A stretch of 64,000 bases of DNA, taken from Eggerthellaceae bacterium. Its GTDB lineage: Bacteria > Actinomycetota > Coriobacteriia > Coriobacteriales > Eggerthellaceae. Each line of letters opens with the position of its first letter. Positions within the stretch are counted from its first letter, which is position 1. The stretch is taken from the NCBI GenBank assembly GCA_015062605.1, contig SUUI01000006.1:15205-79204 (forward strand). The letters are read 5' to 3'. This document shows, one piece after another, positions 1 through 64,000 of this stretch. The notes under the pieces are model-generated. The model saw only the letters and a program-made list of their open reading frames with translations. It was not told where the DNA came from and did no database searches. Made by a program: the position numbers and the translations under genes.

Positions 1-387
1 CGCCAAGCCTGCCGCAATGGACAGAGAATCCGACGCATGGCCTGAGGGATGCACATCATGGGGACTCTCATTCGGCTTCGGAAAACCAGAGATCCCGCCA
101 AGCTCGCGAAGATGGTCGAACCCGGCAAGGCGACCAGTGATCATCTTGTGGGCATACGCCTGATGCCCCACATCGAAGACGAATCTATCTTTCGGGGAAT
201 CGATCATGCTATGCACGGCAAGGATTATCTCAACCGCACCAAGCGATGATGCGACATGACCGCCGTGCTCGGATGTGGACGCGATGATCTGATCGCGAAT
301 CTCATCTGCGAGAATCGTGAGATCTTCGTCAGAAAGCACCTTCAAGTCAGCAGGGCTTTGTATGACGTCGAGAATACGCGGTTCCAT
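1..387 (-). CDS. dxs: 1-deoxy-D-xylulose-5-phosphate synthase, N-terminal fragment; the gene runs off the window start
   Basis: My own translation of the minus strand from the ATG at 385-387 gives MEPRILDVIQSPADLKVLSDEDLTILADEIRDQIIASTSEHGGHVASSLGAVEIILAVHSMIDSPKDRFVFDVGHQAYAHKMITGR..., a typical Dxs N-terminus. It is absent from the ORF track because it is open at the window edge. It starts 4 nt after the xseB stop. Confidence 0.85.
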   Translation of the reverse strand, partial: MEPRILDVIQSPADLKVLSDEDLTILADEIRDQIIASTSEHGGHVASSLGAVEIILAVHSMIDSPKDRFVFDVGHQAYAHKMITGRLAGFDHLRELGGISGFPKPNESPHDVHPSGHASDSLSIAAGLA

Positions 388-391
388 GTAT

Positions 392-634
392 TTACGCCTC
401 GGTGACCTCTCCACCGTCCGCTTGCTCGGCAGCCAAAGCAGCCGCGAGCTCCTCGGCGGTTTTCTCGCTGATATCCTGCTCGATGAGTGCACTGGCTTTC
501 GAGCCGAGTTTAACGGCTTCTTCGTACAATGACAATGCGTCATCGAGCGAGATACCCTCGTCGCTCACTGCCTCGACGATCTGGTCAAGGCGCTCTTTGA
601 GCTGAGAGTAATCCGTCACATCACTCATCTTCAT
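392..634 (-). CDS. xseB: exodeoxyribonuclease VII small subunit
   Basis: ORF 392..724 (-). The conserved core is SDVTDYSQLKERLDQIVEAVSDEGISLDDALSLYEEAVKLGSKASALIEQ. The likely start is the internal Met (MKMSDVT) at 634, which overlaps the nusB stop. The upstream part of the ORF lies inside nusB. Confidence 0.85.
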   Translation of the reverse strand: MKMSDVTDYSQLKERLDQIVEAVSDEGISLDDALSLYEEAVKLGSKASALIEQDISEKTAEELAAALAAEQADGGEVTEA

Positions 635-1070
635 CCGTCTCCTCATATTCTTCGCCCGAAAGCGTTGCAGCGATCTTGCCGAGCACGCCATTGACGAAGC
701 GATGCGACTCGTCTTCGCCACCAAACGCCTTCGCCAGCTCTACCGCCTCGTTGATGGAGACGCTCATCGGTACCGAATCGATATAGAGCATCTCGAAAGC
801 GGCGAGGCGCAAAACGCATCGATCGATTATCGGCATGCGCGAAACAGCCCAGTTCTCGGACGCATCGCTTAAGATCTCGTCAATCTCTTTGACGTGCTCT
901 TCAACACCCTCTATGAGCGTGAGCGCGTAATCATCGATGATGCCGCCTTCTTCAGGATACGTCCCCTGCGAGATAATCTCTTTTGGAGAGAGCTCGCAGA
1001 TCTCAGCAGAATAGAGTACCTTGACGGCAGCCTGCCGCGCTTTCGTATGTTCGTGGGTCCTAGCAGCCAT
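621..1070 (-). CDS. nusB: transcription antitermination factor NusB
   Basis: A 149-aa ORF with a NusB-like core (AAVKVLYSAE...SRMPIIDRCVLRLAAFEMLY...INEAVELAKAFGGEDESHRFVNGVLGKI). The asp23-nusB-xseB-dxs synteny resembles Firmicutes. Confidence 0.9.
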   Translation of the reverse strand: MAARTHEHTKARQAAVKVLYSAEICELSPKEIISQGTYPEEGGIIDDYALTLIEGVEEHVKEIDEILSDASENWAVSRMPIIDRCVLRLAAFEMLYIDSVPMSVSINEAVELAKAFGGEDESHRFVNGVLGKIAATLSGEEYEETDEDE

Positions 1071-1119
1071 TTAAAACGTTCCTCTAGGTCGCAGGATAGA
1101 ACCGATTTACTGTTCCGTA

Positions 1120-1467
1120 TTAGTTGAAGCGAACGGCATCAACATACACATCGATACGCTCGACCGGAGCGTTGATCTGCACCTCGATAGCATCAGCAAC
1201 CGCAGTGCGGACCTTGTCGGCCAACTCGGGCAGTACATAACCGTACTCGGCCTCGAGGCGCACAGAAATGATGAGCTTCTCATCTTCGCTGACATCGACG
1301 TCGACCGCTTCTTTGCTCGCGCTCGCGAACAGGCGCGCAATCGGACCGGCCGATTGGTCGGCACCGGAAAGCCCTACGACGCCTTCGACGTTCTTGACCG
1401 CTAGCGAGACGATCGTCTCGACAGCAGCCGAAGAGAGAACCATACCGCTGATCGTTATATCCTTCAT
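1120..1467 (-). CDS. Asp23/Gls24 family envelope stress protein
   Basis: A 115-aa ORF, MKDITISGMVLSSAAVETIVSLAVKNVEGVVGL..., which is a typical Asp23 family N-terminus. It overlaps the accC stop by 4 nt. Confidence 0.85.
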   Translation of the reverse strand: MKDITISGMVLSSAAVETIVSLAVKNVEGVVGLSGADQSAGPIARLFASASKEAVDVDVSEDEKLIISVRLEAEYGYVLPELADKVRTAVADAIEVQINAPVERIDVYVDAVRFN

Positions 1468-2816
1468 AACAAATCCCCCATCTGAGTCTCAATGAAATCC
1501 GTTGTTACATCGCCTGCGCAGAACAACTCGTTCTCGAGCACGCGCTTATGGAATGGTATCGTTGTCGCAATGCCCTCGATTTCGAATTCATCGAGTGCAC
1601 GGCGCGCACGCGCAATCGCTTCGTCGCGATCCTGGCCATGTACGATGAGCTTGGCAACTAAGGAGTCGTAGTACGGCGAGATGCGCGAGCCCTCGTGGAT
1701 GTAGGTCTCGAGGCGAACACCCGGCCCGCTTGGAACCTGGAAACGGGTGATCGTGCCAGGGCACGGGCGGAAGCCGTGCTCGGGGTCCTCTGCATTGATA
1801 CGCATCTCGATGGCATGGCCGGAAGGCGTGAATGGCGCACGGCGCGCACAGCTCATCGGCTCGCCTGACGCGATGCGCAGCTGCTCTTTGATGATATCGG
1901 TACCGGTAATCATCTCGGTCACGGGATGCTCGACCTGCACGCGCGTGTTCATCTCCATGAAGTAGAAATGACCATCGGGAGCCAAGAGGAACTCCACCGT
2001 TCCCGCATTGCGGTAATCGACCGCGCGCATGGCCTTGACGGCGGCAACGCCCATCTGACGGCGCAGCTGGTCATTTAAGGCCGGAGACGGAGCCTCTTCG
2101 ATGAGTTTCTGATGACGGCGCTGGACCGAGCAGTCGCGCTCGCATAGGGCGATGCGATTGCCGAAGTTATCCGCAAGCACCTGGATCTCGACGTGCCGCG
2201 GACGCAACACGAGCTTCTCCAAGTACACTTCGTCATTCCCGAAAGCAGCGCCTGCCTCCGCGCGCGCAGCGCGGTACGCGGACTCGAGGTCCTCTGGATC
2301 ATGCACTTCGCGCATGCCCTTGCCGCCGCCGCCAGCCGTTGCCTTGATAAGCACCGGATAGCCAACGCGCTCAGCAAAGCGCTGCGCCTCTTCGACAGTA
2401 TCGATGCAGCCATCAGAGCCAGGAACCGTGGGGACGCCCACCATGCGCATGGTCTCGCGAGCAGAGCTCTTATCGCCCATGCGGTCGATGCAATCCGCCG
2501 ACGGACCGATAAACACGAGGTCGTTTTCCGCGCACGTCCGTGCGAAATCGGCATTCTCGGCCAAGAAACCGTAACCGGGATGGATGGCCTCGGCCCCCGT
2601 GTTGAGCGCCGCCTGGATGATGTTGGCCATCACCAGATAGCTCTTGGTGGCCTGCGCTGGACCGATGCATACGCGCTCATCGGCGTATTGCACCGGATAG
2701 GTGTCCGCATCCTCCGTCGAGTACACCGCAACAGTGTGCACGCCCAGCTCCTTGCAGGCGCGCATGATGCGCAGTGCCACCTCACCGCGATTGGCAATGA
2801 GGATCTTATTGAACAT
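1464..2816 (-). CDS. accC: biotin carboxylase subunit (AccC/PycA type)
   Basis: ORF 1464..2882. The conserved start MFNKILIANRGEVALRIMRACKELG is the Met at 2816. ATP-grasp and biotin carboxylase motifs run throughout (GYPVLIKATAGGGGKGMR, EMNTRVQVEHPVTE). Confidence 0.9.
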   Translation of the reverse strand: MFNKILIANRGEVALRIMRACKELGVHTVAVYSTEDADTYPVQYADERVCIGPAQATKSYLVMANIIQAALNTGAEAIHPGYGFLAENADFARTCAENDLVFIGPSADCIDRMGDKSSARETMRMVGVPTVPGSDGCIDTVEEAQRFAERVGYPVLIKATAGGGGKGMREVHDPEDLESAYRAARAEAGAAFGNDEVYLEKLVLRPRHVEIQVLADNFGNRIALCERDCSVQRRHQKLIEEAPSPALNDQLRRQMGVAAVKAMRAVDYRNAGTVEFLLAPDGHFYFMEMNTRVQVEHPVTEMITGTDIIKEQLRIASGEPMSCARRAPFTPSGHAIEMRINAEDPEHGFRPCPGTITRFQVPSGPGVRLETYIHEGSRISPYYDSLVAKLIVHGQDRDEAIARARRALDEFEIEGIATTIPFHKRVLENELFCAGDVTTDFIETQMGDLL

Positions 2817-4689
2817 CGGAACCTCCCGACGTAATGGGCTCGATGTAGAACAGGACCGTGCCATACTCCACAGGCGTTGCATCCTCGAGGCATACCTCGC
2901 GAATCGTGCCCATCTCCTCGGACTCGATCTCGTTCATGAGTTTCATTGCCTCGACAATGCATAGGGTCTGACGAGCAGCGACCTCGTCGCCGACCTTCAC
3001 GAACGGCTCTTCTCCCGGTGCAGGCGCAGCATAGAAGGTGCCTACCATGGGAGCGCGCACGGCATGCCAGTTGGCGGGACGCGCGGAATCATCTTGCTTG
3101 GGAGCTTCCTTCTTCGGAGCGGGTTCTGCAACAGCTTGCGATGCGGCAGCAGTCGCTACGGGAGCGGCGACGGTTGCGGCAGCCGCGCTCGGCATGCGCA
3201 CGGCGATGCGCATTCCCTCTTCCTCGACGACGATTTCCCCTACACCGCTGTTCTTAACGAGCTCGGTGAGTTCACGAATCTGATTGATATCCACGTAATC
3301 GTCCTCCTTCGTACCGCTGGACTCTTGCTCCAGCAGAAAATCAACGCTTTCGGCTGTGCGATGCTTGCTTAAGTAGGTACGCGCCTCATTCGGGAACAGA
3401 GCGTACATGAGCACGTCCTCTTCCGTCTTGGCCAAGTCGCCGATCTCCTCGGCAACCTCATCATAAGTCGTGGTTACAAGCGAACCCGGTGCCACATCGG
3501 GCGGCAGGATTTGCGAATCGCCGACAACCTTCTTCACGACCTCCTCATCCATGCGGCCGGGTGCCTTGCCGTAGTAACCGCAGATGTAATCTTTCATCTC
3601 CTTCGAGACAACGCTCCAGCGCTTGCCTGTAAGCACGTTGAACACCGCCTGGGTGCCTACGATCTGGGACATCGGCGTGACCAGCGGTGGATAGCCGACT
3701 TCGGCTCTAACAAGCGGGATCTCGCGCATGACCTCGGGCAGACGGTCGCCAGCCTTCTGAATCTCGAGCTGGCTTACCAGATTGCTCATCATGCCGCCAG
3801 GAACCTGATGCGAGTACACCTGCATATGGATCAACGAGGAAACACCGCGCTTGTAATGGCCGCGCTTGCGGATTTCCTCCCAATACTCGGCGATCTCGAA
3901 GAGCAGATCCAAATCGAGGCCGGTGTCGTAACGGCTTTCCTGAAGGGCAGCCACAATCATCTCTACTGCGGGATGGCTGTTGCCGAACGCGAGCGGCGCA
4001 TGTGCGGTATCGGCGATAGCAGCGCCCGCCTCAGCGGCCTTGATGATGTTGGCAGGTGCCATGCCGCCAACATAATGGCAATGGATGTGCACTGGCAGAC
4101 CGATCTCAGCACTGAATGCCTTGACCATGCGTTCGGTGCGATACGGGGTGAGCATGCCAGCCATATCCTTGATGGCGATGGAATCCGCACCAAGCTCCTT
4201 GAGCGCTTGGCCGTACTCAAGATAGCTGTCGAGCGTGTGCACGGGCGATACCGTATACGAGATAGCGCCCTCGAAATGCCCTCCGCATTCCTTGATAGCC
4301 TCGGCGTTATCGACGATGTTACGGACATCGTTTAGGGCATCGAATACGCGGAAGACATCGATGCCGTTTCTCTTAGCAGCCTTGATGAAGCGATTGCAGA
4401 TCTCGCGGGAATAATGCTTATAACCCACGAGGTTCTGACCGCGGGAAAGCATGGCAAGCGGAGTGTTCGGTGTATTCGCCTTGATGGAGCGCAGACGCTC
4501 CCAGGGATTCTCGTCCAAGAAGCGCAGACATGTATCGAAGGTCGCACCGCCCCAGGCCTCGATCGCCCAATATCCGACGCGGTCCATGCGCGGAAGGATC
4601 GGCAGCATATCGCCGATCGACATACGGGTCGCCCACAGGCTTTGTTGACCGTCGCGAATCGTGGTGTCCATGATGTGAAGCTTCGCCAT
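2806..4689 (-). CDS. carboxyltransferase (5S/oxaloacetate decarboxylase alpha type) fused to a C-terminal biotin carboxyl carrier domain; pyruvate carboxylase subunit B-like
   Basis: ORF 2806..4815. The conserved start MAKLHIMDTTIRDGQQSLWATRM is the Met at 4689, preceded by GGGAGAG. The C-terminus carries the biotinyl-lysine motif CIVEAMKLMNEI. It overlaps the downstream accC start. Confidence 0.85.
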   Translation of the reverse strand: MAKLHIMDTTIRDGQQSLWATRMSIGDMLPILPRMDRVGYWAIEAWGGATFDTCLRFLDENPWERLRSIKANTPNTPLAMLSRGQNLVGYKHYSREICNRFIKAAKRNGIDVFRVFDALNDVRNIVDNAEAIKECGGHFEGAISYTVSPVHTLDSYLEYGQALKELGADSIAIKDMAGMLTPYRTERMVKAFSAEIGLPVHIHCHYVGGMAPANIIKAAEAGAAIADTAHAPLAFGNSHPAVEMIVAALQESRYDTGLDLDLLFEIAEYWEEIRKRGHYKRGVSSLIHMQVYSHQVPGGMMSNLVSQLEIQKAGDRLPEVMREIPLVRAEVGYPPLVTPMSQIVGTQAVFNVLTGKRWSVVSKEMKDYICGYYGKAPGRMDEEVVKKVVGDSQILPPDVAPGSLVTTTYDEVAEEIGDLAKTEEDVLMYALFPNEARTYLSKHRTAESVDFLLEQESSGTKEDDYVDINQIRELTELVKNSGVGEIVVEEEGMRIAVRMPSAAAATVAAPVATAAASQAVAEPAPKKEAPKQDDSARPANWHAVRAPMVGTFYAAPAPGEEPFVKVGDEVAARQTLCIVEAMKLMNEIESEEMGTIREVCLEDATPVEYGTVLFYIEPITSGGSDVQ

Positions 4690-4976
4690 GAACGCACTCT
4701 CCCTTCTGGCTGCAAACGTCAAAGAACCGATTGATCGCTCTCTGCGCGCACGTGAAACGGTTCTACCCATATGCCGTTTCAAGGTGCGCACGCACAGGTG
4801 CGAAAACGTTCTCAATCGAAATATTAAGTATAGAGTATTTGCCTCTTTTCATGCGGCGAGAAAGCCAAAACGTCTGCTAAAGCGAACCGTTTGTCCACAC
4901 ATCGGTCACAAAGCGCTATCATGATGCCAAGCGCGAAAACGACAGGCGCTGCACACAATCGTCGTAAGGAGACATC

Positions 4977-5264
4977 ATGGGTCGTGTTATGAAAACAGCT
5001 GGTGCAACTAAAGAAGAGCCAAAGCCCGTAGAAGCAACGCCCGAAGAGCCACTGCCCGTCGAAGAGGAAGCTTCCGAGAAGGAAGACGAGGAAGAGGAAA
5101 AGAAGCCCAAGAAGAAGAAAAAGGGCAAGAAAGACAAGGACAAGAAGAAGTCCAAGAAGAAGAAAAAGAAGAAGGATTCCGAGAAAACGGAATCTACGCT
5201 CATGACCTTCGAAGAGTGGCACGAGTTCGTCAAGAAAGCCACCAAGAAGGCCTTGAAAGACTAA
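4977..5264 (+). CDS. small, highly charged Lys/Glu-rich protein (95 aa), function unknown
   Basis: A strong RBS (AAGGAGA) lies 5 nt upstream of the ATG at 4977. It is the only plausible gene in the 570-bp gap between the carboxyltransferase start and the rnr stop. The low-complexity K/E core is followed by an ordered-looking tail, TLMTFEEWHEFVKKATKKALKD. Confidence 0.5.
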   Translation: MGRVMKTAGATKEEPKPVEATPEEPLPVEEEASEKEDEEEEKKPKKKKKGKKDKDKKKSKKKKKKKDSEKTESTLMTFEEWHEFVKKATKKALKD

Positions 5265-7216
5265 TCTACACTGAACACGAGGGTGCGCGTTCGGGGTTGC
5301 GCCTCTTCCAGGCGCACCTCGACGCGATCGCCCAATCGCCACACCTTCCCCGTTTCCTGCCCCGTTAGCAGATGACGAGCAGGATCGAGTGCGAAGTATT
5401 CGCTCCCTAGGAAACGTATGGGTACCAAGCCCTCCGCCGTATTCTCAAGGCGGACGTATATGCCATAGGTTGCAACCCCGCTGATAATTCCAGAGAACCG
5501 CATGCTTACCGACTGTTGCAGATACTCGATGATCTTGCATTCCTGAGATTCGCGCGCAGCCGAGTCGGCAACACGCTCCATAACAGACGAATGCTCTGAT
5601 AACCACGTAAGGTCCTTTGCCGGCTTATAGCGATCCGCCATCTCCCCCGCATAAAGCGCATGCAAGGCACGATGAACCATTAGGTCGGGATAACGTCTGA
5701 TAGGACTCGTGAAGTGCGCGTAATGCGTGCTCGCCAAGCCATAGTGGCCCGCGCAATCCGGTCGATACACCGCCCTCTGCATTGCACGGACGAGAAGCGA
5801 TGATACCAACTCCTCTTCGGGGCGACCCGAAGCACGATCGAGCACATCGCATAAAGCATGGGGGTTCCCTGCAACGAACAGAGCTTCCGGGATTTCTGAG
5901 AACCAAGAGAACTCCTGGAAAACGGGAATCAACCCGGAAAGGGCATCAGCAGCCGGCTGCTCATGCACGCGATAGATGCAAGGGAATTCACGCTCGCTGA
6001 TGTGATGCGCGACCACCTCGTTCGCGAAGATCATCGCCTCTTCGACCAAGGACGTCGCATCGGTCTTCCTGCGTACATCGATGCCGATCGTATGTCCCTC
6101 ATCATCAAGACGCGCCTTCGCCTCGACCGTCGCGAAATCCAAGCCTCCACGTGCCTTCCTCGCAGCGGCTCGCGCCTTAGCAAGTGTTGAAAGCGCCCGT
6201 AAGCGCCCACCTATCTCGTCTTTAGAATCAGTTAGGAGATCGAGCGCTTGCTCATACGTCAGCCTTGCATGCGAACAGATCAGCGCGGGATAGATATCAT
6301 ATGAGACAAGATGCGCCTTCTTATCGACATACAAATCGACCGTCATCGTGCGGCGCACGCATCCAGGCTTCAGCGAGCACATCTCCGCAGAGAGCTCTTC
6401 GGGAAGCATCGGGATGACGCGGTCGGCAAGATAGACGCTCGTCGCGCGGCGGCGCGCATCTAAATCAAGCGATGAATTCCATGGCACATAGTGGGCGACG
6501 TCGGCGATATGCACGCCAAGGCGCCAACCGTTATCAGTCTTCTCGATGGAAAGCGCATCATCGAAATCGCGTGCATCGGCCGGATCGATGGTCATCGTGA
6601 AGCGATCGCGCAAATCCCGATAGCCATCACGGAGCGCACCCTCCTCGTCAAGCGTTACGAGGGAGGCTTCTTTTCGTGCGGCTTCGGAGAATTCGGTTTC
6701 AAGGCCGTGGTGCGCGATGATCAATTCGATATCGACCGCAGACTCATCCGCAGGACCGAGCACTTCCTCAATAACCCCCGTTGCAGCGGCATTGCGCTCT
6801 GGAAAGGTCACGATTCTGACGCGGACGAGGGAGCCGTCTGGCACATCCGGATTGTCCGCACGCATCGTGAAGATGTCATGATTGATGCGCGGATCTTCAG
6901 GAACGACGATTCCGAACGGTTCGCATACTTCATACCGGCCAATAAGCGAGTCGTGCGCGCGTCCGAGCACACGTACCACGCGTGCGGCAGGGCAACCTGC
7001 AGCTGGTGCGTTTGCATACTTGCCCCGCTTGGGCAAAGGCGACACCTCTACCAAATCACCGGTGAATGCATAGCCCATCTTGCGCTCAGGAATGAAGTAC
7101 TCCCCCTCGGCCGTCTTAACGAAGCCGTATCCACCATATCTCACGTCGAGAACACCGCGCGGGTAGCTGCGCGGCTTCTTCCGTGTTGGGGATTTGGAAC
7201 GGGACATGAAGCGCAC
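5261..7216 (-). CDS. rnr: ribonuclease R (RNB family 3'-5' exoribonuclease with C-terminal S1 domain)
   Basis: A 651-aa ORF. RNB motifs are present (DPADARDFDDALS, GVHIADVAHYV, SVYLADRVIPMLPE, HYGLASTHYAHFTSPIRRYPD). The C-terminus is S1-like (FSGIISGVATYGIYVRL). Confidence 0.9.
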   Translation of the reverse strand: MRFMSRSKSPTRKKPRSYPRGVLDVRYGGYGFVKTAEGEYFIPERKMGYAFTGDLVEVSPLPKRGKYANAPAAGCPAARVVRVLGRAHDSLIGRYEVCEPFGIVVPEDPRINHDIFTMRADNPDVPDGSLVRVRIVTFPERNAAATGVIEEVLGPADESAVDIELIIAHHGLETEFSEAARKEASLVTLDEEGALRDGYRDLRDRFTMTIDPADARDFDDALSIEKTDNGWRLGVHIADVAHYVPWNSSLDLDARRRATSVYLADRVIPMLPEELSAEMCSLKPGCVRRTMTVDLYVDKKAHLVSYDIYPALICSHARLTYEQALDLLTDSKDEIGGRLRALSTLAKARAAARKARGGLDFATVEAKARLDDEGHTIGIDVRRKTDATSLVEEAMIFANEVVAHHISEREFPCIYRVHEQPAADALSGLIPVFQEFSWFSEIPEALFVAGNPHALCDVLDRASGRPEEELVSSLLVRAMQRAVYRPDCAGHYGLASTHYAHFTSPIRRYPDLMVHRALHALYAGEMADRYKPAKDLTWLSEHSSVMERVADSAARESQECKIIEYLQQSVSMRFSGIISGVATYGIYVRLENTAEGLVPIRFLGSEYFALDPARHLLTGQETGKVWRLGDRVEVRLEEAQPRTRTLVFSVD

Positions 7217-7219
7217 CCC

Positions 7220-8491
7220 CTACGACAGGGATAGCGCCGTTTCGAGAGCGATGCTTTTTTGCTGGTCGTCGCCGGTGTCGTTCACGTAGATGGTAGGTGA
7301 GATGCCCTCATTGCTGATTCCATGACCCAAGGGGCTTAAGTAGTATGCAGCCGTATACCTTACAGCACCGCCGAACGAGAGCTCGCGCACAACCTGCACG
7401 CTGCCCTTTCCCAGCGTGGTAGTGCCGATGATGGTCGCACGGTTGGAATCCTTGAGAGCTGCCGCCAACACCTCGGCAGCAGCAGCCGTATTGCCATTGA
7501 CGATGACGGCAAGGGGCTTTTCAGTAAGCACGTTGCCCGAAACGGACTTGTTGCTGGTAGCATTCTTCGTCTGGATCTGCACGACCATGCCGCTCGGCAT
7601 GAACAAGCTCGCGATATCAACCGCCTGCGTCAAATACCCGCCTGGGCAATCACGCAGATCGAGAACGTACGCGGCGGCATCCTGGGCATCCAGCTCCCGA
7701 ATCGCCGCTGCGACTAGATCGGCGGAGTCATACGTGAATTGCGAAACCCTGATATAGCCGACACGGTTTTCGAGCGAGTACGTCACATTTTGCTTGGATA
7801 CATTCGTGCAATACAAGGTCGTGGTGAACTCGTCACCTACATCGGAATCGAGGAACGGAACACGAAGCCATGTGATAACGACTTGGCTTCCCTCATCGCG
7901 GGCGAGCATGTTGGCGACTGAAGAGGCAGTCCATGTATCGGAACGCTCGCCATCGATGGCTACGACGATATCCCCTTCCACAACGCCGGAGACGTTTGCG
8001 GAAGAGCCCTCGAACACATCAGCCGCGTATACGCGACCATTATATTCCGCGAACAGAACGCCGATGCCCGCAGGCGAGCTCGTGGAGCTCTCCTGCTTGT
8101 ACAGTGCATATTGGGCTGGCGTGAAATAGCGTGCGTAGGAATCATCGACCACCTTCACGAAATCGGTGAGGAGATTCGTAGTCGCCGCTTCTAAGTTGTA
8201 CGTGTCGACGCTTTGCGTTTGCAGGATGCCTTCGACTTCGGCCACGCGTGCTGAGATGGAATCATAGGTATTGCCCGTGACCGTCGTGCCAGGATTCTTC
8301 GCATCGGCTTCCTCGGAAGAGATGAAGCCGAGCGAAGTCATGAGCTGTACGTTCCCGCGCACGGCGAAGCCGATGACGAATGCGGCGACAACGACGATGA
8401 CCATCGCGAGCGAGAACAGAATCTTCGAGCGGCGCTCGTGGCTACGTTTGCCCTGCCCTGAACGGCGGATTATGTCCTTGTCGAGAACCAT
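7220..8491 (-). CDS. S41 (C-terminal processing peptidase, CtpA/Prc) family homologue with N-terminal TM anchor and PDZ domain; the catalytic Ser motif appears degenerate
   Basis: A 423-aa ORF with a PDZ-like segment (GVVEGDIVVAIDG) and the S41 Lys box TTLGKGSVQ. The usual G-[ST]-A-S-A-[SA]-E nucleophile box reads N-T-A-A-A-A-E instead. Confidence 0.8.
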   Translation of the reverse strand: MVLDKDIIRRSGQGKRSHERRSKILFSLAMVIVVVAAFVIGFAVRGNVQLMTSLGFISSEEADAKNPGTTVTGNTYDSISARVAEVEGILQTQSVDTYNLEAATTNLLTDFVKVVDDSYARYFTPAQYALYKQESSTSSPAGIGVLFAEYNGRVYAADVFEGSSANVSGVVEGDIVVAIDGERSDTWTASSVANMLARDEGSQVVITWLRVPFLDSDVGDEFTTTLYCTNVSKQNVTYSLENRVGYIRVSQFTYDSADLVAAAIRELDAQDAAAYVLDLRDCPGGYLTQAVDIASLFMPSGMVVQIQTKNATSNKSVSGNVLTEKPLAVIVNGNTAAAAEVLAAALKDSNRATIIGTTTLGKGSVQVVRELSFGGAVRYTAAYYLSPLGHGISNEGISPTIYVNDTGDDQQKSIALETALSLS

Positions 8492-8523
8492 GACGTATCT
8501 CGCTGGGCCTTAAGCCTTTCCGA

Positions 8524-9438
8524 CTAGACCTTCAGATAGCGGCGCATCGCGACAGCGGAACCAATCAGTCCGATGAGCAAGCCGGCAACGAGCATGCTGC
8601 CATATACGATCAATACCGTCGACGTTGTCAAATCGATGGGCATCCACGCAAGCGAGCTCTTGATCTGCGGCAGCACGAACTGGCGCAGAATCTCCAGCAC
8701 GCCGATGGCAAATAGCGCACCGATGATGGCGTGCAGTGCACCTTCCATCAAGAACGGCCCGCGAATGAATCCGTTGGACGCTCCGACCAAACGCATGATA
8801 GAGATCTCACGGCGACGCGCGAGAATCGCGAGGCGGATGGTGTTGTTGATGAAGATGAACGAAACGACGATCAGCAGGATGATCAAAGCCAAGCCGATGT
8901 AACGGACATAGTTAATCAACTTGAAGAGACGATCGACTGTCTTCTGGCCGTACTTCAGCGAGTCGGACGGATCAGTCGGATTGTCGCAGATCTTCTTGAA
9001 CGTGCTGTTCGCGAGGATCATGTTGGCAACCTGCTCGACTTGCTGCGGATCCGAAAGCTCGACGTTGATGGATGCGGGAAGCGGATTCTGACCATCGAGC
9101 TGGTTGATGATCTCAGGATTCGAGGTCATGGAATTACGGAAATTCTCGAGGGCCTGGTCCTTGGTGGTAAACGTCACGTTCGCCACGTGATCCATGTTCT
9201 TGATGGCCTGCTCCACTGAAGCGATATCGGATTCGCTTGCATCGTCGGCGACATACGCCGTGATCGACACCTCATTCTCGACGGAAGAGACGATGTTCGC
9301 AACGACAGTGCCGCCGATCAAGAAGATGCCGATGATGAGCAACGACAAAAAGATCGTGATGATCGAACCGAACGCAGTTGAGAAATTGCGCTTGAAGCCG
9401 ATGAAGGCTTCCTTTAAGAAGTAACCGAGATTACGCAT
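8524..9438 (-). CDS. ftsX: cell division ABC transporter permease FtsX
   Basis: ORF 8524..9597. The likely start [19 protein letters not shown] is the Met at 9438, overlapping the ftsE stop by 8 nt. Topology is FtsX-like: one TM, a large extracellular loop, then three C-terminal TMs. Confidence 0.85.
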
Positions 9439-10399
9439 TGATGCCGTACACCCCCCTGCTTTGGTCGCGCGTGAGATGACCATGATCAAGCGCGATGACG
9501 CGGCGGCGCATGTTATCGACCATTTCGCGGTCGTGCGTGGCAACGAGGACCGTGGTGCCCGTGCGGTTGATGCGCTCGAGCAGATCCATGATGCCACGAG
9601 AAGTTTGCGGATCGAGATTGCCCGTGGGCTCGTCGCAGATGAGCAGCGGAGGACGGTTCACGATGGCGCGTGCAATGGACACGCGCTGTTGCTCGCCACC
9701 GGAGAGCTCATTGGGCATGTTGTAGAGCTTATCCTGCAGGCCGACCAGCCTGAGCACCTCGGGTACCTGCGTTTGGATGACCTGCTTGCTCTTGCCGATA
9801 ACCTCGAGGGCGAACGCGACGTTCTCGAACACGGTCTTATTCGGCAGGAGCTTGAAGTCCTGGAACACGCAGCCGATATTGCGGCGCAGATACGGGACGC
9901 GACGATTCGGCATCGCGCCAAGATCCTCACCCGCGATGAAAACTTTGCCCTTCGTGGGCTTCACGTTGCGGATCAGCAGGTTGATGAACGTCGACTTGCC
10001 CGATCCGGAATGACCGACCAAGAACACGAACTCGCCCGCATAGACCTGCAAGGACAGATCGTAGAGGGCGGCATAATTCGGTTGGGCCTCATAGACCTTG
10101 GTCACGTGGGACAGCACGATGACGGGCGTACCGCTTTGCTGCTCCATCAACGAGGGATCGACGGTCGGAAGCTCGGAAAGCTGACCGGTGAATTGAGGGT
10201 TCACGCCTTGGCGAGCGTGCGTGCGGCGCGCACGGCGCTGCGCTGCGGCGCTATCGGCTTTCGCGGGAGCTGGTTGTTCCTTTTCTACAGGCTCCTCGAC
10301 ATCGATAAGGATGTCCTCTTCGAGTTCGAGCGCATCTGTCGGCGGCTGCGTATGCCTGCCCAAGCGCTGCGCACCCTGAGCGTTCATTTCATCTGTCAC
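9431..10399 (-). CDS. ftsE: cell division ATP-binding protein FtsE with an N-terminal extension of about 95 aa
   Basis: Walker A (GHSGSGKST), ABC signature (LSGGEQQR) and Walker B ([12 protein letters not shown]) are present. It sits directly upstream of ftsX. Confidence 0.9.
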
Positions 10400-10464
10400 A
10401 GAATGCTCCGTTCATGTAGTGATGTACTGAGACAACTGATATTAGCGTTGTTATTCTAGCATGC

Positions 10465-11466
10465 TTACTTGCGCTGTATAACCTTCTCCACAGCAACCAC
10501 AATTGCGTGCGCATCGAGACCGAAGTACGTAAGCAGCTCTTCGAACTCGCCCGATTTGCCGAATACATCCTGCATGCCCACGAATTCGCAGGGAGCCGGA
10601 TGATGCGTGGCAAGTGCTGAGGCGACTGCGCTGCCCAAGCCACCGATGACCGAATGCTCTTCGGCGACCACGGCGCAACCGGTTTTCTCAATCGAGCCGA
10701 CTATCGTCTCGATATCGAGCGGCTTTACGCAGAATGCGTCGATAACCTCGGCAGAAATACCCGCTTCGGCCAATAGATCAGCGGCGATAAGCGCCTCCCT
10801 GATCTCCACACCGCATGCGACGATGGTCACATCGGTGCCTGGCCGCAGCACGTACGCGCGCCCGATCTCGAGTTCGACCTCGTCATCGTACACGCACGGA
10901 ACCGCCGCGCGACCCATGCGGACATACACGGGACCAGGAGTCTTCGCAGCCAAGCGGATGGCAGCTGCCGCCGCCGCATAATCAGCGGGGACGAGCACGC
11001 GCATGTTAGGCAGGCTCGTCATCAACGAGATGTCCTCGAGCATCTGATGGCTCCCGCCATCAGGACCGACGGAGATGCCCGCGTGCGTTGGGGCGATCTT
11101 GACGTTTAGATTGCTATACGCGACGGTATTACGGATTTGGTCGTACACGCGACCGGTTCCGAACACCGCGAATGAACCCGTGAATGCGATATGACCGGTC
11201 ACGGCAAGGCCGGCTGCCACATCGATCATGTTCTGCTCGGCAATGCCGCAGTTGAACAGGCGATCCGCGAATGCGGGATCAGCATCAGCGAACTTCTTGG
11301 TCGTCGTCGAACCGGCGAGGTCTGCATCGACCGCAACAATGGGCAGGCCTTCCTTCGCGAGCTCGGCGAGGGTAACGCCGTACGCCGCACGCGTCGCTTT
11401 CTTGACGAGCGATTGCTCGGCACTTGCGAATTTAACCACGGCATGCCTCCTTCCCTGCCTCGGCAA
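10465..11466 (-). CDS. transketolase, C-terminal (pyrimidine-binding) subunit
   Basis: A 333-aa ORF with typical split-transketolase subunit B sequence (RAAYGVTLAELAKE...DADLAGST...GIAEQNM). The start is uncertain: a GTG at 11439 overlaps the upstream stop and is an alternative. Confidence 0.85.
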   Translation of the reverse strand: MPRQGRRHAVVKFASAEQSLVKKATRAAYGVTLAELAKEGLPIVAVDADLAGSTTTKKFADADPAFADRLFNCGIAEQNMIDVAAGLAVTGHIAFTGSFAVFGTGRVYDQIRNTVAYSNLNVKIAPTHAGISVGPDGGSHQMLEDISLMTSLPNMRVLVPADYAAAAAAIRLAAKTPGPVYVRMGRAAVPCVYDDEVELEIGRAYVLRPGTDVTIVACGVEIREALIAADLLAEAGISAEVIDAFCVKPLDIETIVGSIEKTGCAVVAEEHSVIGGLGSAVASALATHHPAPCEFVGMQDVFGKSGEFEELLTYFGLDAHAIVVAVEKVIQRK

Positions 11467-12274
11467 GCTCTGCTAGAGCCTGCTCCAATTGCTCGGCATT
11501 CGGAGCCTTCCCGTGCCAGCCGACCTGATTCTCCATGAACGAGACGCCCTTGCCTTTGATGGTATGGGCGATGATTGCATGGGGCTTGCCTGTCCTGTCG
11601 GCCTTGCATGCGCCTAACAGCTCGATCAGCGCGGCGATGTCGTGACCGCAAACCTCATGCACATCGAAACCGAACGATGCGAACTTATCTGCAAGCAGCT
11701 CGGGGCTGCACACATCGGTGATGGCACCGTCGATCTGCAGTCCGTTGTTATCGATGATGGCCACAAGGTTATCGAGACCTTGATGGGCGGCGAACATGGC
11801 AGCCTCCCACACCTGGCCCTCCTCGCATTCGCCGTCGCCTAGAACGGCGAATACGGTAGCGGGATCTTCTTTTAGGCGAAGACCGCACGCGCAGCCGCAG
11901 GCGATGGATAGACCTTGGCCGAGCGAACCCGTGGAAACCTCCACACCGGGCACGAGGCTCGAATCCGGATGGCCCTGCAACTTGCTTCCGAGCTTTCGGA
12001 GCGTGATGAGCTCTTCCTTTGGAAAGAAACCGGCATGCGCCAACGTCGCATACAGCGCGGGCGCCGCATGGCCCTTCGCCAAGATGAAATAATCCCGACC
12101 GTCCATTTTCGGATCGGCGGGATCGTATGTTAGAACGTCTCCGAAATACAGAGCGGTAAGGATATCCGCGCACGAAAGCGATCCGCCAGGATGCCCGCTT
12201 CCGGCAGCCCCGATCATCCGCACGATGTCCGTGCGGATGTCAAGCGCAATGCGCTCGAGCTCAGCAAGTTCCAT
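11432..12274 (-). CDS. transketolase, N-terminal (TPP-binding) subunit
   Basis: A 280-aa ORF with GSGHPGGSLS, ILAKGHAAPALYA and GDGECEEGQVWEA motifs. Confidence 0.9.
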   Translation of the reverse strand: MELAELERIALDIRTDIVRMIGAAGSGHPGGSLSCADILTALYFGDVLTYDPADPKMDGRDYFILAKGHAAPALYATLAHAGFFPKEELITLRKLGSKLQGHPDSSLVPGVEVSTGSLGQGLSIACGCACGLRLKEDPATVFAVLGDGECEEGQVWEAAMFAAHQGLDNLVAIIDNNGLQIDGAITDVCSPELLADKFASFGFDVHEVCGHDIAALIELLGACKADRTGKPHAIIAHTIKGKGVSFMENQVGWHGKAPNAEQLEQALAELAEAGKEACRG

Positions 12275-12379
12275 GCTTTTGTTCCCCCTCGAGGAATAGA
12301 AAAACGCTACGGGGATATTCTACCGCCAAAGCATGCGCGCGCAATGCACAACCTGCGTATCGTTACGCTTTTGTCCGCT

Positions 12380-14854
12380 TTACGAAACGCCTCGGAACAG
12401 ATGACCCGATGTAGCAGCCGCTGGCTTGGAAACCGTGCCTGCATCGCGCTTCGCGAGATCAGCCGCATGCACCACGCGACCGACCGCCTGTGCGGTCTGC
12501 TCGGCATTGAGAAGCGTCGTATCGACCATCACCGAGGAGATTCCCGCGTGGATGAGCTCGGGCAACGCATGGGCCACATCGAGCTGCACGCTGTTGTACA
12601 GATGGCTTCTTCCCAGACAATCCGTCACAACGGGGAATTCGAAGTCCTTTCGATCCTTGAGGTAATGCGGGCTCTTGCGTCGAGGGCACGTATCGCAATC
12701 CTCATCGCACAATCCCTGGCTCATCAATAGGCAGTGCTCTGTGATCATGAGCTCCTGCGTGCCTAAGATGGTGAGCCCCAAAGGCACAGGAGAACCGTCA
12801 AGGCCCAAATCGCTGATCTGGGAGAGCGTGAGTTCGGGAGAAAGCCATACACGCTCCGCACCGAGACGTGCGGCATAATCAAGTGCCGCCTTGTTGGCAA
12901 TGGGAAGATGCGGGCCGATCTCGGCCTTTGCTCCAAGTTCGACTGCGCGGACAAGCGCGCCTAGGCTATCGACGAACAGGGGCTTACCTGGTTTCGCATA
13001 TTCCCATACATCGATATCGCGCTCGTATTCACGCGTGCCCTCGATGATATCGTGATCGATGGTCGGAAGCGCGATGACGCATTGTTTCGGATAACCCATC
13101 TGCTCGGCAGCATTGTTGCGCTGACCGGCAATAAGCGCCTCGCCCCGCTTGTAATTGAGAGCAGGGACATATATCACCTGCGCGCCTGCGCGACGCGCTG
13201 CACGCGCGCATGCGGGATTGGTCACCCATGCACATACCACACACCTATTCGGGCGGGAAACGGAAAGCTCTTCTCTTTCAACAAGCTTCTCGAGCTTGCG
13301 ATCTTTGTAAGGGGCGAGTATGGCGGTTTGGAGTTTTTCGAGCGCCTCAGCACGGACGCGGTGCACCTCCGAGAAACCTAAACCGACGCCTTCATCGAGC
13401 GAGGAAGAGAATGATGCGAGAGAAAACGGGGTCTGGCCCATGCGGTCAACATGCGAGCGAATCTCCTCGGAGGTTACCGCCTTGGTACGCGCAGCTTCGA
13501 CTACGCCACCAGTAGCCGATGCGGAATACGAAAGCTCCTCACCCACGTGCTCGATGGATGCATCGAATCGCACCTTGAATGGCTCTCCCTCGCGGACCGT
13601 CGCACACCCCGCAACAGGTACTTTGGGCTCATTCGAATCATCGATAAATGCCAGCGAGGCATCCTTCACGCGAAATACGCGGTCACCCGCATTTACTGCG
13701 CGCTGATCGCGCTTCTTGCGGTCGAGCGGGATGCGGACCATGCCCTGCGAAGCGATTTTTATCTCATCGAGCGTGACGGTCGCTCGACCCTTGCCTGTCC
13801 AAATCTCCAAGATGTCGCCAGGGTTCAGACGCTTCTCGGATTTGACATACGCCGCGTTCTCGCTCGTGCGACCGATACGGCCCAAGGAGACGCCGCGGTT
13901 GTTCGGGCGCTTGTATCCCATCATGTCATTACCGCGTTCGTGCTCGAGATATGCCGTCGTGAAACCTCGCGAGAACGCCTCGGCGAGCACGCGCCGCTCT
14001 TCTTCGGTCGCCCGCGAAAAACCTCCCGAAGCGATCCTGTCGAGCACGGCACGATAGGTTTTCACGACCGAATACACGTATTCGGGCGCCTTCATGCGGC
14101 CTTCGATCTTCAATGACGAGATGCCGCAATCAATAAGCGGTTCCAATATATCGATGGTGCACAGATCACGCGGAGATAGCAGATACTCGCCCGGTGACGG
14201 AAGGTCCTTTCTGACTGCACGATTATGCAGGGTATATGGGAGACGGCATGCCTGCGCGCACATCCCACGGTTCGCCGACCGCCCCCCGATGAGCGAGGAA
14301 AGCAAGCACTGCCCCGAATAGCAGACGCACAGCGCTCCGTGTGCGAACACTTCGACTTCCATGCCAAGCTCGCGCGCATAGCTCGCGCATTCCCTTATCT
14401 CCTCGAGCGCAAGCTCGCGGGCAAGCGTGATGCGCGCGGCCCCAAGCGAAGCCGCCGCAGCGATGCCCGCGAGGTTGTGCGTATTCATCTGCGTCGAGAT
14501 ATGCAGGCGCGCTTGCGGAAGCGTTCGGACGATCTCGCTTGCCACGCCGATATCCTGCACGATGAACGCATCGACCCCGGCACGCCATGCTTGGCGGGCG
14601 ACTTCGAGTGCCTGCTTGAACTCGGAGTCCATGATGACGGTATTGAGCGTCAGGTATATCTTCACGCCACGGAGATGGGCGTAGTCGCAACCCTCGCGAA
14701 GGGTCTTGTAGGTGAAATTGCCCGCGCCGCGTCGCGCGTTGAAGGATTCGAGCCCCAAATAAACCGCATCAGCACCTGCTTTGACCGCCGCATGGAGGCA
14801 TGTAGGGTTGCCTGCAGGAGCTAAAAGCTCGACGTGCGCGTTTTCTATGCTCAT
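12380..14854 (-). CDS. peptidase U32 family protein (long form, about 825 aa)
   Basis: ORF 12380..15079. The conserved start MSIENAHVELLAPAGNPTCLHAAVKAGADAVYLGLESFNARR is the Met at 14854. The U32 signature region is ELGMEVEVFAHGALCVCYSGQCLLSS. Confidence 0.85.
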   Translation of the reverse strand: MSIENAHVELLAPAGNPTCLHAAVKAGADAVYLGLESFNARRGAGNFTYKTLREGCDYAHLRGVKIYLTLNTVIMDSEFKQALEVARQAWRAGVDAFIVQDIGVASEIVRTLPQARLHISTQMNTHNLAGIAAAASLGAARITLARELALEEIRECASYARELGMEVEVFAHGALCVCYSGQCLLSSLIGGRSANRGMCAQACRLPYTLHNRAVRKDLPSPGEYLLSPRDLCTIDILEPLIDCGISSLKIEGRMKAPEYVYSVVKTYRAVLDRIASGGFSRATEEERRVLAEAFSRGFTTAYLEHERGNDMMGYKRPNNRGVSLGRIGRTSENAAYVKSEKRLNPGDILEIWTGKGRATVTLDEIKIASQGMVRIPLDRKKRDQRAVNAGDRVFRVKDASLAFIDDSNEPKVPVAGCATVREGEPFKVRFDASIEHVGEELSYSASATGGVVEAARTKAVTSEEIRSHVDRMGQTPFSLASFSSSLDEGVGLGFSEVHRVRAEALEKLQTAILAPYKDRKLEKLVEREELSVSRPNRCVVCAWVTNPACARAARRAGAQVIYVPALNYKRGEALIAGQRNNAAEQMGYPKQCVIALPTIDHDIIEGTREYERDIDVWEYAKPGKPLFVDSLGALVRAVELGAKAEIGPHLPIANKAALDYAARLGAERVWLSPELTLSQISDLGLDGSPVPLGLTILGTQELMITEHCLLMSQGLCDEDCDTCPRRKSPHYLKDRKDFEFPVVTDCLGRSHLYNSVQLDVAHALPELIHAGISSVMVDTTLLNAEQTAQAVGRVVHAADLAKRDAGTVSKPAAATSGHLFRGVS

Positions 14855-14906
14855 AAGATGTGTCCTTTTCGTATGCATGTCTAGTTCATGGTAGTATAGA
14901 CCAGTT

Positions 14907-17054
14907 ATGAAGATACGTAGAAAACAGCGCCAATCAAAAGTACGCACTGGACGGTGGACAGCCCTTTTCATCGTGGCAGCGCTCTTAGTCGTCGCCGTCG
15001 GAGGCCTCGGCGGCTTTCTCGTCCTCGCGAATATCTGGACCGAGGACCTTCCCGACATCACGCAAAAGGATGCGTTCAACTTAGCCCAGCGCTCGACCGT
15101 CTACGCGAATGATGGCGAAACGGTTCTCGCGGAATTCCAAATCGAGAACCGCGAGCCGCTCGATTCCTTGGATCAAATCAGCCCCAACCTCGTGCAGGCG
15201 ACCATCGCAACGGAGGATGCCCGCTTCTACGACCATAACGGCGTCGATCTGTTCGGCATCGCCCGCGCTGTCGTCTCCAATGTGCTTGGTGGCGAAGTCC
15301 AAGGTGCGTCAACCATCACGCAGCAGCTCGTACGCAATACCCTGCTTTCCGATGAAGCGCGCGATATCACGCTCAAGCGTAAGGTGCGCGAAGCCGCGCT
15401 CGCATTGGAAATGGAGAAGCTTTACACCAAGGAAGACATCCTTCTCATGTATCTCAACACCATCAACTATGGTGATGGTTGCTACGGCATCGAATCGGCT
15501 TCGCAGCATTACTTCTCGAAACATGCTTCGGAGCTGACCTTGCCCGAGGCGGCAACGCTCGCGGGCATCCCGCAGTCTCCTTCGTACTTGAACCCGGTCT
15601 ATTACCCGGATGCATGCCAGAATCGCCGTAATTCAGTGCTCTCGCGCATGACCTCCTATGGTGCCATCACAGAAGAGCAGCAGAACGAAGCCATGCAAGC
15701 ACCCCTTACGCTCGAGCTGAAGGAAGCGCAGGGCAATAACGGCATCTACCTCTATCCGTACTTCACGAGCTATGTGCGAGATGTGCTCCTCGAGCAATAC
15801 TCGACCGCCGAGATCTTCGCAGGCGGCTTAAAGATCTACACGACGCTTGACGTGAAGATGCAGGATGCCGCCGAAGCGGCATGCGAAGACCAATGCGACT
15901 CGATGGACGATGCCTACGAGTGCGCGCTTGTAGCGGTCGACCCCAACACCGGATTCATCAAGGCGCTCGTCGGCGGTAAGGACTTCGAGAAAGAGCAATT
16001 CAACATCGCTGTCCAGAAGGGTCGTCCCACCGGCTCGTCCTTCAAGGCGTTCACGCTGACCGCCGCGATCTCTTCGGGCATTTCCCCATCGACCAAGGTG
16101 AACTGCGCATCTCCCGCCACGATTACGGGTAAACGCATCGAGAACTTCGCCAACATCGATTACGGCGTCCGCTCCATCGCGAGCATGACCGCAGTATCCT
16201 CGAACACCGGATTCGCACGTCTCCAGCAAGAAGTCGGCACGCAAAACGTCATCGAGATGGCGCGTAGGCTTGGCATCAAGAACGCCGATCTGCCCGCAGT
16301 CACCTCGCTCACCTTAGGCGTTGCCGATATCACCCCGCTTGAGATGGCTCAGGCTTACGGCACCTTGGCATCAGGCGGCATCTATCATAAGGCCGTACCT
16401 ATCGAGCGCATCGTCGACAAGCACGGCAATGAGATCTACAAGGCAGAGACCGAAGGCGAACGCGTCATCGACCAAAGCATCGCAGGCGCTGTGACAGAAG
16501 TCTTACAGGGCGTCTTCTACGGTGAGGGCACCGCTTCTGGCTATGCGCTTGCCGATGGCCGTCCGGTCGCAGGAAAGACCGGCACGTCCGAGGACTTCCG
16601 TGACCACACGCTCATCGGCTACACACCGCAACTCGTGTGCGCGACATGGATCGGCGACCGCTACAACGTCTACTCCTCCGAATACGTTAACTGCAATTGG
16701 TTGTTCAAGGACTTCATGGACGAGGCCTTATGGGATTACCCCATCGAGTACTTCCCCGCCTACAACACTCCTTCGTATGGCCGTTCCGTCTCCTCTATCC
16801 TGATGGAAGGTGCAAAGGACGAAGATGAGGAAGAGGAAGAGGCGGAAGCGAAGAGAAAGGCCGAGGAAGAGGCTCAGAAGAAAGCCGAAGAGGAAGCCAG
16901 GCAGAAAGCACAAGAGCAGGAGCAGCAGGGCGGCACACCCGGTGGTGATACACCAGGTGGCGATACCCCGGGCGGAGATACGCCAGGAGGAGACACCCCG
17001 GGTGGTGACACTCCCGGTGGAGATACCCCGGGTGGCGATGGCGATTCGGGCTAA
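14907..17054 (+). CDS. class A penicillin-binding protein (GT51 transglycosylase plus transpeptidase) with a charged-helix plus (GGDTP)n C-terminal tail
   Basis: A 715-aa ORF with an N-terminal TM. The GT51 motif is ATEDARFYDHNGVD and the transpeptidase motifs are SSFK and KTGT. The tail is KDEDEEEEEAEAKRKAEEEAQKKAEEEARQKAQEQEQQ followed by GGTP(GGDTP)6GGDGDSG. Confidence 0.9.
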   Translation: MKIRRKQRQSKVRTGRWTALFIVAALLVVAVGGLGGFLVLANIWTEDLPDITQKDAFNLAQRSTVYANDGETVLAEFQIENREPLDSLDQISPNLVQATIATEDARFYDHNGVDLFGIARAVVSNVLGGEVQGASTITQQLVRNTLLSDEARDITLKRKVREAALALEMEKLYTKEDILLMYLNTINYGDGCYGIESASQHYFSKHASELTLPEAATLAGIPQSPSYLNPVYYPDACQNRRNSVLSRMTSYGAITEEQQNEAMQAPLTLELKEAQGNNGIYLYPYFTSYVRDVLLEQYSTAEIFAGGLKIYTTLDVKMQDAAEAACEDQCDSMDDAYECALVAVDPNTGFIKALVGGKDFEKEQFNIAVQKGRPTGSSFKAFTLTAAISSGISPSTKVNCASPATITGKRIENFANIDYGVRSIASMTAVSSNTGFARLQQEVGTQNVIEMARRLGIKNADLPAVTSLTLGVADITPLEMAQAYGTLASGGIYHKAVPIERIVDKHGNEIYKAETEGERVIDQSIAGAVTEVLQGVFYGEGTASGYALADGRPVAGKTGTSEDFRDHTLIGYTPQLVCATWIGDRYNVYSSEYVNCNWLFKDFMDEALWDYPIEYFPAYNTPSYGRSVSSILMEGAKDEDEEEEEAEAKRKAEEEAQKKAEEEARQKAQEQEQQGGTPGGDTPGGDTPGGDTPGGDTPGGDTPGGDTPGGDGDSG
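16929..17045 (+). repeat. in-frame 15-nt tandem repeat coding (GGDTP)n, about 7 units
   Basis: Read directly: ggcggcacaccc ggtggtgatacacca ggtggcgataccccg ggcggagatacgcca ggaggagacaccccg ggtggtgacactccc ggtggagataccccg. The units differ mostly at synonymous positions. Confidence 0.9.
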
Positions 17055-17062
17055 GCCCCTAC

Positions 17063-17689
17063 CTATTTCCCATCAGAGAAGCTTGTGAAAGCACCGCGTT
17101 CGACGGTCGGAAGGCCGTATGTCTCTTTCGCGGCACAGATGGCCTTCATCAGGAAGCTCATATTCCGTGCAAGGTTGCGCATGGTCTGCAAACCCTCGGC
17201 ATCCTTCTTCACATCCTCAGCCGAGAACCCATGCACTTGATTCCAATACGTGGAGGATGCTACCGGCATGCCACTGATGGTGAAGTACTTGTTCAAAGCA
17301 TCGAAAGTCGCACTGGTGCCACCGCGCCTTGCACTCACAACCGAAGCGCCGACCTTCATGTGCTTGGAGAAGGGCGTGCTGTAGAACAGACGGTCCAAAA
17401 ACGCAAGAATGGTGCCATTGGGTGACGCGTAATACACAGGGCTTCCGATGACGAGTCCGTCTGCCTCTTCCAATTTGGGAGCAACCTCATTGACAAGGTC
17501 ATCGATGACACAATGACCGGTTTTGGAACAGGACTGGCAAGCCAAACATCCCCTGATGTCCTTGTTCCCAACATGGATAAGCTCAGTCTCGATGCCTTCC
17601 TCGGCGAAGATGGTACGCATCTCCGCTAACGCCGTTGCCGTGCAGCCATTCGCCTTAGGGCTTCCGTTCAGCATGAGTACCTTTGTCAT
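17063..17689 (-). CDS. iron-sulfur flavoprotein / NADPH-dependent FMN reductase family protein
   Basis: A 208-aa ORF with a flavodoxin-like N-terminus (MTKVLMLNGSPKANGCT) and a compact Cys cluster, CLACQSCSKTGHC (CX2CX2CX5C), typical of Isf-type proteins. Confidence 0.75.
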   Translation of the reverse strand: MTKVLMLNGSPKANGCTATALAEMRTIFAEEGIETELIHVGNKDIRGCLACQSCSKTGHCVIDDLVNEVAPKLEEADGLVIGSPVYYASPNGTILAFLDRLFYSTPFSKHMKVGASVVSARRGGTSATFDALNKYFTISGMPVASSTYWNQVHGFSAEDVKKDAEGLQTMRNLARNMSFLMKAICAAKETYGLPTVERGAFTSFSDGK

Positions 17690-17745
17690 GTTCGATATAC
17701 CTCCTAAAGAGCGTTGAAGAGCTTATTCGATTGGCAAGTTGAAGA

Positions 17746-18393
17746 TCAGTCTTTTACGATCGAGGCGCCCGCTTTACGTGCGCATTCGAGACGCTGCGGG
17801 AACACCGTCTCGTGGCGCTCGATACGCGCTTCGGCGTCGAATCTCGTCCAATTGTAACGAGGATAATCGTTCACCTGCTTCGTGCCAGCAGCGATGATGA
17901 CCGTTGTAGGTCCTACGAACGAATTGAACATCTCCTCGTACTTCTTGATCAGAGCATGGTAATACCCATCAGGCTCATACGCCTCATCCGGAGCGTTGCT
18001 CGTCATGATGAACACCACGGGAATCGGATGCGTATTGTAGCTATCGATTTCAGATTTGTATGTGATGTACTGAAAAATGATACGTTCGATCAGCGCCCTG
18101 AAAGAAGCCGTGCCCTCGCTTAGGTAATTCGGCGTACCGATGATCAACCCATCAGCTGTGCGGATGGCCTCCAACACCTGCGTCAAGCCATCCTTGCAGA
18201 TGCAATGCCCGAGATTCTTCTCAAGCTTGCAGCCGAAGCATGAAATGCAGCCCGTGAACTTATCGAGATCGAACAAATCGAAATACTCGATTTGCGCACC
18301 AGCCTCCTTGGCTCCCTCGCAGGCGGCAGCGATCATCTGCGCCGTATTCCACTTCTTCCGAGGCCCCGCATTCACTGCAACGATACGTTTCAT
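17746..18393 (-). CDS. iron-sulfur flavoprotein / flavodoxin-like NAD(P)H oxidoreductase family protein
   Basis: A 215-aa ORF, MKRIVAVNAGPRKKWNTAQM..., with the Cys motif CISCFGCKLEKNLGHC (CX2CX2CX8C). Confidence 0.75.
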   Translation of the reverse strand: MKRIVAVNAGPRKKWNTAQMIAAACEGAKEAGAQIEYFDLFDLDKFTGCISCFGCKLEKNLGHCICKDGLTQVLEAIRTADGLIIGTPNYLSEGTASFRALIERIIFQYITYKSEIDSYNTHPIPVVFIMTSNAPDEAYEPDGYYHALIKKYEEMFNSFVGPTTVIIAAGTKQVNDYPRYNWTRFDAEARIERHETVFPQRLECARKAGASIVKD

Positions 18394-18466
18394 GGCTCAC
18401 CCTTTCGTCTCAATGCTTGCAAAACACGGGTACTGGCCGTGCTTGGGGTAACGCTCTAAAGAGAGA

Positions 18467-18955
18467 TTATTCCTTGCCTGCAGCCACTTGGTCGGCTTGC
18501 TTCAGCTCATCGATGCCTTTGTTGTACGCGTCTTGTATCTGAGACAATCTCGCAGAATAGCTTGCATCGGACATGCCCTTGGCATTCGCATATAGATCCA
18601 CGTACCCTGAAAGCGCCTCGCGCAGGCTCGTGCAGCCTGCCGCATAGTGCTCATGAACGTCCTTTAGCGCATCGGGTACTTCGAGCTTCTCTATCTTGTC
18701 GAGTACGGCAAGCGCATCGTTCGCCTTCGACACGATGGTGACCTTATCGCCCGAATTTATCGAAGCGGACAGACCCTCGAGCTCGGTTTGGAGCTCGGCC
18801 GCGATCTTGTTTATCTGCGACATATATGCGCGATTCGCTGCCTGTTGCTGCTGCTCGGGCGTCTGGGATTGGCTTGCGCAGCCTGCGAGCATGCATACGG
18901 CCAATGCGCCGATGCACGCAAAGGCGATCAGTTTCGCGAAACGTTTCTTAATCAT
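18467..18955 (-). CDS. putative lipoprotein, helical, function unknown
   Basis: A 162-aa ORF with a signal peptide and lipobox (ALAVCMLAGC|ASQ). Confidence 0.6.
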   Translation of the reverse strand: MIKKRFAKLIAFACIGALAVCMLAGCASQSQTPEQQQQAANRAYMSQINKIAAELQTELEGLSASINSGDKVTIVSKANDALAVLDKIEKLEVPDALKDVHEHYAAGCTSLREALSGYVDLYANAKGMSDASYSARLSQIQDAYNKGIDELKQADQVAAGKE

Positions 18956-19017
18956 GAACTGCCTTTCTATCGCACATGAGGTTCACGAAGCATCTTTGGG
19001 GAACGTGCTGTGCAATC

Positions 19018-21498
19018 TTATGGGTTACCGCCTGAGTTGTCTCCGGGCGTGTCCCCTCCTGGCGTGTCGCCGCCGGGCGTATCACCTCCAGGCGTGTCAC
19101 CGCCTGGTGTATCACCACCTGGTGTGTCGCCTCCGGGCGTATCACCGCCTCCAGGCGTGTCGCCGCCTTGTGCCTGCTCTTCAGCCTTCTTCTTGGCCTC
19201 TTCCTCGGCCTTCTTCTTGGCCTCTTCCTCGGCCTTCTTCTTCTCTTCCTCTTCCTTCTTCTTCTCTTCCTCTTCTTCCTTCGTGGAGGAGTTCAGGCCC
19301 TTGATGTCAAGGTCGGTATTAGAGAAGGTGCGCCAGTAGTTGGGATATCCGGCTTCAGGGAAGTCGCGCGATTCGGAATCGGCAAGGGCGGCACTCACGA
19401 AATCGGAGAACACATCGGCGACGGTGCCTGAACACGAGACGCGATTAGTACGGTCTCCCATCCAGACCGCTACGGAAAGCTGCGGAGTGATGCCGCAGAA
19501 CCACAGGTTAAGGTAATTCTCGGACGTGCCCGTCTTACCCGCCGCAATCTGATCGATATCCAAAGCAGCCGCGGAACCCGTTCCGTGATAGGAATAGATG
19601 ACGCCCTCCATGATCTCGGTCGCTGCATGGGCTATCTCGGGCTCTAAGGCCTTCTCGCCCTTGGGGCTCGTATTGTCGATGATGACATTGCCCTTGCGGT
19701 CGTACGCGATCTCGACAACCTCGGCTTTATAATGCGTACCGCCGTTGGCGATGGTCGCATAGGCATCGGCCATCTCGAGAGGCGTGACGCCGCTCGTGCC
19801 TAAGGTAAGGGACGGTACTTCGGCGAGGTCGGATTTGATACCCATGCGATGGGCGACCTCGGCTACCTTATCGGCACCGAGCACCCAGATAAGGCGTGAG
19901 AAGCCCGTGTTCGAGGACACTTCGAACGCACCCTGCATGGTTTGCGTGCCGTAGTTGATCTTGTCATAGTTGTAAATCTTGTTGTCGTAGCCGGGCAGCT
20001 GCACCATCGATCCGCAATCGATCGGCGTCTGAGGGCTGATACCGCCTTCGAGCGCCGCGATCAACGTGAAGGTCTTGAACGAAGAGCCTGCTTGGCGCTG
20101 CGCTTGGGCAGCAAGGTTCCATTGGTCTTCGTAATAGTCCTTGCCACCAACCATGGCCTTCACATAACCGTTGGAGGGATCGACTGCCACGATGGCAACC
20201 TCGAGTGAGTCGTTGACCCGATCCTCCTTGTTGGCAGCGGCTTCTTCGGCTTTTTCCTGCATGTCGACATCGAGCGTGGTGTAAACGGTCATGCCTCCTT
20301 GGAACACATCCGCCGTCGACAGGCCATAATCGCTCGTTAAGGTCTCGCGCACATAGCTTGCGAAATAAGGGTACTCGACGATGCCGTCGTTAGACTCCCA
20401 CGTGACATTCAGTTCGATGGGCTCCTGTTTGGCTGCTTCAGCTTCCTCTTGCGTGATGGCGCCATATGAGACCATGCGGTTGAGCACGATGTTTCGGCGA
20501 TCGAGCGCATGGTCGGGGAAATCGATGGGATTGTTATATGTCGGCGATTGCGGGATGCCTACCAAAAGCGCCGCCTCGGCTAAGGTAAGCTCTTTCGAGC
20601 TCTTCCCGAAATAGCGCCTCGAGGCAGCTTCGATGCCGTAAGCACCGTTGCCATAATTGATGGTATTGATGTAAAGGAGCAGAATCTCATCTTTAGAGAA
20701 CATGCGCTCCATCTGGATGGCGAGGAACGCCTCGCGTACCTTGCGCTTGAGCGTAACCTCCGACATCTCATCGGCAAGGATCGTATTGCGCACGAGCTGT
20801 TGCGTGATGGTCGATGCTCCCTCGAGCGTTCCGCCCGTCATGTTGTTTATCACCGCACGCGCAATGCCGATCGGATCGACGCCGATGTGCAAATAGAAGC
20901 GTTCGTCTTCTGTGGCGACCGTTCCCACGGTGGCATAATTGCCGACCTCTTCGAGCGAATTCAGCGGAATGCGGTACTCGAATTGGAATCGTGCGAGTAA
21001 GGTCTCATGATCGCTTGCATACACCATGGTCGGCTGAATCGTGTTGTATGCGGATGCGTCATCGTACTCGGGCAGGTCTTGGAGCCAATAGACGCATACC
21101 GCGCCAATGCCGACGCAAGCTACGATGAACACGCCTAAGATGCAGGTGAGGATCTTCTTTATGATGCTTGCGGACTTGAACCACTCCGGAAAGCTTCTGC
21201 GTTGGCGTTTTGCCTTCGGCTCGGCAGCATCCTCGGTGGCTTCGGGATCATCGGAATCGAGGGTTGCGAGGATATCATCCTGATCAAGCTCGGCTTCTGA
21301 GAACTCCTCCCCATCGAATTCGTCCTCTATGGGCACATCTTCGTCGGTTTGAAGCTCATCGGATGCAACAGCGCCATGACGAGGTTTTTTAACCGCGTCT
21401 TCAGGATCGCCGAACATCTCATCGAGCACATCTTCATTAAGATCAAGCTCGTCGTCGATCCAATCCTCTTCAGATCCGTGCTTTGCATGAAAAGCCAT
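19018..21498 (-). CDS. class A penicillin-binding protein, a paralogue of 14907..17054, with an acidic cytoplasmic N-terminal extension and the same charged-helix plus (GGDTP)n tail
   Basis: An 826-aa ORF. The GT51 motif is ATEDERFYLHIGVD and the transpeptidase motifs are SSFK and KTGT. The tail is KEEEEEKKKEEEEKKKAEEEAKKKAEEEAKKKAEEQAQ followed by (GGDTP)8. Confidence 0.9.
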   Translation of the reverse strand: MAFHAKHGSEEDWIDDELDLNEDVLDEMFGDPEDAVKKPRHGAVASDELQTDEDVPIEDEFDGEEFSEAELDQDDILATLDSDDPEATEDAAEPKAKRQRRSFPEWFKSASIIKKILTCILGVFIVACVGIGAVCVYWLQDLPEYDDASAYNTIQPTMVYASDHETLLARFQFEYRIPLNSLEEVGNYATVGTVATEDERFYLHIGVDPIGIARAVINNMTGGTLEGASTITQQLVRNTILADEMSEVTLKRKVREAFLAIQMERMFSKDEILLLYINTINYGNGAYGIEAASRRYFGKSSKELTLAEAALLVGIPQSPTYNNPIDFPDHALDRRNIVLNRMVSYGAITQEEAEAAKQEPIELNVTWESNDGIVEYPYFASYVRETLTSDYGLSTADVFQGGMTVYTTLDVDMQEKAEEAAANKEDRVNDSLEVAIVAVDPSNGYVKAMVGGKDYYEDQWNLAAQAQRQAGSSFKTFTLIAALEGGISPQTPIDCGSMVQLPGYDNKIYNYDKINYGTQTMQGAFEVSSNTGFSRLIWVLGADKVAEVAHRMGIKSDLAEVPSLTLGTSGVTPLEMADAYATIANGGTHYKAEVVEIAYDRKGNVIIDNTSPKGEKALEPEIAHAATEIMEGVIYSYHGTGSAAALDIDQIAAGKTGTSENYLNLWFCGITPQLSVAVWMGDRTNRVSCSGTVADVFSDFVSAALADSESRDFPEAGYPNYWRTFSNTDLDIKGLNSSTKEEEEEKKKEEEEKKKAEEEAKKKAEEEAKKKAEEQAQGGDTPGGGDTPGGDTPGGDTPGGDTPGGDTPGGDTPGGDTPGDNSGGNP
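19036..19166 (-). repeat. in-frame 15-nt tandem repeat coding (GGDTP)n, about 8 units; inverted relative to 16929..17045
   Basis: Read directly on the plus strand as (ggcgtgtcNccNcc)n. It shares runs such as ggtggtgatacaccagg with the other PBP tail on the opposite strand. Confidence 0.9.
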
Positions 21499-21560
21499 GC
21501 ATTGGCCCCCTTTTGACTTGCATGGAAACCATTATACGTCAAGCACCTTCAGTCCATAAT

Positions 21561-21585
21561 AAAACCGCACTGTGCATACGCGCAG
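21561..21585 (-). terminator. weak candidate intrinsic terminator downstream of argH
   Basis: The minus strand reads CUGCGC-(9 nt)-GUGCGG followed by UUUUAUUAU. The stem is 6 bp and includes two G-U pairs. Confidence 0.3.
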
Positions 21586-21607
21586 ATGAATGACGCTCCA
21601 CATAGCC

Positions 21608-23020
21608 TTACAGAACGCTTGCTGCAAGCTCGTCTAGCGCGGTTTCGTCGGCGGCAAGCGCCACGAGCGCGCTATCGAGTTGTTCGGCGACCGCAACGTG
21701 GCCCGTTCCTCCGAAGGTCGTCCGTGCCCGGACGATGCTTTCGATATCGAGCGCGCCGGCGATATCGTCCTCGAACAGCTCGCTTTCTGCCCTGAAATCC
21801 TCAAGCGAAAGGTCGGATAGGTCGCAGGCGCGCTGCTCGCACAGAAGCACGAGGTGACCAACCACCTCATGCGCCTGGCGGAACGGCATGCCCTTCTTGG
21901 CCAGGTAATCAGCCACGTCCGTCGCGGCAAGATAGCCCTTACACGCCGCTTCGAACATGGCTTCTTCATGGATCTCCATCGAAGCGATCATGCCGGCAGC
22001 GCAGACAAGGCAATCCTCAAGCGTCTTTGCGGCGTCGATCGCACCTTCCTTGTCCTCCTGCAAATCCTTGTTGTATGCAAGCGGCAGGGATTTCATGGTG
22101 ACGAGAAGCGCGACCAGATCCCCCACAACGCGACCGGTCTTGCCGCGGATGAGCTCCGCGAAATCAGGGTTCTTCTTCTGCGGCATGATCGATGAGCCCG
22201 TTGAGAAAGCATCCGATAAGGTGATGAAACCGAACTCGGTCGTCGACCACAGGATAAGCTCCTCGCACAGGCGCGATAAGTGCATGCACGACACGCTGCA
22301 CGCATACAGAAGATCGAGCAAGAAGTCGCGATCGGATACCGCATCGAGAGAATTCTGAATGACCGAGGCGAAGCCAAGGCTTTCGGCTGTGGCGAACCTA
22401 TCAAGCGGATACGTCGTCCCAGCGAGCGCAGCAGCGCCAAGCGGACAGGCGTCGGCAGCGAAGTACGCAGCGCTGATCCTCTCGAAATCGCGCGTCAGCA
22501 TCCATACGTATGCAAGCAGATGATGCGAGAAGAGCACGGGCTGGGCATGCTGCATATGCGTGTAACCTGGCAAGATCACGTCGAAATGCTCTTGCGCCTG
22601 CTCGATGAGCACACGCCTCAGCTCGATATTCGCATGCATCAGATCGACGCAACGCTTCTTCGCGAACAGCCGTGTGTCAGTGACGACTTGGTCGTTCCTG
22701 CTGCGGCCCGTATGGAGCCTGGCTCCCGCATCGCCGATCTCTTCCGTCAAGACCGACTCGACGGACATATGGATATCCTCATTGTTGATGTCGAACGGAA
22801 AATCCCCCGCCTCGATGCGCGCCTCGATGGAAGCGAGGCCTTTGTCGATGGCGGCTGCGTCATCCTTTGAGATGATGCCCTGCGCGGCGAGCATATGCGC
22901 ATGGGCGCGCGAGCCCGCGATATCCTGATGGTAAAGCGCCTTGTCCACAGGAAGCGATGCACCGAACTCTTGCGTGAACTCGCTTACATCCTCTTGGAAC
23001 CGGCCTGACCACAATGCCAT
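21608..23020 (-). CDS. argH: argininosuccinate lyase
   Basis: A 470-aa ORF, MALWSGRFQE...RLHTGRSRNDQV...GSSIMPQKKNPD, carrying fumarate-lyase family signatures. Confidence 0.95.
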   Translation of the reverse strand: MALWSGRFQEDVSEFTQEFGASLPVDKALYHQDIAGSRAHAHMLAAQGIISKDDAAAIDKGLASIEARIEAGDFPFDINNEDIHMSVESVLTEEIGDAGARLHTGRSRNDQVVTDTRLFAKKRCVDLMHANIELRRVLIEQAQEHFDVILPGYTHMQHAQPVLFSHHLLAYVWMLTRDFERISAAYFAADACPLGAAALAGTTYPLDRFATAESLGFASVIQNSLDAVSDRDFLLDLLYACSVSCMHLSRLCEELILWSTTEFGFITLSDAFSTGSSIMPQKKNPDFAELIRGKTGRVVGDLVALLVTMKSLPLAYNKDLQEDKEGAIDAAKTLEDCLVCAAGMIASMEIHEEAMFEAACKGYLAATDVADYLAKKGMPFRQAHEVVGHLVLLCEQRACDLSDLSLEDFRAESELFEDDIAGALDIESIVRARTTFGGTGHVAVAEQLDSALVALAADETALDELAASVL

Positions 23021-23035
23021 GTTTATCCTATCTCC

Positions 23036-23461
23036 TTATCCTTTGAACATCAGAATGGCCTGCTCGACCGAGCGTGCCGAATCGGGCGTATCCGCTACGA
23101 GCAGGATCGTATCGTCGCCTGCCACCGTCCCGAGCACGCCGGGAAGCTTCGCCTCATCGAGCGCGGCGCATACGCCGGCCGCACCGCCGACAGTCGCCTT
23201 GATGATGACGAGATTGCTCGCAGCATGCACCTCGACGACCAGATCGCTCACCAATCTGCGCAGGCGGATCTCCTCGGGAAGGGCATATCGGCCAGTACGT
23301 GACTTAACGAGGCCTAAATCGGCGATATCCCGAGAAATCGTAGCCTGTGTGCATTCGAAGCCCTGCTTCTTCAGCTGGTCGGCGAGCTCCTGCTGTGTGC
23401 GGATCACGTTCTCGCGGACGATTGTCCGAATTGCTTGATGACGCTCCTGACGCTTTGCCAT
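23036..23461 (-). CDS. argR: arginine repressor
   Basis: A 141-aa ORF with a winged-helix N-terminus (RHQAIRTIVRENVIRTQQELADQLKKQGFECTQATISRDIADLGLVK) and a C-terminal oligomerisation domain (GTVAGDDTILLV). Confidence 0.9.
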   Translation of the reverse strand: MAKRQERHQAIRTIVRENVIRTQQELADQLKKQGFECTQATISRDIADLGLVKSRTGRYALPEEIRLRRLVSDLVVEVHAASNLVIIKATVGGAAGVCAALDEAKLPGVLGTVAGDDTILLVADTPDSARSVEQAILMFKG

Positions 23462-23494
23462 ATCACGTCTCCTTATTCCATAAAATTAGTTAAA

Positions 23495-23512
23495 TATTCA
23501 CTTTTATGAATA
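23495..23512. promoter_or_regulatory. 18-bp AT-rich inverted repeat TATTCActtttaTGAATA upstream of argR; candidate ArgR operator (ARG-box half-sites)
   Basis: Seen directly 34-51 bp upstream of the argR start. It contains ATTCA and TGAAT, the conserved pentamers of ARG boxes, but in the junction arrangement. The flanking complementary half-sites are poor. Confidence 0.3.
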
Positions 23513-23587
23513 CTAACAGATAAAACATGCTTATAAATGGAAATAATTGCTTTTTAAAAGCAGAAATATGTACGCTGTTGCCCGTTA

Positions 23588-24571
23588 TCAGGTGAGCGGC
23601 GGCATCGGCTTCCATGTCGGGTCGTGCATGATCACTCGAGAATCCTTCCAGCCCTCGAACAGGCGCTCCGCTCCCGAACGAACGCACTTCTTATCGACGG
23701 CGAAGAGGCGGATGAATTCCTTGCAGAAGGTTAGGAAGGTGCCGAAGCCGAACGTGAAGCGGTTGAAATCGCCATGCTCCGCAAAATACCGCGCCATATA
23801 GCCGCGGTTGCGCATGATGTGGTAACGGTTCATGTCGGACGTGGAATTGAGCTGGCGAACACCGGCGATGTCCCAATTGTTGATGTTACGCGTACGACGC
23901 AGGATGAAGTCGGACACGACGACAGGCGTCGTGACCTTGCTCGCCAGATATCCGTAGATGGTATCGTCCCAATAGATGAAGAAGCGCGGATCAGGGATGC
24001 CGATCTTCTCCACGACCGAACGGGCGAAAAGCCCGCCTTCGAAGCACACGGTATTCATCACGCGATGGTCTGAAGTTTCGAAACCCTCGGGTGCAATCGG
24101 GTTCGGAATGCCCAAAGGAACGAGGAAATGGTACTGCCAGTAGAATGGCCCGCCATCGTAATCGTAGCGACGGCCTTGGATCACGTCGTAGCGATCCGTC
24201 CATTTGGAGAGCTTTTGGATGGCATCCGGCTCGACTGCGACATCATCGTCCATGAGCCAGAACCACTCGGCGCCCAAATCGAAGGCACGCTGAGTTCCTG
24301 CGGAGAAACCGCCTGCGCCGCCGCCGTTTACCGGTTGCGGGAAGTACACGAAGTAACGACGCTCGCCTTCCGCATCAAGTTCGGGTTCGCCCCAAATATC
24401 ACGAGCAATCTGCTCGTACTCATCGACTATGAAAGAAGTGAGCGGAGAATTTTCATTGTCAGCGATGATGATGCGCCACGGCGCGTCATCTAAGGAAACG
24501 AGGGAGTCGAACAAGGTCATAAGCAGCTCTTGGCGCTTAAAGGTCACTATGACGATCGCTAGCTTTTCCAT
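23588..24571 (-). CDS. family 2 glycosyltransferase
   Basis: A 327-aa ORF with MEKLAIVIVTFKRQELL...IIIADNENS...WLMDDDV motifs (GT-A fold, DxD). Confidence 0.8.
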   Translation of the reverse strand: MEKLAIVIVTFKRQELLMTLFDSLVSLDDAPWRIIIADNENSPLTSFIVDEYEQIARDIWGEPELDAEGERRYFVYFPQPVNGGGAGGFSAGTQRAFDLGAEWFWLMDDDVAVEPDAIQKLSKWTDRYDVIQGRRYDYDGGPFYWQYHFLVPLGIPNPIAPEGFETSDHRVMNTVCFEGGLFARSVVEKIGIPDPRFFIYWDDTIYGYLASKVTTPVVVSDFILRRTRNINNWDIAGVRQLNSTSDMNRYHIMRNRGYMARYFAEHGDFNRFTFGFGTFLTFCKEFIRLFAVDKKCVRSGAERLFEGWKDSRVIMHDPTWKPMPPLT

Positions 24572-24845
24572 GTGAATGCTTCCCCATCAAAAAACGCGCA
24601 CCCCACTGAGGTGCACCGAAAACCTCATTTGTAAGCTGCATCATTGTAGCACACGGAGCATATGCGCTATCCGTTCCCGCGAAACTTAACCACAATGCCA
24701 CGAATCTTCGTGATTCCTTGCGGCGAAAGATACGAATACTCATACGAATGACGCGACATATGCGATACAATGAATTGGTTTATGTGCTGAAGAGGTTTAC
24801 GTGCAAAACCAAAGCGTTACCGGAAGGGATGAAACATAACAAGCC

Positions 24846-26135
24846 GTGCATTGGCTCCAATACATTCTGCTGTTTATCATCGCGCTTGTCGTCACCGTGG
24901 CTACCATCCCCTTGGTGAAACGCCTCGCCGTACGCCTCGACGCCATCGATTACCCCGATAAGCGCCGCGTCAACACCAAGCCCATCCCCCGCTTAGGTGG
25001 TGTCTCCATCTACCTCGGCATACTCGCAAGCCTCATCGTATTCATGATCGGTGTCAAGTTCTTCGGGTGGAGCTCTCCACTCGAATTCAGGGACGCGCAA
25101 GGGCCCAATCTGCCGCTTGTCTTCTTGGGCATCACCACCATCTTCGGCGTAGGCGTCGTCGATGACATCTTCACTTTAAAGGCTATGCCCAAGTTCATCG
25201 CGCAAATCATTGCTGCGATCTTCGTAGTCGCAGGCGGGCTGCTCTTCGATGGGTTCACGAATCCCTTCTCCTATGGATACATCGATTTGGGAATCTTCGC
25301 CTACCCCATCACCGTGTTCTACCTTGTCGCATTCGCGAACATCATCAACTTAATCGATGGCCTTGATGGACTTGCCGCCGGCATCACGGCGATTACCGCG
25401 ATGACCATCTTCGTGTTCGCAATCGGGAAGAACGAAATCGAGGCGGCATTCATCTCGATCACGCTCATCGGCTCGTGCCTGGGATTCTTGCGGTACAACT
25501 TCAATCCCGCATCGATTTTCATGGGTGATTCCGGTGCTCTTCTTTTGGGATTCTTGCTTGGCGTCTCGTCTTTGTTCGCAGTCGCCAAATCCGCGCTCAT
25601 CGTCTCGCTTCTCGTACCGATCGTCACTGCGGGCGTTCCCATCATCGACACTGCGACCGCGATCATCCGACGCATGCGCGCTGGCGTCTCCATCGGCACG
25701 CCCGATAAGGGGCACATCCACCATCGCCTTTTGCAGTCGGGTTTCTCGCAGAGAACCACCGTGTTCATCATGTGGGGTTGGACGCTTGTTCTTGCCGTAT
25801 GCAGTATCTTCGTCACGCTGCTCGAACCTCCGGGAAACATCATCGCGATCGTCATCGCATTGGCGGTCACTGTGTTCGCGATATTCAAGCTGAAGCTTTT
25901 AGGTCCTGTGCTCACGCACCACTACAATCCGCGTACGCGTAAGGACGGCTCCAAAGAGCGCGAAGATGACGCGCACTCTTCCCGTGCAAAAAGCGGTGCC
26001 CGTAAAAGAAAGACTGCGAATCGAACGCCGAGAACGCGCTCTTCCGCATCCGCAAGAGACGCACGGTACACGCCATCGAACAGAAGCTCTTCAGCCAACA
26101 GAAGAAATGGCGGCACGCGCAACCGATCTGAGTAG
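24846..26135 (+). CDS. polyprenyl-phosphate N-acetylhexosamine-1-phosphate transferase (MraY/WecA/TagO family, GT4 superfamily) with an Arg/Ser-rich C-terminal tail
   Basis: A 429-aa ORF with a GTG start and multiple TMs. Motifs include IDYPDKRRVNTKPIPRLGG, NLIDGLDGLA and FMGDSG. The last 75 aa or so are a basic, low-complexity stretch. Confidence 0.85.
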   Translation: MHWLQYILLFIIALVVTVATIPLVKRLAVRLDAIDYPDKRRVNTKPIPRLGGVSIYLGILASLIVFMIGVKFFGWSSPLEFRDAQGPNLPLVFLGITTIFGVGVVDDIFTLKAMPKFIAQIIAAIFVVAGGLLFDGFTNPFSYGYIDLGIFAYPITVFYLVAFANIINLIDGLDGLAAGITAITAMTIFVFAIGKNEIEAAFISITLIGSCLGFLRYNFNPASIFMGDSGALLLGFLLGVSSLFAVAKSALIVSLLVPIVTAGVPIIDTATAIIRRMRAGVSIGTPDKGHIHHRLLQSGFSQRTTVFIMWGWTLVLAVCSIFVTLLEPPGNIIAIVIALAVTVFAIFKLKLLGPVLTHHYNPRTRKDGSKEREDDAHSSRAKSGARKRKTANRTPRTRSSASARDARYTPSNRSSSANRRNGGTRNRSE

Positions 26136-26173
26136 CGAACACGCATCCTAGATCTTCGAGAGGAACGTTAAAG

Positions 26174-27292
26174 ATGACCAAACGCAGCACTTCATCACTC
26201 TCCCATCGCTCGACCAAGGGTCTGAAGATCGCGATTCTTCTGCTCATCATCTTGTTCGTCGCAGAGGCGATAGGTGGATTTATCTACATCAACTCGAAAG
26301 CCGACAAGGTCGATGGCAACACATCGAGCCAAACGACCAACCCCGCCCCTGCCGATAAAACGAAGGGCGCTTCCTCAACCGATCGCATCGTCATGACCAT
26401 AAACGGCAGCCATGATACCTATGTCTTGCGTGGAGAGGAATATGTGGAGGGCTATTGCCATGCCGTCGACCTCGACGAAGGCGATATCACCTCAAGTATC
26501 GAGATTAAGGGAAGCGTGAACGCGGATAAGGCAGGCGACTACACGATCACCTACACCGCTACCAACTCGCAAAAGCAATCGGCGAGCTGCGAGCGAGTCG
26601 TGCATGTGGTGGATGATATGGCCACAAACACGGTCGGCGTGCCCGTGTTGATGTACCACTACGTATATACCGCGAACGACATGCCCGACGAGCTCGATGC
26701 GAACTTCATTGAGGATGTCGAGCTCGAGGAACAACTTTCGTATCTGACCTCTAACAATTACTACTATCCATCGTACCAGGAGCTCTCAGAATACATCGCA
26801 GGCCGCCATTCGCTTCCCGAGAAGAGCATCTTCCTCACATTCGATGACGGTGAAGGCGGATTTTTGGATTACGGCGTGCCCCTGCTTGAGAAATACAAGG
26901 TTTTCGCAACATCGTTCCTTGTAACATGGGATAACGCAGGTCCTTGCACCTCCCGCCCGAGCCCGTATATCACGTATCAGACGCACTCAGAAGATATGCA
27001 CCGCGGTGGCGGCAACATCGGGCATGGCGGTCGCATCAGCGCGATGAGCCAACAAGAGATCTACGACGACTTGAAGATGTCGACCGACAAGCTCGGAACC
27101 AAGGAAGCGTTCGCCTATCCGTTCGGCGATCATACCGATACGGCGAGCGCGGCCATCCGCGAGCTCGGGATTCTGTGCGCATTCACGACCGAATACGGAC
27201 TGGTCAACGTGGGCGATGACCCCACGGCCTTAACCCGCATCCGCGTGACCGGCGGCGCAGGCCTCGATCGTTATGTAGGCTCGCTTTCGTAA
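26174..27292 (+). CDS. membrane-anchored polysaccharide deacetylase (NodB/CE4-like) with an Ig-like domain
   Basis: A 372-aa ORF with an N-terminal TM, an Ig-like segment (DITSSIEIKGSVNADKAGDYTITYTATN), then VPVLMYHYV and the FLTFDDG motif. Confidence 0.75.
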   Translation: MTKRSTSSLSHRSTKGLKIAILLLIILFVAEAIGGFIYINSKADKVDGNTSSQTTNPAPADKTKGASSTDRIVMTINGSHDTYVLRGEEYVEGYCHAVDLDEGDITSSIEIKGSVNADKAGDYTITYTATNSQKQSASCERVVHVVDDMATNTVGVPVLMYHYVYTANDMPDELDANFIEDVELEEQLSYLTSNNYYYPSYQELSEYIAGRHSLPEKSIFLTFDDGEGGFLDYGVPLLEKYKVFATSFLVTWDNAGPCTSRPSPYITYQTHSEDMHRGGGNIGHGGRISAMSQQEIYDDLKMSTDKLGTKEAFAYPFGDHTDTASAAIRELGILCAFTTEYGLVNVGDDPTALTRIRVTGGAGLDRYVGSLS

Positions 27293-27327
27293 GACCGCCC
27301 AAGAGCGCAAAAACCATTATTCTAAAA

Positions 27328-27356
27328 AACGAGCGGCCCTTCTTGGACCGCTCGTT
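27328..27356. terminator. bidirectional intrinsic terminator between the deacetylase gene (+) and pheT (-)
   Basis: Stem aacgagcgg / ccgctcgtt with an 11-nt loop. It is followed by TTTTTT on the minus strand (strong for pheST) and by ttcgttcattt on the plus strand. Confidence 0.7.
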
Positions 27357-27400
27357 TCGTTCATTTCCCAACGCATCACGCTGGCTGATATGACACGCTT

Positions 27401-29899
27401 CTAGCCGCGGATCTCCGCTCCCGTCGCGCTCGATACCTTCTTGACCAATTTCTCGTGGGCCTTCTCGACCTCTTCGCTCGTGAGCGTGCGGTCGGCTGCA
27501 CGGTATGTTAAGGCATACGCCATGGACTTCTTGCCCGCGCCCACGCGGACATCATCGCGATACACATCGAAGAGGGAGACACTCTCGAGCAGCTTGCCGC
27601 CTGCGGAAGTCATGCACTGCAGCATCTTCTCGTTCGTGACCGATTCGTCAACTACAAATGCCACGTCCACAGAAACCGCTGGGAAGGTCGGCACATCCAC
27701 GTAATCGCGAGCGTGACGTGCAGCCTTGAGCAGCGCGGTGAGGTCGAGTTCGAATGCAACCACGGGAGCTTGCGCATCGAAAGCTGCAACGGCCAGAGGA
27801 TGGAGCTCGCCCACCCATCCGAGCGGCGTGCCGCCAGAAAGGACCTGCGCAGCACGACCAGGCTGCAGATGCGCCGCCTCATCGGATGTGAGCGCCTTGA
27901 AGCGGAGCTTGTCGATGCAAAGCTCGCGGCAGAGGTTCTCAACAACGCCCTTGCCATCGAAGAAATCGAACGGAGCGGGTGCGTTGTTCCACGTCGCCTC
28001 CCCGAAGGAGCCCGCGAGCACACCGGCGAGCTTCTCGCGCTCCTTAGGCTTCTTTCTGCCCTCGGCAGCGCTGAAGACGACGCCGATTTCGTAGAGCTGA
28101 ACGTTTTTCACGCCACGGCTCTGATTGTATGCAACGCTGCGCAAAAGGCCGGGGATGATGCTTTGGCGCATGACCGATTGGTCGGCGCTCATCGGATTGA
28201 TAAGCTCGACAGCCTCGCCTAATCCGAGCGCCTCCGCACTCATCCTAAGATCGTCAAGCTCGCTTGGATCGGCGAAGGAATAGGTCATCGTCTCGTTAAG
28301 GCCGCTTGCACGCAAGGATGCATGGATGATGTCCTTGCGCTGCTCTGCAAGCGTGCGCACCCCGAAACGACCTCGTCCACCCGGAAGCGTCGGCTCGATG
28401 CGATCCATCCCGAAAAGACGGAGCACTTCCTCGTACAAATCGATCTCGCGCTCAAGGTCGGGACGGAAGGTCGGAGCAATGACATTGAGGATGTCTTCAT
28501 CTTCACTCTCGGTCACTTCGCAACCAAGACGGGTAAGGATGTCTTTAATCTCCTCAGGTGCGATGTCGGCACCCATCATGGCGTTGAAGCGCGGAATGCG
28601 GAAGATAAGATGGATCGGCTCGGTACGCTCTTCCCAGACATCGACGATGCCATTTGAGCAATCGAGCTTGCTGCATGCTTTGCCGCCTGCAACCTCTATG
28701 ATGAGCGCGCATGCTGCATCGGAGATATCCGCAATGGGGTTATCATCAACACCGCGCTCGTAGCGCATGGAGGACTCGCTGATAAGGCCAAGGTTTCGGC
28801 TCGTGCGGCTCGTATGCGCGCGGCTGAAGGTCGCAGCCTCGAGCAAGATCTTGGTGGTCTCCTCGGTGACTTCGGTATCCATACCACCCATGACGCCTGC
28901 AAGCGCAACCGCTTTCTCGGGCGTCGCGATAACGGTCATATCGCTCGTAAGCGTACGATCCTCACCATCGAGGGTTGTTAGTTTCTCTCCATCATAGGCG
29001 GGACGCACGATGATGTGCGCGCCACCGTCGGCTGAGCACAGCTTGTCATAGTCGAATGCGTGCAGGGGCTGGCCGAACAGATACAGGATGTAATTGGTGA
29101 CATCGACGATGTTGTTGATGGAGCGGCCACCGAGAGCGGTGATGCGCTCGACGAGCCAGTCGGGGCTCGGACCGATCTTCACATGCTCGATGACATGGGC
29201 CGTATAGCGCTTGCAGCGCTCGGGGTCGGTGATGGTGACATCGACCGGCTTGCCCGGGCACGTCTCCTTCTTGCATAGCGTAAGCGATGCGGCCATCTCG
29301 GATAGCGGATTGTCATACGGCACACGGTACATGGCGCCGACCTCGCGAGCCATGCCGACCATGGACAGGCAATCGGGACGGTTCGGCGTGATCTCCAAAT
29401 CGAGCACGGTATCGCCGAGCTGGTAGTACTCCGCGAACGGCACGCCGATGGGAGCATGAGCCGGCAAGATCATGATGCCGTCATGGTTATCCGACAAGCC
29501 CAGCTCGCGCTCGGAGCAATTCATGCCGCAGCTTGTCACACCGCGCAGCTTCGACTTCTTTATCTCGAAATCGCCAGGCAAAACCGCACCGATCATCGCA
29601 ACGACGATATGGTCGCCTTCCTTGAAGTTCTGAGCACCGCACACAATCTGCAAGGGCTCGGGATTGCCATCCACGTCAACATTGCATGTTCCCACATCGA
29701 CCGTGGTCACCCACAAATGGTCGGAATCGGGATGCGGGGCCTTGGTGAGCACCTTGCCGGTCACGATATGGTCGAATTGCTCACCGAGCTTCTCGACGCC
29801 CTCAACGCCCGTACCGGTCAAATCGAGCCTATCGCAGAACGCTTTGAGGTCGTCAGGGACCTCGACGTATTCAGAGAGCCACTTCAACGATACCTTCAT
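27401..29899 (-). CDS. pheT: phenylalanine--tRNA ligase beta subunit
   Basis: An 832-aa ORF, MKVSLKWLSEYVEVPDDLKAFCDRLDLTGTGVEGVE..., a canonical PheT N-terminus. It lies 19 nt downstream of pheS. Confidence 0.95.
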   Translation of the reverse strand: MKVSLKWLSEYVEVPDDLKAFCDRLDLTGTGVEGVEKLGEQFDHIVTGKVLTKAPHPDSDHLWVTTVDVGTCNVDVDGNPEPLQIVCGAQNFKEGDHIVVAMIGAVLPGDFEIKKSKLRGVTSCGMNCSERELGLSDNHDGIMILPAHAPIGVPFAEYYQLGDTVLDLEITPNRPDCLSMVGMAREVGAMYRVPYDNPLSEMAASLTLCKKETCPGKPVDVTITDPERCKRYTAHVIEHVKIGPSPDWLVERITALGGRSINNIVDVTNYILYLFGQPLHAFDYDKLCSADGGAHIIVRPAYDGEKLTTLDGEDRTLTSDMTVIATPEKAVALAGVMGGMDTEVTEETTKILLEAATFSRAHTSRTSRNLGLISESSMRYERGVDDNPIADISDAACALIIEVAGGKACSKLDCSNGIVDVWEERTEPIHLIFRIPRFNAMMGADIAPEEIKDILTRLGCEVTESEDEDILNVIAPTFRPDLEREIDLYEEVLRLFGMDRIEPTLPGGRGRFGVRTLAEQRKDIIHASLRASGLNETMTYSFADPSELDDLRMSAEALGLGEAVELINPMSADQSVMRQSIIPGLLRSVAYNQSRGVKNVQLYEIGVVFSAAEGRKKPKEREKLAGVLAGSFGEATWNNAPAPFDFFDGKGVVENLCRELCIDKLRFKALTSDEAAHLQPGRAAQVLSGGTPLGWVGELHPLAVAAFDAQAPVVAFELDLTALLKAARHARDYVDVPTFPAVSVDVAFVVDESVTNEKMLQCMTSAGGKLLESVSLFDVYRDDVRVGAGKKSMAYALTYRAADRTLTSEEVEKAHEKLVKKVSSATGAEIRG

Positions 29900-29918
29900 G
29901 GTTTACCTCTCCTTATCT

Positions 29919-30980
29919 TTAGAACTGACGCAAGAAGCGCATGTCGCCTTCTAGGAGCATACGCAAGTCAGGGACGTTGTATTTTAGGCATGCGACGCGC
30001 TCAACGCCGACGCCGAATGCGAATCCTGAATACTCTTCCGGATCGATGCCAGACATCTCGAGCACGTTAGGATCGACCATGCCGCAGCCCAAGATCTCAA
30101 GCCAGCCGGTTCCCTTGCACATGCGGCAACCCTCGCCGTGGCAGATGCCGCAGCTCACGTCGACTTCGGCAGAGGGCTCGGTGAAGGGGAAGTAGTGGGC
30201 GCGGAAGCGCGTCTTGCGCTCCTCGCCGAACATCTGCTTGCAGAAGTAATCGAGCGTGCCTTTGAGGTCTCCGAAGGTAATGCCGCGATCAACGACGAGA
30301 CCCTCGATCTGGGTGAACTGGGGCAGATGGCTCGGGTCAGCAACATCGCGGCGATACACCTTGCCGGGTGCGACGATGTAAATGGGCGGTTTTTGCTGCT
30401 CCATCACATGCACCTGCACACCGGAGGTCTGCGTACGAAGAAGCACGTCCGACTCGCCTTTGACAGCCGAGGCGTCACCCGAACGGTCGAGTACATAAAA
30501 CGTATCCTGCATGCTGCGGGACGGATGGTCTTGAGGAGCATTGAGCGCGGTGAAGTTGTAGTAATCAGTCTCGACTTCGGGGCCGTACGCCACGCTGTAA
30601 CCGAGTCCTAAGAAGATCTCGCATACCTCGTCGGTGATGCGGTTGATAAGATGTCGCGTGCCCATCTGCTGGGAGCGCCCTGGCAAGGTCACGTCGACGG
30701 CCGCTGCATCGATGGCTGCCGCAAGCTCGGCTGCATCGAGCTCCGCCTTGCGGGAAGAAAGCGCTTCCTCGACGATCTTGCGCACGTCGTTCACGGTCTT
30801 GCCCACGCTCGCACGCTCTTCCTTTGGAAGCTGACCCATGCCGCGCAGATACGCCGTCAGCGTGCCGGATTTACCGAGCACCGCGACGCGCACCTGATCG
30901 AGGTCGACCGAAGAAGCGGCAGCGGAAATAGCCTCGAGCGTTTGGATTCGCAGCAATTCGAGTTCGTCTGTTATTGCCAT
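29919..30980 (-). CDS. pheS: phenylalanine--tRNA ligase alpha subunit
   Basis: ORF 29919..31016. The likely start MAITDELELLR is the Met at 30980. Class II motifs are present (HPSRSMQDTFY, FRAHYFPFTEPSAEVD, GFAFGVGVERV). Confidence 0.95.
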   Translation of the reverse strand: MAITDELELLRIQTLEAISAAASSVDLDQVRVAVLGKSGTLTAYLRGMGQLPKEERASVGKTVNDVRKIVEEALSSRKAELDAAELAAAIDAAAVDVTLPGRSQQMGTRHLINRITDEVCEIFLGLGYSVAYGPEVETDYYNFTALNAPQDHPSRSMQDTFYVLDRSGDASAVKGESDVLLRTQTSGVQVHVMEQQKPPIYIVAPGKVYRRDVADPSHLPQFTQIEGLVVDRGITFGDLKGTLDYFCKQMFGEERKTRFRAHYFPFTEPSAEVDVSCGICHGEGCRMCKGTGWLEILGCGMVDPNVLEMSGIDPEEYSGFAFGVGVERVACLKYNVPDLRMLLEGDMRFLRQF

Positions 30981-31082
30981 ACCCTTAACACCTTTCAGAA
31001 ACAGGATTTCGCACATATCATGTCAATCTTTTGTATTGTATGCTTTTTCAGGAGACCTACATGCATTTATCCTGCGGACTTA

Positions 31083-32141
31083 CTACAGGAAACGGTAACT
31101 TACCATACGAACGCCCCATGCGTAGCAATTATCGAAGCCGAACGCCTTCCACACGCCTGGCTGAAGATCGAGGCTTCTGCTTCCCGCGCCCATATACCCG
31201 CAATCGTTGACGGTGGCGATCACGGTCATGCCGTTGTAATTGATCTCGACCGTCCTCCCGAAATACTGACGGTAGTTCTTCCACGCCATCGGCACCGCTA
31301 CGCCCATGGACCAGTCGTCGCACACCGCACCTGTGGCAGTGATGCCAGGATTCGGTGTTGTCGGATCGCTCTCTCCGCCATATGCAGACGCATAGCCCGT
31401 GAACCAACCTGTACTGCCAGGCTCGGCAACATCGCCTGAGCCCTCATCGCCTGCACCGGGATTGGTATTCCAGCCATCGTAGATTCCAGGATCGGAGTAC
31501 GCGTTATACATCGAGGCGGCCGCAAGCGCAAGCGCTTCGAGCCTGGCCTCCTCGGCTTGCGCATCCGCAAGCGTGTTCTTAGCCTCATCGACGATCGCCT
31601 GGGCTTCCGCCTGTTTCGCTTCGAGTTCGACGAGCTTCTTATCTTGCTCATCGCGTTTCTCGTTGAGCAGCTTCAGAAGCGCTTGGTATTCGGCGACACG
31701 TGCCTTCTGCTCGGCTATGATGTCCGCTTGATACTGCTGGATGGATGCAAGGTATTCCAGATTGCGCAAAAGCTCCCTGAAATCCTCTGAGCTTAGAACC
31801 ATATCGAGAATGCCGAGCGAGCCGCCGCGGTATTCGTAATTCGCAAGCGTTCCCAAGTCATTGCGGCCGGCGATGACCTTCTTTTGCGCTTCCATGGCCT
31901 GAGCCACCGCTTTATCGATCTGGGCTTGGAGCGCATCGTATTCAGATTTTAGCTGCGCGTACTCAGCCGTGACGGCCTCCATGTGGGCCTCGGCCTCAGA
32001 GAGCGCCTCCTGCGCTTCATCGACGGATGGAACAGCATACGCACGCGGCATGCATACGCCGATGCACAACGCTAGAATCGCTCCGAAAACGGCAAAAATG
32101 AGGCCTCGATGAGCATTTTTATGTTGTCTTGCAATTTGCAT
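31083..32141 (-). CDS. secreted coiled-coil protein with a C-terminal RlpA/3D-like (double-psi beta-barrel) domain; putative cell-wall-active protein
   Basis: A 352-aa ORF with a signal peptide (...CMPRAYA|VPS) and about 200 aa of heptad-like E/A/Q/L-rich sequence. The C-terminus is GYASAYGGESDP...ITATGAV...GVAVP...GRTVEINYNGMTVIATVNDCGYMGAGSRSLDLQPGVWKAFG. Confidence 0.6.
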   Translation of the reverse strand: MQIARQHKNAHRGLIFAVFGAILALCIGVCMPRAYAVPSVDEAQEALSEAEAHMEAVTAEYAQLKSEYDALQAQIDKAVAQAMEAQKKVIAGRNDLGTLANYEYRGGSLGILDMVLSSEDFRELLRNLEYLASIQQYQADIIAEQKARVAEYQALLKLLNEKRDEQDKKLVELEAKQAEAQAIVDEAKNTLADAQAEEARLEALALAAASMYNAYSDPGIYDGWNTNPGAGDEGSGDVAEPGSTGWFTGYASAYGGESDPTTPNPGITATGAVCDDWSMGVAVPMAWKNYRQYFGRTVEINYNGMTVIATVNDCGYMGAGSRSLDLQPGVWKAFGFDNCYAWGVRMVSYRFL

Positions 32142-32239
32142 AACATTTAAATGTTAGCGGAAAATGGCCTATCCGCAAAGAGCAGGGCTCGTTTCCGACC
32201 ACTCGCAGCGATGATGTGAACCTGCTATACTGCCAAACC

Positions 32240-32983
32240 ATGAGCATCGATACTGAAACAGGCAAAGAAGCACCCGCGCAGATCTCCTCTGAGCGCGTGA
32301 AGGATATCTTCTCGTCCATCGCAAAGAAATATGAGCGCTTCAACGCGGTCTCGAGCTTCGGTGCATACAAGCTGTGGCTCAAGCACATGATGAAACTCGC
32401 CGATATCGGACATGATGATGACGTGCTCGATGTCGCTGGCGGCACGGGCGATGTCGCCTTCGCGGTCGCACGCGCCAAGCGTCCCCGTCATATCCAACTC
32501 ACCGACCTTGTCCCCGAGATGCTCGAGGTGGCGCGCTACCACGTGGAGCGCGAGAGCAAGAACTGCGGTGTACCGATAGACTTCCAGGTGGTGGACGCGC
32601 AGGACATGCCCTTCGACGATGAGAGCTATGAGGCGGTCACCATGGCGTACGGCATCCGTAACATGCCTGACCGCGAACGTGCGCTTTCCGAGATCTTCCG
32701 TGTCCTCAAACCAGGCGGGCAGCTTATCTGCCTCGAGTTCTCCACACCAACGAACGCCATATGGCGTGCGCTGTATAACTTCTACCTCGCCCACATGATC
32801 CCCTTCTGGGGTGGACTGATCACGGGTGATAAATCGGGGTTCGTGTACCTCTCGAGAAGCATCAAGGCCTTCCCCGATCAGAAAACGTTCGCAGCAATGC
32901 TTCAAGCTGCAGGGTTTAGCGATGTATCGTGGAAGAACCTGACGGGCGGCATCGCCGCCGTGCATACCGCACGCAAGAAATAG
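32240..32983 (+). CDS. menG: demethylmenaquinone/ubiquinone-type C-methyltransferase (UbiE/MenG family)
   Basis: Motifs VKDIFSSIAKKYERFNAVSSFG...WLKHMM, the SAM motif VLDVAGGTGDVA, and RVLKPGGQLICLEFS. The start may be the ATG at 32240 or the GTG at 32216. Confidence 0.85.
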   Translation: MSIDTETGKEAPAQISSERVKDIFSSIAKKYERFNAVSSFGAYKLWLKHMMKLADIGHDDDVLDVAGGTGDVAFAVARAKRPRHIQLTDLVPEMLEVARYHVERESKNCGVPIDFQVVDAQDMPFDDESYEAVTMAYGIRNMPDRERALSEIFRVLKPGGQLICLEFSTPTNAIWRALYNFYLAHMIPFWGGLITGDKSGFVYLSRSIKAFPDQKTFAAMLQAAGFSDVSWKNLTGGIAAVHTARKK

Positions 32984-33026
32984 CACTCAAGGGTGCCTGT
33001 TTAAGAAACCTTTTGCAATCAGATCT

Positions 33027-34679
33027 TTATGAAGCGTAAGAATGCGCCTGTGCCATAAGCTCTTCAGCGTGCGCACGTGACACATCCGTAAGCTCACCGG
33101 AGAGCATGCGCGCGATCTCGTCTACGCGCACATCCCCATAGATTTCCTCGATGAATGTGCGCGGATACGCCTCATCGGTCTTTTGCACCACATAATGCGC
33201 ATTGCCGTGCACGGCAACCTGCGCAAGATGCGTCACAGCGATGACCTGGTGCGTTTTTGCAAGATCGGCGAGCACTTCGCCAAGCGCACGCGCCGCAGAA
33301 CCGGCGACGCCTGCATCGATCTCATCGAAGATGAGCGTATCAACATCATCGGCCTCGCCGAGCACTGCCTTTATCGAGAGCATCACGCGGCTGATCTCAC
33401 CACCCGATGCGATCTTTACCAAAGGACGTGCTTGCAAGCCAGACCCCGGCTTGAACATGAATTCGACTGCCTGCGAACCTGCACGCGTCCACGATTCGAA
33501 CTCAAGATCGGCAACTGCACATTCAAGGCTCGCCGAACCCATCTCGAGCCGCTGCATGTAAGCATTCACCTCATCTGCGAAGCGAGGAGCAGCCTCTTTC
33601 CGCAACGTCGCAAGCGCATCTGCCGCTGCTTCGAGCTCAGCCTTCGCGACACGTACCGCTTTTTCCGCACGCTCGCGTGCGAAGTCCGTATCATCGACTG
33701 CTTCCACGAGCCTTGCCGCCGCCTCACGCGCAAAAAGCACATCCTGCATGCGCGGTCCATAGGCCTTGATGAGTCCTTGGATGGCGCTAACGCGCTCCTG
33801 CATGCGCTCGAGCTCGTCTGGATCGAACTCCACGGTTAAGCGATAGTCGCGAACCTCTCCTGCAGCATCTTCCAAAAGATAGCCCGCCTCGCGAAGCGAA
33901 GCCACATATGGCTCTAAGCTAGCATCGATGCGAGATGCCCCCAAAAGCGCGCCAATCGCTGCTTCAAGCGCATCGATGGCTCCTCCATCGCCGCTTAAAG
34001 ATTCATGCGCGGTTTGCGCAGCAAGAGCGAGCGCCTCCGCATGCTCAGCACGGGAAAGCTCAGATAAGAGCTGCTCGTACTCCCCTTCCTTCGGGTTAAC
34101 CGCATCGATACGACGAAGCACCAGCCGCGCATCATCAAGCTGTGCTAAATCGGCAGCGGACGCTGCGTTCACACGGTCGAGCTCGGCTTGCGCTTCCTTG
34201 AAGCTATCGAATGCTGCTTCATATTCCGCTTTCGCATCAAAGATGGCCTGACCGCACCACGCATCGAGCATGCGTAGATGCGCCTGGGGGCGCATCAGCT
34301 GCTGATGCTCGTGTTGGCTGCAAAGATCGATGGATGGAGCAACTCGCGAAGCGAGTTCGCTCACGCTTGCCATCATGCCGTCAATCGTCGCCTTCGAACG
34401 TCCATCGGATGTTACCGTGCGTGTGATGATGGTTTCTTCGGGAATATCTTCTGCATCTGCCTGGGGCAAGCGCAAAAACCGTCCCGCCACCGAAAGCTTA
34501 TCCTCGCCTTCCCGTACAGCCATCTTGTCACCGCGTGCTCCCATCAGAAGCCCCAGCGCCGATAGCAAGGCGGACTTGCCTGCACCGGTCTCGCCCGTGA
34601 TGACAGTAAGCCTCGGCGAGAATTCAATCGAAGCTTGCTCGATGAGCGCGAGATTCTTTACTTGGATCTCATCAATCAT
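33027..34679 (-). CDS. recN: DNA repair protein RecN
   Basis: ORF 33027..34832. The conserved start MIDEIQVKNLALIEQASIEFSPRLTVITGETGAGKSALL is the Met at 34679, overlapping the upstream stop by 8 nt. The SMC-like C-terminus is ASGGEISRVMLSIK...LIFDEIDAGV. Confidence 0.9.
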   Translation of the reverse strand: MIDEIQVKNLALIEQASIEFSPRLTVITGETGAGKSALLSALGLLMGARGDKMAVREGEDKLSVAGRFLRLPQADAEDIPEETIITRTVTSDGRSKATIDGMMASVSELASRVAPSIDLCSQHEHQQLMRPQAHLRMLDAWCGQAIFDAKAEYEAAFDSFKEAQAELDRVNAASAADLAQLDDARLVLRRIDAVNPKEGEYEQLLSELSRAEHAEALALAAQTAHESLSGDGGAIDALEAAIGALLGASRIDASLEPYVASLREAGYLLEDAAGEVRDYRLTVEFDPDELERMQERVSAIQGLIKAYGPRMQDVLFAREAAARLVEAVDDTDFARERAEKAVRVAKAELEAAADALATLRKEAAPRFADEVNAYMQRLEMGSASLECAVADLEFESWTRAGSQAVEFMFKPGSGLQARPLVKIASGGEISRVMLSIKAVLGEADDVDTLIFDEIDAGVAGSAARALGEVLADLAKTHQVIAVTHLAQVAVHGNAHYVVQKTDEAYPRTFIEEIYGDVRVDEIARMLSGELTDVSRAHAEELMAQAHSYAS

Positions 34680-36012
34680 GCGCTTCACCAGACCCGATAA
34701 GTTCAATCGCGGCACACTGGCCTGCAAGCAATCCGCTCGACCATGCCCAATGCAGGTTGTAGCCGCCGCAAGGGCCATCGACATCGAGCGCCTCGCCTGC
34801 TGCGAACAGGCCAGCTTGCCCATAAACGGCAAGCGTCCGCGCGCTCACGCACGTTACATCGATCCCGCCGCGACGGACTTGGCAGAGGTTGGAATCGCCG
34901 ATGCCTTCGATCTTGAGTGAAAAGAATGTCAAGCGGGTACCAAGATCGCCTATCATCTCCTCGTCATCGGGCGCGCACAAATCGTCAGGGCTGATGCCGA
35001 TCGGTTTGAGCACCGCATCGACAACACGGGGAAGAAGGAAACCACGCAGCACATCGGCACAAGTCGGCGTGCGGCCAAGAAGCTTTTCAGCGGTGCGTGC
35101 GCGATTGCGGATAACATCGGCAGCCCATTCATGATGGCCTAAATCGAAGAAATCGACGTTCAGCTCGTCACCAGGCTCGGCAATGCGCGACAGATTGAAT
35201 ACGCAGATGCCCGATACACCGTATTTGCGGAAGAGGATCTCACCGCTTTCACTCCCGATGCACCCCATCGTATTCTCGTCTTCTTGACGCATGAGGATGA
35301 CGTTGCATTTGACGCGGATGTTATCGAGTTCGCGTACTATGGGGATGTAGTCCTTGGTCACGCGCAAGGGACCGAGCATGGGTTTTAAATCAAGGATGCG
35401 AAGGCCATCGAAAGCCGAAAGGTCCACGCTTTCCAAGGCGCGGCCCCCACATGCGATGATGATGGCATCAGCTCTTTCGAAGCGACCGTCTGCCATACGT
35501 AAGGTATATGGTTTTCCCTCTTCGCGAGGAGCTTCGATGGATTTCACGGCACAGCCGCATGCCTCCTTAACCCCGAAAACTGAAGCGGCAGCACGCAACA
35601 CATCGACAACGACGCTCGCCTTGTTCGCAAGCGGGAAGCGGCGGCCGTCTTCTTCCTGCCACCAGTCCATGCCGAGCTCTTCGAAGAAATCGGTTACGGG
35701 AGAAAAGCCCTCTTCTTTCTTTGGGCCATCGGGAACATGCGGCGCGTACGTGCGCTCATCAAGCGCATCGTATACGTCCCTCACGAAATCGGAGTTGTGA
35801 TAGCGCCACAGATCAAGATGCTCGTTCGTGAAATTGCACCTGCCGTTGCCCGTCACCAAGATGGACTTGCCAACGCGATCGGCTGCCTCGTAAATGGTGA
35901 TGGCTGTATGCGTAAGCGCATCGCTTCCGAAGGATTCGCGGAACTGTTTGCCAGCGGCGATAGCCGCCGAAAGCCCTGCCGCGCCTCCACCTATGATAGC
36001 TAGTTTCTTCAT
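34672..36012 (-). CDS. HI0933/BaiN-like NAD(P)/FAD-dependent oxidoreductase
   Basis: ORF 34672..36108. The Rossmann start MKKLAIIGGGAAGLSAAIAAG is the Met at 36012. Other motifs include ILVTGNGRCNFTN and GGYNLHWAWSSG. Confidence 0.8.
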   Translation of the reverse strand: MKKLAIIGGGAAGLSAAIAAGKQFRESFGSDALTHTAITIYEAADRVGKSILVTGNGRCNFTNEHLDLWRYHNSDFVRDVYDALDERTYAPHVPDGPKKEEGFSPVTDFFEELGMDWWQEEDGRRFPLANKASVVVDVLRAAASVFGVKEACGCAVKSIEAPREEGKPYTLRMADGRFERADAIIIACGGRALESVDLSAFDGLRILDLKPMLGPLRVTKDYIPIVRELDNIRVKCNVILMRQEDENTMGCIGSESGEILFRKYGVSGICVFNLSRIAEPGDELNVDFFDLGHHEWAADVIRNRARTAEKLLGRTPTCADVLRGFLLPRVVDAVLKPIGISPDDLCAPDDEEMIGDLGTRLTFFSLKIEGIGDSNLCQVRRGGIDVTCVSARTLAVYGQAGLFAAGEALDVDGPCGGYNLHWAWSSGLLAGQCAAIELIGSGEAHD

Positions 36013-36129
36013 GCGTCTACCATAGCACATAATGCATGTCTCGCTCGGCATTTCGGGAGCGAAGAGGACGTACAAAGCGCGTATAATGAAGGGCACTACG
36101 TAGGTCAAATAACGACAAGGGGCTCACTC

Positions 36130-37641
36130 ATGCATGACGTTTTGATTATTGGCGCCGGCATCGCGGGCAGTGCGTGTGCGCACTTTCTAGCACGCTACGA
36201 CCTTGACGTACTCGTCATCGATGCCGAGTACGACATCGCAGTCGGTACGACGCGTGCTAATAGCGGCATCGTGCACTCCGGCTACGATCCAGAACCAGGC
36301 ACGCTCAAGGCGAAGTACAACATCGAGGGCGCGCATATGTATCCCAAGCTTGCTGAAGAGCTTGGCTTCGAATTCAGGAAGAACGGCTCGCTCATCGTCG
36401 CATTCAGCGAAGAAGAGCGTCCCGCCATCGAGAAGCTTCTGGCTCGCGGCATCGAAAATGGTGTCGAGGGTTTGCGCATCATGGAATCCGAGGAGCTCCA
36501 CCAAAAGGAGCCGAACCTCAATCCTGATGCCGTCGCAGCACTCTGGGCGCCCACGGGCGGCATCGTCGACCCGTATGGCGCATGCCTTGCATTCGCAGAG
36601 ACCGCCGCACGAAACGGCGTTGTGTTCCGCTTCGGCACGCGTGCGGAGGATGTCAAGCTTAAAGACGGCATCTGGAACGTCACCGTAAGCTACAACGGCG
36701 ATGCAACCGATGCTTCAAAAGGAACATCGGAGGTTTTGAAAGCCCGTATCGTCATCAATGCCGCAGGCCTTGACTCCGGACGCTTGAACGGATGCGCGAG
36801 CAAGGCTGATTCGTTTAAGATCACCCCGCGTGTAGGCGAATACCTCTTGCTCGACAAGGCGCATGGCACTGCGTTCGACTCCACGATTTTCCAAGTACCC
36901 ACCAAAAATGGCAAGGGCGTGTTAGTCTCCCCGACGATCGAGGGCAACCTCATCATCGGCCCGAACGCCGTCGTCCGCGAAAGTGCAGATGACACCTGGA
37001 CCACCAACGAAGGGCTCGCGCAGATCCTGCGCGAAGCGTCTAAAACCTGGACCAAGATCCCCTCGTGGGACGCCATCACAAACTTCGCGGGACTGCGTCC
37101 CACATGCGTTGAATCCCCTGATTTCCATTTAGGCGAACCTGAGGATGCGCCGGGCTTTTTCAATATCTGCGGTTTCGATTCACCGGGACTTACCGCTGCA
37201 CCCGCAGTCGGCAAGGACTTCGCAGAAAGGATAGCAGCGAAGCTCGAGGCAACCGAGAAGGCCGACTATATCGACCATCGCGATGCGCCGCGCCATATCT
37301 CCAAGATGACGGACGAGGAACTTGCAGCCGCCATCGCGGAAGACCCCGCATGGGGAGCGGTCGTATGCCGTTGCGAATGCGTGAGCGAAGCCGAGATCGT
37401 TGAAGCCCTTCGCTCCCCCGTTCCCGCTAAGACGGCGGATGCCATCAAGTGGCGCACCCGTGCCGGCATGGGTCGCTGCCAATCGGGCTTCTGCTTGCCC
37501 ATCACCATGCAGCTGATCGCTAAGGAGCATGGAGTCGACCTCACTGACGTGAACAAGGGCCGCGATGGTTCTAACTTAACCTTCGGGCACCGTGGATGCT
37601 TCGACCGATTACCCGAGGTGGAGATGGGAGGTGCGCAATGA
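36130..37641 (+). CDS. FAD-dependent oxidoreductase, glycerol-3-phosphate dehydrogenase (GlpA)-like, with a BFD-like [2Fe-2S] domain
   Basis: Sequence MHDVLIIGAGIAGSACAHFLA... The C-terminal motif is VVCRCECVSEAEIVEAL...RAGMGRCQSGFC. Confidence 0.8.
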   Translation: MHDVLIIGAGIAGSACAHFLARYDLDVLVIDAEYDIAVGTTRANSGIVHSGYDPEPGTLKAKYNIEGAHMYPKLAEELGFEFRKNGSLIVAFSEEERPAIEKLLARGIENGVEGLRIMESEELHQKEPNLNPDAVAALWAPTGGIVDPYGACLAFAETAARNGVVFRFGTRAEDVKLKDGIWNVTVSYNGDATDASKGTSEVLKARIVINAAGLDSGRLNGCASKADSFKITPRVGEYLLLDKAHGTAFDSTIFQVPTKNGKGVLVSPTIEGNLIIGPNAVVRESADDTWTTNEGLAQILREASKTWTKIPSWDAITNFAGLRPTCVESPDFHLGEPEDAPGFFNICGFDSPGLTAAPAVGKDFAERIAAKLEATEKADYIDHRDAPRHISKMTDEELAAAIAEDPAWGAVVCRCECVSEAEIVEALRSPVPAKTADAIKWRTRAGMGRCQSGFCLPITMQLIAKEHGVDLTDVNKGRDGSNLTFGHRGCFDRLPEVEMGGAQ

Positions 37642-38975
37642 CGACGAAACTTACAACAAACGCCGCCAAGGCGCAGGCGACCAAACTCACCGTTTTAGGC
37701 GAGATCAACCACATGGAAGTCGACATCGCCATCGTAGGCGGCGGTGCAGCAGGTCTAGCCGCTGCGAATGCAGCCTATGATGCAGGTATCACCAACGTTG
37801 CCATCTTCGAGCGTGAAACCGCCACGGGCGGCATCCTCAAGCAGTGCATCCACAACGGCTTCGGCCTGCACCGCTTCAAGGAAGAGCTCTCCGGTCCCGA
37901 GTACGCAGCCCGCGAGCATGAAGCCGCCGTTGAACGTGGCATCCAAATCAACTACCAGGCATTCGTCTTAAGCATCGAAGAGGGTCCTCTGCTTCGTGTC
38001 ATCAGCCCAACGCTCGGCATGACGCACGTGCACGCAGGTGCGATCATCCTCGCGATGGGTTCCCGTGAACGCACGCGCGGCATGTTGCAGATCCCAGGCA
38101 CGCGCCCCGCAGGCATCTATACCGCAGGCACCGCCCAGCATATGATCAACCTCGAGGGAATCATCCCCGGTCGCGAGGTCGTCATGTTGGGCTCAGGCGA
38201 CATCGGATTGATCGTCGCACGTCGTCTCGCCTATGAAGGTGCCAACGTGAAAATGGTTTTGAACCGTTCACATTTCTCTGGCGGCCTTCGCAGAAACATC
38301 GTGCAGTGCCTCGATGATTACGGCATCCCTTTGCGTCTTCTGCATACCATCACGAACGTCTATGGCAAAAACCGCGTAGAGGCAGCCGGCGTATCCCAAG
38401 TCGATAAGGCGACCAAGAAGGCGATTCCTGGCACCGAGGAGATCATCCCATGCGACACGGTGCTCTTAAGTGTCGGCCTCATTCCCGAAAACGAACTCGC
38501 CCGTGCCGCAGGCATCGTCATGGACCGTGGCTCAAAGGGCGCGCTTGTCGATCAGACCTATCAGACCTCGATCCCCGGCATCTTCTCCGCAGGTAACGTC
38601 CTTCATATTCACGATTTGGTGGACTTCGTGAGCGAGGAAGGCGAAGGTGCAGGTCGCGCAGCCGCCGAATACGTGAAAAACGGGGGCGCTGAGCGCGCCG
38701 AGCTCGTGGAAGTGGTCCCTGGCAGTGGCGTGAGCTACGTTGTTCCGCAACGCGTCACACCTGCCGCACAGGGCAAGGTGCTCATGCGCTTCCGCGTACG
38801 CAACATCTACAAGAAGCCAACAGTGCATGTCCTCGCCGATGGCGTGGAAGTGAAGAAATTCAAGCGCCAGATTCTGATTCCAGCTGAGATGGCCGAGATT
38901 AAGGTCGATGCCGAGCTGATTGCAGGCCATAAGACAATCGAAGTCACCGTGGAAGCAGGTGAGCCCAATGAGTGA
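37638..38975 (+). CDS. NAD(P)/FAD-dependent pyridine nucleotide-disulfide oxidoreductase family protein
   Basis: ORF 37596..38975. The likely start MTTKLTT is at 37638, giving an ATGA overlap with the upstream stop. There are two Rossmann motifs (DIAIVGGGAAGLAAA and VVMLGSGDIGLIVA). Confidence 0.75.
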   Translation: MTTKLTTNAAKAQATKLTVLGEINHMEVDIAIVGGGAAGLAAANAAYDAGITNVAIFERETATGGILKQCIHNGFGLHRFKEELSGPEYAAREHEAAVERGIQINYQAFVLSIEEGPLLRVISPTLGMTHVHAGAIILAMGSRERTRGMLQIPGTRPAGIYTAGTAQHMINLEGIIPGREVVMLGSGDIGLIVARRLAYEGANVKMVLNRSHFSGGLRRNIVQCLDDYGIPLRLLHTITNVYGKNRVEAAGVSQVDKATKKAIPGTEEIIPCDTVLLSVGLIPENELARAAGIVMDRGSKGALVDQTYQTSIPGIFSAGNVLHIHDLVDFVSEEGEGAGRAAAEYVKNGGAERAELVEVVPGSGVSYVVPQRVTPAAQGKVLMRFRVRNIYKKPTVHVLADGVEVKKFKRQILIPAEMAEIKVDAELIAGHKTIEVTVEAGEPNE

Positions 38976-39333
38976 GAAAACATTTAAGCACTTCATTTGC
39001 GTGAGCTGCCCTGTGGGCTGCGAGCTTGAGGTCACGATGGAAGATGGCGTGGCAACACAAGTCACGGGCTATACCTGCAAGCGCGGAATAGAGTACGGCA
39101 TCGACGAGGCCACCGACCCTAAACGCGTCGTTACGTCGCTCGTGAACGTTAAAGGTGAGCAGATGCCCTGTTCGGTACGCACGAACCAGGCGATCCCTAA
39201 ACGCCTCATCCCTGACTGCGTGGAAGCACTTCGAGGCATCGAGCTTAAGCCTCCTGTAAAGATAGGAGATGTGGTGCTCAAGGACGTTTGCGGTACAGGC
39301 GCGAACGTCATCGCGACGAAGAACTTCGACTAA
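38968..39333 (+). CDS. DUF1667 domain protein (third member of the GlpA-like trio)
   Basis: The start MSEKTFKHFICVSCPVGCELEV is at 38968 and overlaps the upstream stop. This small Cys-containing protein is typically found after the two flavoprotein genes. Confidence 0.75.
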   Translation: MSEKTFKHFICVSCPVGCELEVTMEDGVATQVTGYTCKRGIEYGIDEATDPKRVVTSLVNVKGEQMPCSVRTNQAIPKRLIPDCVEALRGIELKPPVKIGDVVLKDVCGTGANVIATKNFD

Positions 39334-39336
39334 ACA

Positions 39337-39359
39337 GATGGGCGGCATTGCCGCCCATC
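39337..39359. terminator. bidirectional intrinsic terminator between convergent operons
   Basis: A perfect 10-bp GC-rich stem, gatgggcggc-att-gccgcccatc, followed by tttcattt on the plus strand. It sits in the 32-nt gap between the stops at 39333 (+) and 39366 (-). Confidence 0.75.
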
Positions 39360-39365
39360 TTTCAT

Positions 39366-40085
39366 TTAATTTCGTGGTTCATCAGGTGCTAAATCGTATT
39401 TATGCTTGATGCGCTCAAGTTTTTTGCGCCATGGTGCATAGAGAACGAGTAAGAAGATGACCGTCGAGATGCCATTCGCCAAATCCAGAGGCAGACCAGC
39501 ACCGTATGCAAGCAATGCGGACTGCCACGTGATGGGATGAACATAGCCGATGATGTACCAGGAGTTCAAAAGGAAACCATACTCGAGAATCGGCGCGAGT
39601 AGACCATATCCATACAGAATCGGTTTGCGCTCGAAGGCGCCATGGTCTGCGAGCACGCCTGCAAGATAACCCATCAACCCGAACCCGTACATCTGCCATG
39701 GGGTCCACGGGCCCTGACCTAAGAAGAAGTTGGACAGAAGCATCGCAAGCGCCCCGACCATGAATCCAGAACGCCTACCGAAAATGATACCCGCCATGAT
39801 GGTGATGGCACCGACCGGCTGCACGTTCGGGATGACTGCGAAGACGATGCGCCCCGCAACGGCAAGCGCCGCGAGCACGACCGTGGGCATGATCTGCCGA
39901 AGCTGAGGACGCGATGCTTCAAAGCTCGCGAAGAACACGAGCACACTCAATAAAACCACGACCATCGTGAGCAACGCGGACTGATCCACCTGCATGAACG
40001 CAGCAGAGAGCAAGCTCATCGGAACGATGATGAGCGCTGGTATCTCCAGTTTCTGCCAGATATTTGCCATCGTGCCCTTCGTCAT
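39366..40085 (-). CDS. putative ECF transporter substrate-capture (S) component, specificity unknown (not CbiM-like)
   Basis: A 239-aa, very hydrophobic protein with about 6-7 TM segments. It starts 1 nt after the ECF ATPase stop. The assignment rests on context and topology only. Confidence 0.6.
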   Translation of the reverse strand: MTKGTMANIWQKLEIPALIIVPMSLLSAAFMQVDQSALLTMVVVLLSVLVFFASFEASRPQLRQIMPTVVLAALAVAGRIVFAVIPNVQPVGAITIMAGIIFGRRSGFMVGALAMLLSNFFLGQGPWTPWQMYGFGLMGYLAGVLADHGAFERKPILYGYGLLAPILEYGFLLNSWYIIGYVHPITWQSALLAYGAGLPLDLANGISTVIFLLVLYAPWRKKLERIKHKYDLAPDEPRN

Positions 40086-40086
40086 G

Positions 40087-41574
40087 TCAGATGCCAGACT
40101 CCATTTCTGGACGAGTCCATGTCACAAAGAACCGATCGATCACGGGACGATAGAACAGATTCTCTGCGAAGAACAGAGAAGTCGGCTCCGTACTCACGAT
40201 CTGCCCGTCGAAGATCATCGATGTGGTATCCGCGACACGCGATGCGAATGCCAGGTCGTGCGTGACAAGGAGAACCGTCGTTCCATGTGCTGCAGCACGG
40301 CAAATCGCATCGGCAACGATGTACTTGGAACGGACATCTAAACCTTTGGTAGGCTCATCGACCATAAGCAACGCTGGTTTCGTGAGCATGATCTTCGCGA
40401 ATGCCAAGAGCTGTTGCTGACCGCCTGACAAGTCGTAAGGGTGCTGCCCAAGCACATGGTCGATATGGAGGTTCTTCGCCAGAACCTGAATGTCCTCATC
40501 GGTATAGCCGCAACCTTTTTGCCATTCGGCAAGCTCTTCAGCTGCCGTATCGCACACGAACAGCGACTTGGGGTCTTGTGGCAAAAGCGCCTGATTATCT
40601 TTAAGCAGATTCTTCAAAGAGCCGCGGTCTATCTTCATGATGCCTGCCATCGTGGAAAGAAGCGTTGATTTGCCGCTTCCGTTGCCACCAACAAGCGTAT
40701 GAACCGAGCCCTTCTTCAATGTGAAATCCAACCCGCGCAAAACATAGGGCAATTCGCGCTTGTAACGCACATACACGTCTTTGAATGTGACGGCAACATC
40801 CTCTCCCGAAAACGCGGGGGCGCATACGCCCTCCGCTCGAAAATCCACCGAAGATGCGCGTTCGTGAACCTCACGTCGATACGCTTCCACATCCCTATCT
40901 TGAACTTTTCCGTCCTTCATGACAGCGAAGACTGTAGCGTAATCGACCACGGTCTCCGGCTCATGCGTGACCATGAGAATAGTCAAGCCCAACTCGCGGT
41001 TGATACGGAAGAGCGCATGCAGGAAGTTCTTGGAAGCCACAGGGTCGAGTTGCCCTGTGGGCTCATCTAAAAGCAGGATGCGCGGGCGGAGCGCGAGAAT
41101 ACTCGCAAGGGTCAGAAGCTGCTTCTGACCACCCGAGAGCTCGTTCGTGGCATTATCCAGCCATGGCTCGATGCCAAAGAAGTGCGCTACCTCAGCCACA
41201 CGACGGTGCATCTCGTCTTGCGGGATCGCAAGGTTCTCTAACCCGAATGCCATCTCATGCCACACAGTGTCGCATACGATCTGATTATCAGGGCTTTGCG
41301 ACACATACCCGATAGTCTGTGCCGATTCGGAAGCAGAGAGCTCTTCGATCGGTCTTCCGAACACGCGGATGGACCCCTCGCGCACACCCGTAGGAGCAAG
41401 CTCGGGCTTCATATTGCGAAGAAGCGTGGTCTTGCCGCAGCCCGTGGCGCCCACGAGCAACGTGAGCGAACCTTCCTTCACGGTCCAATCTACGGGGCCT
41501 AGGATGAGCCTATCGCCATATGCGAACGTGAATCCAGAAACCTCGATGGCGGGGACATTCCTTACAGGCTCCAT
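40087..41574 (-). CDS. ECF transporter ATPase, fused EcfA-EcfA' (two ABC domains)
   Basis: A 495-aa ORF with two Walker A motifs (GATGCGKTT, GGNGSGKST), two signatures (LSGGQKQ, LSGGQQQ) and two Walker B motifs (LLLDEPT, LMVDEPT). Confidence 0.9.
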   Translation of the reverse strand: MEPVRNVPAIEVSGFTFAYGDRLILGPVDWTVKEGSLTLLVGATGCGKTTLLRNMKPELAPTGVREGSIRVFGRPIEELSASESAQTIGYVSQSPDNQIVCDTVWHEMAFGLENLAIPQDEMHRRVAEVAHFFGIEPWLDNATNELSGGQKQLLTLASILALRPRILLLDEPTGQLDPVASKNFLHALFRINRELGLTILMVTHEPETVVDYATVFAVMKDGKVQDRDVEAYRREVHERASSVDFRAEGVCAPAFSGEDVAVTFKDVYVRYKRELPYVLRGLDFTLKKGSVHTLVGGNGSGKSTLLSTMAGIMKIDRGSLKNLLKDNQALLPQDPKSLFVCDTAAEELAEWQKGCGYTDEDIQVLAKNLHIDHVLGQHPYDLSGGQQQLLAFAKIMLTKPALLMVDEPTKGLDVRSKYIVADAICRAAAHGTTVLLVTHDLAFASRVADTTSMIFDGQIVSTEPTSLFFAENLFYRPVIDRFFVTWTRPEMESGI

Positions 41575-42488
41575 ACGATGCGCTCCTTAATCTCCAAAAT
41601 GAAGGGAATAATCAAGAACAGAAGGTAAGGCAGGTAACCCCACCACACAATAAGCTCGCTGAGCTTTGGATAGTAGGTGAACTGCGTGCATGCCGCAATG
41701 GCGCAAACCGTGCTTATCACGATGAGAACGCCCATGATAGCCGCCATAACGCCATCGCGAGCGCGAAAGTCGCTTCTTTGATAGGTGGTGCGCTTCGGGG
41801 CAGCACCCCAACCGCGAGCCCTCATGGCCTCGGAAGTGTCAAGTGAGTCTTCCATTCCCCACCCCATGAGCACCGTGAGATCGCGCAAATACGTGCGGAC
41901 AGAATCCGCCCGCTTCGCGAAGAAACCCTTACTTGCGATAGCATCAGAAGTACCTTGCGAACCGAAGCCTACCTGATTATCAAGGTTGGCAGAGGTGCAG
42001 AATTCCTGCGTTGAACGTATCGACTTGGAACGTCGCATGAATTGCGGGACCAAGCGCAGAATCATCGTCACCATGAGTCCTATCGTGGGCATAACCCTAC
42101 CCGTAAGCTGCATCATCTTATCGCTCGTGAGTATATGCGAGAGGTTAGAGAACCACTGCATGATAGATACGAGCATGATTCCCATGCATAGGCCGTATAC
42201 AAGGCTTTCCAAATAGAAAGCGCTGTATCCGAACATGAACAGGACCGTCGATCCGCTTTGCGAGAATATCGGGTTCAGAAGCGTGATGATCAAAAGCAAT
42301 GGCAGCTGCCATGTAAGCGTTTTGAGCGCGGGACGCCATCCACGCAAGAAGATGTTATAGGCGATCGCCACGATGAAATTCATGGCCAGAAAGACCGGCT
42401 GGAACGCGGCCATTGTGAATACAAGCGCCGCAACCAGATAGATTGCGGCGATCGCAGGATGATATGTGTCAAAGGCTGTTCTGGTCAT
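41562..42488 (-). CDS. ECF transporter transmembrane (T) component, CbiQ/EcfT family
   Basis: A 308-aa polytopic ORF with the characteristic coupling-helix Ala-Arg-Gly motif (SEAMRARGWG). It overlaps the ATPase start by 13 nt. Confidence 0.85.
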   Translation of the reverse strand: MTRTAFDTYHPAIAAIYLVAALVFTMAAFQPVFLAMNFIVAIAYNIFLRGWRPALKTLTWQLPLLLIITLLNPIFSQSGSTVLFMFGYSAFYLESLVYGLCMGIMLVSIMQWFSNLSHILTSDKMMQLTGRVMPTIGLMVTMILRLVPQFMRRSKSIRSTQEFCTSANLDNQVGFGSQGTSDAIASKGFFAKRADSVRTYLRDLTVLMGWGMEDSLDTSEAMRARGWGAAPKRTTYQRSDFRARDGVMAAIMGVLIVISTVCAIAACTQFTYYPKLSELIVWWGYLPYLLFLIIPFILEIKERIVWSL

Positions 42489-42510
42489 CTAGGGCAAGAC
42501 ATGCCTTCCT

Positions 42511-43128
42511 TTACATGTCATCGTATTTCGTGACATAGTACCAACGAACCCTATCGCCATCGCTGAGCACATACGATCCGCAAGACATCATCGGTGTGTA
42601 ATCATTGACTGAATACATCCACCCGCTCGTTTTGCCGTAATCGTATTCCGAAAGACCGTTGATGGAGCGTACATATTCGCTGCTGCCACCGAAAGGCAGT
42701 CCCGTCGCCACTAAGGCATCGAAGACCGTTGCTCCCTCGTCAAGCTCGACCGTCATGTCCGCGAAGTATCCGCGATCGGCATTGGTCGCATCAACGTAAA
42801 TGTAAATCGAGATTGTTGCAGCTTCAGGCTCGGGTTCAGGCTCTGGCACGGGCTCCGGTTCGGAGCTCGATTCGCCAGATGGCGAAGATGCGGACGAGGA
42901 GCTCGACTCTCCCGACGATGGCTTCGCGGCCTCGTCGGAAGCAGCCTTCCCTCCCTCGCTTTCTGTTGCAGATTCGCCGGATTTCTTTTCAACTTGCTCA
43001 GTCTGTGCGGTTGGTTTGTCCTTGGTTGTCTTGAACAGATCACAACCGCACATACATGTGGAGCACAGGAGCACCAATAGACATGCGATAAATGTCCGCG
43101 TCAGTCTTTTCGGTGCTCCTGTTATCAT
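42511..43128 (-). CDS. DUF4430 (transcobalamin/intrinsic-factor C-terminal-domain-like) lipoprotein
   Basis: A 205-aa ORF with an AAGGAG RBS and a lipobox (STCMCGC|D). A Ser/Glu/Pro-rich linker is followed by ISIYIYVDATNADRGYFADMTVELDEGATVFDALVATGLPFGGSSEYVRSINGLSEYDYGKTSGWMYSVNDYTPMMSCGSYVLSDGDRVRWYY, the DUF4430 pattern as I recall it. Confidence 0.75.
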   Translation of the reverse strand: MITGAPKRLTRTFIACLLVLLCSTCMCGCDLFKTTKDKPTAQTEQVEKKSGESATESEGGKAASDEAAKPSSGESSSSSASSPSGESSSEPEPVPEPEPEPEAATISIYIYVDATNADRGYFADMTVELDEGATVFDALVATGLPFGGSSEYVRSINGLSEYDYGKTSGWMYSVNDYTPMMSCGSYVLSDGDRVRWYYVTKYDDM

Positions 43129-43169
43129 AAATATGCTCCTTTACACTTCTTGTTTAGGCGAATTATACC

Positions 43170-46100
43170 TTATGCGGTTTTTTCGCCAAGCTGGCCAAGT
43201 GAGAGCCACAAATCATTGGTAGCACGATACCAGCCAGGAATCTTGTCTGACGAAGAGCCAGTATTATTCCAAACTGTGATGTCAAGAACCGTACCATTAT
43301 TCAGCATAGCCTCAACTTCTGCCTTAGGCAAAGTGATTTCGAAGTGCCACATCGTGACACCTTCGTTCGTACCAGCTGAGGTGCCCTCAATAACTTGAGT
43401 TCCTGCAGGCAGATATGAATCCGCGACATAGTTCTCGCCATCAGGAATGAAATCGTGAGACTTGGCAAGGGCAAGGCGCGAATACTTGCCTACAGAAGAA
43501 GTCGAACCATCTTCTGTAAAGATAATCGTGGCGGTATCGCCCTCAACCTTCAAGAAGCGGCTATCGGCCACCATGTGGTTGAACATTGCGCCTGGACCAG
43601 ACTTAAGCTCTGGAAGCGAATACGTTCCATCTTCGAGCACGACGGGCTCCTTGATGGTGAACTCGGCTGTCACAATGCCAGTGTAGCCCGCAGACTCCAC
43701 GCCGGTAATCGTGTACACGACCTTTCCGACAGACGTGCCATCAGAGGTCGATGCAACCGACCCATTGCTGACCGTGTAATCCTGATCGGCAACGAGGGTC
43801 TTGTCACCAATTGCGACCGTGATGGCCGGCTGATGCGGCTGGCCATCATAGAGCACGCTCTCGGGCTCAAGCGTCACCGTAGCCGTGCTAAGGTTGATAA
43901 GCTGTGGCTGGTCACCCTCAATCGCAGCCTTGGTGTGCATGACGTAGAGCTGCTGGACGGACTCGATCTCGCCGAGGCCGGCGATCTGGCAGCTGACGTT
44001 CGCGGGAGCGAAGTTGCCCTCAGCCGTGAACTGGCTGTACCAGGACTCCTCGTCCTCGGGGTCGGCCATGTCATTGTTGGCATGGTCACCTGCGACGACC
44101 ATCAGCGGACGAAGGATGACCTTCGTATAGCCAGCGGCCTTCACCTTGGCGATGACCGCAGAGCACTCGGTGCTTGCGGGCTCGCCCTCGACGGTGCCGA
44201 TGAAGACGTTATCGTAATGGAGCATGTTCATCATGGTCTGCATCTGCTCATAAGTGATGCTCGCATTATGAGCGGTGCCATGGCCCATGAACACGATGGC
44301 GGTGCCACTGGCAGCGGCATCGTTTACGCTATCGAAGCCGGCAGCTTTGCTTGCAGTGCCAGCCGCCGCCATGGCGACGGACTCCTTGTCGCCGTTGACG
44401 ACGGAAGCATCGGCACCGACCTCGCCGAGCAGCGGCTCGGCGACCTTGACGGACTCGAACTTAGACTCGTAGGGCGCGAGTGCCGCGACGAGCTCGTCGT
44501 ACTCGGCGCCATGCATCAGGTGCGTGGGCTGAACAACGAGATTCTTCACACCGTTGGCGACCGCGCGGTCGAGGGCCTGCTGCATGTTGTCGATCTTGAC
44601 GCCGTCACGCGCGTAGATGTGGTTGATGATGATCTGAGCGGTGAACGCGCGGCGCACGGACCAATCCGGGTACGCGGCCTGGATTGCCTTCTCGACGCCA
44701 CCGATGTCCGCAGCACGGCTATTGTTGAACGACGTGCCGAAGCTCACGACCAGAATCTCGTTCTCGCCGATGCCGTCCTGGTTCAAGGGATTATCGGCAG
44801 AAGCATCACCCGTGTCGCGACCGAAGTAGTCGTACTCCTCCACGAGGAGCTTCTCCTCGTCGCTCAGGGCATCCCAAGCGGCCTTGGCGGCCTCGCAGTC
44901 GGCCCAGGTCGTGTCGGTGAAGTACTGGACCTGGATCTTGGCGATCAGGTCGTCGACGCTATCGCCGGAGACCGGCTCGGTCCAGCTGGCGAGGTAAAGC
45001 GTGCCAGCAGCCTCGTTGAGGGTGATCTCGCGCGGATACCACTCCTCGTTCTTCACGGACCAGAACGACATGACGAACGGCTCGCCGTTGGCGAGGTTGA
45101 CGACGGACGTCGGATCGCCGTAGGTGGCGACCCACTTCACCGGGATGGTGAAGGACCGGTCGTCGGCGATGGCGATGGTCTCGGTCGCCGCGGCGGCCTC
45201 ATCGGGCGTGCCGACGAATGCCTTCGAGTACGACGCGGATCCCATGGTCATGACCAGGTCGGCCTTGTAGTTGTTGGAGTTCGGGCCGCCGACCATCTCG
45301 AGCGTCGCGGAGGAGACGCTCATCATGAGGCCGGTCTCCTTGCTCACCTCGAGGACCTTGGAAGCCTCGAAGTCGCCCACCACGAGCGTCTTAGCGTCGA
45401 GATCGAGTGCGAACTGGCGCGGATAGAAGGAGCGCTCGATTGCATTCTGGCCCTGCAGATACTTCTGATAGTAGGTATCGGAGATCGACACGACGGGAAC
45501 GTCCTTGCCCAGCTCATCGGCGGCGATGTTTGTCTGGAACTCCCATTTTCCATCGGAGTTCTGCACGCCCTTGATGAGCTTGTCGGAGCCGGTATCAGCG
45601 GCAATGCCGGAGGCGATGTCCTCCTTAGCGGCGACTGCCTGCTCGTAAGTGCCCTTGTACAGCCAATGATAGCTCGAACCGGACAGCGTGAAGGTCAGCG
45701 TCGCGGAGCCGTCAGCGTTAGCGACAGCGGAAGCGGTCGCAGCCTTGAACATGCCAGTATTGTTGGTGATGACAAGCTCGATCGGCTCAGCCGGAGTCAG
45801 CTTATCTTCAGATGGAATCGCCAAGTAATACTGGTCTGCCGTGGTCGCGGAGGGGTCCTTCACCTTATTCGGAACAACCGGCCACGCATAACCGCAGTAG
45901 CTCTTCGGAAGGGTAATCGAGAAGGTCTCGCTATCGAAATCAAAAGCGAAGTAAGAGTCGTCCTTCCATGTCGACTGAACACTGATATCAGCATTCAGGA
46001 AGAAGCCTTTGTAAATCGTCTTGTTCTTGGGAACGTAGTTGATAACGACATTATCGCCTTCGATGGCGATCGTGGTGCCCTCTTGCGGACCGAACATGCC

Positions 46101-49100
46101 GAAATCGCCACCTGCAGCATTAATGAATTTGACGTTATCGCCGTCATAGGGGAACTCGGTGGCAACGCCTGCGCCAACCTTCCACAGCTGGTTCGGACCG
46201 TCGTTTAAGGTCCAGACACCCACGTTGGCGCCAGCCTGCGGCGCAGAGCCGGCAGCATCAAGCACGACCGCAGGGTTCGCTACGGACTGGATCATGAAGA
46301 AACCAGGGGTTTTCTCGCTCGGGACGAGCACCCATTGCTGGTTCAGAGCTTCATGGTATTGCCACGTGGAGACATTGCCGCCAGCCTGGGGCTCCTCGCC
46401 CTCTGCATCGAGCACCAAGTCGGGATTGGCGAAGTTACGCAGGACGTAGTAGCCGCTATCCTGCAGCTCGATCGTGAACATTTGGTTCGCTCCGCCATTG
46501 CTCGTCCAGATGGAGACATTGGCACCGCTCACAGGCTGGGCGCCGGCGACGTCAAGCACAAAATCATCGCTGAACGCACTCACCAAGTGATTCGGGGTCG
46601 TAGAACCCTTGGGCACAGGAGCCGGATAAATCGTGAACTCGCCAAGTTCCACAGAACCGGAGCAGGTGATACCTTCGATAGTCACCATGTAGGTGCCGTG
46701 CCCAGAAGGAGCCTCGGAGGACTCGCCGAACTTGAGAGCGTAATCGGTGCCCGCAGAAAGTTCCTTACCGTTCAGTGTCACGGTAACATCAGGCGAAAGC
46801 GGACCTCCAGTGACGTTCTTCGCCATGCCGGTAGCCTTCACATCGGCGTAAGCAAGATTATCAGCGGAAACGATCTTCCAAGCTTGGTTCGGACCATCGT
46901 TTGCAGTCCAAACGCCCACGTTCGCACCAATCTCGGGCGCAGAGCCTGCGGCATCCAGCACAACCTCGGGGTTCGCCACGGATTGAATCATGAAGTAACC
47001 GGGGTTCTTCTCACTCGGAACGAACACCCATTCTTGGTTCAGCGCCGCATGATAGGCCCACGTGGAGATATTGCCGCCAGCCTGGGGCACCTCGCCCTCG
47101 GCATCCAACACGAGATCTGTGTTCGCGACGTTGCGAAGCACATAGTTACCGTTATCGGAAGCCTCGACGGTGAACAACTGGTTAGAGCCGCCGTTGGAAG
47201 TCCAAATAGATACGTTTGCGCCACTTACGGGCTCAGCTCCCGCGACATCGAGGATGAAATTGTCATCGAAAGCCGACACGATGCGGTAGGCCTTACCGGC
47301 CTCGATGCCCTCAGGGGCATTGGAAAGATCGAAGGTGCCGATCTTCTTCTCGCCGAAGTACTTGCCGCCATCAACCGCCTTCGCAGTCACGACATACTTG
47401 CCAGCTACGGTCGGGACATCAGTGGTCACATTCGTCCCGTCATCATAGTACAGCTTGTAATCGGTACCCTCAACAAGAGCGTCAGACCCCATGGTGAGGG
47501 TGACCTCAGGAGCAACAGCCTTGCCGTTGATGATGTTTTTGGTCATACCAGTTGCCTCAGCGGTGGCGCAACGGAGATCATTCTCCTCAACGAACCACCA
47601 CAGTTGGTTCGGCTGACCGTTGCCGGTCCACAGACCGACATTGGCGCCAGCTTGGGGCTCGGAACCCGCAGCATCAAGATACAGCGCATCGGAGATGATG
47701 TTGACCATATAGCCCATATCATCACCTGCGCCAGCACCGAGGAGGGTAATGTTCCATTCCTGGTTGGTTCCGCCATTAGCAGTCCAGGTGGAAACGTTCG
47801 AGCCTGCTTGGGGCACAGCGCCCGCAGCATCGAGCACGAGCTCGGGATTGGCAACGTTACGGATGACATAGCCGCCACGATCGCCGATATCGAAGGTGAA
47901 GAGCTGATTGTCGCCACCGTTATTCGTCCAAATGGAGACGTTGGAACCAGCCTCGGGCATCGCCGCAGCGACATCGAGCACAAATGCGTCATCGAAGGCG
48001 GAGACGATATGGTACTTCGTGCCGTCGATCTTCACGGGCAATGCCTTCGGGTAGACATCGGTCATGTCGTAGAGAGATGTCTCGCGTTCCACGAAGCGGT
48101 TATATGCGACTAGAGCATAGAAACCCTGCTGCGTAGCAGCCAGGTTGTAGTTCGTATCAACCCAACCGAAACCGCCACCAGCGCACGCATAGGTGCACAG
48201 CGCATCAAGCACGGACTTACCGTTCTTGATGAAGCGGGAATCGGTATCCGGATCGATGCCGAGCTCGGTCAAGGCAACGATGACCTGGGAAGCGGACATG
48301 GAGTTCTCAGAACCCCAGCTCGCAAAACCACCGGTATCGAGCTGCATATCGGAAAGCTTGGCGACTGCCTTGTCGACAGCGGCTTTCACATTAGCATCCG
48401 TATCAACGTACTTGGCCAACGCCTGGATAGCCATGGCCGTCAGGTCGGGATCGGCATTGGTTCCCATGTAATCCCAACCGCCATCGGCGAGTTGAGCGCT
48501 CAAGATGTTCTCGATAAGCTTCTCGCGCGTAGTCTGGGTTGCACCAGCGTCAGCTTCGGGAATCACATAATCATGGGAGTCAAACGCCAGAAGCGCATAG
48601 ATGGCGGCATTCACGCCCTGCTTGTCGATGGCGTCATAGTCAGCCAAACCCTTGGTCAAATCATAACCGCCGAGATCGCTCGCATCGTAGTGCGCGGCGG
48701 TCAGTGCGAGGATGGTGCGAGAGTAATCCGTGCTAGCAGCGCTCGGACCGAGCTTCCCGTCATTGTCTTGCAGGGTTTTCGCGATGTTCGCAAAATACGG
48801 GCCAAAGCCCATATGGGACCAGCCGCGAGCCATGCCCATGACGAACCAATCGGTACCGGAACCCATGCCGTCATCAAGGATATCCCACACGAGATCACGC
48901 GTACGCATGTAGATGTCGATGACATCATCCGGCATGACGCGCTCATATTCGAAGGTGATGACATAGTACAAAGTGGAATTCCACGATGTGTCATATGGGC
49001 TTTGAATCTGAATGCAATCGAACTCACCATCAGCATTGAAGTCCGTAGCAACAGTTGCGCTCGACTTGCCAGCATAAACATCTGGATAGTTCTGCGCACC

Positions 49101-50240
49101 ATCAAGATAGGTTTCCCCATCCGCTTTGTAGTTATAGGCTTGGACATCATCGGAGAAATAGAGATCAACAGATTCCGTGCCCTGGGGGATTTCGACCGTA
49201 TATGCGCCAACAGTCGTCGCGGGACCATAAGTCGACCCCGTATAGCCATCAGGTGTGAAGGAGAGAACCGTGCATGCCTGGCCATCCACTACAACAGTGA
49301 AGGAGGCAGTGTAGTTGATCTCGATGGCATAGAGCATGGTCGAAGACCAGTTCTCGTCATAGGGCGTCTGAACCCAGATGTAAGCAGGGAGCTCACCTTT
49401 GCTGTCAGCATTGAAGGATGCAGTAACCTCGCCGATCTGGCCGTTGTTACCGTATCCGTTAATCTTGTCGGCAGCACCGGTGTCGATATACGAGGCCCAC
49501 TCGTCATAACCGTATGCGATTAGCGGAACACCCTTGAAATCGAGCTCCAGCGCCGAGGTGCCATACGGCACGGTCAGAACATAAAGATCGGAGGTGTTCT
49601 CAACCTGAACCCAATTACCGCTTTCATCCTGAACCCATTGAGAATAGGTGTAGCCATCTTCGATCAGGTCGGAGGAAGTGCCAACCGAAGGAACGAACGG
49701 ACCGTCCCATGCGGGAGCTGCAGGAAGTTGGACGATGAAGCAATGGGCGTTCTCGTAATCTTCTGTGCACAGGATGAAGATGTAAGCGTTGCTGAAGTCA
49801 AGAGAATCCGCCGAGCTGTCAAGCTCGATGTTATCATCTTCCTCAAGGAACTCCGTCAAATTAAACTGTGCATCAAGGCGGATAGGCGCCTCGTAGACGC
49901 TATCCCTTTCGGCGCCGGTCATATCCTCAAGTCCCATGAAATAATACGTGTTAGATCTGGGATTGAAGAGCTGGGCGCCTTCGTCCATCAGGTCCGCGAG
50001 ATCAGTGAAAACGATGACATCGGCAGCTTCATCGAGGGCGATGTAATTGATGTCCATCTCCTCCATGAACGTATACGTACCGATGACATCGCAATCCTCG
50101 ATCGCAACGTCCTTTTTAACTGTGTCTGCCTTGGCTGTCGCCGGAGCGAACGCCATGCAGAGCGCGAAAGCCAGGAACAGCGATGATATGAGCGCTATCC
50201 CCTTCTTCGCGAGTTGAGAGCATCTGAATGGTCTATCCAT
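43170..50240 (-). CDS. giant secreted multidomain protein (2356 aa). Domain order: signal peptide; acidic N-domain; 2 x beta-repeat; alpha/alpha-toroid; 3 x (ricin beta-trefoil + Ig-like); 3 x unknown module; CbiK-like chelatase domain; Ig-like; 4th unknown module
   Basis: ORF 43170..50324. The realistic start is the Met at 50240 (MDRPFRCSQLAKKGIALISSLFLAFALCMAFAPATAKA|DT), preceded by GGAAGGGGG. The annotated upstream 28 codons run through the riboswitch terminator. There is no LPXTG or lipobox. Domain evidence is given in the separate entries. Confidence 0.85.
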   Translation of the reverse strand: MDRPFRCSQLAKKGIALISSLFLAFALCMAFAPATAKADTVKKDVAIEDCDVIGTYTFMEEMDINYIALDEAADVIVFTDLADLMDEGAQLFNPRSNTYYFMGLEDMTGAERDSVYEAPIRLDAQFNLTEFLEEDDNIELDSSADSLDFSNAYIFILCTEDYENAHCFIVQLPAAPAWDGPFVPSVGTSSDLIEDGYTYSQWVQDESGNWVQVENTSDLYVLTVPYGTSALELDFKGVPLIAYGYDEWASYIDTGAADKINGYGNNGQIGEVTASFNADSKGELPAYIWVQTPYDENWSSTMLYAIEINYTASFTVVVDGQACTVLSFTPDGYTGSTYGPATTVGAYTVEIPQGTESVDLYFSDDVQAYNYKADGETYLDGAQNYPDVYAGKSSATVATDFNADGEFDCIQIQSPYDTSWNSTLYYVITFEYERVMPDDVIDIYMRTRDLVWDILDDGMGSGTDWFVMGMARGWSHMGFGPYFANIAKTLQDNDGKLGPSAASTDYSRTILALTAAHYDASDLGGYDLTKGLADYDAIDKQGVNAAIYALLAFDSHDYVIPEADAGATQTTREKLIENILSAQLADGGWDYMGTNADPDLTAMAIQALAKYVDTDANVKAAVDKAVAKLSDMQLDTGGFASWGSENSMSASQVIVALTELGIDPDTDSRFIKNGKSVLDALCTYACAGGGFGWVDTNYNLAATQQGFYALVAYNRFVERETSLYDMTDVYPKALPVKIDGTKYHIVSAFDDAFVLDVAAAMPEAGSNVSIWTNNGGDNQLFTFDIGDRGGYVIRNVANPELVLDAAGAVPQAGSNVSTWTANGGTNQEWNITLLGAGAGDDMGYMVNIISDALYLDAAGSEPQAGANVGLWTGNGQPNQLWWFVEENDLRCATAEATGMTKNIINGKAVAPEVTLTMGSDALVEGTDYKLYYDDGTNVTTDVPTVAGKYVVTAKAVDGGKYFGEKKIGTFDLSNAPEGIEAGKAYRIVSAFDDNFILDVAGAEPVSGANVSIWTSNGGSNQLFTVEASDNGNYVLRNVANTDLVLDAEGEVPQAGGNISTWAYHAALNQEWVFVPSEKNPGYFMIQSVANPEVVLDAAGSAPEIGANVGVWTANDGPNQAWKIVSADNLAYADVKATGMAKNVTGGPLSPDVTVTLNGKELSAGTDYALKFGESSEAPSGHGTYMVTIEGITCSGSVELGEFTIYPAPVPKGSTTPNHLVSAFSDDFVLDVAGAQPVSGANVSIWTSNGGANQMFTIELQDSGYYVLRNFANPDLVLDAEGEEPQAGGNVSTWQYHEALNQQWVLVPSEKTPGFFMIQSVANPAVVLDAAGSAPQAGANVGVWTLNDGPNQLWKVGAGVATEFPYDGDNVKFINAAGGDFGMFGPQEGTTIAIEGDNVVINYVPKNKTIYKGFFLNADISVQSTWKDDSYFAFDFDSETFSITLPKSYCGYAWPVVPNKVKDPSATTADQYYLAIPSEDKLTPAEPIELVITNNTGMFKAATASAVANADGSATLTFTLSGSSYHWLYKGTYEQAVAAKEDIASGIAADTGSDKLIKGVQNSDGKWEFQTNIAADELGKDVPVVSISDTYYQKYLQGQNAIERSFYPRQFALDLDAKTLVVGDFEASKVLEVSKETGLMMSVSSATLEMVGGPNSNNYKADLVMTMGSASYSKAFVGTPDEAAAATETIAIADDRSFTIPVKWVATYGDPTSVVNLANGEPFVMSFWSVKNEEWYPREITLNEAAGTLYLASWTEPVSGDSVDDLIAKIQVQYFTDTTWADCEAAKAAWDALSDEEKLLVEEYDYFGRDTGDASADNPLNQDGIGENEILVVSFGTSFNNSRAADIGGVEKAIQAAYPDWSVRRAFTAQIIINHIYARDGVKIDNMQQALDRAVANGVKNLVVQPTHLMHGAEYDELVAALAPYESKFESVKVAEPLLGEVGADASVVNGDKESVAMAAAGTASKAAGFDSVNDAAASGTAIVFMGHGTAHNASITYEQMQTMMNMLHYDNVFIGTVEGEPASTECSAVIAKVKAAGYTKVILRPLMVVAGDHANNDMADPEDEESWYSQFTAEGNFAPANVSCQIAGLGEIESVQQLYVMHTKAAIEGDQPQLINLSTATVTLEPESVLYDGQPHQPAITVAIGDKTLVADQDYTVSNGSVASTSDGTSVGKVVYTITGVESAGYTGIVTAEFTIKEPVVLEDGTYSLPELKSGPGAMFNHMVADSRFLKVEGDTATIIFTEDGSTSSVGKYSRLALAKSHDFIPDGENYVADSYLPAGTQVIEGTSAGTNEGVTMWHFEITLPKAEVEAMLNNGTVLDITVWNNTGSSSDKIPGWYRATNDLWLSLGQLGEKTA
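43925..44765 (-). other. CbiK-type (class II anaerobic) chelatase-fold domain within the secreted giant protein
   Basis: Sequence ILVVSFGTSFNNSRAADIGGVEKAI...VRRAFTAQIII...NLVVQPTHLMHGAEYDEL...AIVFMGHGTAHNA...KVILRPLMVVAGDHANNDMA. Both His-containing boxes that ligate metal in CbiK (QP.H...G.EY and GHGT.H) are retained. Confidence 0.7.
46175..48020 (-). repeat. three tandem cassettes of ricin-type beta-trefoil lectin (about 140 aa) plus an Ig-like domain, period about 710-720 bp
   Basis: Each trefoil has three Q-x-[WF] subrepeats: NQLFTF/NQEWNI/NQLWWF; NQLFTV/NQEWVF/NQAWKI; NQMFTI/NQQWVL/NQLWKV. Approximate trefoil positions are 47585-48020, 46870-47295 and 46175-46595. Trefoils 2 and 3 are very similar along their full length. 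Confidence 0.8.
48090..48900 (-). other. prenyltransferase/terpene-cyclase-like alpha/alpha-toroid domain (transcobalamin alpha-domain-like) within the giant protein
   Basis: Periodic helical-hairpin repeats carry small or aromatic residues: GTDWFVMGMARGW, TDYSRTILALTAA, VNAAIYALLAF, LADGGWDY...DPDLTAMAIQALA, LDTGGFASWG...SMSASQVIVALTELG, CAGGGFGW...NLAATQQGFYALVAY. Confidence 0.6.
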
Positions 50241-50316
50241 ATGTCCCCCTTCCTCTATACGTGCCACGCTTGCCAGAGCCGAGTTGTGCAAGCACCTTAT
50301 TACAGAAGAAGGGCCG

Positions 50317-50353
50317 CAAAACAAAAAACTGCGCGCACATAGAGTGCACGCAG
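50317..50353 (-). terminator. intrinsic terminator forming the expression platform of the riboswitch leader
   Basis: The minus strand reads CTGCGTGCAC-tcta-GTGCGCGCAG (one mismatch) followed by TTTTTTGTTTTG. It lies about 75 nt upstream of the 50240 start codon. Confidence 0.55.
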
Positions 50354-50424
50354 CCCGTATTCGCTACGTAAAAGCCAGGCTGACGCCCAGGTTGGACACA
50401 CGGTGATTCGCCGCAGTTTCCAGC

Positions 50425-50552
50425 ACGTCTCCTAGTGGGCGATCTGGCTTTCGGCGAGGGTGTGTTTTTATGCTACGACGACCGATTCACAGTGGCGGGA
50501 CCGCGTGGGAATCTCACCCACTTCTCCCATCCTAGAAGGTCTTTCTTCTGTA
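50425..50552 (-). promoter_or_regulatory. cobalamin (B12) riboswitch aptamer, compact form
   Basis: The minus strand reads ...CUAGGAUGGGAGAAGUGGGUGAGAUUCCCACGCGGUCCCGCCACUGUGAAUCGG...CGAAAGCCAGAUCGCCCACUAGG. The conserved core elements are recognisable: GGGA(G/A)A, GGUGnnAnUCC, GCGGuCCCGCCACUGU and a B12-box-like AGCCAGAUCGCC. A P1-like closing pair joins CUAGGAUGGG with CCCACUAGG. Downstream, CCUGGCUUU can alternatively pair with the B12-box AAAGCCAG. Confidence 0.75.
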
Positions 50553-50558
50553 CGCTCC

Positions 50559-50587
50559 ATAGTATCGAAAACACCCTTGAATGAAAA
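50559..50587 (-). promoter_or_regulatory. candidate sigma-70-type promoter for the riboswitch operon
   Basis: The minus strand reads TTTTCA-17 nt-TACTAT, which would place the transcription start just upstream of the aptamer. This is sequence pattern only. Confidence 0.3.
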
Positions 50588-50744
50588 GGGAGAATACGTT
50601 TCAAGTTGGATTTTCTTGTCGCTTTTTGACTGGTTTTCTCGGAATCGAAACCATGTTGTTCGATATCTCTAACTCGGGGTCAAGCGGGTTCGTCCATAGA
50701 GACGATTGCCTTAGCGAAACATCATGGTTTTCCGCATCAAGCAA

Positions 50745-50770
50745 AGGGCGGTGCATCATCGCACCGCCCT
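50745..50770 (-). terminator. intrinsic terminator downstream of the phosphonate/glycopolymer gene cluster
   Basis: A perfect 10-bp stem, agggcggtgc-atcatc-gcaccgccct, followed on the minus strand by TTTGCTTGAT. It lies 33 nt after the stop at 50803. Confidence 0.6.
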
Positions 50771-50802
50771 CCAAATAGAAATCCAATCGCTTGGATATGC
50801 TG

Positions 50803-52677
50803 TTAGGAAAGCACGATTATCTTTTGGTAAATCGATTCAATGACGTCTCGGGAAAGGGCCACAGGGAAGTTTGAAAGGCGCTGGGCATTGACAGAGGATA
50901 CAAGAGCCCCGATGTCAGCTAGCTTGCCAGAAATAGTTGTGGTAATGCCTAAATGGCCAACAAAACCCTCGAAAGCCTTAAGACCGTCAATGGGCATTAC
51001 GCTCTCGTTTCCAATCATCAATGCCGCGATTTCGGAAAGCTTTTCTTGCAGGACTTCGTCTCCACAATCAATCAACATCTGCCAGCAATGTGGCATGCAC
51101 ATAGCAACAGCGTGACCATGGGGAATTCCGTATAGACCTGTTAATTTGTAGCTCATGGCGTGAGGCGCAGTGGTGGTTGTGAGATTGATGGCCTTTCCTG
51201 CTTGATTGGCTGCACGCATGATTTCGGCGGCAGCACCAACATCGCCAGTAAGATAAGCCTCTGCATTTGCCATAATTGCGGGAATCGCAATCTTGGAATG
51301 CATCCTGCTCTCCGCACATGACTTCCGAGACCAATATGATTCAATTGCCTGGCAAAGCGCATCAAGCATCGTACACTTCTTTTGGTATGCCGGCAGGCCA
51401 AAAAGAACCGACACGTCAAGTAGCACGACGTTTGGAAGCAGACACTCATTGGTTATCGATGCCTTCGCGCCATCAATATAGCAAACAGCAAAATGAGTCG
51501 ATTCGCTACCAGTCCCGGCCGTCGTAGGAACAGCAACATGGAGAACACCAGAATATGGCAGATGCCCATTTTTTAAAGCAGCGCCATCCGAACTCTCGGG
51601 CATTACGACGAGCTGTTTAACGCATTTCGCAACATCAATGGCACTACCCCCACCAATGCTTATCAATGAGTCGCATTCGCCTATGTAGAAAGCCGTACGA
51701 GCTTGAGCAACATCATCGAAGCTCGGATTCGGTGAATAATCCGTGAATAGCTCATATGCAATGTTTGAATCATCAAGCCATTGTTTCGCAGCAAAGCTCG
51801 CGAAATGCTTGGATGCGATCACGAGCGGCTTTCGCATCCCCAATGCTGCAAACAAATCCGCTGGTCGGACAGCATCACGCAAAGCACCTACGGCGCACCC
51901 ATCTACCAGCCCGATTGAGTCGCCAGAAACCTCATATACAGGCTGCTGCGCAAAATCGAATGTTCGTATTCCAGCCGAAACGCGCTCTAGATCATCGGGC
52001 GTATCAACTTCCTCAACGTAATGGCCTTCATAGCTGAAAGCAGCAACGTGCATGTCCGCGAAAACTGCGTTAGCGGCATTCTCCGCATATACTCCAGTGT
52101 CGCCCGTATCAACGAAACGCTCGACCGCATCAAACCACGTCTGCGTAGCTTCCTTGGACAGCTTGTAGAACGGCTGAAACGCGAAGCAATCCTTATCGAA
52201 AATCCTTACCGATACTTCGCGGACTTCACCATCAATCACACGAGCCTTGAAATCCTTCTCCGGCTGTGGCAGAGATGCGTTCACGGATCCCAACGTTGGC
52301 AAATCCGAGTCGATGACCATCTGGGCATAGGCAGCATCGAACACCAAATCGCCATGCAACATGAGGATGTCACTCCCCTGCAACAAATCGCGAGCAAGCC
52401 ACATCGAGTAGATGTAATTGGTCTTGTCGTATACAGGGTTACTTACAAACGAAATCGAACAGCCAGCTTGCACAAATGGTTCCGCTTCAACAGCAAGCAA
52501 CTCCGCAAAGGGGCCGGTCGTAACAACGAACTCATTTATCCCGCATGCATGTAAGATCCTCAGTTGACGATGGAAGATAGTCTCGCCATTGCCAAGACGT
52601 ACCATCGACTTGGGTTTATCCTTCGTCAATTCGCCCAATCGACTTCCAAGGCCCGAATTGAAAATGAGCGCCTTCAC
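50803..52677 (-). CDS. bifunctional LicC-like sugar/phospho-alcohol nucleotidyltransferase (N-terminal) and iron-containing alcohol dehydrogenase (C-terminal, phosphonoacetaldehyde reductase-like)
   Basis: A 624-aa ORF. The N-terminus MKALIFNSGLGSRLGELTKDKPKSMVRL carries the GxGxRL nucleotidyltransferase signature. The C-terminal half has Fe-ADH motifs (ISIGGGSAIDVAKC, PTTAGTGSE, HGHAVA). Confidence 0.8.
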   Translation of the reverse strand: MKALIFNSGLGSRLGELTKDKPKSMVRLGNGETIFHRQLRILHACGINEFVVTTGPFAELLAVEAEPFVQAGCSISFVSNPVYDKTNYIYSMWLARDLLQGSDILMLHGDLVFDAAYAQMVIDSDLPTLGSVNASLPQPEKDFKARVIDGEVREVSVRIFDKDCFAFQPFYKLSKEATQTWFDAVERFVDTGDTGVYAENAANAVFADMHVAAFSYEGHYVEEVDTPDDLERVSAGIRTFDFAQQPVYEVSGDSIGLVDGCAVGALRDAVRPADLFAALGMRKPLVIASKHFASFAAKQWLDDSNIAYELFTDYSPNPSFDDVAQARTAFYIGECDSLISIGGGSAIDVAKCVKQLVVMPESSDGAALKNGHLPYSGVLHVAVPTTAGTGSESTHFAVCYIDGAKASITNECLLPNVVLLDVSVLFGLPAYQKKCTMLDALCQAIESYWSRKSCAESRMHSKIAIPAIMANAEAYLTGDVGAAAEIMRAANQAGKAINLTTTTAPHAMSYKLTGLYGIPHGHAVAMCMPHCWQMLIDCGDEVLQEKLSEIAALMIGNESVMPIDGLKAFEGFVGHLGITTTISGKLADIGALVSSVNAQRLSNFPVALSRDVIESIYQKIIVLS

Positions 52678-52680
52678 GAC

Positions 52681-53811
52681 CTAGCTCTCCTGCCTCATTG
52701 CTGAGATCTTAGCCATCATCGCATACTTGTTTTCCTGCGGAGTTGAAGTCGGCCGCCCAAGATTGGCACGAGAACCCTGATGTGTAGTGATGACAAGCGC
52801 AGACTTCGCGGATCCCCTCAGTTCTTTCATTCCCGCTTTTATCTCCTCTACGGTCTTTGCCTCGTGAACATCATCAAAACCAGAAGCGCGCAGTATTCCT
52901 GGCACATCAACCTGTTGGGCAACGTTCGGTTGCCCGCCCACTGACTCATGCGCGCCATTTACGTTGAGTACATACTTAAAGTTCGCTGGCATCTTCTGCG
53001 CCATAACGGGAAACGCACCCATATGCATGAGGAAGGAACCGTCACCGTCAATGCACCACACGTTCGCATTGCACCCAAGCGCCATGCCGAAAGCAATCGA
53101 GGAAGTATGGCCCATGCCTCCAACAGTTAGAAAATCGTTGGCATGACCCTGGCCACGGCGCTCCCGGATTTCGAATACCTCACGCGATGTTTTCCCAGTA
53201 GTCGACACAATCAAATCGTCCTCGCCTAAACAATCGAGAACGACCTCAAGCGCCTCTTCGCGGCTCAACAATGCTCCATTGTTTTCTGCTTTAAACGGAT
53301 AGCCTCCAAAGAGGCCTTTGCGAACAACAACGGCAACGGGACGCGACTCAGCTCGCATGGTTCCTAGTAGCGAGGCAAGCTGATTACGCCAATCATCGGC
53401 ATCAAGCACCTCGTGCGGCACGCCCATGGTCTCAAGCAATGTGCAAGTCACTTTGCCCTGCTTCACGTGCTGCGGTTCGTCGTGGACACCTGGCTCTCCA
53501 CGCCATCCAATAACCAGCAACATCGGAATCGAATACACGTCAGGATCCGCAATCGAAAGCAGCGGATTCACGATATTGCCCTCACCGGAATTCTGCATAT
53601 ACACGACGGCGGACTTTCCAGTTGCCACATGGTAACCGCATGCAATGCCAACCGCGTTACCCTCATTCGCGGTAATGATATTTCGCTCAGATGGAGCATT
53701 ACCAAAAACACACGCGCAAAGATTCTTCAGTAGACTATCAGGTACACCTGCGAATAGATCGAGTCCCTCACCTACTAGCGCATCATAGAATTCCTTTGGA
53801 TCAATAGCCAT
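52681..53811 (-). CDS. ppd: phosphonopyruvate decarboxylase
   Basis: A 376-aa ORF, MAIDPKEFYDALVGEGLDLFAGVPDSLLKNL..., with the TPP motif IDGDGSFLMHMG...LNVNGAHESVGGQP. It sits directly after the PEP mutase gene. Confidence 0.85.
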   Translation of the reverse strand: MAIDPKEFYDALVGEGLDLFAGVPDSLLKNLCACVFGNAPSERNIITANEGNAVGIACGYHVATGKSAVVYMQNSGEGNIVNPLLSIADPDVYSIPMLLVIGWRGEPGVHDEPQHVKQGKVTCTLLETMGVPHEVLDADDWRNQLASLLGTMRAESRPVAVVVRKGLFGGYPFKAENNGALLSREEALEVVLDCLGEDDLIVSTTGKTSREVFEIRERRGQGHANDFLTVGGMGHTSSIAFGMALGCNANVWCIDGDGSFLMHMGAFPVMAQKMPANFKYVLNVNGAHESVGGQPNVAQQVDVPGILRASGFDDVHEAKTVEEIKAGMKELRGSAKSALVITTHQGSRANLGRPTSTPQENKYAMMAKISAMRQES

Positions 53812-53814
53812 CGC

Positions 53815-55119
53815 TTACTCCTTGGGAATCAAGGTAAGGACTTCTTTAATGGGAAGAATCATGTCATCTGCTTCGAGCGAACGATGACATTCGAGAATCT
53901 TCTGGGCGACATCTCTCATCGCCACATAGGCCGCACGGGTTAGATGATTCGCATGGATGATGATATTTGCGCCGGCATCAGCGAGTTCTTCCTCGGTAAA
54001 CTGGTTGTATGATGTGGGCACAAGGATAATAGGCACCTCTGGCCATTTCTCACGAAACAGCCGCATGAACTCAAGGATTTCGGAACCATCCTTCTCCTTG
54101 GAGTGAATCATAATGCCGTCAGCCCCACCCTCTTCAAGATAGATATCAGCACGGGAAAGAGCATCTTCCATCGATTGTCCGGCAATAAGCGACTCAATAC
54201 GCGCAAATATCATGAAATCGCGTGTTCTCTGAGCCCTTTTCCCTGCCGCTATTTTTGCAGCAAAAGCATGGGGGTCATCCTGCGTCTGCTTCACCTCGGT
54301 ACCAAACAATGAATTCTGTTTGAGCCCGGTTTTGTCCTCAATAATAACAGCCGAGACACCTAAACGCTCGAGTGTCCGCACATTATGAGAGAACCATTCG
54401 GTCTTTCCACCCGTATCGCCATCAAGGATGATGGGCTTGGTAGTAACTTCCATGATTTCTTCGATGGTGCGAACACGACTCGTGAAGTCAACAAGCTCGA
54501 TATCGGGTTTGCCTTTAAAGGTTGAATCGCAAAGACTCGAAACCCACATACCATCATAGGTCCGTACTTGTCCAGTTTCGGGATCGGTAAAAGAGGCATT
54601 TTCAACAATCAATCCAGATAAGCCATTCGATGCCTCGATAATCCGAATCGGCTTTTTTAGCGTGAGCAGGCGACGTAGCGAACCACGCCTTTGCTCTGGG
54701 GAACCCAAAAAAACAAGTAGGTCCTTTTCAAGTTGCGTTGCAGAAATCCCTCTTGTATAGGGAATCTCAACAAGCTCTCCGCCCCATTCAGAAAGAATCT
54801 CGATGACTTCTTCACGTACGCGACTCTGCACGCCCTCACGCCAATCATCGCCGTGTACAACATAATCAGGCTTTAGCTCCCGTAATACCTTTGCGTAAGA
54901 AAGGGTATCCTGCTCGACAACTTTAACGACGTTTTTAAGATTTGCATAAACTGCTTTGCGTGTTGAAGTGTCAAGCAATGGAGTACGCTTGTAGCTCGCG
55001 ACCACCTCATCTGTAAGCACTCCCACAAAAACGTCGCCGAGCTTTGACGCTTCTTCGATAATATTCAAAATGCCTTCATGCACAATATCCGATGAGATTG
55101 AGACATAAACAGTTGCCAT
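53815..55119 (-). CDS. pepM: phosphoenolpyruvate mutase with an N-terminal cytidylyltransferase-like domain
   Basis: A 434-aa ORF. The PepM-diagnostic EDKX5NS motif is present (IIEDKTGLKQNSLFG), together with DGDTGG. The N-terminal 130 aa or so are TagD/HxGH-fold-like (VYVSISSDIVHEGIL). Confidence 0.85.
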   Translation of the reverse strand: MATVYVSISSDIVHEGILNIIEEASKLGDVFVGVLTDEVVASYKRTPLLDTSTRKAVYANLKNVVKVVEQDTLSYAKVLRELKPDYVVHGDDWREGVQSRVREEVIEILSEWGGELVEIPYTRGISATQLEKDLLVFLGSPEQRRGSLRRLLTLKKPIRIIEASNGLSGLIVENASFTDPETGQVRTYDGMWVSSLCDSTFKGKPDIELVDFTSRVRTIEEIMEVTTKPIILDGDTGGKTEWFSHNVRTLERLGVSAVIIEDKTGLKQNSLFGTEVKQTQDDPHAFAAKIAAGKRAQRTRDFMIFARIESLIAGQSMEDALSRADIYLEEGGADGIMIHSKEKDGSEILEFMRLFREKWPEVPIILVPTSYNQFTEEELADAGANIIIHANHLTRAAYVAMRDVAQKILECHRSLEADDMILPIKEVLTLIPKE

Positions 55120-55297
55120 TGCTTAACGCCTTTCTGTCCTATATGAAACAGATGATAATCATTGTGTATGTATTCCGCAGCTTCCGCCATTGTAATAATT
55201 ATTGATTCCCACAATACAATGGGGGAACGATATCGTATTGCTGAAGAACATTTCCAATTATTCAACCAATATACGCAGAAGACACTCGCTGTTCTTG

Positions 55298-56128
55298 TTA
55301 GATGCTTTCAACATCGTTTTTCCATGCCATTATTCCGTGATCGGACCTTTGATCAACTGGTGGCAACTGCATATAATTGCCGTAAACCTGCGTCAGTATT
55401 TCATCCCAATTTTTTGACGCAAGAAATCTCCTGCCCTCGAAATCAACTTCAACCAATTCATCGAAATAGCTTCTTGGAAACAATTCTTTCTCGCCATATA
55501 CGTTCCAAGCCATCTGTGCAACATACTCCGACTTATCGTAGGATAATTTTTTTGCGTTATTATCAATATTCTTAATAATCGAATGGGTTTTGACAAACGG
55601 ACTTAGTACTGATTTTATCGATGCCCTAATTGCTTGCTTTACCTTATTTTCGCTCTTCATCGTAAAACAATATGCTATTTGAAGCTTAAAATCACGTCGC
55701 CTAAGATAGCTTTTAAAAACCTTTACGTCAGAAGGAGCACCATCGAGAGGAAAGATGTCAATCCATAGATATTCAGTTGCAAGATCCGCGTATTGGTAGG
55801 TTCTTGCAAGAAATGTACTATCGCATAGTTTTGTAAAAGGGAATGGAAACGGGCTATTACTCCAGTTTACAAGCCGATATCGAGTACCCCTACTATGCAG
55901 CGGATAGTCCTTCAACAGCTTCTCGTAATCAGGTCGTGGCATGACTACGTCAATATCATCATCCCAGGGAATAAAACCTTTGTGTCTAACTGACCCAAGC
56001 AGGGTCCCCGCCGCAAGACTATACCGTAACCCTTTTAACCTACAAAACGAATCGACCTCTTCCAGCAAACCCAAAATCGCTGCTTGGATTTCTTCCTTGG
56101 TCATTGGGTTTGGATTCTGCATTTTCAC
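55298..56128 (-). CDS. licD: LicD family phospho-head-group transferase
   Basis: A 276-aa ORF with LRYSLAAGTLLGSVRHKGFIPWDDDIDVVMPRPDYEKL, the LicD signature including the DxD. Confidence 0.85.
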   Translation of the reverse strand: MKMQNPNPMTKEEIQAAILGLLEEVDSFCRLKGLRYSLAAGTLLGSVRHKGFIPWDDDIDVVMPRPDYEKLLKDYPLHSRGTRYRLVNWSNSPFPFPFTKLCDSTFLARTYQYADLATEYLWIDIFPLDGAPSDVKVFKSYLRRRDFKLQIAYCFTMKSENKVKQAIRASIKSVLSPFVKTHSIIKNIDNNAKKLSYDKSEYVAQMAWNVYGEKELFPRSYFDELVEVDFEGRRFLASKNWDEILTQVYGNYMQLPPVDQRSDHGIMAWKNDVESI

Positions 56129-56252
56129 ACTCCGTCTGCGTTCGGTGATGAGATCGATTTTAAGTCTGCCTGTTAATTATGAGCGTTAATCAATAAATTG
56201 GCACTATCTTGCCTGATAAATGGTTTTTCTTCCCCGTTTGCTTTTTTCCCGC

Positions 56253-57668
56253 TCACTTCGTCGCGATTCTTTCTTTAATCCAAGCAAATACTTCTGCAAG
56301 TGATTTCCGATTCACCACATAATAGAAAGCCAGCAATACCAACACGAGAGGTATTCCAGTAATCGTACCGAATACAAGCGCAATTGCTATAAACAAATAC
56401 GAAATCACAAGAAGCGATATCGTCTGCAAACTCCGATTGCATTTACACTTCGTCGCAAAATGTGTTTCAAGGAACACTGCCCTAAACTGAACAGCTAAAA
56501 GCATTGATATGACGACTGCTTCGATACTCCGCAGAAACACCGCAGCTATTATGCCGAGAAGGATTGCCGATACAACCGAAATAATATTGGTTCTAAGCAG
56601 CAGCTTCTCTTCCCTTAACACCTTGCTATAAGTCGTTCCCTGAATATCCATTTTCGTATTGTAAATGCAGAGCGGAAGCAGGATGGCAAGATATATAAAG
56701 CTTTGAGTGTACTGAGGGAGCCATATTGACAACAAATAGCAGATTGGATAGTAAGCAATGAAAGAAATCGGAAGGAGCACGTTCAGTAGATTAGCAAGTA
56801 TTCCAAAGGCCTTCTCTAATTCTTCTTTTGAGCTCTGTCGCAATGCCGGGAAAAGCACCATGGATAGCTGCGACATAAACACTATAAAAAAATTGACAAT
56901 TGACAGAGCAAATGACACTTCGCCAAAAGAGTCAATTCCCCAAGTACCTTCAATAAGAAAACGTCCAAAACCTATTATTAGCATTGAAGCAACATTTGAT
57001 AGCGTCAGCTTGATTCCAACCTTAATGCTTGTGAAGAGCTCAGTAAGCGCTAGCCGGATGCCGATGAAATCACCACTTAGTATCGTCCGAGCCTTGAATA
57101 AGCAATATCCCAGTGCGACAAAACGGGAAAGAACATACCCCAATATATACAGCTGAAAAACATCTACTTGCAAGACGACCAAAAAAACAAGTTCAACCAA
57201 AAAGCTGCATTTTTCGAGCATAAGCGAATGCGAAAAGACCTTTGTCTCGTTTATTGCCTGAAAAACAAAACCTAAGAAACCAGCCGCGTTATTAATAATC
57301 AAAAAGATACAGCAGGCAATAAGAACAAATACCCTGTCCAGATCAGGAACTACTAACAGGCAATAAGCTGCTATAAGAACAGCAATTGTCGACTGCCCGG
57401 CAATCCCAAGTACAAATTGGGATTTGATACTACCGTTATCAAGCTCTTCTCGTGTTTCGCCGCCATGAATCAAATAGACACCGTCATTTATTCCGAAATG
57501 AAAGAAGCCTACGTAAGAAGAATACAGCAAGAATAATTGCCAGTACCCAAACTCCGTAATGCCAAGAAGCTTTGGAACAATAAACGATGTCATCAAGCTG
57601 AGCGCAAAAGCAATGCCTTGCGCAATTAATGCAGTTTTCAGATTGCTCGTTAGCTTAGCAACGTCCAT
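56253..57668 (-). CDS. Wzx-type oligosaccharide flippase (polysaccharide biosynthesis protein, MOP superfamily)
   Basis: A 471-aa ORF with about 12-14 TM segments and a typical N-terminus (TALIAQGIAFALSLMTSFIVPKLLGITEFGYWQLF). Confidence 0.8.
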   Translation of the reverse strand: MDVAKLTSNLKTALIAQGIAFALSLMTSFIVPKLLGITEFGYWQLFLLYSSYVGFFHFGINDGVYLIHGGETREELDNGSIKSQFVLGIAGQSTIAVLIAAYCLLVVPDLDRVFVLIACCIFLIINNAAGFLGFVFQAINETKVFSHSLMLEKCSFLVELVFLVVLQVDVFQLYILGYVLSRFVALGYCLFKARTILSGDFIGIRLALTELFTSIKVGIKLTLSNVASMLIIGFGRFLIEGTWGIDSFGEVSFALSIVNFFIVFMSQLSMVLFPALRQSSKEELEKAFGILANLLNVLLPISFIAYYPICYLLSIWLPQYTQSFIYLAILLPLCIYNTKMDIQGTTYSKVLREEKLLLRTNIISVVSAILLGIIAAVFLRSIEAVVISMLLAVQFRAVFLETHFATKCKCNRSLQTISLLVISYLFIAIALVFGTITGIPLVLVLLAFYYVVNRKSLAEVFAWIKERIATK

Positions 57669-57691
57669 TGACCTAATCCAAACACTGTCAA

Positions 57692-58960
57692 TTAAGCCGT
57701 GGTTATTGTTGAGTTGTCCTCAACCGAAGGTCCGGATCTTTTGACCTCGTCCTTAAAAGCAAAACAAAACAAAAGAACGAAAGGTATTAAAATTGTCTTG
57801 TTGTAATCGAGAAACGATAAATTCATGCTTGAGATAACAAGATATACAAGCATTACGATTCCAAGCATATTATTCTTTTTTAGGGCATTTCTTCCCGCTT
57901 TCAGATAAAAATAGAGAACCCAGGCCATACCTAGTAGCCCAAAAAGATTAAGAATACCGACATAGCCAACGTCGCTTTGATAATACGTACCTGAAGTACC
58001 CGAAACAAGCGCGGCATATGGTCCGGAGGCGCTAAGAAACCCCATTCCTAATACAGGCGTTTGCATAAATTCGCTCATATAGAACTCTATCTCATAAAGC
58101 CTATTAATAACGCCGGCATCGGAGGTAGTCAAATTATTGAGATACGGTAAACCGATGTTTATAATTAATACACCAAGCAAGCACATTGCCACTATAGCAA
58201 ACAACAAATTCATGCCCGCATGTCTGTTTCGATACAAAAGAAGTGGTGTAACCGCAATCATTAGTATGAGATACGCAGCTGCTGTTCTTGTTTTCGTTAC
58301 TACTATTACCTCTGCAAGTATCAGACAAATTGCAATAAAATGCACTATCTTGCGTTCACCGGAAAAAACTTTGTAAATCGATATCAGGAATCCCAGCGTA
58401 ACCACTATTCCGCCTATTGAGAATCGGGGCGATCCGTTCCTTAAAGTGTACGATAGTCCCAAAATGTTATTCCCATTTTCGATTGCATAATATGCAATCA
58501 AGGAGATGGCCGAAATTGCTATTGCTGAAACTACAACAATTTTTGCAATGGCCTCGAATTCTTCTTCCCTCTCGATTAGGCACGAATATGTTAAGCAAAC
58601 GAGAACGGGCGCAATATAATAACTTGCCTGTTTAAGAGTGCTAAACGTACTTTGATCGTAGGAAATTAATGTGTAGCATAGCTCTACAAATACTACAATT
58701 GCGAGCAGCATACAGCATCCGGCAAATCTTATCTTTGGCCTAATTCCCTTTGAGAAAAACAGTAATAGCAACATTGCTACACTGCAAACGAAAACCGCCG
58801 CATACACTACATCGTTAATATACAGATTCGGGAAAAGCCTATTCGATAGTCCCCAAAGTCCTGTTAATGACGTCATCAGAAGAATCGTATACAAGCCTGA
58901 CGATGTAAGGCGAATCGCATGGCCCGTAGTTCTTTTGCTCTTGCGCGGTTGAGTTACCAT
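57692..58960 (-). CDS. O-antigen ligase/polymerase (Wzy)-like polytopic membrane protein
   Basis: ORF 57692..59026. The likely start is the Met at 58960 (MVTQPRKSK), just after the upstream stop at 58971. It has about 10-12 TMs with one larger loop. The assignment rests on topology and context. Confidence 0.55.
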   Translation of the reverse strand: MVTQPRKSKRTTGHAIRLTSSGLYTILLMTSLTGLWGLSNRLFPNLYINDVVYAAVFVCSVAMLLLLFFSKGIRPKIRFAGCCMLLAIVVFVELCYTLISYDQSTFSTLKQASYYIAPVLVCLTYSCLIEREEEFEAIAKIVVVSAIAISAISLIAYYAIENGNNILGLSYTLRNGSPRFSIGGIVVTLGFLISIYKVFSGERKIVHFIAICLILAEVIVVTKTRTAAAYLILMIAVTPLLLYRNRHAGMNLLFAIVAMCLLGVLIINIGLPYLNNLTTSDAGVINRLYEIEFYMSEFMQTPVLGMGFLSASGPYAALVSGTSGTYYQSDVGYVGILNLFGLLGMAWVLYFYLKAGRNALKKNNMLGIVMLVYLVISSMNLSFLDYNKTILIPFVLLFCFAFKDEVKRSGPSVEDNSTITTA

Positions 58961-58970
58961 AAATACTGCC

Positions 58971-59864
58971 TTATCGTTTACCGATTCTTGCTGCCAGCTT
59001 TTTCGCATAATAACGATAGAGCACAAGGTATTTCACACGCAACTCTCTCCCTGCCGCAAGAAAAAAATGGTTATTGCGTATCTTACGCATAATTCTTCCG
59101 CGAATTCCGGCCGTGTAATCAACAAAGGAATCCGTTTCGCTATTGCGCACCTCAAGACGAACAATTCGGTTATGGTTAATATTCTTGTCAACCCACACAA
59201 GCAAGAGAGGTTCGGCTAAAAAACCATCGACTCTCGGAATTCTCTCCTCTCCTCTTTCTTGTAGAGTTTGATCATATTCTTTTAAAACTTCAAACAGCCA
59301 TCTTGAGTAAGAAAAAAACACTTTCGAGCTGGCAATGAACATGTTACCCCATACCGTATATTTATCCGCCATAATCGCATCGAACGAATCCCTGTACTCA
59401 GGAAATTTTCTGTAAATGATATTTCGTATGGTCACCCAATGAGAATCCTGTTTTTCATCGGAAATGCCCGTATGCAATTCGCTAAGCCCAGGATACTTCA
59501 CAGAACGAAATGGAAGTATGATGTCATTATTTCGAAGAAAGCCTTCGGCATCCTTCATCCGCAACACATCATCATGCCAAGTTTTTGAGTCCTTCTTATA
59601 ATTAAAAAAGAACCTTCTATAGTGAGACAGACCCATTGCGCCTCCTTCCTTCTCAAATAGAGACAAAGCGCTATATTGTGCGGTCAACTCACAATACCAA
59701 GGGTTCTGGTTCGAAATGTTATCGTTAGGCTGATTGTCGCAGTACCAACCTAGTTCCATCGCCCTATCGTTAGAAACAAGTTCTCCGACTTTTATGACAA
59801 CGTAATCCTCGGGCAACCAATTATTGTTAAATTCTTTATGGGTAGCAACTATCATCTTCGACAT
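58971..59864 (-). CDS. DUF4422-type putative glycosyltransferase
   Basis: A 297-aa ORF, MSKMIVATHKEF...YCELTAQY...HYRRFF, the pattern typical of DUF4422 proteins in polysaccharide loci as I recall it. Confidence 0.6.
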   Translation of the reverse strand: MSKMIVATHKEFNNNWLPEDYVVIKVGELVSNDRAMELGWYCDNQPNDNISNQNPWYCELTAQYSALSLFEKEGGAMGLSHYRRFFFNYKKDSKTWHDDVLRMKDAEGFLRNNDIILPFRSVKYPGLSELHTGISDEKQDSHWVTIRNIIYRKFPEYRDSFDAIMADKYTVWGNMFIASSKVFFSYSRWLFEVLKEYDQTLQERGEERIPRVDGFLAEPLLLVWVDKNINHNRIVRLEVRNSETDSFVDYTAGIRGRIMRKIRNNHFFLAAGRELRVKYLVLYRYYAKKLAARIGKR

Positions 59865-60765
59865 TTATGGCTCCTGCTTTGTCTTTATGCATGTTCTTTA
59901 GCTTTGCTAGCAATCGATACTCAATCATCGAATAAGAAGAACACAGCCTGAAAAGAAATCTTTTTACTTTTCCACATCCTCGTATTGCGTAATTGAAATA
60001 TTCCCTCGACTCCAGCATCAATCTATGCTTTTTAACCGAAGAAATATACTTTTGTGTGGTTGCTCCATGGACGTGTCTATATGTTGCTGATGTAATCAAG
60101 CATTCCTCCATCTTGGCATTTTTCACATGCCATGCAAGAATCCTCTCCTCACAATACAAAAACGTGTGTTCATCCAAATCGTTGATAGTTTTTAAAAAGG
60201 AGTCTCGCGCTGCAAAAAAGGAGCCTGGGAGTACTTCCACCGGCAGATAGCTATCAGCACTTGGAATGATGCTTTTCCTCTCTCGTTGTAATTTCCTAAA
60301 GAGCCAAAAGCACATGAGGCAATCAGCATAGAATGTTGGAATATCCCAACACGGATTATCCGCAACTGAGTAATCGATGTTTAGCATAACTGGCCCAAAT
60401 ACTGGATAGTCAGTATTTGCGTAGCACTTTTTTATTGCCAAAAGAGTATCGTTGGAAAACTCAACATCAGGATTTGCGATGCACACAATATCGACAGGGA
60501 AATTGTCCCGCAAATAACGAATTCCAATATTGTTGCCAGATGAATAACCGCCGTTATTGCCAGCAGAAATCACGTGAATATTCTGGCTCTGAAACTTGGA
60601 CAAAACACCGAGAGACTCGTTACTCGAACCATTATCGACTACCACAATCTCGTCGGCGTCATCATAGTATCTAACGTTTTTTAAGAGCTCTTGGGTCATT
60701 GTATAGTCGTTATAATTCAGGATAACAATTCCTAAACGTACTGATACATTTGATCCCATGTTCAC
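59836..60765 (-). CDS. family 2 glycosyltransferase
   Basis: A 309-aa ORF with LGIVILNYNDYTMT...IVVVDNGSSNES...GYSSGNNIG...ANPDVEF motifs. Confidence 0.8.
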   Translation of the reverse strand: MNMGSNVSVRLGIVILNYNDYTMTQELLKNVRYYDDADEIVVVDNGSSNESLGVLSKFQSQNIHVISAGNNGGYSSGNNIGIRYLRDNFPVDIVCIANPDVEFSNDTLLAIKKCYANTDYPVFGPVMLNIDYSVADNPCWDIPTFYADCLMCFWLFRKLQRERKSIIPSADSYLPVEVLPGSFFAARDSFLKTINDLDEHTFLYCEERILAWHVKNAKMEECLITSATYRHVHGATTQKYISSVKKHRLMLESREYFNYAIRGCGKVKRFLFRLCSSYSMIEYRLLAKLKNMHKDKAGAINVEDDSCYP

Positions 60766-61868
60766 ACAATCTTCTCGTTAAGTAATAAATCGGCAATGCG
60801 CATGCTTGCACGTCCATCGCCATACGGATTATTTGCACGGCTCATTCGAATGTATTCTTCATTATCCTCCAGAAGCATTGTAAATGCTTCGTAAATAGTT
60901 TTCGTGTCTGTACCAACAAGTTTTAATGTTCCCGCCGCTAACCCCTCTGGTCTTTCCGTAGTATCCCTCATGACAAGAACAGGTTTTCCTAAACTTGGAG
61001 CCTCTTCTTGAATGCCTCCCGAGTCGGTTAATATGAGATAGCTTGCATTCATGTAGTTATGAAAATCAATTACTTCTAAAGGTTCAATTATGCGAATTCT
61101 GTCGCTTCCCTTCAGCTCTTCATCGGCTATTTCTCTAACAATTGGATTCAGATGTATCGGATATATCACCTTTATGTCTAAATGCTCTTCAACAACTCGT
61201 TTTATTGCCCTGAACATATGTCTCATGGGTTCCCCAAGATTTTCACGACGATGCGCAGTAACCAAAATAAGCTTATCATCGCCGACCCAATCAAGGTTTT
61301 CGGCTCTATAAGAATCTGACACTGTAGTCTGCAAAGCATCAATTCCCGTATTGCCTGTAACAAATACCCTCTCCTCGCATTTACCCTCTCGAATGAGGTT
61401 GTCGGCGGCTATCTGTGTTGGAGCAAAGTGATATCGGCAAATAGAGTCAACTGCTTGTCGATTGAACTCTTCCGGCCACGGAGAATCAATATCATACGTT
61501 CTCAGCCCAGCTTCAACATGACCTACCGGAATGTGCATATAAAAGCAAGCTAATGCGGCGGCGAATGACGTTGTTGTATCGCCGTGTACGAGAACAATAT
61601 CAGGTTTGCAATCAGCAAGCACACTCTTAACCCCAGACAAAACCATGTTAGTAATGTCAAATAAGGTTTGTCTGTCGCGCATTATTGCCAAATCATAATC
61701 AGGGACAACGTCAAAAACATCAAGCACTTGCTTCAACATCTCTTTGTGTTGACCAGAGACACAGACGGCTACCTCAAAATCCTGCACGCGCCTCTTGAGT
61801 TCATTTACAAGAGGACACATTTTTATAGCTTCTGGCCTAGTTCCAAAAATTAGCAGGATTCGCTTCAT
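60762..61868 (-). CDS. wecB: UDP-N-acetylglucosamine 2-epimerase (non-hydrolysing)
   Basis: ORF 60762..61886. The conserved start MKRILLIFGTRPEAIKMCPL is the Met at 61868, giving an ATGA overlap with the upstream stop. Other motifs are VHGDTTT, DSGGIQEEAPSLGKPVLVMRDTTERPE and NPYGDG. Confidence 0.9.
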   Translation of the reverse strand: MKRILLIFGTRPEAIKMCPLVNELKRRVQDFEVAVCVSGQHKEMLKQVLDVFDVVPDYDLAIMRDRQTLFDITNMVLSGVKSVLADCKPDIVLVHGDTTTSFAAALACFYMHIPVGHVEAGLRTYDIDSPWPEEFNRQAVDSICRYHFAPTQIAADNLIREGKCEERVFVTGNTGIDALQTTVSDSYRAENLDWVGDDKLILVTAHRRENLGEPMRHMFRAIKRVVEEHLDIKVIYPIHLNPIVREIADEELKGSDRIRIIEPLEVIDFHNYMNASYLILTDSGGIQEEAPSLGKPVLVMRDTTERPEGLAAGTLKLVGTDTKTIYEAFTMLLEDNEEYIRMSRANNPYGDGRASMRIADLLLNEKIV

Positions 61869-63064
61869 TTCATTTCCCCAACACATTTATATGCAGCTAA
61901 AAGTCGTTTTTCCATAGTCGGCCAAGAGTATCGTTCCTCAAATAGATTCCGCTCCTTCGTGCTGATAGCTTCCCAATCGCTTTTCCGCGACTGAAGATTA
62001 GCAATCGCGTCGGCAATCGCCGCGGAACCAGGATTGCAAGTTACGCCTATACCGTGTTCATCAATTACGCAATCCATTCCCGTTCCGTGAAACATTATTA
62101 GAGGCTTGCCTAATGACAAGGCTTCATAAAACTTATTTGGAGCAGCATATTTATGATTTCGGATTGCAGGATCGTACAAAGCAACCATTATGTCGCACGA
62201 ACGTTCCAGCGCTATAGCTTCAGCATAAGTCATTTTCCCATAGAAAAAAACATTCTCGTGATATTCCGAAAACTCCTTCACGTAATCCTCTAAGGTCCCG
62301 AAGCCCCCTATATGCAATTCAGCATCATCGGCAATTGCTACCGCGTCGAGCAACTGCTTTATACATCTGTCTTCCACCAAGTTGCCAACATATGCAACTT
62401 TTGTTTTTCCACTAGATGATTTCAGAATGAAGGATTCTGGAACCGTAGGTTCCCGCAGCTGTTCCGCACTTGGAGAGTTGTGAACTACATACAAGTTGGC
62501 CGGTTTTGCGTCCTTTATTTGTTCCTTTCTTTGCTCGCTGCAAATAATAGTAGCATCTGCTTTGCTGATTATTCGATCTTCTAATCTCTTGAAGCAACGC
62601 CTCATTATCGAAGGAACATCAACAGTGTCTGAATAATAGTCGTAAATGTCGTAGATGATTCGTTTACCATGTAGTTTCTTAGCAATTGCCGCAGGTATTC
62701 CCGTCTGCAAGTCACATGCATGAATAACGTCGAAGCTTCCACGATTACCAATAAGCCATGATAAAACTCGAATCTCAAACTTTAGTAATGGAAAGAAATT
62801 CCTTTTTATCCCACCGCCCCAAAGCGCAGGTATTCCAAGTCGAATAATTGGTACCTTTCCGTCAGGCAGGCAGAGAGAGCTCTCCTCGTATTTCTTTTTT
62901 GGAAATCTTTCCCATGCCAAAATCTTCAAATCATAGCCGCCCCGAAATGCAATTGTATTGGCTTCTTTCTCGACTCTCGGATCAGGGTTGACCCCATTCG
63001 TTCTTATGAGCAAGACTCTCAATTTGCAATCCTCCAACCTCGAATCAAAAACCGAATACTGCAA
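61865..63064 (-). CDS. GT4 (group 1) glycosyltransferase
   Basis: A 399-aa ORF with a GT-B C-terminal half carrying the E-x7-E-like region (NKFYEALSLGKPLIM). Confidence 0.8.
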   Translation of the reverse strand: MQYSVFDSRLEDCKLRVLLIRTNGVNPDPRVEKEANTIAFRGGYDLKILAWERFPKKKYEESSLCLPDGKVPIIRLGIPALWGGGIKRNFFPLLKFEIRVLSWLIGNRGSFDVIHACDLQTGIPAAIAKKLHGKRIIYDIYDYYSDTVDVPSIMRRCFKRLEDRIISKADATIICSEQRKEQIKDAKPANLYVVHNSPSAEQLREPTVPESFILKSSSGKTKVAYVGNLVEDRCIKQLLDAVAIADDAELHIGGFGTLEDYVKEFSEYHENVFFYGKMTYAEAIALERSCDIMVALYDPAIRNHKYAAPNKFYEALSLGKPLIMFHGTGMDCVIDEHGIGVTCNPGSAAIADAIANLQSRKSDWEAISTKERNLFEERYSWPTMEKRLLAAYKCVGEMK

Positions 63065-63182
63065 GACAATTCTTGAAGTGAAATACCATCATCATATATC
63101 GGGAGAAGTTGTCAACTCGCGCCTGATAATAAAGAAAATGACTGTTTCATACTTTCTAGAAACAACAATTTCATTTATTGAT

Positions 63183-64000
63183 CTATTTCTTTTTCAGGAA
63201 AAGATTCTCATATTCTGCAACGATAAAGCGCCATGAATAGCGCTCCGAAATTACAAGCGTCGATTTTTCATCAAAGCGCCGAATGGATATCTCGTCAAGA
63301 CGTTCAGCAATTCCAATTGTTTTTCTTAAGCTTCCATTGTCCTTGGTCCAATAGAGGGCGGAATCTTCAGCAACTTCCCTATTGAATCCAATATTGAGAA
63401 GAAGGTTTAGCCGAGTTGATGCGAGCGCCTCCAACAAACTCGGGTTCGTGCCTCCCACTTCATGGCCATGAAGGTACGCAAAGGCGCACTCACGAATCTT
63501 TTTCAAGAGCTCTTGGTCGTACACGGTCCCAACAAATTTAATTCTCGGATCACTCAGAAAACCTGTTTTCCCCTGAAGACGTTCCAAGAAAGATTCTTCG
63601 GTATCGGTAATAAGAGCAAAAGAGCGGCTAGTCTCAGAAGACATGAACTCGCGTATCATGGTCTCATAGTTGTTCTCTGGAACAAAGCGCCCAACCACAA
63701 GATAGTATCCATTAGGCGCAAGACCTTTTTCCGCAAGCCAGCTCACGAAACATGGGTCATCATCGCGCAATCTTGACTTGTGAATATCTGCGCCATAGGC
63801 AATATATTTCGTCTTGGGAGAAAAAACCGAGTATTCGCTACGTATGTATCTTTCTATATTTTTGCTATCACATATCAGCAAATCGGAATGCTTGACCATA
63901 CCTCGCTCTGAGAGCTTCCAATACTTACGTATGGGTAGACTCCATTTAGCTCTAAGCCACTCATGTCCATCAGGATTAACATATAGCAATCCTCCGAGCT
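63183..64000 (-). CDS. glycosyltransferase (DUF1972 N-domain plus GT1 C-domain type); the 5' end lies beyond the window
   Basis: ORF 63183..63989. The frame stays open to nt 64000 (..LGGLLYVNPDG..). The C-terminal half reads HGHEVGGTNPSLLEALA, typical of rhamnosyl/glycosyl transferases of this type. Confidence 0.7.
   Translation of the reverse strand, partial: LGGLLYVNPDGHEWLRAKWSLPIRKYWKLSERGMVKHSDLLICDSKNIERYIRSEYSVFSPKTKYIAYGADIHKSRLRDDDPCFVSWLAEKGLAPNGYYLVVGRFVPENNYETMIREFMSSETSRSFALITDTEESFLERLQGKTGFLSDPRIKFVGTVYDQELLKKIRECAFAYLHGHEVGGTNPSLLEALASTRLNLLLNIGFNREVAEDSALYWTKDNGSLRKTIGIAERLDEISIRRFDEKSTLVISERYSWRFIVAEYENLFLKKK

Follow-up and report, generated by a model that had tools for sequence, protein, structure and literature searches.

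Within the 64,000-nucleotide stretch of DNA that we analyzed (the window), the leader at 50552-50240 on the minus strand is probably a functional RF01482-like Cbl-II riboswitch that would repress an operon for corrinoid capture and import by ending transcription early at an intrinsic terminator. Judged from its sequence, it is a genuine cobalamin riboswitch, belongs to the short class and falls just under the standard database cut-offs. As for the direction of control, repression by termination when B12 is plentiful is the best reading, and one that we consider very likely. The element is of an ordinary kind, with some lineage-specific wiring. All of the features described below lie on the minus strand.

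The aptamer and its database scores

The cobalamin aptamer spans 110 nt from P1 to P1 (50429..50538), as delimited by the RF01482 alignment, by a lineage covariance model (R1, see below) and by covariation, and its length agrees with the 110-125 nt that an earlier note on this DNA had estimated. P1 pairs CUUCUAG (50538-50532) with CUAGGAG (50435-50429) and P2/3 pairs UGGG (50529-50526) with CCCA (50439-50436). The P4 hairpin occupies 50521-50505 and P5/L5 (GGUCCCGCC) 50502-50494, the base of P6 is formed by CUG (50492-50490) with CAG (50446-50444), and the B12 box, AAAGCCAG, lies at 50451-50444. All sequences quoted in the earlier note were found on the minus strand, including the core GGGAGAAGUGGGUGAGAUUCCCACGCGGUCCCGCCACUGUGAAUCGG, and AAAGCCAGAUCGCCCACUAGG at 50451-50431. 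In Cbl-II riboswitches, the P2 loop-stem-loop between P1 and P3 is absent and P6 bears a small stem-loop (PMC7367189). The window presents both of these traits, as only a GA bulge (2 nt) separates CUUCUAG of P1 from UGGG, with no P2 arm, and as P6 is a short hairpin with no P7-P11 extension. Given also the better match to RF01482 than to RF00174, the assignment to the shorter class, without the peripheral extension, stands as first proposed.

What the window shares with RF01482 (the AdoCbl riboswitch of clan CL00101) and with Cbl-II, IIb-like riboswitches (PMC7367189) is the match over the whole model, the lack of the P2 loop-stem-loop, the short P6 hairpin replacing P7-P11, and the conserved L4, L5 UCCCG, GCCACUG and B12 box. 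It differs from RF01482 in an A-rich insert of 27 nt that enlarges the apical loop of the short P6 hairpin (50455..50481, aligned by cmscan against 5 nt in the model), in a 2-nt deletion in the 3' strand of P2/3 and in its L13 loop, which reads CGAAUCA instead of the CGAGG-like consensus of the model. There are thus 43 nt between the P6 base pairs in the window, as compared to 20-28 nt in most relatives, and the P6 arm is a 3-4 bp hairpin with no further helices predicted; the insert contains CGUAGC, a hexamer identical to one in the 5' arm of hairpin H (see below). The Bacillus subtilis yvrC riboswitch, a Cbl-I/II hybrid (PMC7367189), likewise combines a short P6 extension with a transcription-terminator platform, but keeps the P2 arm that the window lacks. 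Downstream of P1, the canonical RF01482 3' hairpin, P13a (50391..50424), occupies the kissing-loop hairpin position within both the RF01482 and R1 matches; its loop is CGAAUCA (50410-50404), both of its helices covary, and it gave P<5e-5 in the cognate test.

At gathering score, Rfam returned no match across the whole window, and the cut-offs of all three cobalamin clan models were missed: RF01482 scored 44.5 bits against a gathering score of 50 (local E 7.7e-7, per-genome E 4.1e-7), RF01689 scored 32.9 against 36.5, and RF00174, with which the earlier note had proposed an Infernal check, scored 28.6 against 31.5. That check thus fell short on RF00174 itself, and a covariance-model score under threshold, which the note had named as grounds for refutation, was obtained with all three models, while the lineage model supplied the support. 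R1 was built from 15 Eggerthellaceae leaders, most of them above the RF01482 cut-off, with the window and its sister sequence left out, and the window aligned to the whole of it (positions 1-145 of 145) at 93.8 bits (E~8e-20). We do not take the Rfam shortfall as refuting the assignment, because it stems mainly from the 27-nt loop insert, because the relatives form a continuum of 41-78 bits on RF01482, and because the independent lineage model is decisive. In the cmscan alignment, the RF01482 match covers the whole model (positions 1-149), with the 3' kissing-loop hairpin included.

Comparison among the relatives points in the same direction. In alignment A2, 91.1% of the helix cells are paired, as compared to 37-44% in slid controls, and 21 of the 28 aptamer pairs present double-sided changes, a level seen in none of 500 shuffles. 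The junction helices P1 and P3-P6 have covariation support, although the base pairs of P5 and P6 are nearly invariant and are, therefore, uninformative for covariation. The leader folds with z = -3.45 relative to shuffles, and the core motifs of the window, namely the L4 T-loop GGUGAnAnUCC, L5 UCCCG (the L5 consensus; PMC10327014), GCCACUG and the B12 box AGYCAG, were aligned by cmscan with high posterior probability and are also seen in the lineage alignment. The lineage score, the covariation and the B12-uptake operon downstream together substantiate the cobalamin riboswitch that had been recognized by the earlier note.

The scores under all three gathering thresholds and the insert in L6 could, nonetheless, be read as signs of decay, as could the fit between L13a (CGAAUCA) and L5 (UCCCG), which offers only two Watson-Crick pairs (CG). 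Such an aptamer would have lost ligand binding and the terminator would act as a constitutive attenuator. We consider this very improbable. The core motifs are all intact (GCCACUG, L4 GGUGAGAUUCC, the B12 box and L5 UCCCG), every helix pairs in the window, the J6/3 variant AUCGCC is also found in above-threshold relatives, and a strong constitutive terminator would silence an intact 11-kb uptake operon. While CGAGU of L13a can pair with ACCG of L5 around a bulged A in most relatives, two other leaders (L018 and L096) are as weak as the window in this respect.

Terminator, hairpin H and the anti-aptamer helix

The intrinsic terminator, T (50317..50356), was found by a scan match with 13 pairs and consists of a 5' arm, GGGCUGCGUGCAC (50356-50344), the loop UCUAU (50343-50339), a 3' arm, GUGCGCGCAG (50338-50329), and the U-tract UUUUUUGUUUUG (50328-50317). 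With a stem of 12-13 bp, an energy of -20.9 kcal/mol and a U-tract of 6U+4U, it sits 77 nt upstream of the start codon. The GC-rich hairpin and U-tract described in the earlier note are thus confirmed, and an equivalent hairpin exists in relatives (cognate test, P<5e-5). A weak match to the Rfam trpB motif (E 1.8) reflects the terminator only.

Hairpin H (50348..50369) is formed by ACGUAGC (50369-50363) and GCUGCGU (50354-50348) around the loop GAAUACGG, in which CGGG lies at 50358-50355. As the 3' arm of H is the base of the 5' arm of T, with 7 nt common to both, the two hairpins are mutually exclusive. All 18 leaders that were compared form H, with energies between -5 and -15 kcal/mol, and H is present in every pre-terminator MFE and gave P=0.026 in the cognate test; its motif, GTRGCGAATACGGGCYGCG, recurs behind both short and long cobalamin aptamers across Coriobacteriia. 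When the motif was searched for across the order with one mismatch, the pattern was as noisy as its reversed control. The one-substitution loop variants GCGAATGCGGGC and GCGCATACGGGC of Collinsella-like genomes are unrelated, being found inside protein-coding genes with no aptamer upstream, and neither loop length nor sequence fits an ANTAR-type dual hexaloop, a guanidine-II ACGR loop or another protein-binding antiterminator motif.

The energy balance between H and T should be considered when their roles are discussed. In the window, H reaches -11.7 kcal/mol as compared to -20.9 for T, and it overlaps only the basal 7 nt of the latter. T is thermodynamically favored in every modeled state, and regulation would thus rest on kinetics or on tertiary contacts that lie outside the models. 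In the context of the whole leader, T prevails over H by only 2-4 kcal/mol, such that modest extra stabilization of H could matter.

Between P13a and H lies Px (50375..50390), a small hairpin (CUGGGC-GUCA-GCCUGG) that was detected as a terminator-like scan match and has a variable hairpin as its counterpart in most relatives. Either arm of Px can pair instead with the 3' half of the aptamer, UGGGCG (50389-50384) with CGCCCA (50441-50436) on the side of the P2/3 3' strand, and CUGGCUUU (50378-50371) with the B12 box. The anti-aptamer helix that results (3' strands at 50371..50389; MFE, duplex energy and cognate test) joins the B12 box and the P2/3 3' strand to both Px arms through 9+6 bp, i.e., about 15 bp. 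The competing B12-box pairing that the earlier note had reported is, therefore, real and larger than described (P~0.008). Of the nine bases of CCUGGCUUU (50379-50371), the eight of CUGGCUUU are perfectly complementary to AAAGCCAG, while the ninth, a mismatch already flagged in the earlier note, faces an A of the box and would pair only with G.

Once transcribed, this helix constitutes the ligand-free MFE, at -60.1 as compared to -49.9 kcal/mol when the aptamer is forced. The energy of the B12-box/Px duplex is -24.1 (z -3.0, P 0.0075 against dinucleotide shuffles), and the cognate partner in the window, at -22.2, outdoes the non-cognate ones, at -12.6, of which none of 13 was as good. The family mean is -11.2 for cognate and -11.0 for non-cognate partners. 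Indeed, the helix is kept in only about 3 of 14 genera and is absent from most genera with H/T, and thus cannot be a general relay; as judged by this distribution of sequences, it is a lineage-specific feature and not one of the family. In the sister genome, substitutions in the Px loop lengthen it to 8+6 bp. The helix ends exactly where H starts (0 nt gap) and by itself makes no contact with the terminator.

From these elements, the following course of events can be proposed. With corrinoid bound, the 3' half of the aptamer would be locked by P1, P6, J6/3 and the L5 kissing loop with P13a, Px would fold locally, the isolated H would be displaced by the 3' arm of the terminator, and transcription would stop at 50328-50317. 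With no ligand, the emerging Px and linker would invade the aptamer 3' half, and H, stacked on the anti-aptamer helix, would hold the base of the terminator until polymerase has passed, such that control would be kinetic. [quoted passage not shown] The repressing, transcriptional metE riboswitch of Priestia megaterium (PMC10327014) presents the same order of aptamer, P13/L13, further platform and intrinsic terminator, and the same expected logic, with the ligand and the kissing loop favoring the terminator. There, however, the antiterminator consists of the P13 3' strand and the terminator 5' strand, a pairing (P13a-3' x T-5', or a' x T5) with no signal in our test (cognate -8.7, non-cognate -8.9, P 0.70; window -8.8), and the terminator competitor in the window is instead the separate, conserved H, with the extra Px lying between P13a and H. 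No covarying antiterminator linking the aptamer or P13a to T was found among the six pairings tested: with positive controls passed, there was also no cognate preference for J1/13+P13a-5' x T-5', P1-3'+J1/13 x T-5', a x b', a' x b or J1/13 x H loop, and it should be noted that a pairing of two invariant partners would escape the cognate test.

The lack of a covarying antiterminator would suit an exchange of kissing loops, which would still turn the operon off. Here, H would be another P13-like hairpin, docking onto free L5 (UCCCG) through its loop (..ACGGG) and so serving as antiterminator; upon corrinoid binding, L5 would be taken by the earlier-transcribed P13a together with the ligand, H would be left undocked and the terminator would win. 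The sequence of the H loop does not change from genus to genus, unlike that of the H stem and of the terminator; the CGG(G) of the loop is complementary to (C)CCG of L5 in 18 of 18 leaders, with four consecutive G-C pairs in the window; P13a and H nearly repeat one another at the apex (GGCGA[GA]U(U)AC); and the H/T module follows short as well as long aptamers, which have the core with L5 in common. Moreover, CCG x CGG has been reported as the functional kissing bases, and four consecutive kissing pairs lock P13 almost independently of ligand (PMC10327014). However, as both partners are invariant, they provide no covariation evidence, complementarity of CCG with CGG comes cheap, and the ligand-free fold of the window disrupts the four-way junction from which L5 is presented. 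In addition, the P13 loop CGGGAUG of two classic leaders (L068 and L076) at least equals H in complementarity to L5, which weakens the idea that P13 needs the ligand while H does not. We thus hold such an exchange to be a speculative option.

The 5' flank, the CU-rich strand and the start codon

P13a, hairpin H and the triad of 5' flank, CU-rich strand and Shine-Dalgarno (SD) sequence, on which any discussion of the mechanism depends, are absent from the earlier note. A strict sigma-70 scan found no full promoter. By direct reading, a -10-like element, GATACTAT (50559..50566), is present, and relatives carry TATACT/TATAAT at an equal distance from P1; from this element, we infer a promoter with transcription starting at ~50554-50551. 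The purine-rich 5' flank R0, ACAGAAGAAAGAC (50539..50551), is the 5' strand of a long-range helix, P0, and its partner is the CU-rich strand Y2, GGCCCUUCUUCUGU (50302..50315), which is transcribed on read-through only and can pair alternatively with R0 or with the SD region. R0xY2 covaries across genera; P0 reached -11.0 kcal/mol in cognate and -8.5 in non-cognate combinations, none of 20,000 permutations being as low, and in the window the helix amounts to -15.6 kcal/mol (P~0.009 against shuffles).

The translation initiation region (TIR; 50238..50259), defined by direct reading and duplex prediction, comprises the Y2-pairing strand UAUAGAGGAAGGG (50259-50247), the SD core GGAAGGGGGA (50253-50244) and the start codon ATG (50240-50238). 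The start of the longest ORF, a TTG at 50324-50322, lies inside the terminator U-tract, while the ATG at 50240 follows GGAAGGGGGA and begins the coding sequence of a signal peptide, such that the earlier preference for 50240 over 50324 is supported. Upon read-through, the transcript 5' end would capture Y2 first, in helix P0, which would keep Y2 off the SD and allow the operon to be translated.

One could also consider that R0, Y2 and SD form a decisive anti-anti-SD/anti-SD/SD switch, with control being mainly translational and the terminator an auxiliary attenuator. Indeed, Y2xSD comprises 13 bp at -20.5 kcal/mol (shuffle P 0.012) and is the MFE of the read-through leader, the covariation of R0 with Y2 extends across genera, the cognate preference of Y2xTIR (P=0.03) is accompanied by strong pairing in the window, L027, L087, L013 and L020, and the terminator-less relatives L013, L020 and L023 carry the 5'-end/Y2/SD device only. 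Still, R0 lies outside the aptamer and nothing was found that ties its availability to the ligand, the window has a strong canonical terminator, and pairing of Y2 with the TIR is lacking in 5-6 of 14 leaders, all of which make a mainly translational switch unlikely. The translational riboswitches E. coli btuB and env8HyCbl, which act by SD sequestration (PMC10327014), share with the window a CU-rich strand able to sequester the SD. In both, the hairpin that sequesters the SD has a direct link with P13 and the kissing loop, whereas the anti-SD strand of the window follows the terminator and is contested by the very 5' end of the transcript, outside the aptamer.

The operon and the sign of regulation

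The regulated operon (39366..50240), as defined by ORFs and Pfam, begins with a secreted protein of 2,356 aa that carries CbiK and ricin-lectin domains (50240-43170; Pfam and signal peptide). This is followed by a DUF4430 protein (43128-42511; Pfam), a protein of 308 aa (42488-41562) that matched nothing in Pfam and is, by its position, possibly the ECF T component, a double ABC ATPase of ECF type (41574-40087; Pfam) and an ECF S component (40085-39366; Pfam). Judged from these genes, the operon most likely serves the capture and import of B12-like cofactors in this gut Eggerthellaceae bacterium. All homologous H/T leaders precede genes for corrinoid capture or uptake, ECF-T components included, with an ECF-T gene coming first in L065 and L066, and no H/T leader was found ahead of metE, nrd or cob. 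As every H/T leader precedes such genes, the downstream genes could not fix the sign of regulation.

The opposite sign should thus be weighed. If H, and not P13a, were locked by the corrinoid-dependent kissing loop, H would be an antiterminator and B12 would turn the operon on, as in the activating cobT riboswitch of Alkalihalobacillus halodurans (PMC10327014). The two share a CGG-loop hairpin that overlaps the terminator 5' arm and excludes it, and it is this exclusivity that defines the wiring of cobT, the one activating corrinoid riboswitch to have been validated (PMC10327014). In addition, H in the window is the best complement of L5 (4 bp as compared to 2 bp for L13a), every thermodynamic model yields the terminator by default, and P0 adjoins P1 and could stack on closed P1. 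In cobT, however, the hairpin is the only P13, while the window also has the upstream canonical P13a, with covarying stems, a conserved loop and standard position, which would compete for L5. The cobT gene is for cofactor remodeling, whereas the window has importers, as do L065 and L066 with their leading ECF-T genes, and induction of a transporter by its own substrate would be unusual. Repression was the rule in 38 of 38 functional cobalamin riboswitches (PMC9600662), and the ligand-free anti-aptamer helix adjoins H, which fits H as a structure of the apo state. Activation by corrinoid is, therefore, decidedly unlikely, and repression by termination remains our reading.

Our literature search on the cobalamin riboswitch platforms of Eggerthellaceae found nothing. 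It is conceivable, if doubtful, that Coriobacteriia share an undescribed platform module on short and long aptamers, in which H and P13 compete for L5, by kissing-loop exchange or, in the extreme case, by ligand-locked antitermination, whereby corrinoid would activate these B12-uptake operons, and in which the 5'-end/anti-SD/SD triad gates translation upon read-through. How ligand binding is relayed to the terminator has been called an open question beyond one or two model switches (PMC10327014); H and the triad offer concrete, mutable targets for studying this relay in kissing-loop riboswitches. The analysis also fixes the start of the giant CbiK/ricin surface protein at 50240. Finally, standard annotation with Rfam overlooks the B12 riboswitch of this 11-kb corrinoid-scavenging operon, which lies just under three cut-offs, and likewise misses several relatives (41-50 bits). 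With the window and these relatives all sub-threshold, the B12 regulons of gut Eggerthellaceae are probably under-called.

Identity and class of the riboswitch

At gathering thresholds, the Rfam search of the whole 64-kb window yielded zero matches. At permissive thresholds, the leader matched the full RF01482 (AdoCbl) model, positions 1-149, at 50552-50388 with 44.5 bits (E 7.7e-7; gathering cut-off 50), and it scored 28.6 bits with RF00174 (cut-off 31.5) and 32.9 bits with RF01689 (cut-off 36.5). The score is thus below threshold with all three models, an outcome that the earlier note had listed as counting against its call of a cobalamin riboswitch. We do not take it as a refutation, on four grounds. 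The shortfall with RF01482 comes mainly from 27 nt inserted in the loop that caps the short P6 hairpin, together with a deletion of 2 nt, and with this model the scores of homologous Eggerthellaceae leaders run continuously from 41.5 to 78.1 bits. A lineage covariance model, built from 15 relatives and excluding both the window and its near-identical sister, recognized the window leader over positions 1-145 of 145 with 93.8 bits (E ~8e-20). Finally, the helices covary: in an alignment of 30 distinct sequences, standard pairs fill 91.1% of the cells, as compared to 37-44% when the partners were slid, 21 of the 28 pairs present changes on both sides, and the observed values were reached by none of 500 shuffles. 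The call therefore stands, and the leader is a genuine cobalamin riboswitch of the known short class, a member overlooked by the standard Rfam cut-offs. The closest relative is a goat-jejunum MAG.

The sequences quoted in the earlier note were all found on the minus strand, to which all leader coordinates refer. P1 (CUUCUAG/CUAGGAG, 50538-50532 / 50435-50429) is separated only by a GA bulge from a second helix (UGGG/CCCA, 50529-50526 / 50439-50436). These are followed by the P4 hairpin (GUGGGUGAGAUUCCCAC, 50521-50505), by P5 with its loop L5 (GGUCCCGCC, 50502-50494) and the invariant GCCACUG, by the P6 base (CUG/CAG, 50492-50490 / 50446-50444) and by the B12 box (AAAGCCAG, 50451-50444). From P1 to P1 the aptamer measures 110 nt, in line with the size estimated before, and P6 carries a hairpin of 3-4 bp with a large loop in place of the P7-P11 extension. 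The proposed short class is thereby upheld, and by the definition in PMC7367189 the architecture is Cbl-II, nearer to the IIb description.

Two further observations concern sequences resembling H, a conserved hairpin of the expression platform. The P6-loop insert, which is window-specific, holds CGUAGC (50476-50471, within UCGUAGCAUAAAAAC), the same hexamer as in the 5' arm of H (ACGUAGCGAAUAC, 50368-50363). In principle the insert could also pair with the terminator 5' arm. This may be coincidence. The linker between P1 and P13a (columns 196-204 of the lineage leader alignment A2; window 50428-50425 and flanks; consensus AAGCGUGU) is strongly conserved in Eggerthellaceae leaders, is not conserved in the Rfam consensus, and is similar to the H 5' arm (RCGURGC).

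The regulated operon and related leaders in the genome

The start at 50240, preferred before over that of the longest ORF, is borne out: the TTG opening the longest ORF (50324) falls within the terminator U-tract, and ATG 50240 has GGAAGGGGGA upstream and a signal peptide encoded from there. The product of the first gene (50240-43170, minus strand) is a secreted protein of 2,356 aa that carries many ricin-type lectin repeats besides a CbiK chelatase domain. Next come genes for a DUF4430 protein, a 308-aa protein, a double ABC ATPase and an ECF S component. The 308-aa protein has no Pfam match and, judging from its position only, is possibly the ECF T component. Together these genes are an operon for corrinoid capture and import. 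The phosphonate cluster upstream is unrelated and has a terminator of its own. Between the end of its gene (50803) and the riboswitch promoter lie two terminator-like hairpins (50772-50740 and 50590-50574, minus strand), the first of which (GGAGGGCGGUGC..GCACCGCCCUUU) accounts for weak Rfam matches to ar35 and suhB.

The same genome holds two further elements slightly over the RF01482 cut-off and one classic RF00174 element of 90 bits (L005, C7:233360-233720, plus strand). The latter ends in CCCGUGGCGAAAGCUUACGGGCUUUUU, and there the GGCGAA...ACGGGC theme reappears, with ACGGGC as the terminator 3' arm and the SD directly after it. An RF01482 element of 51 bits (L002/L031, C16:166300-166890, minus strand) carries a degenerate H-like sequence (UUUACGUGGCGAGCGGAAG), then a CU-rich strand (GGUCCUUCUUCUGU) and a strong terminator. 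With no obvious ORF start in the roughly 150 nt that follow, this leader could be wired differently or resemble an sRNA. A terminator and a secreted protein follow a fifth, weak cobalamin-like element (L009, C1:5888-6007, plus strand; 20.9 bits with RF00174 and 33.7 bits with RF01689, cut-off 36.5), which may be another sub-threshold B12 riboswitch.

Expression platform

Downstream of the aptamer lie P13a (50424-50391), which RF01482 models as the canonical 3' hairpin and whose lower and upper stems covary; Px (50390-50375), a small hairpin followed by a U-rich linker; H (ACGUAGC / GAAUACGG / GCUGCGU, 50369-50348); and the terminator T (GGGCUGCGUGCAC-UCUAU-GUGCGCGCAG with UUUUUUGUUUUG, 50356-50317), which had been noticed by eye and which the terminator scan recovered as a hairpin of 13 pairs. 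The 3' arm of H is the base of the terminator 5' arm. The GTRGCGAATACGGGCYGCG hairpin with terminator recurs in Coriobacteriia, including Eggerthellaceae and Coriobacteriaceae MAGs, behind nine further short, RF01482-like aptamers (L065-L106) and also behind classic long, RF00174-like ones (L068, L069, L076). As the long-aptamer leaders keep their own proper P13 (loop CGGGAUG or AGGAUGA), H is extra to P13 and common to both aptamer classes. This distribution would make H and the terminator a lineage-wide expression-platform module, of which we found no description in the literature searched. H forms in 18 of 18 leaders (-5 to -15 kcal/mol; T, -18 to -35 kcal/mol), and it is present in every minimum-energy fold of transcripts ending before the terminator 3' arm. 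It prefers its own partner over those from other genera (P=0.026), although the search pattern had fixed its inner pairs. In two leaders (L066, L096), the hairpin at the terminator position has no U-tract (GUAAGCG or GCUGCUUUACG follows), and these probably use another read-out.

The competing pairing of the B12 box with CCUGGCUUU (50379-50371) is present and larger than first described: the duplex joins GAAAGCCAG to CUGGCUUUU and CGCCCA to UGGGCG, so that both Px arms can pair with the aptamer 3' half. The duplex (-24.1 kcal/mol) is better than dinucleotide shuffles (z -3.0, P 0.0075), and once the linker is transcribed this anti-aptamer fold is the unconstrained minimum (-60.1 vs -49.9 kcal/mol with the aptamer helices forced). 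Its 3' strand ends where H starts, with zero gap, and the two helices can therefore stack. In the sister genome, Px-loop substitutions lengthen the helix to 8+6 bp. In the window, the cognate pairing (-22.2) exceeds non-cognate ones (-12.6; 0/13 as good), while the family means are alike (-11.2 vs -11.0) and the own partner is clearly better only in the window and L019, and marginally in L021. The pairing is thus lineage-specific rather than general across genera.

A second layer involves R0, the purine-rich 5' transcript end (ACAGAAGAAAGAC, 50551-50539), Y2, a CU-rich strand directly after the terminator (CCCUUCUUCUGUA, 50315-50302), and the SD region pairing with it (UAUAGAGGAAGGG, 50259-50247). 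R0 is complementary to Y2, and equivalent pairings of differing sequence (CAGAAGAA / UUCUUCUG; AACAAGAC / GUCUUGUU; AGAGAC / GUCUCU) are found in 12 of 14 genera. Cognate pairing scores -11.0 kcal/mol vs -8.5 for non-cognate (0/20,000 permutations as low, P<5e-5), and the three segments vary in concert between genera. In the window, Y2xSD (13 bp, -20.5 kcal/mol) is stronger than R0xY2 (-15.6 kcal/mol) and gives the read-through leader its minimum-energy fold; both helices are better than shuffles. Pairing of Y2 with the translation initiation region occurs in about 8 of 15 leaders (P=0.03) and is the sole device in three terminator-less relatives (L013, L020, L023). We interpret the three segments as a triad (anti-anti-SD / anti-SD / SD) that would gate translation of the read-through transcript; the leader analysis found no source for a ligand dependence of R0.

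From ligand to terminator

Six candidate relay pairings were scored with one cognate/non-cognate statistic, a test that is powerless for proposed contacts between two invariant partners. No cognate signal was obtained for P13a-3' x T-5' (the metE-type antiterminator), J1/13+P13a-5' x T-5', P1-3'+J1/13 x T-5', a x b', a' x b or J1/13 x H loop; the same statistic was positive for P13a and T (P<5e-5 each) and for H. In all the states modelled, T is the thermodynamically preferred structure, and it leads H plus the terminator apex by only 2-4 kcal/mol for the whole leader (-84.8 vs -81.3 with the anti-aptamer helix forced; -74.8 vs -72.5 with the aptamer forced). Control must thus be kinetic or act via a tertiary contact. 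The reading we favour for the window is that, in the ligand-free state, the anti-aptamer helix would form with H stacked on it, so that the terminator base would be completed later; once ligand is bound, Px would fold by itself, H would be left isolated and the terminator would win.

H may instead be a second P13-like hairpin that competes for L5, a reading that accounts for its invariant loop better than stacking does. The H loop CGG(G) is complementary to L5 (C)CCG, with four G-C pairs in the window, whereas the canonical L13a loop CGAAUCA has only two pairs to L5. According to PMC10327014, CCG x CGG are the functional kissing bases, and four consecutive kissing pairs lock P13 nearly without ligand. 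Such a contest could result in a kissing-loop exchange, still OFF, or in a corrinoid-activated ON switch of the cobT type. We consider the ON switch unlikely, as the canonical P13a is there and covaries, importer genes lie behind the same H/T module, and 38/38 functional riboswitches in PMC9600662 repressed.

The relay is the weak point of the explanation, and the points of interest beyond it are the conserved H/T module and the triad. Every statement of the earlier note proved right. The riboswitch most likely represses the corrinoid-uptake operon by termination.

Follow-up and report, generated by a model that had tools for sequence, protein, structure and literature searches.

In this stretch of Eggerthellaceae DNA, a surface-polysaccharide operon of the Wzy type closes with four genes that probably constitute a phosphonyl-tailoring branch installing 2-hydroxyethylphosphonate (HEP). 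The route proposed in the initial annotation, in which phosphonoacetaldehyde would be converted to HEP, nucleotide-activated and passed by LicD to a polysaccharide, is supported at the sequence level by the absence of a transaminase, PhpC-type residues in an alcohol dehydrogenase (ADH) domain, a His-for-Glu replacement in a LicC/PntC-like nucleotidyltransferase (NT) domain, and the synteny and fusions of these genes in other organisms.

Organization of the phosphonate cassette

The four genes occupy positions 56128-50803 on the minus strand of the window (the whole 64,000-nucleotide stretch analysed) and are transcribed in the order LicD, PepM, Ppd and NT-ADH fusion, with 3-nt spacing between PepM and Ppd and again between Ppd and the fusion (Table 1). 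LicD is present as first described, but as the leading rather than the last gene in the direction of transcription. The host is a gut-type actinobacterium, represented by an anaerobic Coriobacteriia MAG. Together with LicD, the cassette makes up the 3' end of one co-directional string of genes that begins with Wzz, a kinase and a priming transferase and has Wzy inside it. Of the Wzx/Wzy locus named in the initial annotation, the Wzy assignment stands, barely above its cut-off, while the Wzx is a possible flippase only: Pfam, NCBIfam and PDB searches gave no match for the polytopic protein encoded between Wzy and LicD, and this protein shows no similarity to the bona fide Polysacc_synt protein of an Adlercreutzia locus. 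A terminator-like hairpin plausibly, though on weak evidence, marks the end of the operon.

Table 1. Features of the cassette and its surroundings, in window positions
Feature	Position	Strand	Basis
Terminator-like hairpin, 13-bp stem and T-run, ~450 nt 3' of the fusion gene	50316..50356	-	such sites in the region not above shuffled expectation
Fe/Zn-type (class IV) ADH domain, residues ~247-624 (stop codon counted); predicted phosphonoacetaldehyde reductase	50803..51939	-	PF00465, PF25137
LicC/PntC-like NT domain, residues 1 to ~245; predicted HEP cytidylyltransferase	51943..52677	-	PF00483, PF12804
Phosphonopyruvate decarboxylase (Ppd), 376 aa	52681..53811	-	TIGR03297, 419.1 bits (cut-off 312.5); TPP_enzyme_N and TPP_enzyme_C; GDG...N
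PEP phosphomutase domain of PepM, residues ~146-434 (stop codon counted)	53815..54684	-	TIGR02320; EDKTGLKQNS; PDB 5unc and 1m1b, E ~1e-38
Fom1-like cytidylyltransferase (CyT) domain of PepM, residues 1 to ~135	54715..55119	-	PF01467; 5x3d
LicD-family phosphotransferase, 276-aa ORF (called as 274 aa); predicted HEP-phosphonyl transferase, CMP-HEP to glycan hydroxyl	55298..56128	-	PF04991, E 2.3e-44, profile 1-227/227
Polytopic membrane protein, 471 aa, between Wzy and LicD; possible flippase (Wzx)	56253..57668	-	~12 hydrophobic segments
Wzy-like polymerase (O-antigen ligase family), called as 422 aa	57692..59026	-	PF04932, 31.9 bits (cut-off 31.7); same precomputed call
Upstream polysaccharide genes: DUF4422 glycosyltransferase, GT2, UDP-GlcNAc 2-epimerase, GT4, DUF1972 glycosyltransferase (cut by window end)	58971..64000	-	Pfam
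Bac_transf priming transferase, NusG-like protein, tyrosine-kinase-like ATPase, Wzz	past window end		gene tables of 178-kb and 82-kb contigs

Assignment of the pathway enzymes

PepM (55119-53815, minus strand, 434 aa) matches PF13714 at E 7.5e-50 and scores 378.6 bits against the TIGR02320 cut-off of 319.55; TIGR02320 and TIGR03297 are NCBIfam equivalog models, and PepM and Ppd each exceed the respective cut-off. The EDK-X5-NS motif of PepM (IIEDKTGLKQNS) and the TPP motif of Ppd (GDGSFLMHMGAFPVMAQKMPANFKYVLNVN), both pointed out in the initial annotation, are read directly in the sequence. By family membership, PepM would convert PEP to phosphonopyruvate, forming the C-P bond, and Ppd would convert phosphonopyruvate to phosphonoacetaldehyde. 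PepM is itself a fusion, with residues 3-132 forming a cytidylyltransferase-like domain that matches the CyTase domain of Fom1 (5x3d) at E 4.5e-47, so the cluster has two nucleotidyltransferase domains. This CyT domain had been overlooked previously and, taken alone, would be a textbook HEP cytidylyltransferase.

The last gene (52677-50803, minus strand) encodes a protein of 624 aa in which Pfam and PDB matches locate both partners of the previously described Fe-ADH/LicC-like fusion, with NTP_transferase/NTP_transf_3 at residues 2-122 and Fe-ADH and ADH_Fe_C at 274-619. An AlphaFold model of the fusion is compact (pTM 0.89), without a disordered linker, and has no bearing on substrate channelling. 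The best PDB match of the ADH domain is the sulfoacetaldehyde reductase 6jko (E 2e-33), with a Foldseek target-normalised TM-score of ~0.82 against Fe-ADHs. In an alignment with sulfoacetaldehyde reductase 6jkp, its metal ligands D192/Q196/H261/H275 are matched by D439/Q443/H506/H520, and its F265 by Y510. K405, D439, Q443, T502, H506, Y510, H520 and R600 are conserved across 190 family sequences, with K405, T502, Y510 and R600 invariant; PhpC phosphonoacetaldehyde reductases strictly conserve the corresponding Tyr264, whereas sulfoacetaldehyde reductases have Phe (PMC13576164 section 2.8). Of the PhpC residues that hold the phosphonate, K157, T256 and R349 (PMC13576164 section 2.8), the first two are matched by position by K405 and T502, and R600 lies only near R349, an approximate match. 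As its second metal ligand the domain has Gln, like sulfoacetaldehyde reductase, whereas modelled PhpC has His. As the domain scores 126 bits against TIGR03405, the only phosphonate-linked Fe-ADH model and one with a cut-off of 423.7, and scores equally against a lactaldehyde reductase model, its assignment as a phosphonoacetaldehyde reductase depends on a small number of residues and the gene context. Taken with those residues, the context suggests that the domain would reduce phosphonoacetaldehyde with NAD(P)H to HEP.

Among solved structures, the NT domain is matched best by LicC (1jyk, E 1.3e-7), with the PntC domain of Tde1415 (6pd1, E 2.3e-5) among the later matches. Its invariant residues are GxGSR, K23, D110, E223 and D225. 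His108 aligns with Glu104 of Tde1415 PntC, which hydrogen-bonds the amine of 2-aminoethylphosphonate (AEP; PMC6697681 section 8). This position is His in 64 of 64 ADH-linked NT domains and Glu in 40 of 44 Tde-like AEP domains, a comparison of two clades. Every member of the AEP set is a Treponema-type relative of a single protein, and the contrast may therefore in part reflect ancestry. The same His is present in 147 of the best 150 representatives of the NT subfamily. In the proposed pathway, this N-terminal domain would couple HEP to CTP to give CMP-HEP.

Conservation of the cassette in other organisms

Across phyla, NT-ADH keeps its synteny with PepM and Ppd and lacks an accompanying transaminase. 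Candidate carrier strains are Adlercreutzia sp. ZJ304, Gordonibacter sp. An230 and Yeguia hominis NSJ-40. The ADH gene adjoins Ppd and/or PepM in ~70 of 80 species-level loci, and LicD lies within 10 kb in 37 of these 80. A five-domain cassette (NT, CyT, PepM, Ppd and ADH) recurs in several phyla with its fusion arrangements shuffled, and Rosetta-stone fusions elsewhere include NT-ADH-LicD, NT-ADH-TagF-like, NT-CyT-ADH and NT-CyT-PepM, with the fusion of NT-ADH to LicD seen in five other 50%-identity clusters.

Activation, end product and acceptor

With two nucleotidyltransferase domains present, the CyT domain could be the real HEP cytidylyltransferase, leaving the LicC-like domain to activate another head group, for example a different phosphonate or a phosphate ester, or to use another nucleotide. 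The CyT domain is ~60% identical to the CyTase of Fom1, the one enzyme with demonstrated CMP-HEP synthesis (PMC6697681), it keeps an RTxGIST-like motif (YTRGISAT) and is under purifying selection, five related loci combine CyT-PepM, ADH and Ppd without an NT domain, and in most other phyla CyT with an intact HxGH and an NT domain with intact motifs occur together. The HPGH of Fom1, however, aligns with HEGI in the window PepM, and the second His is replaced by Ile or Val (HxG[I/V]) in ~105 of the 120 closest homologues of the domain, whereas HxGH is kept in 50 of 50 scorable CyT domains from other phyla; both His residues of this motif are reported to be critical for catalysis (PMC6060094). 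The fusion partner of the NT domain is always a pathway enzyme, either ADH or CyT-PepM, with a transferase at times joined on as well, and five loci pair NT-ADH with a PepM that has no CyT, all of which makes activation by the CyT domain unlikely. Given the change from HxGH to HxG[I/V], the CyT domain is probably catalytically impaired in the window's clade, where it most likely persists as a structural or regulatory remnant without catalytic function. With CyT idle, the LicC-like domain would be left as the working activating enzyme.

Whether the head group is HEP depends in part on the absence of a transaminase. The precomputed Pfam calls of all genes called in window positions 1-64000 and in ~8 kb past the 64000 end include no aminotransferase family, and tblastn of the window with an AEP-transaminase probe gave no match at E <= 1, in agreement with the gap noted in the initial annotation and over a wider region. 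As the inspected part of the genome amounts to ~72 kb, a transaminase or an HEP-modifying oxygenase could sit elsewhere. With such a transaminase, the end product might still be AEP, which accounts for 56% of ppm neighbourhoods and is the most frequent cell-surface phosphonate by a wide margin (PMC8942020), and ADH might have a secondary function, for instance the detoxification of surplus aldehyde. A class-V aminotransferase is found in 2 of 80 related species loci, and the related locus L029 carries an Aminotran_5 gene beside its NT-ADH genes, but the other 78 are without any AEPT-like gene. With ADH also translationally fused to the activating enzyme 3 nt after Ppd, an NT domain without the amine-binding Glu, and none of the best 150 NT representatives fused to a transaminase, AEP is a very improbable product. 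HEP could instead be an intermediate only, converted further, ahead of attachment or following it, to, for example, methylphosphonate, hydroxymethylphosphonate, 1,2-dihydroxyethylphosphonate or 2-hydroxypropylphosphonate, as it is the branch point of several pathways and Nitrosopumilus methylphosphonate esters derive from it (PMC8942020, PMC9381506). Such conversion appears quite improbable here, with no cupin/HEPD/MpnS-like, radical-SAM methyltransferase or 2OG oxygenase gene in the operon or within 20 kb on either side, and no HEP-modifying family recurring in the 45 neighbour clusters that are most frequent across the 80 loci. A phosphonate made as proposed might also be placed on a teichoic-acid-like polymer, glycolipid or glycoprotein rather than a Wzy-dependent polysaccharide. 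Across phyla the partner transferases of the cassette are LicD, TagF-like, CDP-alcohol phosphatidyltransferase or YidC-sulfatase-type enzymes, Gordonibacter An230 carries the cassette amid housekeeping genes without a polysaccharide locus, and glycoprotein phosphonates have been reported in marine bacteria (PMC8931226). The position of the cassette and LicD at the end of a string with Wzz, kinase, priming transferase and Wzy makes another acceptor rather unlikely in this genome.

Relation to known systems

One of the closest parallels in design is the PntC-AEP transaminase fusion Tde1415 of Treponema denticola (Rice et al. 2019, PMC6697681; 6pd1), also of 624 residues, in which an N-terminal LicC-like cytidylyltransferase is fused to an enzyme that turns phosphonoacetaldehyde into the head group, which in this phosphonyl tailoring (Pnt) pathway is likewise made, CMP-activated and then transferred. 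The Tde1415 gene has PepM, Ppd and genes of LicD-like or glycan type as its neighbours. The partner domain in Tde1415 is a class-V aminotransferase giving AEP, whereas the window fusion has an Fe-ADH for reduction to HEP; Tde1415 has the amine-contacting Glu in place of His108, and sequence similarity between the two NT domains is low. The early steps of Streptomyces fosfomycin synthesis by Fom1/FomC/Fom2 (Cho et al. 2017, as cited in PMC6697681; 5x3d) share a CyTase-PepM fusion, Ppd and an Fe-ADH-type phosphonoacetaldehyde reductase, and Fom1 is cited there and in PMC8942020 as making CMP-HEP, the activated intermediate. In that pathway, CMP-HEP is a transient handle for Fom3 methylation that is later hydrolysed, and the product is a small-molecule antibiotic; the window has no Fom3, FomD or Fom4, has HEGI for HxGH, and carries a LicD transferase and glycan locus instead. 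The Streptococcus pneumoniae phosphocholine pathway likewise combines a LicC-fold cytidylyltransferase with a LicD transferase decorating a cell-wall glycan, but its head group is imported choline, whereas the phosphonate would be made de novo here, with no choline kinase or transporter in the window.

In the classification of PepM neighbourhoods, an HEP type does exist, at 8.5% of ppm neighbourhoods (Li and Horsman 2022, PMC8942020). The combination of Ppm, Ppd and Fe-ADH without AEPT leads to HEP on a cell-surface glycan as the predicted or observed product, as in PhpC-type neighbourhoods (PMC8942020) and in the exopolysaccharide with HEP from Stackebrandtia nassauensis and Glycomyces (Yu et al. 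2014, cited in PMC8942020); these hosts are aerobic actinomycetes, unlike the anaerobic host here. The earlier remark that HEP glycans are rarely reported holds for isolated compounds, among them an HEP conjugate purified from Stackebrandtia exopolysaccharide (cited in PMC6697681 and PMC8942020), but not for gene neighbourhoods, as catalogues already include PhpC-type ppm neighbourhoods that contain LicD-like genes (PMC8942020, PMC9381506) and LicD-type 'choline phosphotransferase' genes have been noted in ppm neighbourhoods (PMC9381506). In the literature searched, no description of the NT-ADH fusion, the His-for-Glu switch or the degenerate CyT domain was found, and no report of phosphonate transfer by a LicD enzyme. 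In total, the HEP pathway type is known from genomes and hardly tested chemically, and what is new here is the NT-ADH fusion together with the degenerate CyT domain. In the proposed final step, LicD, which carries a DDDID motif, would move the HEP-phosphonyl group onto a hydroxyl of a sugar in the polysaccharide repeat unit, and the resulting phosphonate ester would present a free terminal hydroxyl instead of an amine.

Organization of the phosphonate cassette

Four co-directional genes occupy positions 50803-56128 of the minus strand and are transcribed in the order LicD, PEP phosphomutase (PepM, or Ppm), phosphonopyruvate decarboxylase (Ppd) and NT-ADH, a fusion of a LicC/PntC-like nucleotidyltransferase (NT) domain with an Fe-type alcohol dehydrogenase (ADH). 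Gaps of 3 nt separate both PepM from Ppd and Ppd from NT-ADH. The gene makeup proposed in the initial annotation was recovered in full, with the correction that LicD is transcribed first and not last.

Features of the phosphonate cassette and of the genes on either side of it
Feature	Coordinates	Strand	Length	Matches and remarks
471-aa membrane protein	56253-57668	-	471 aa	flippase position; ~12 hydrophobic segments
LicD	56128-55298	-		PF04991, E 2.3e-44, full-length (1-227/227)
PepM	55119-53815	-	434 aa	TIGR02320
Ppd	53811-52681	-	376 aa	TIGR03297, PF02776 and PF02775
NT-ADH fusion	52677-50803	-	624 aa	first ~240 residues NTP_transferase/NTP_transf_3, remainder Fe-ADH
Ricin-lectin/CbiK giant protein	43170-50324	-	2384-aa ORF; called 2356 aa	downstream of cassette
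DUF4430 protein and ECF-transporter components	42511-43128, 41562-42488, 40087-41574, 39366-40085	-		after giant protein

On longer public contigs, the cassette forms the 3' end of a single polysaccharide gene string. The 5' part of this string encodes Wzz, a tyrosine-kinase-like ATPase, a NusG-like protein and a Bac_transf priming transferase, and its middle encodes four glycosyltransferases, a UDP-GlcNAc 2-epimerase, a Wzy-like protein and the 471-aa membrane protein. A 13-bp hairpin with a T-run, the only good hairpin there, lies ~450 nt past NT-ADH; a promoter/terminator scan of the region gave counts no higher than in shuffled sequence. The cassette proteins are identical to those of a metagenome-assembled genome (MAG) annotated as Eggerthellaceae bacterium, and are also found on contigs of several metagenome assemblies.

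The 471-aa protein had initially been called Wzx, a call that was not upheld, as Pfam, NCBIfam and PDB searches revealed no Polysacc_synt/MOP domain, nor a match of any kind even at E <= 1. Neither a phmmer search of the related loci nor a BLAST comparison with a bona fide Polysacc_synt protein gave a match. The two pointers to its function, the hydrophobic segments and the position in the locus, suggest a flippase.

The G+C content is 54-60% over most of the window, 41-44% at the glycosyltransferase, Wzy and LicD genes (54-64 kb) and intermediate, about 50-51%, at the PepM, Ppd and ADH genes. This pattern suggests that the locus is a horizontally acquired mosaic in which the phosphonate cassette did not share the history of the other genes. 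On the other side of the cassette, the giant protein combines six repeats of the Ricin-B lectin type with a C-terminal domain resembling CbiK/CbiX cobalt chelatases (residues 1857-2136). Together with the DUF4430 and ECF genes, it looks like a putative surface-anchored corrinoid or metal capture system adjoining the glycan locus.

PepM and Ppd belong to curated phosphonate families

Both early enzymes score above curated equivalog cut-offs, PepM with 378.6 bits against 319.55 for TIGR02320 and Ppd with 419.1 bits against 312.5 for TIGR03297. The PepM translation shows IIEDKTGLKQNS, that is EDK-X5-NS (EDKTGLKQNS), the motif that sets Ppm apart from other isocitrate-lyase superfamily members (PMC6697681). 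Ppd has N- and C-terminal thiamine pyrophosphate (TPP) domains, with the GDG...N motif in its translation. Both motifs had been reported in the initial annotation and were found again here.

The dehydrogenase domain carries several residues described for phosphonoacetaldehyde reductases

By whole-domain score, the window ADH (PF00465 and PF25137) is an unremarkable class-IV Fe-ADH. It reached 126.3 bits against the 423.7-bit cut-off of TIGR03405 (phosphonate-associated Fe-ADH) and 128.1 bits as a lactaldehyde reductase, and it is not an equivalog of the TIGR03405 subfamily. The NAD-site motifs (GGGS, TAGTGSE) and the four metal ligands of the Fe-ADH fold are present, with D439, Q443, H506 and H520 aligning to the ligands of structure 6jkp and invariant in 190 sequences except for Q or H at 443. 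Among solved structures, the closest is a sulfoacetaldehyde reductase (6jko/6jkp, E 2e-33, target-normalised TM-score 0.82), whose substrate is the sulfonate counterpart of phosphonoacetaldehyde (PnAA), the substrate proposed here. Foldseek gave a target-normalised TM-score of about 0.82 between the ADH part of the fusion model and Fe-ADHs; the search with the whole model was dominated by this domain and is uninformative on the NT domain.

A 2026 study of the PnAA reductase PhpC describes 2-hydroxyethylphosphonate (HEP) as held by Lys157, Thr256, Arg349 and Tyr264, the last of which (P. fungorum PhpC numbering) is strictly conserved in PhpC and replaced by Phe in sulfoacetaldehyde reductases (PMC13576164). 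Mapped indirectly, through the 6jkp alignment and the residue numbers of that study, Y510 of the window ADH aligns with Phe265 of 6jkp, and K405 and T502 fall at offsets matching PhpC Lys157 and Thr256. Each of these three residues is found in 190/190 members of the ADH family. R600 is also invariant and lies within a few residues of the Arg349-equivalent position, where the alignment is gapped and the correspondence approximate. The ADH gene adjoins Ppd, with PepM next, and in about 70 of 80 related loci an ADH gene likewise has Ppd and/or PepM as a neighbor; synteny with pepM and ppd is the criterion of Lockwood et al. 2022.

An enzyme of this kind could instead act in catabolism, as an HEP dehydrogenase (PMC13576164). 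We rejected this role at the window locus, where no phnX, phnA, phnY or phnW is found nearby, and it is also disfavored by the fusion to NT and by the operon shared with biosynthetic genes. A catabolic role may fit locus L057, which has the ADH only, beside an Aminotran_5 gene and without PepM.

The nucleotidyltransferase domain departs from AEP-type enzymes at position 108

The NT domain (PF12804/PF00483) retains G9, G11, R13, K23, D110, E223 and D225 as invariant residues, comprising the GxG(S/T)R motif, the catalytic Lys and the acidic metal ligands. The closest analogue in logic is Tde1415 of Treponema denticola, a 624-aa fusion of the phosphonyl tailoring cytidylyltransferase PntC with a 2-aminoethylphosphonate (AEP) transaminase (AEPT); the window fusion has a reductase in the transaminase's place. 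In the Tde1415-CMP-AEP structure (PDB 6pd1), Glu104 and Glu196 hydrogen-bond the AEP amine (PMC6697681). Glu104 aligns with His108 of the window NT, which does not have this AEP-contacting Glu. In a MAFFT alignment, 64/64 NT domains linked to the ADH family carry His at position 108; in Tde-like AEP-type domains, the residue is Glu in 40/44. These two sets are two clades, and part of the difference may be due to ancestry.

An exhaustive HMMER search of 1.84 billion representatives yielded 173 close relatives of the NT domain (E <= 1e-30). Among the best 150 of these, His108 is present in 147, fusion to ADH in 63 and fusion to a transaminase in none. A 118-aa Tde1415 fragment, used as the query for full-length PntC-AEPT proteins, retrieved short fragments only. 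By these alignments, the window NT is not an AEP-type PntC, and His108 in place of Glu is consistent with a different head group.

Natural fusions occur among the NT relatives (P0310, P0316, P0332, P0337, P0371, P0404 and P0437 of the search). NT-FeADH-LicD fusions fall into five 50%-identity clusters and include one protein with two LicD domains; NT-FeADH-TagF-like-MptE-like (1381 aa) and NT-CyT-FeADH arrangements, the latter with a Fom1-like cytidylyltransferase (CyT) domain, were also found. Such fusions join the reductase, the activating enzyme and the transferase as members of a single pathway. The 624-aa window fusion gave a confident AlphaFold model (pLDDT 90.9, pTM 0.89) that has no disordered linker, and this compact arrangement fits a predicted bifunctional unit; it has no bearing on the channelling of an intermediate.

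A second nucleotidyltransferase domain is fused to PepM

PepM is itself a fusion, as its residues 3-132 match the CyTase domain structure of Fom1 (5x3d, E 4.5e-47), giving the cassette two nucleotidyltransferase domains, CyT on PepM and NT on the ADH. The initial annotation had described the fusion on the ADH correctly and overlooked that on PepM. In fosfomycin biosynthesis, Fom1 converts HEP and CTP to CMP-HEP (PMC6697681), and Fom1/Fom2/FomC is the closest analogue in chemistry to the window cassette.

The window CyT retains an RTEG(I/V)ST(S/T)-type signature (YTRGISAT versus YTPGISST in Fom1). The HxGH signature is lost, with HEGI aligned to HPGH of Fom1. Of the 120 closest CyT homologues (down to 67% identity), whose named members are Eggerthellaceae, Gordonibacter and Adlercreutzia, about 105 have HxG[I/V], and HxGH is intact in 50/50 scorable CyT domains from other phyla. 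A homologue from Yeguia hominis, for example, has an intact HSGH. A pseudogene or an assembly error was ruled out as the source of HEGI, as the same 434-aa protein is present on 9 contigs from several sources and the substitution is common to about 105 homologues. In the superfamily, catalysis is described as depending critically on both His residues of HxGH (PMC6060094). We infer that the CyT of the HxG[I/V] clade is probably catalytically impaired yet retained, and that the NT domain on the ADH would perform the activation.

In NT-CyT-PepM triple fusions (about 18 loci, L053-L080, e.g. L066:7954-9960), HxGH is intact and the RTxGIST-type motif is replaced by YSxDxKY, which is a second, independent kind of CyT degeneration.

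Aminotransferases and cassette architectures at related loci

The initial annotation had reported that an AEP transaminase was missing from the cluster within the window. This remains so: no aminotransferase family appears in the precomputed Pfam calls for every called gene of the window and of ~8 kb past its 64000 end, and no match at E <= 1 was found in the window with an AEPT probe, the Aminotran_5 gene beside the PntC gene on the frameshifted Treponema-like contig L089. Across the comparison set of 80 species-level genome loci, LicD lies within 10 kb in 37 and a class-V aminotransferase is present in only two, one of which, without PepM, looks catabolic. At L029:4377-5267, in a Bacilli MAG, an aminotransferase (PF00266, E 3e-20, 27% identity with the AEPT probe) precedes, by about 1.4 kb, a group of LicD, PepM, Ppd and separate NT and ADH genes; this locus may make both AEP and HEP, or its split fusion may be decaying.

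The [CyT-PepM]-Ppd-[NT-ADH] arrangement of the window recurs in ~31/80 loci, from Bacillota, Actinomycetota, Bacteroidota, Mycoplasmatota and a Thermoplasmata archaeon. PepM without CyT accompanies NT-ADH in 5/80, the [NT-CyT-PepM] fusion with its degenerate RTxGIST motif occurs with separate ADH and Ppd in 18/80, and CyT-PepM, ADH and Ppd without an NT domain occur in 5/80. The window's gene order and spacing are reproduced in the Thermoplasmata archaeon (L043) and in Mycoplasmatota bacterium WC30 (L044, a complete genome of a wall-less bacterial lineage), at 7582-11750 in each. The presence of one cassette, in the same order and spacing, in an archaeon and a wall-less bacterium points to lateral transfer of the module.

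The transferase varies among these loci

Window LicD scores 106.5 against the cut-off of 225 for Mf1, the sole NCBIfam equivalog, and no report of a LicD enzyme transferring a phosphonate was found in the literature searched. Transferases beside the cassette vary among loci and include LicD, Glyphos_transf, a CDP-alcohol phosphatidyltransferase and a YidC-like-sulfatase protein. The last is a 1334-aa protein directly after the cassette of Gordonibacter sp. An230 (L092:14455-18459), with YidC-like (60KD_IMP) and Sulfatase (LtaS/EptA-type) domains. Giant proteins containing 60KD_IMP also flank AEP-type clusters (L089 and L090), and the YidC-like/Sulfatase giants may be an unrecognised family of phosphonyl transferases.

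Discussion

The proposed pathway has five steps. By curated family membership, PepM would convert PEP to phosphonopyruvate and Ppd would convert phosphonopyruvate to PnAA. Residues, context, fusions and precedent suggest that the ADH domain would then reduce PnAA to HEP, that the LicC-like NT domain would activate HEP as CMP-HEP, and that LicD would place the HEP-phosphonyl group on a repeat-unit sugar. The central proposal of the initial annotation, that HEP is made, nucleotide-activated and placed on the neighboring polysaccharide, is supported by the ADH residues, His108, the synteny, the fusions and the lack of a transaminase.

Li and Horsman assigned 8.5% of 434 ppm neighborhoods to an HEP/PhpC type; the pathway type, already catalogued there, is not new (PMC8942020). 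The same source notes an HEP conjugate purified from Stackebrandtia exopolysaccharide, and Lockwood et al. describe LicD-type and nucleotidyltransferase genes beside pepM-aepY-phpC (PMC9381506). The pathway type had already been predicted from genomes, and its prediction here, though sound, would hardly be unexpected to specialists in phosphonates. In the papers searched, neither the NT-ADH fusion nor the His/Glu contrast nor the HxG[I/V] clade was found described. The likely pseudo-cytidylyltransferase and the candidate HEP-specific PntC subfamily are modestly new.

A broader reading joins two linked claims, and we put it forward tentatively, as we consider it rather unlikely that both hold. 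The Coriobacteriia CyT would be a conserved pseudo-cytidylyltransferase (HxG[I/V]) that serves PepM in nucleotide or CMP-HEP sensing or as a scaffold, with the His108 LicC-fold subfamily as the dedicated HEP cytidylyltransferase. The five-domain HEP cassette, which occurs in Bacillota, Actinomycetota, Bacteroidota, Mycoplasmatota and a Thermoplasmata archaeon, would be a horizontally mobile module able to combine with transferases of the LicD, TagF-like, CDP-alcohol and sulfatase types.

Surface glycans decorated with phosphonates resist phosphatases and are altered in charge and antigenicity. An HEP ester has a neutral hydroxyl at its end where AEP and phosphocholine have a cation, so phages, lectins and host immunity would meet a different surface on a polymer carrying HEP. 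HEP esters are also a major component of marine high-molecular-weight phosphorus; to our knowledge, very few producers of HEP esters and no glycan-directed HEP pathway have been biochemically characterised. On the tentative broader reading above, HEP esters would be widespread but overlooked on the surfaces of gut and rumen anaerobes. The value of this locus and of its many relatives lies in enabling experiments. Relatives are found in cultured anaerobes of gut and rumen, with Adlercreutzia sp. ZJ304 (GCA_011039075.1), Gordonibacter sp. An230 (GCA_002159915.1) and Yeguia hominis NSJ-40 among the carrier strains, and the testable material comprises a defined candidate for an HEP-specific cytidylyltransferase, a specificity hypothesis on one residue (His versus Glu) and natural fusions that fix the order of steps.
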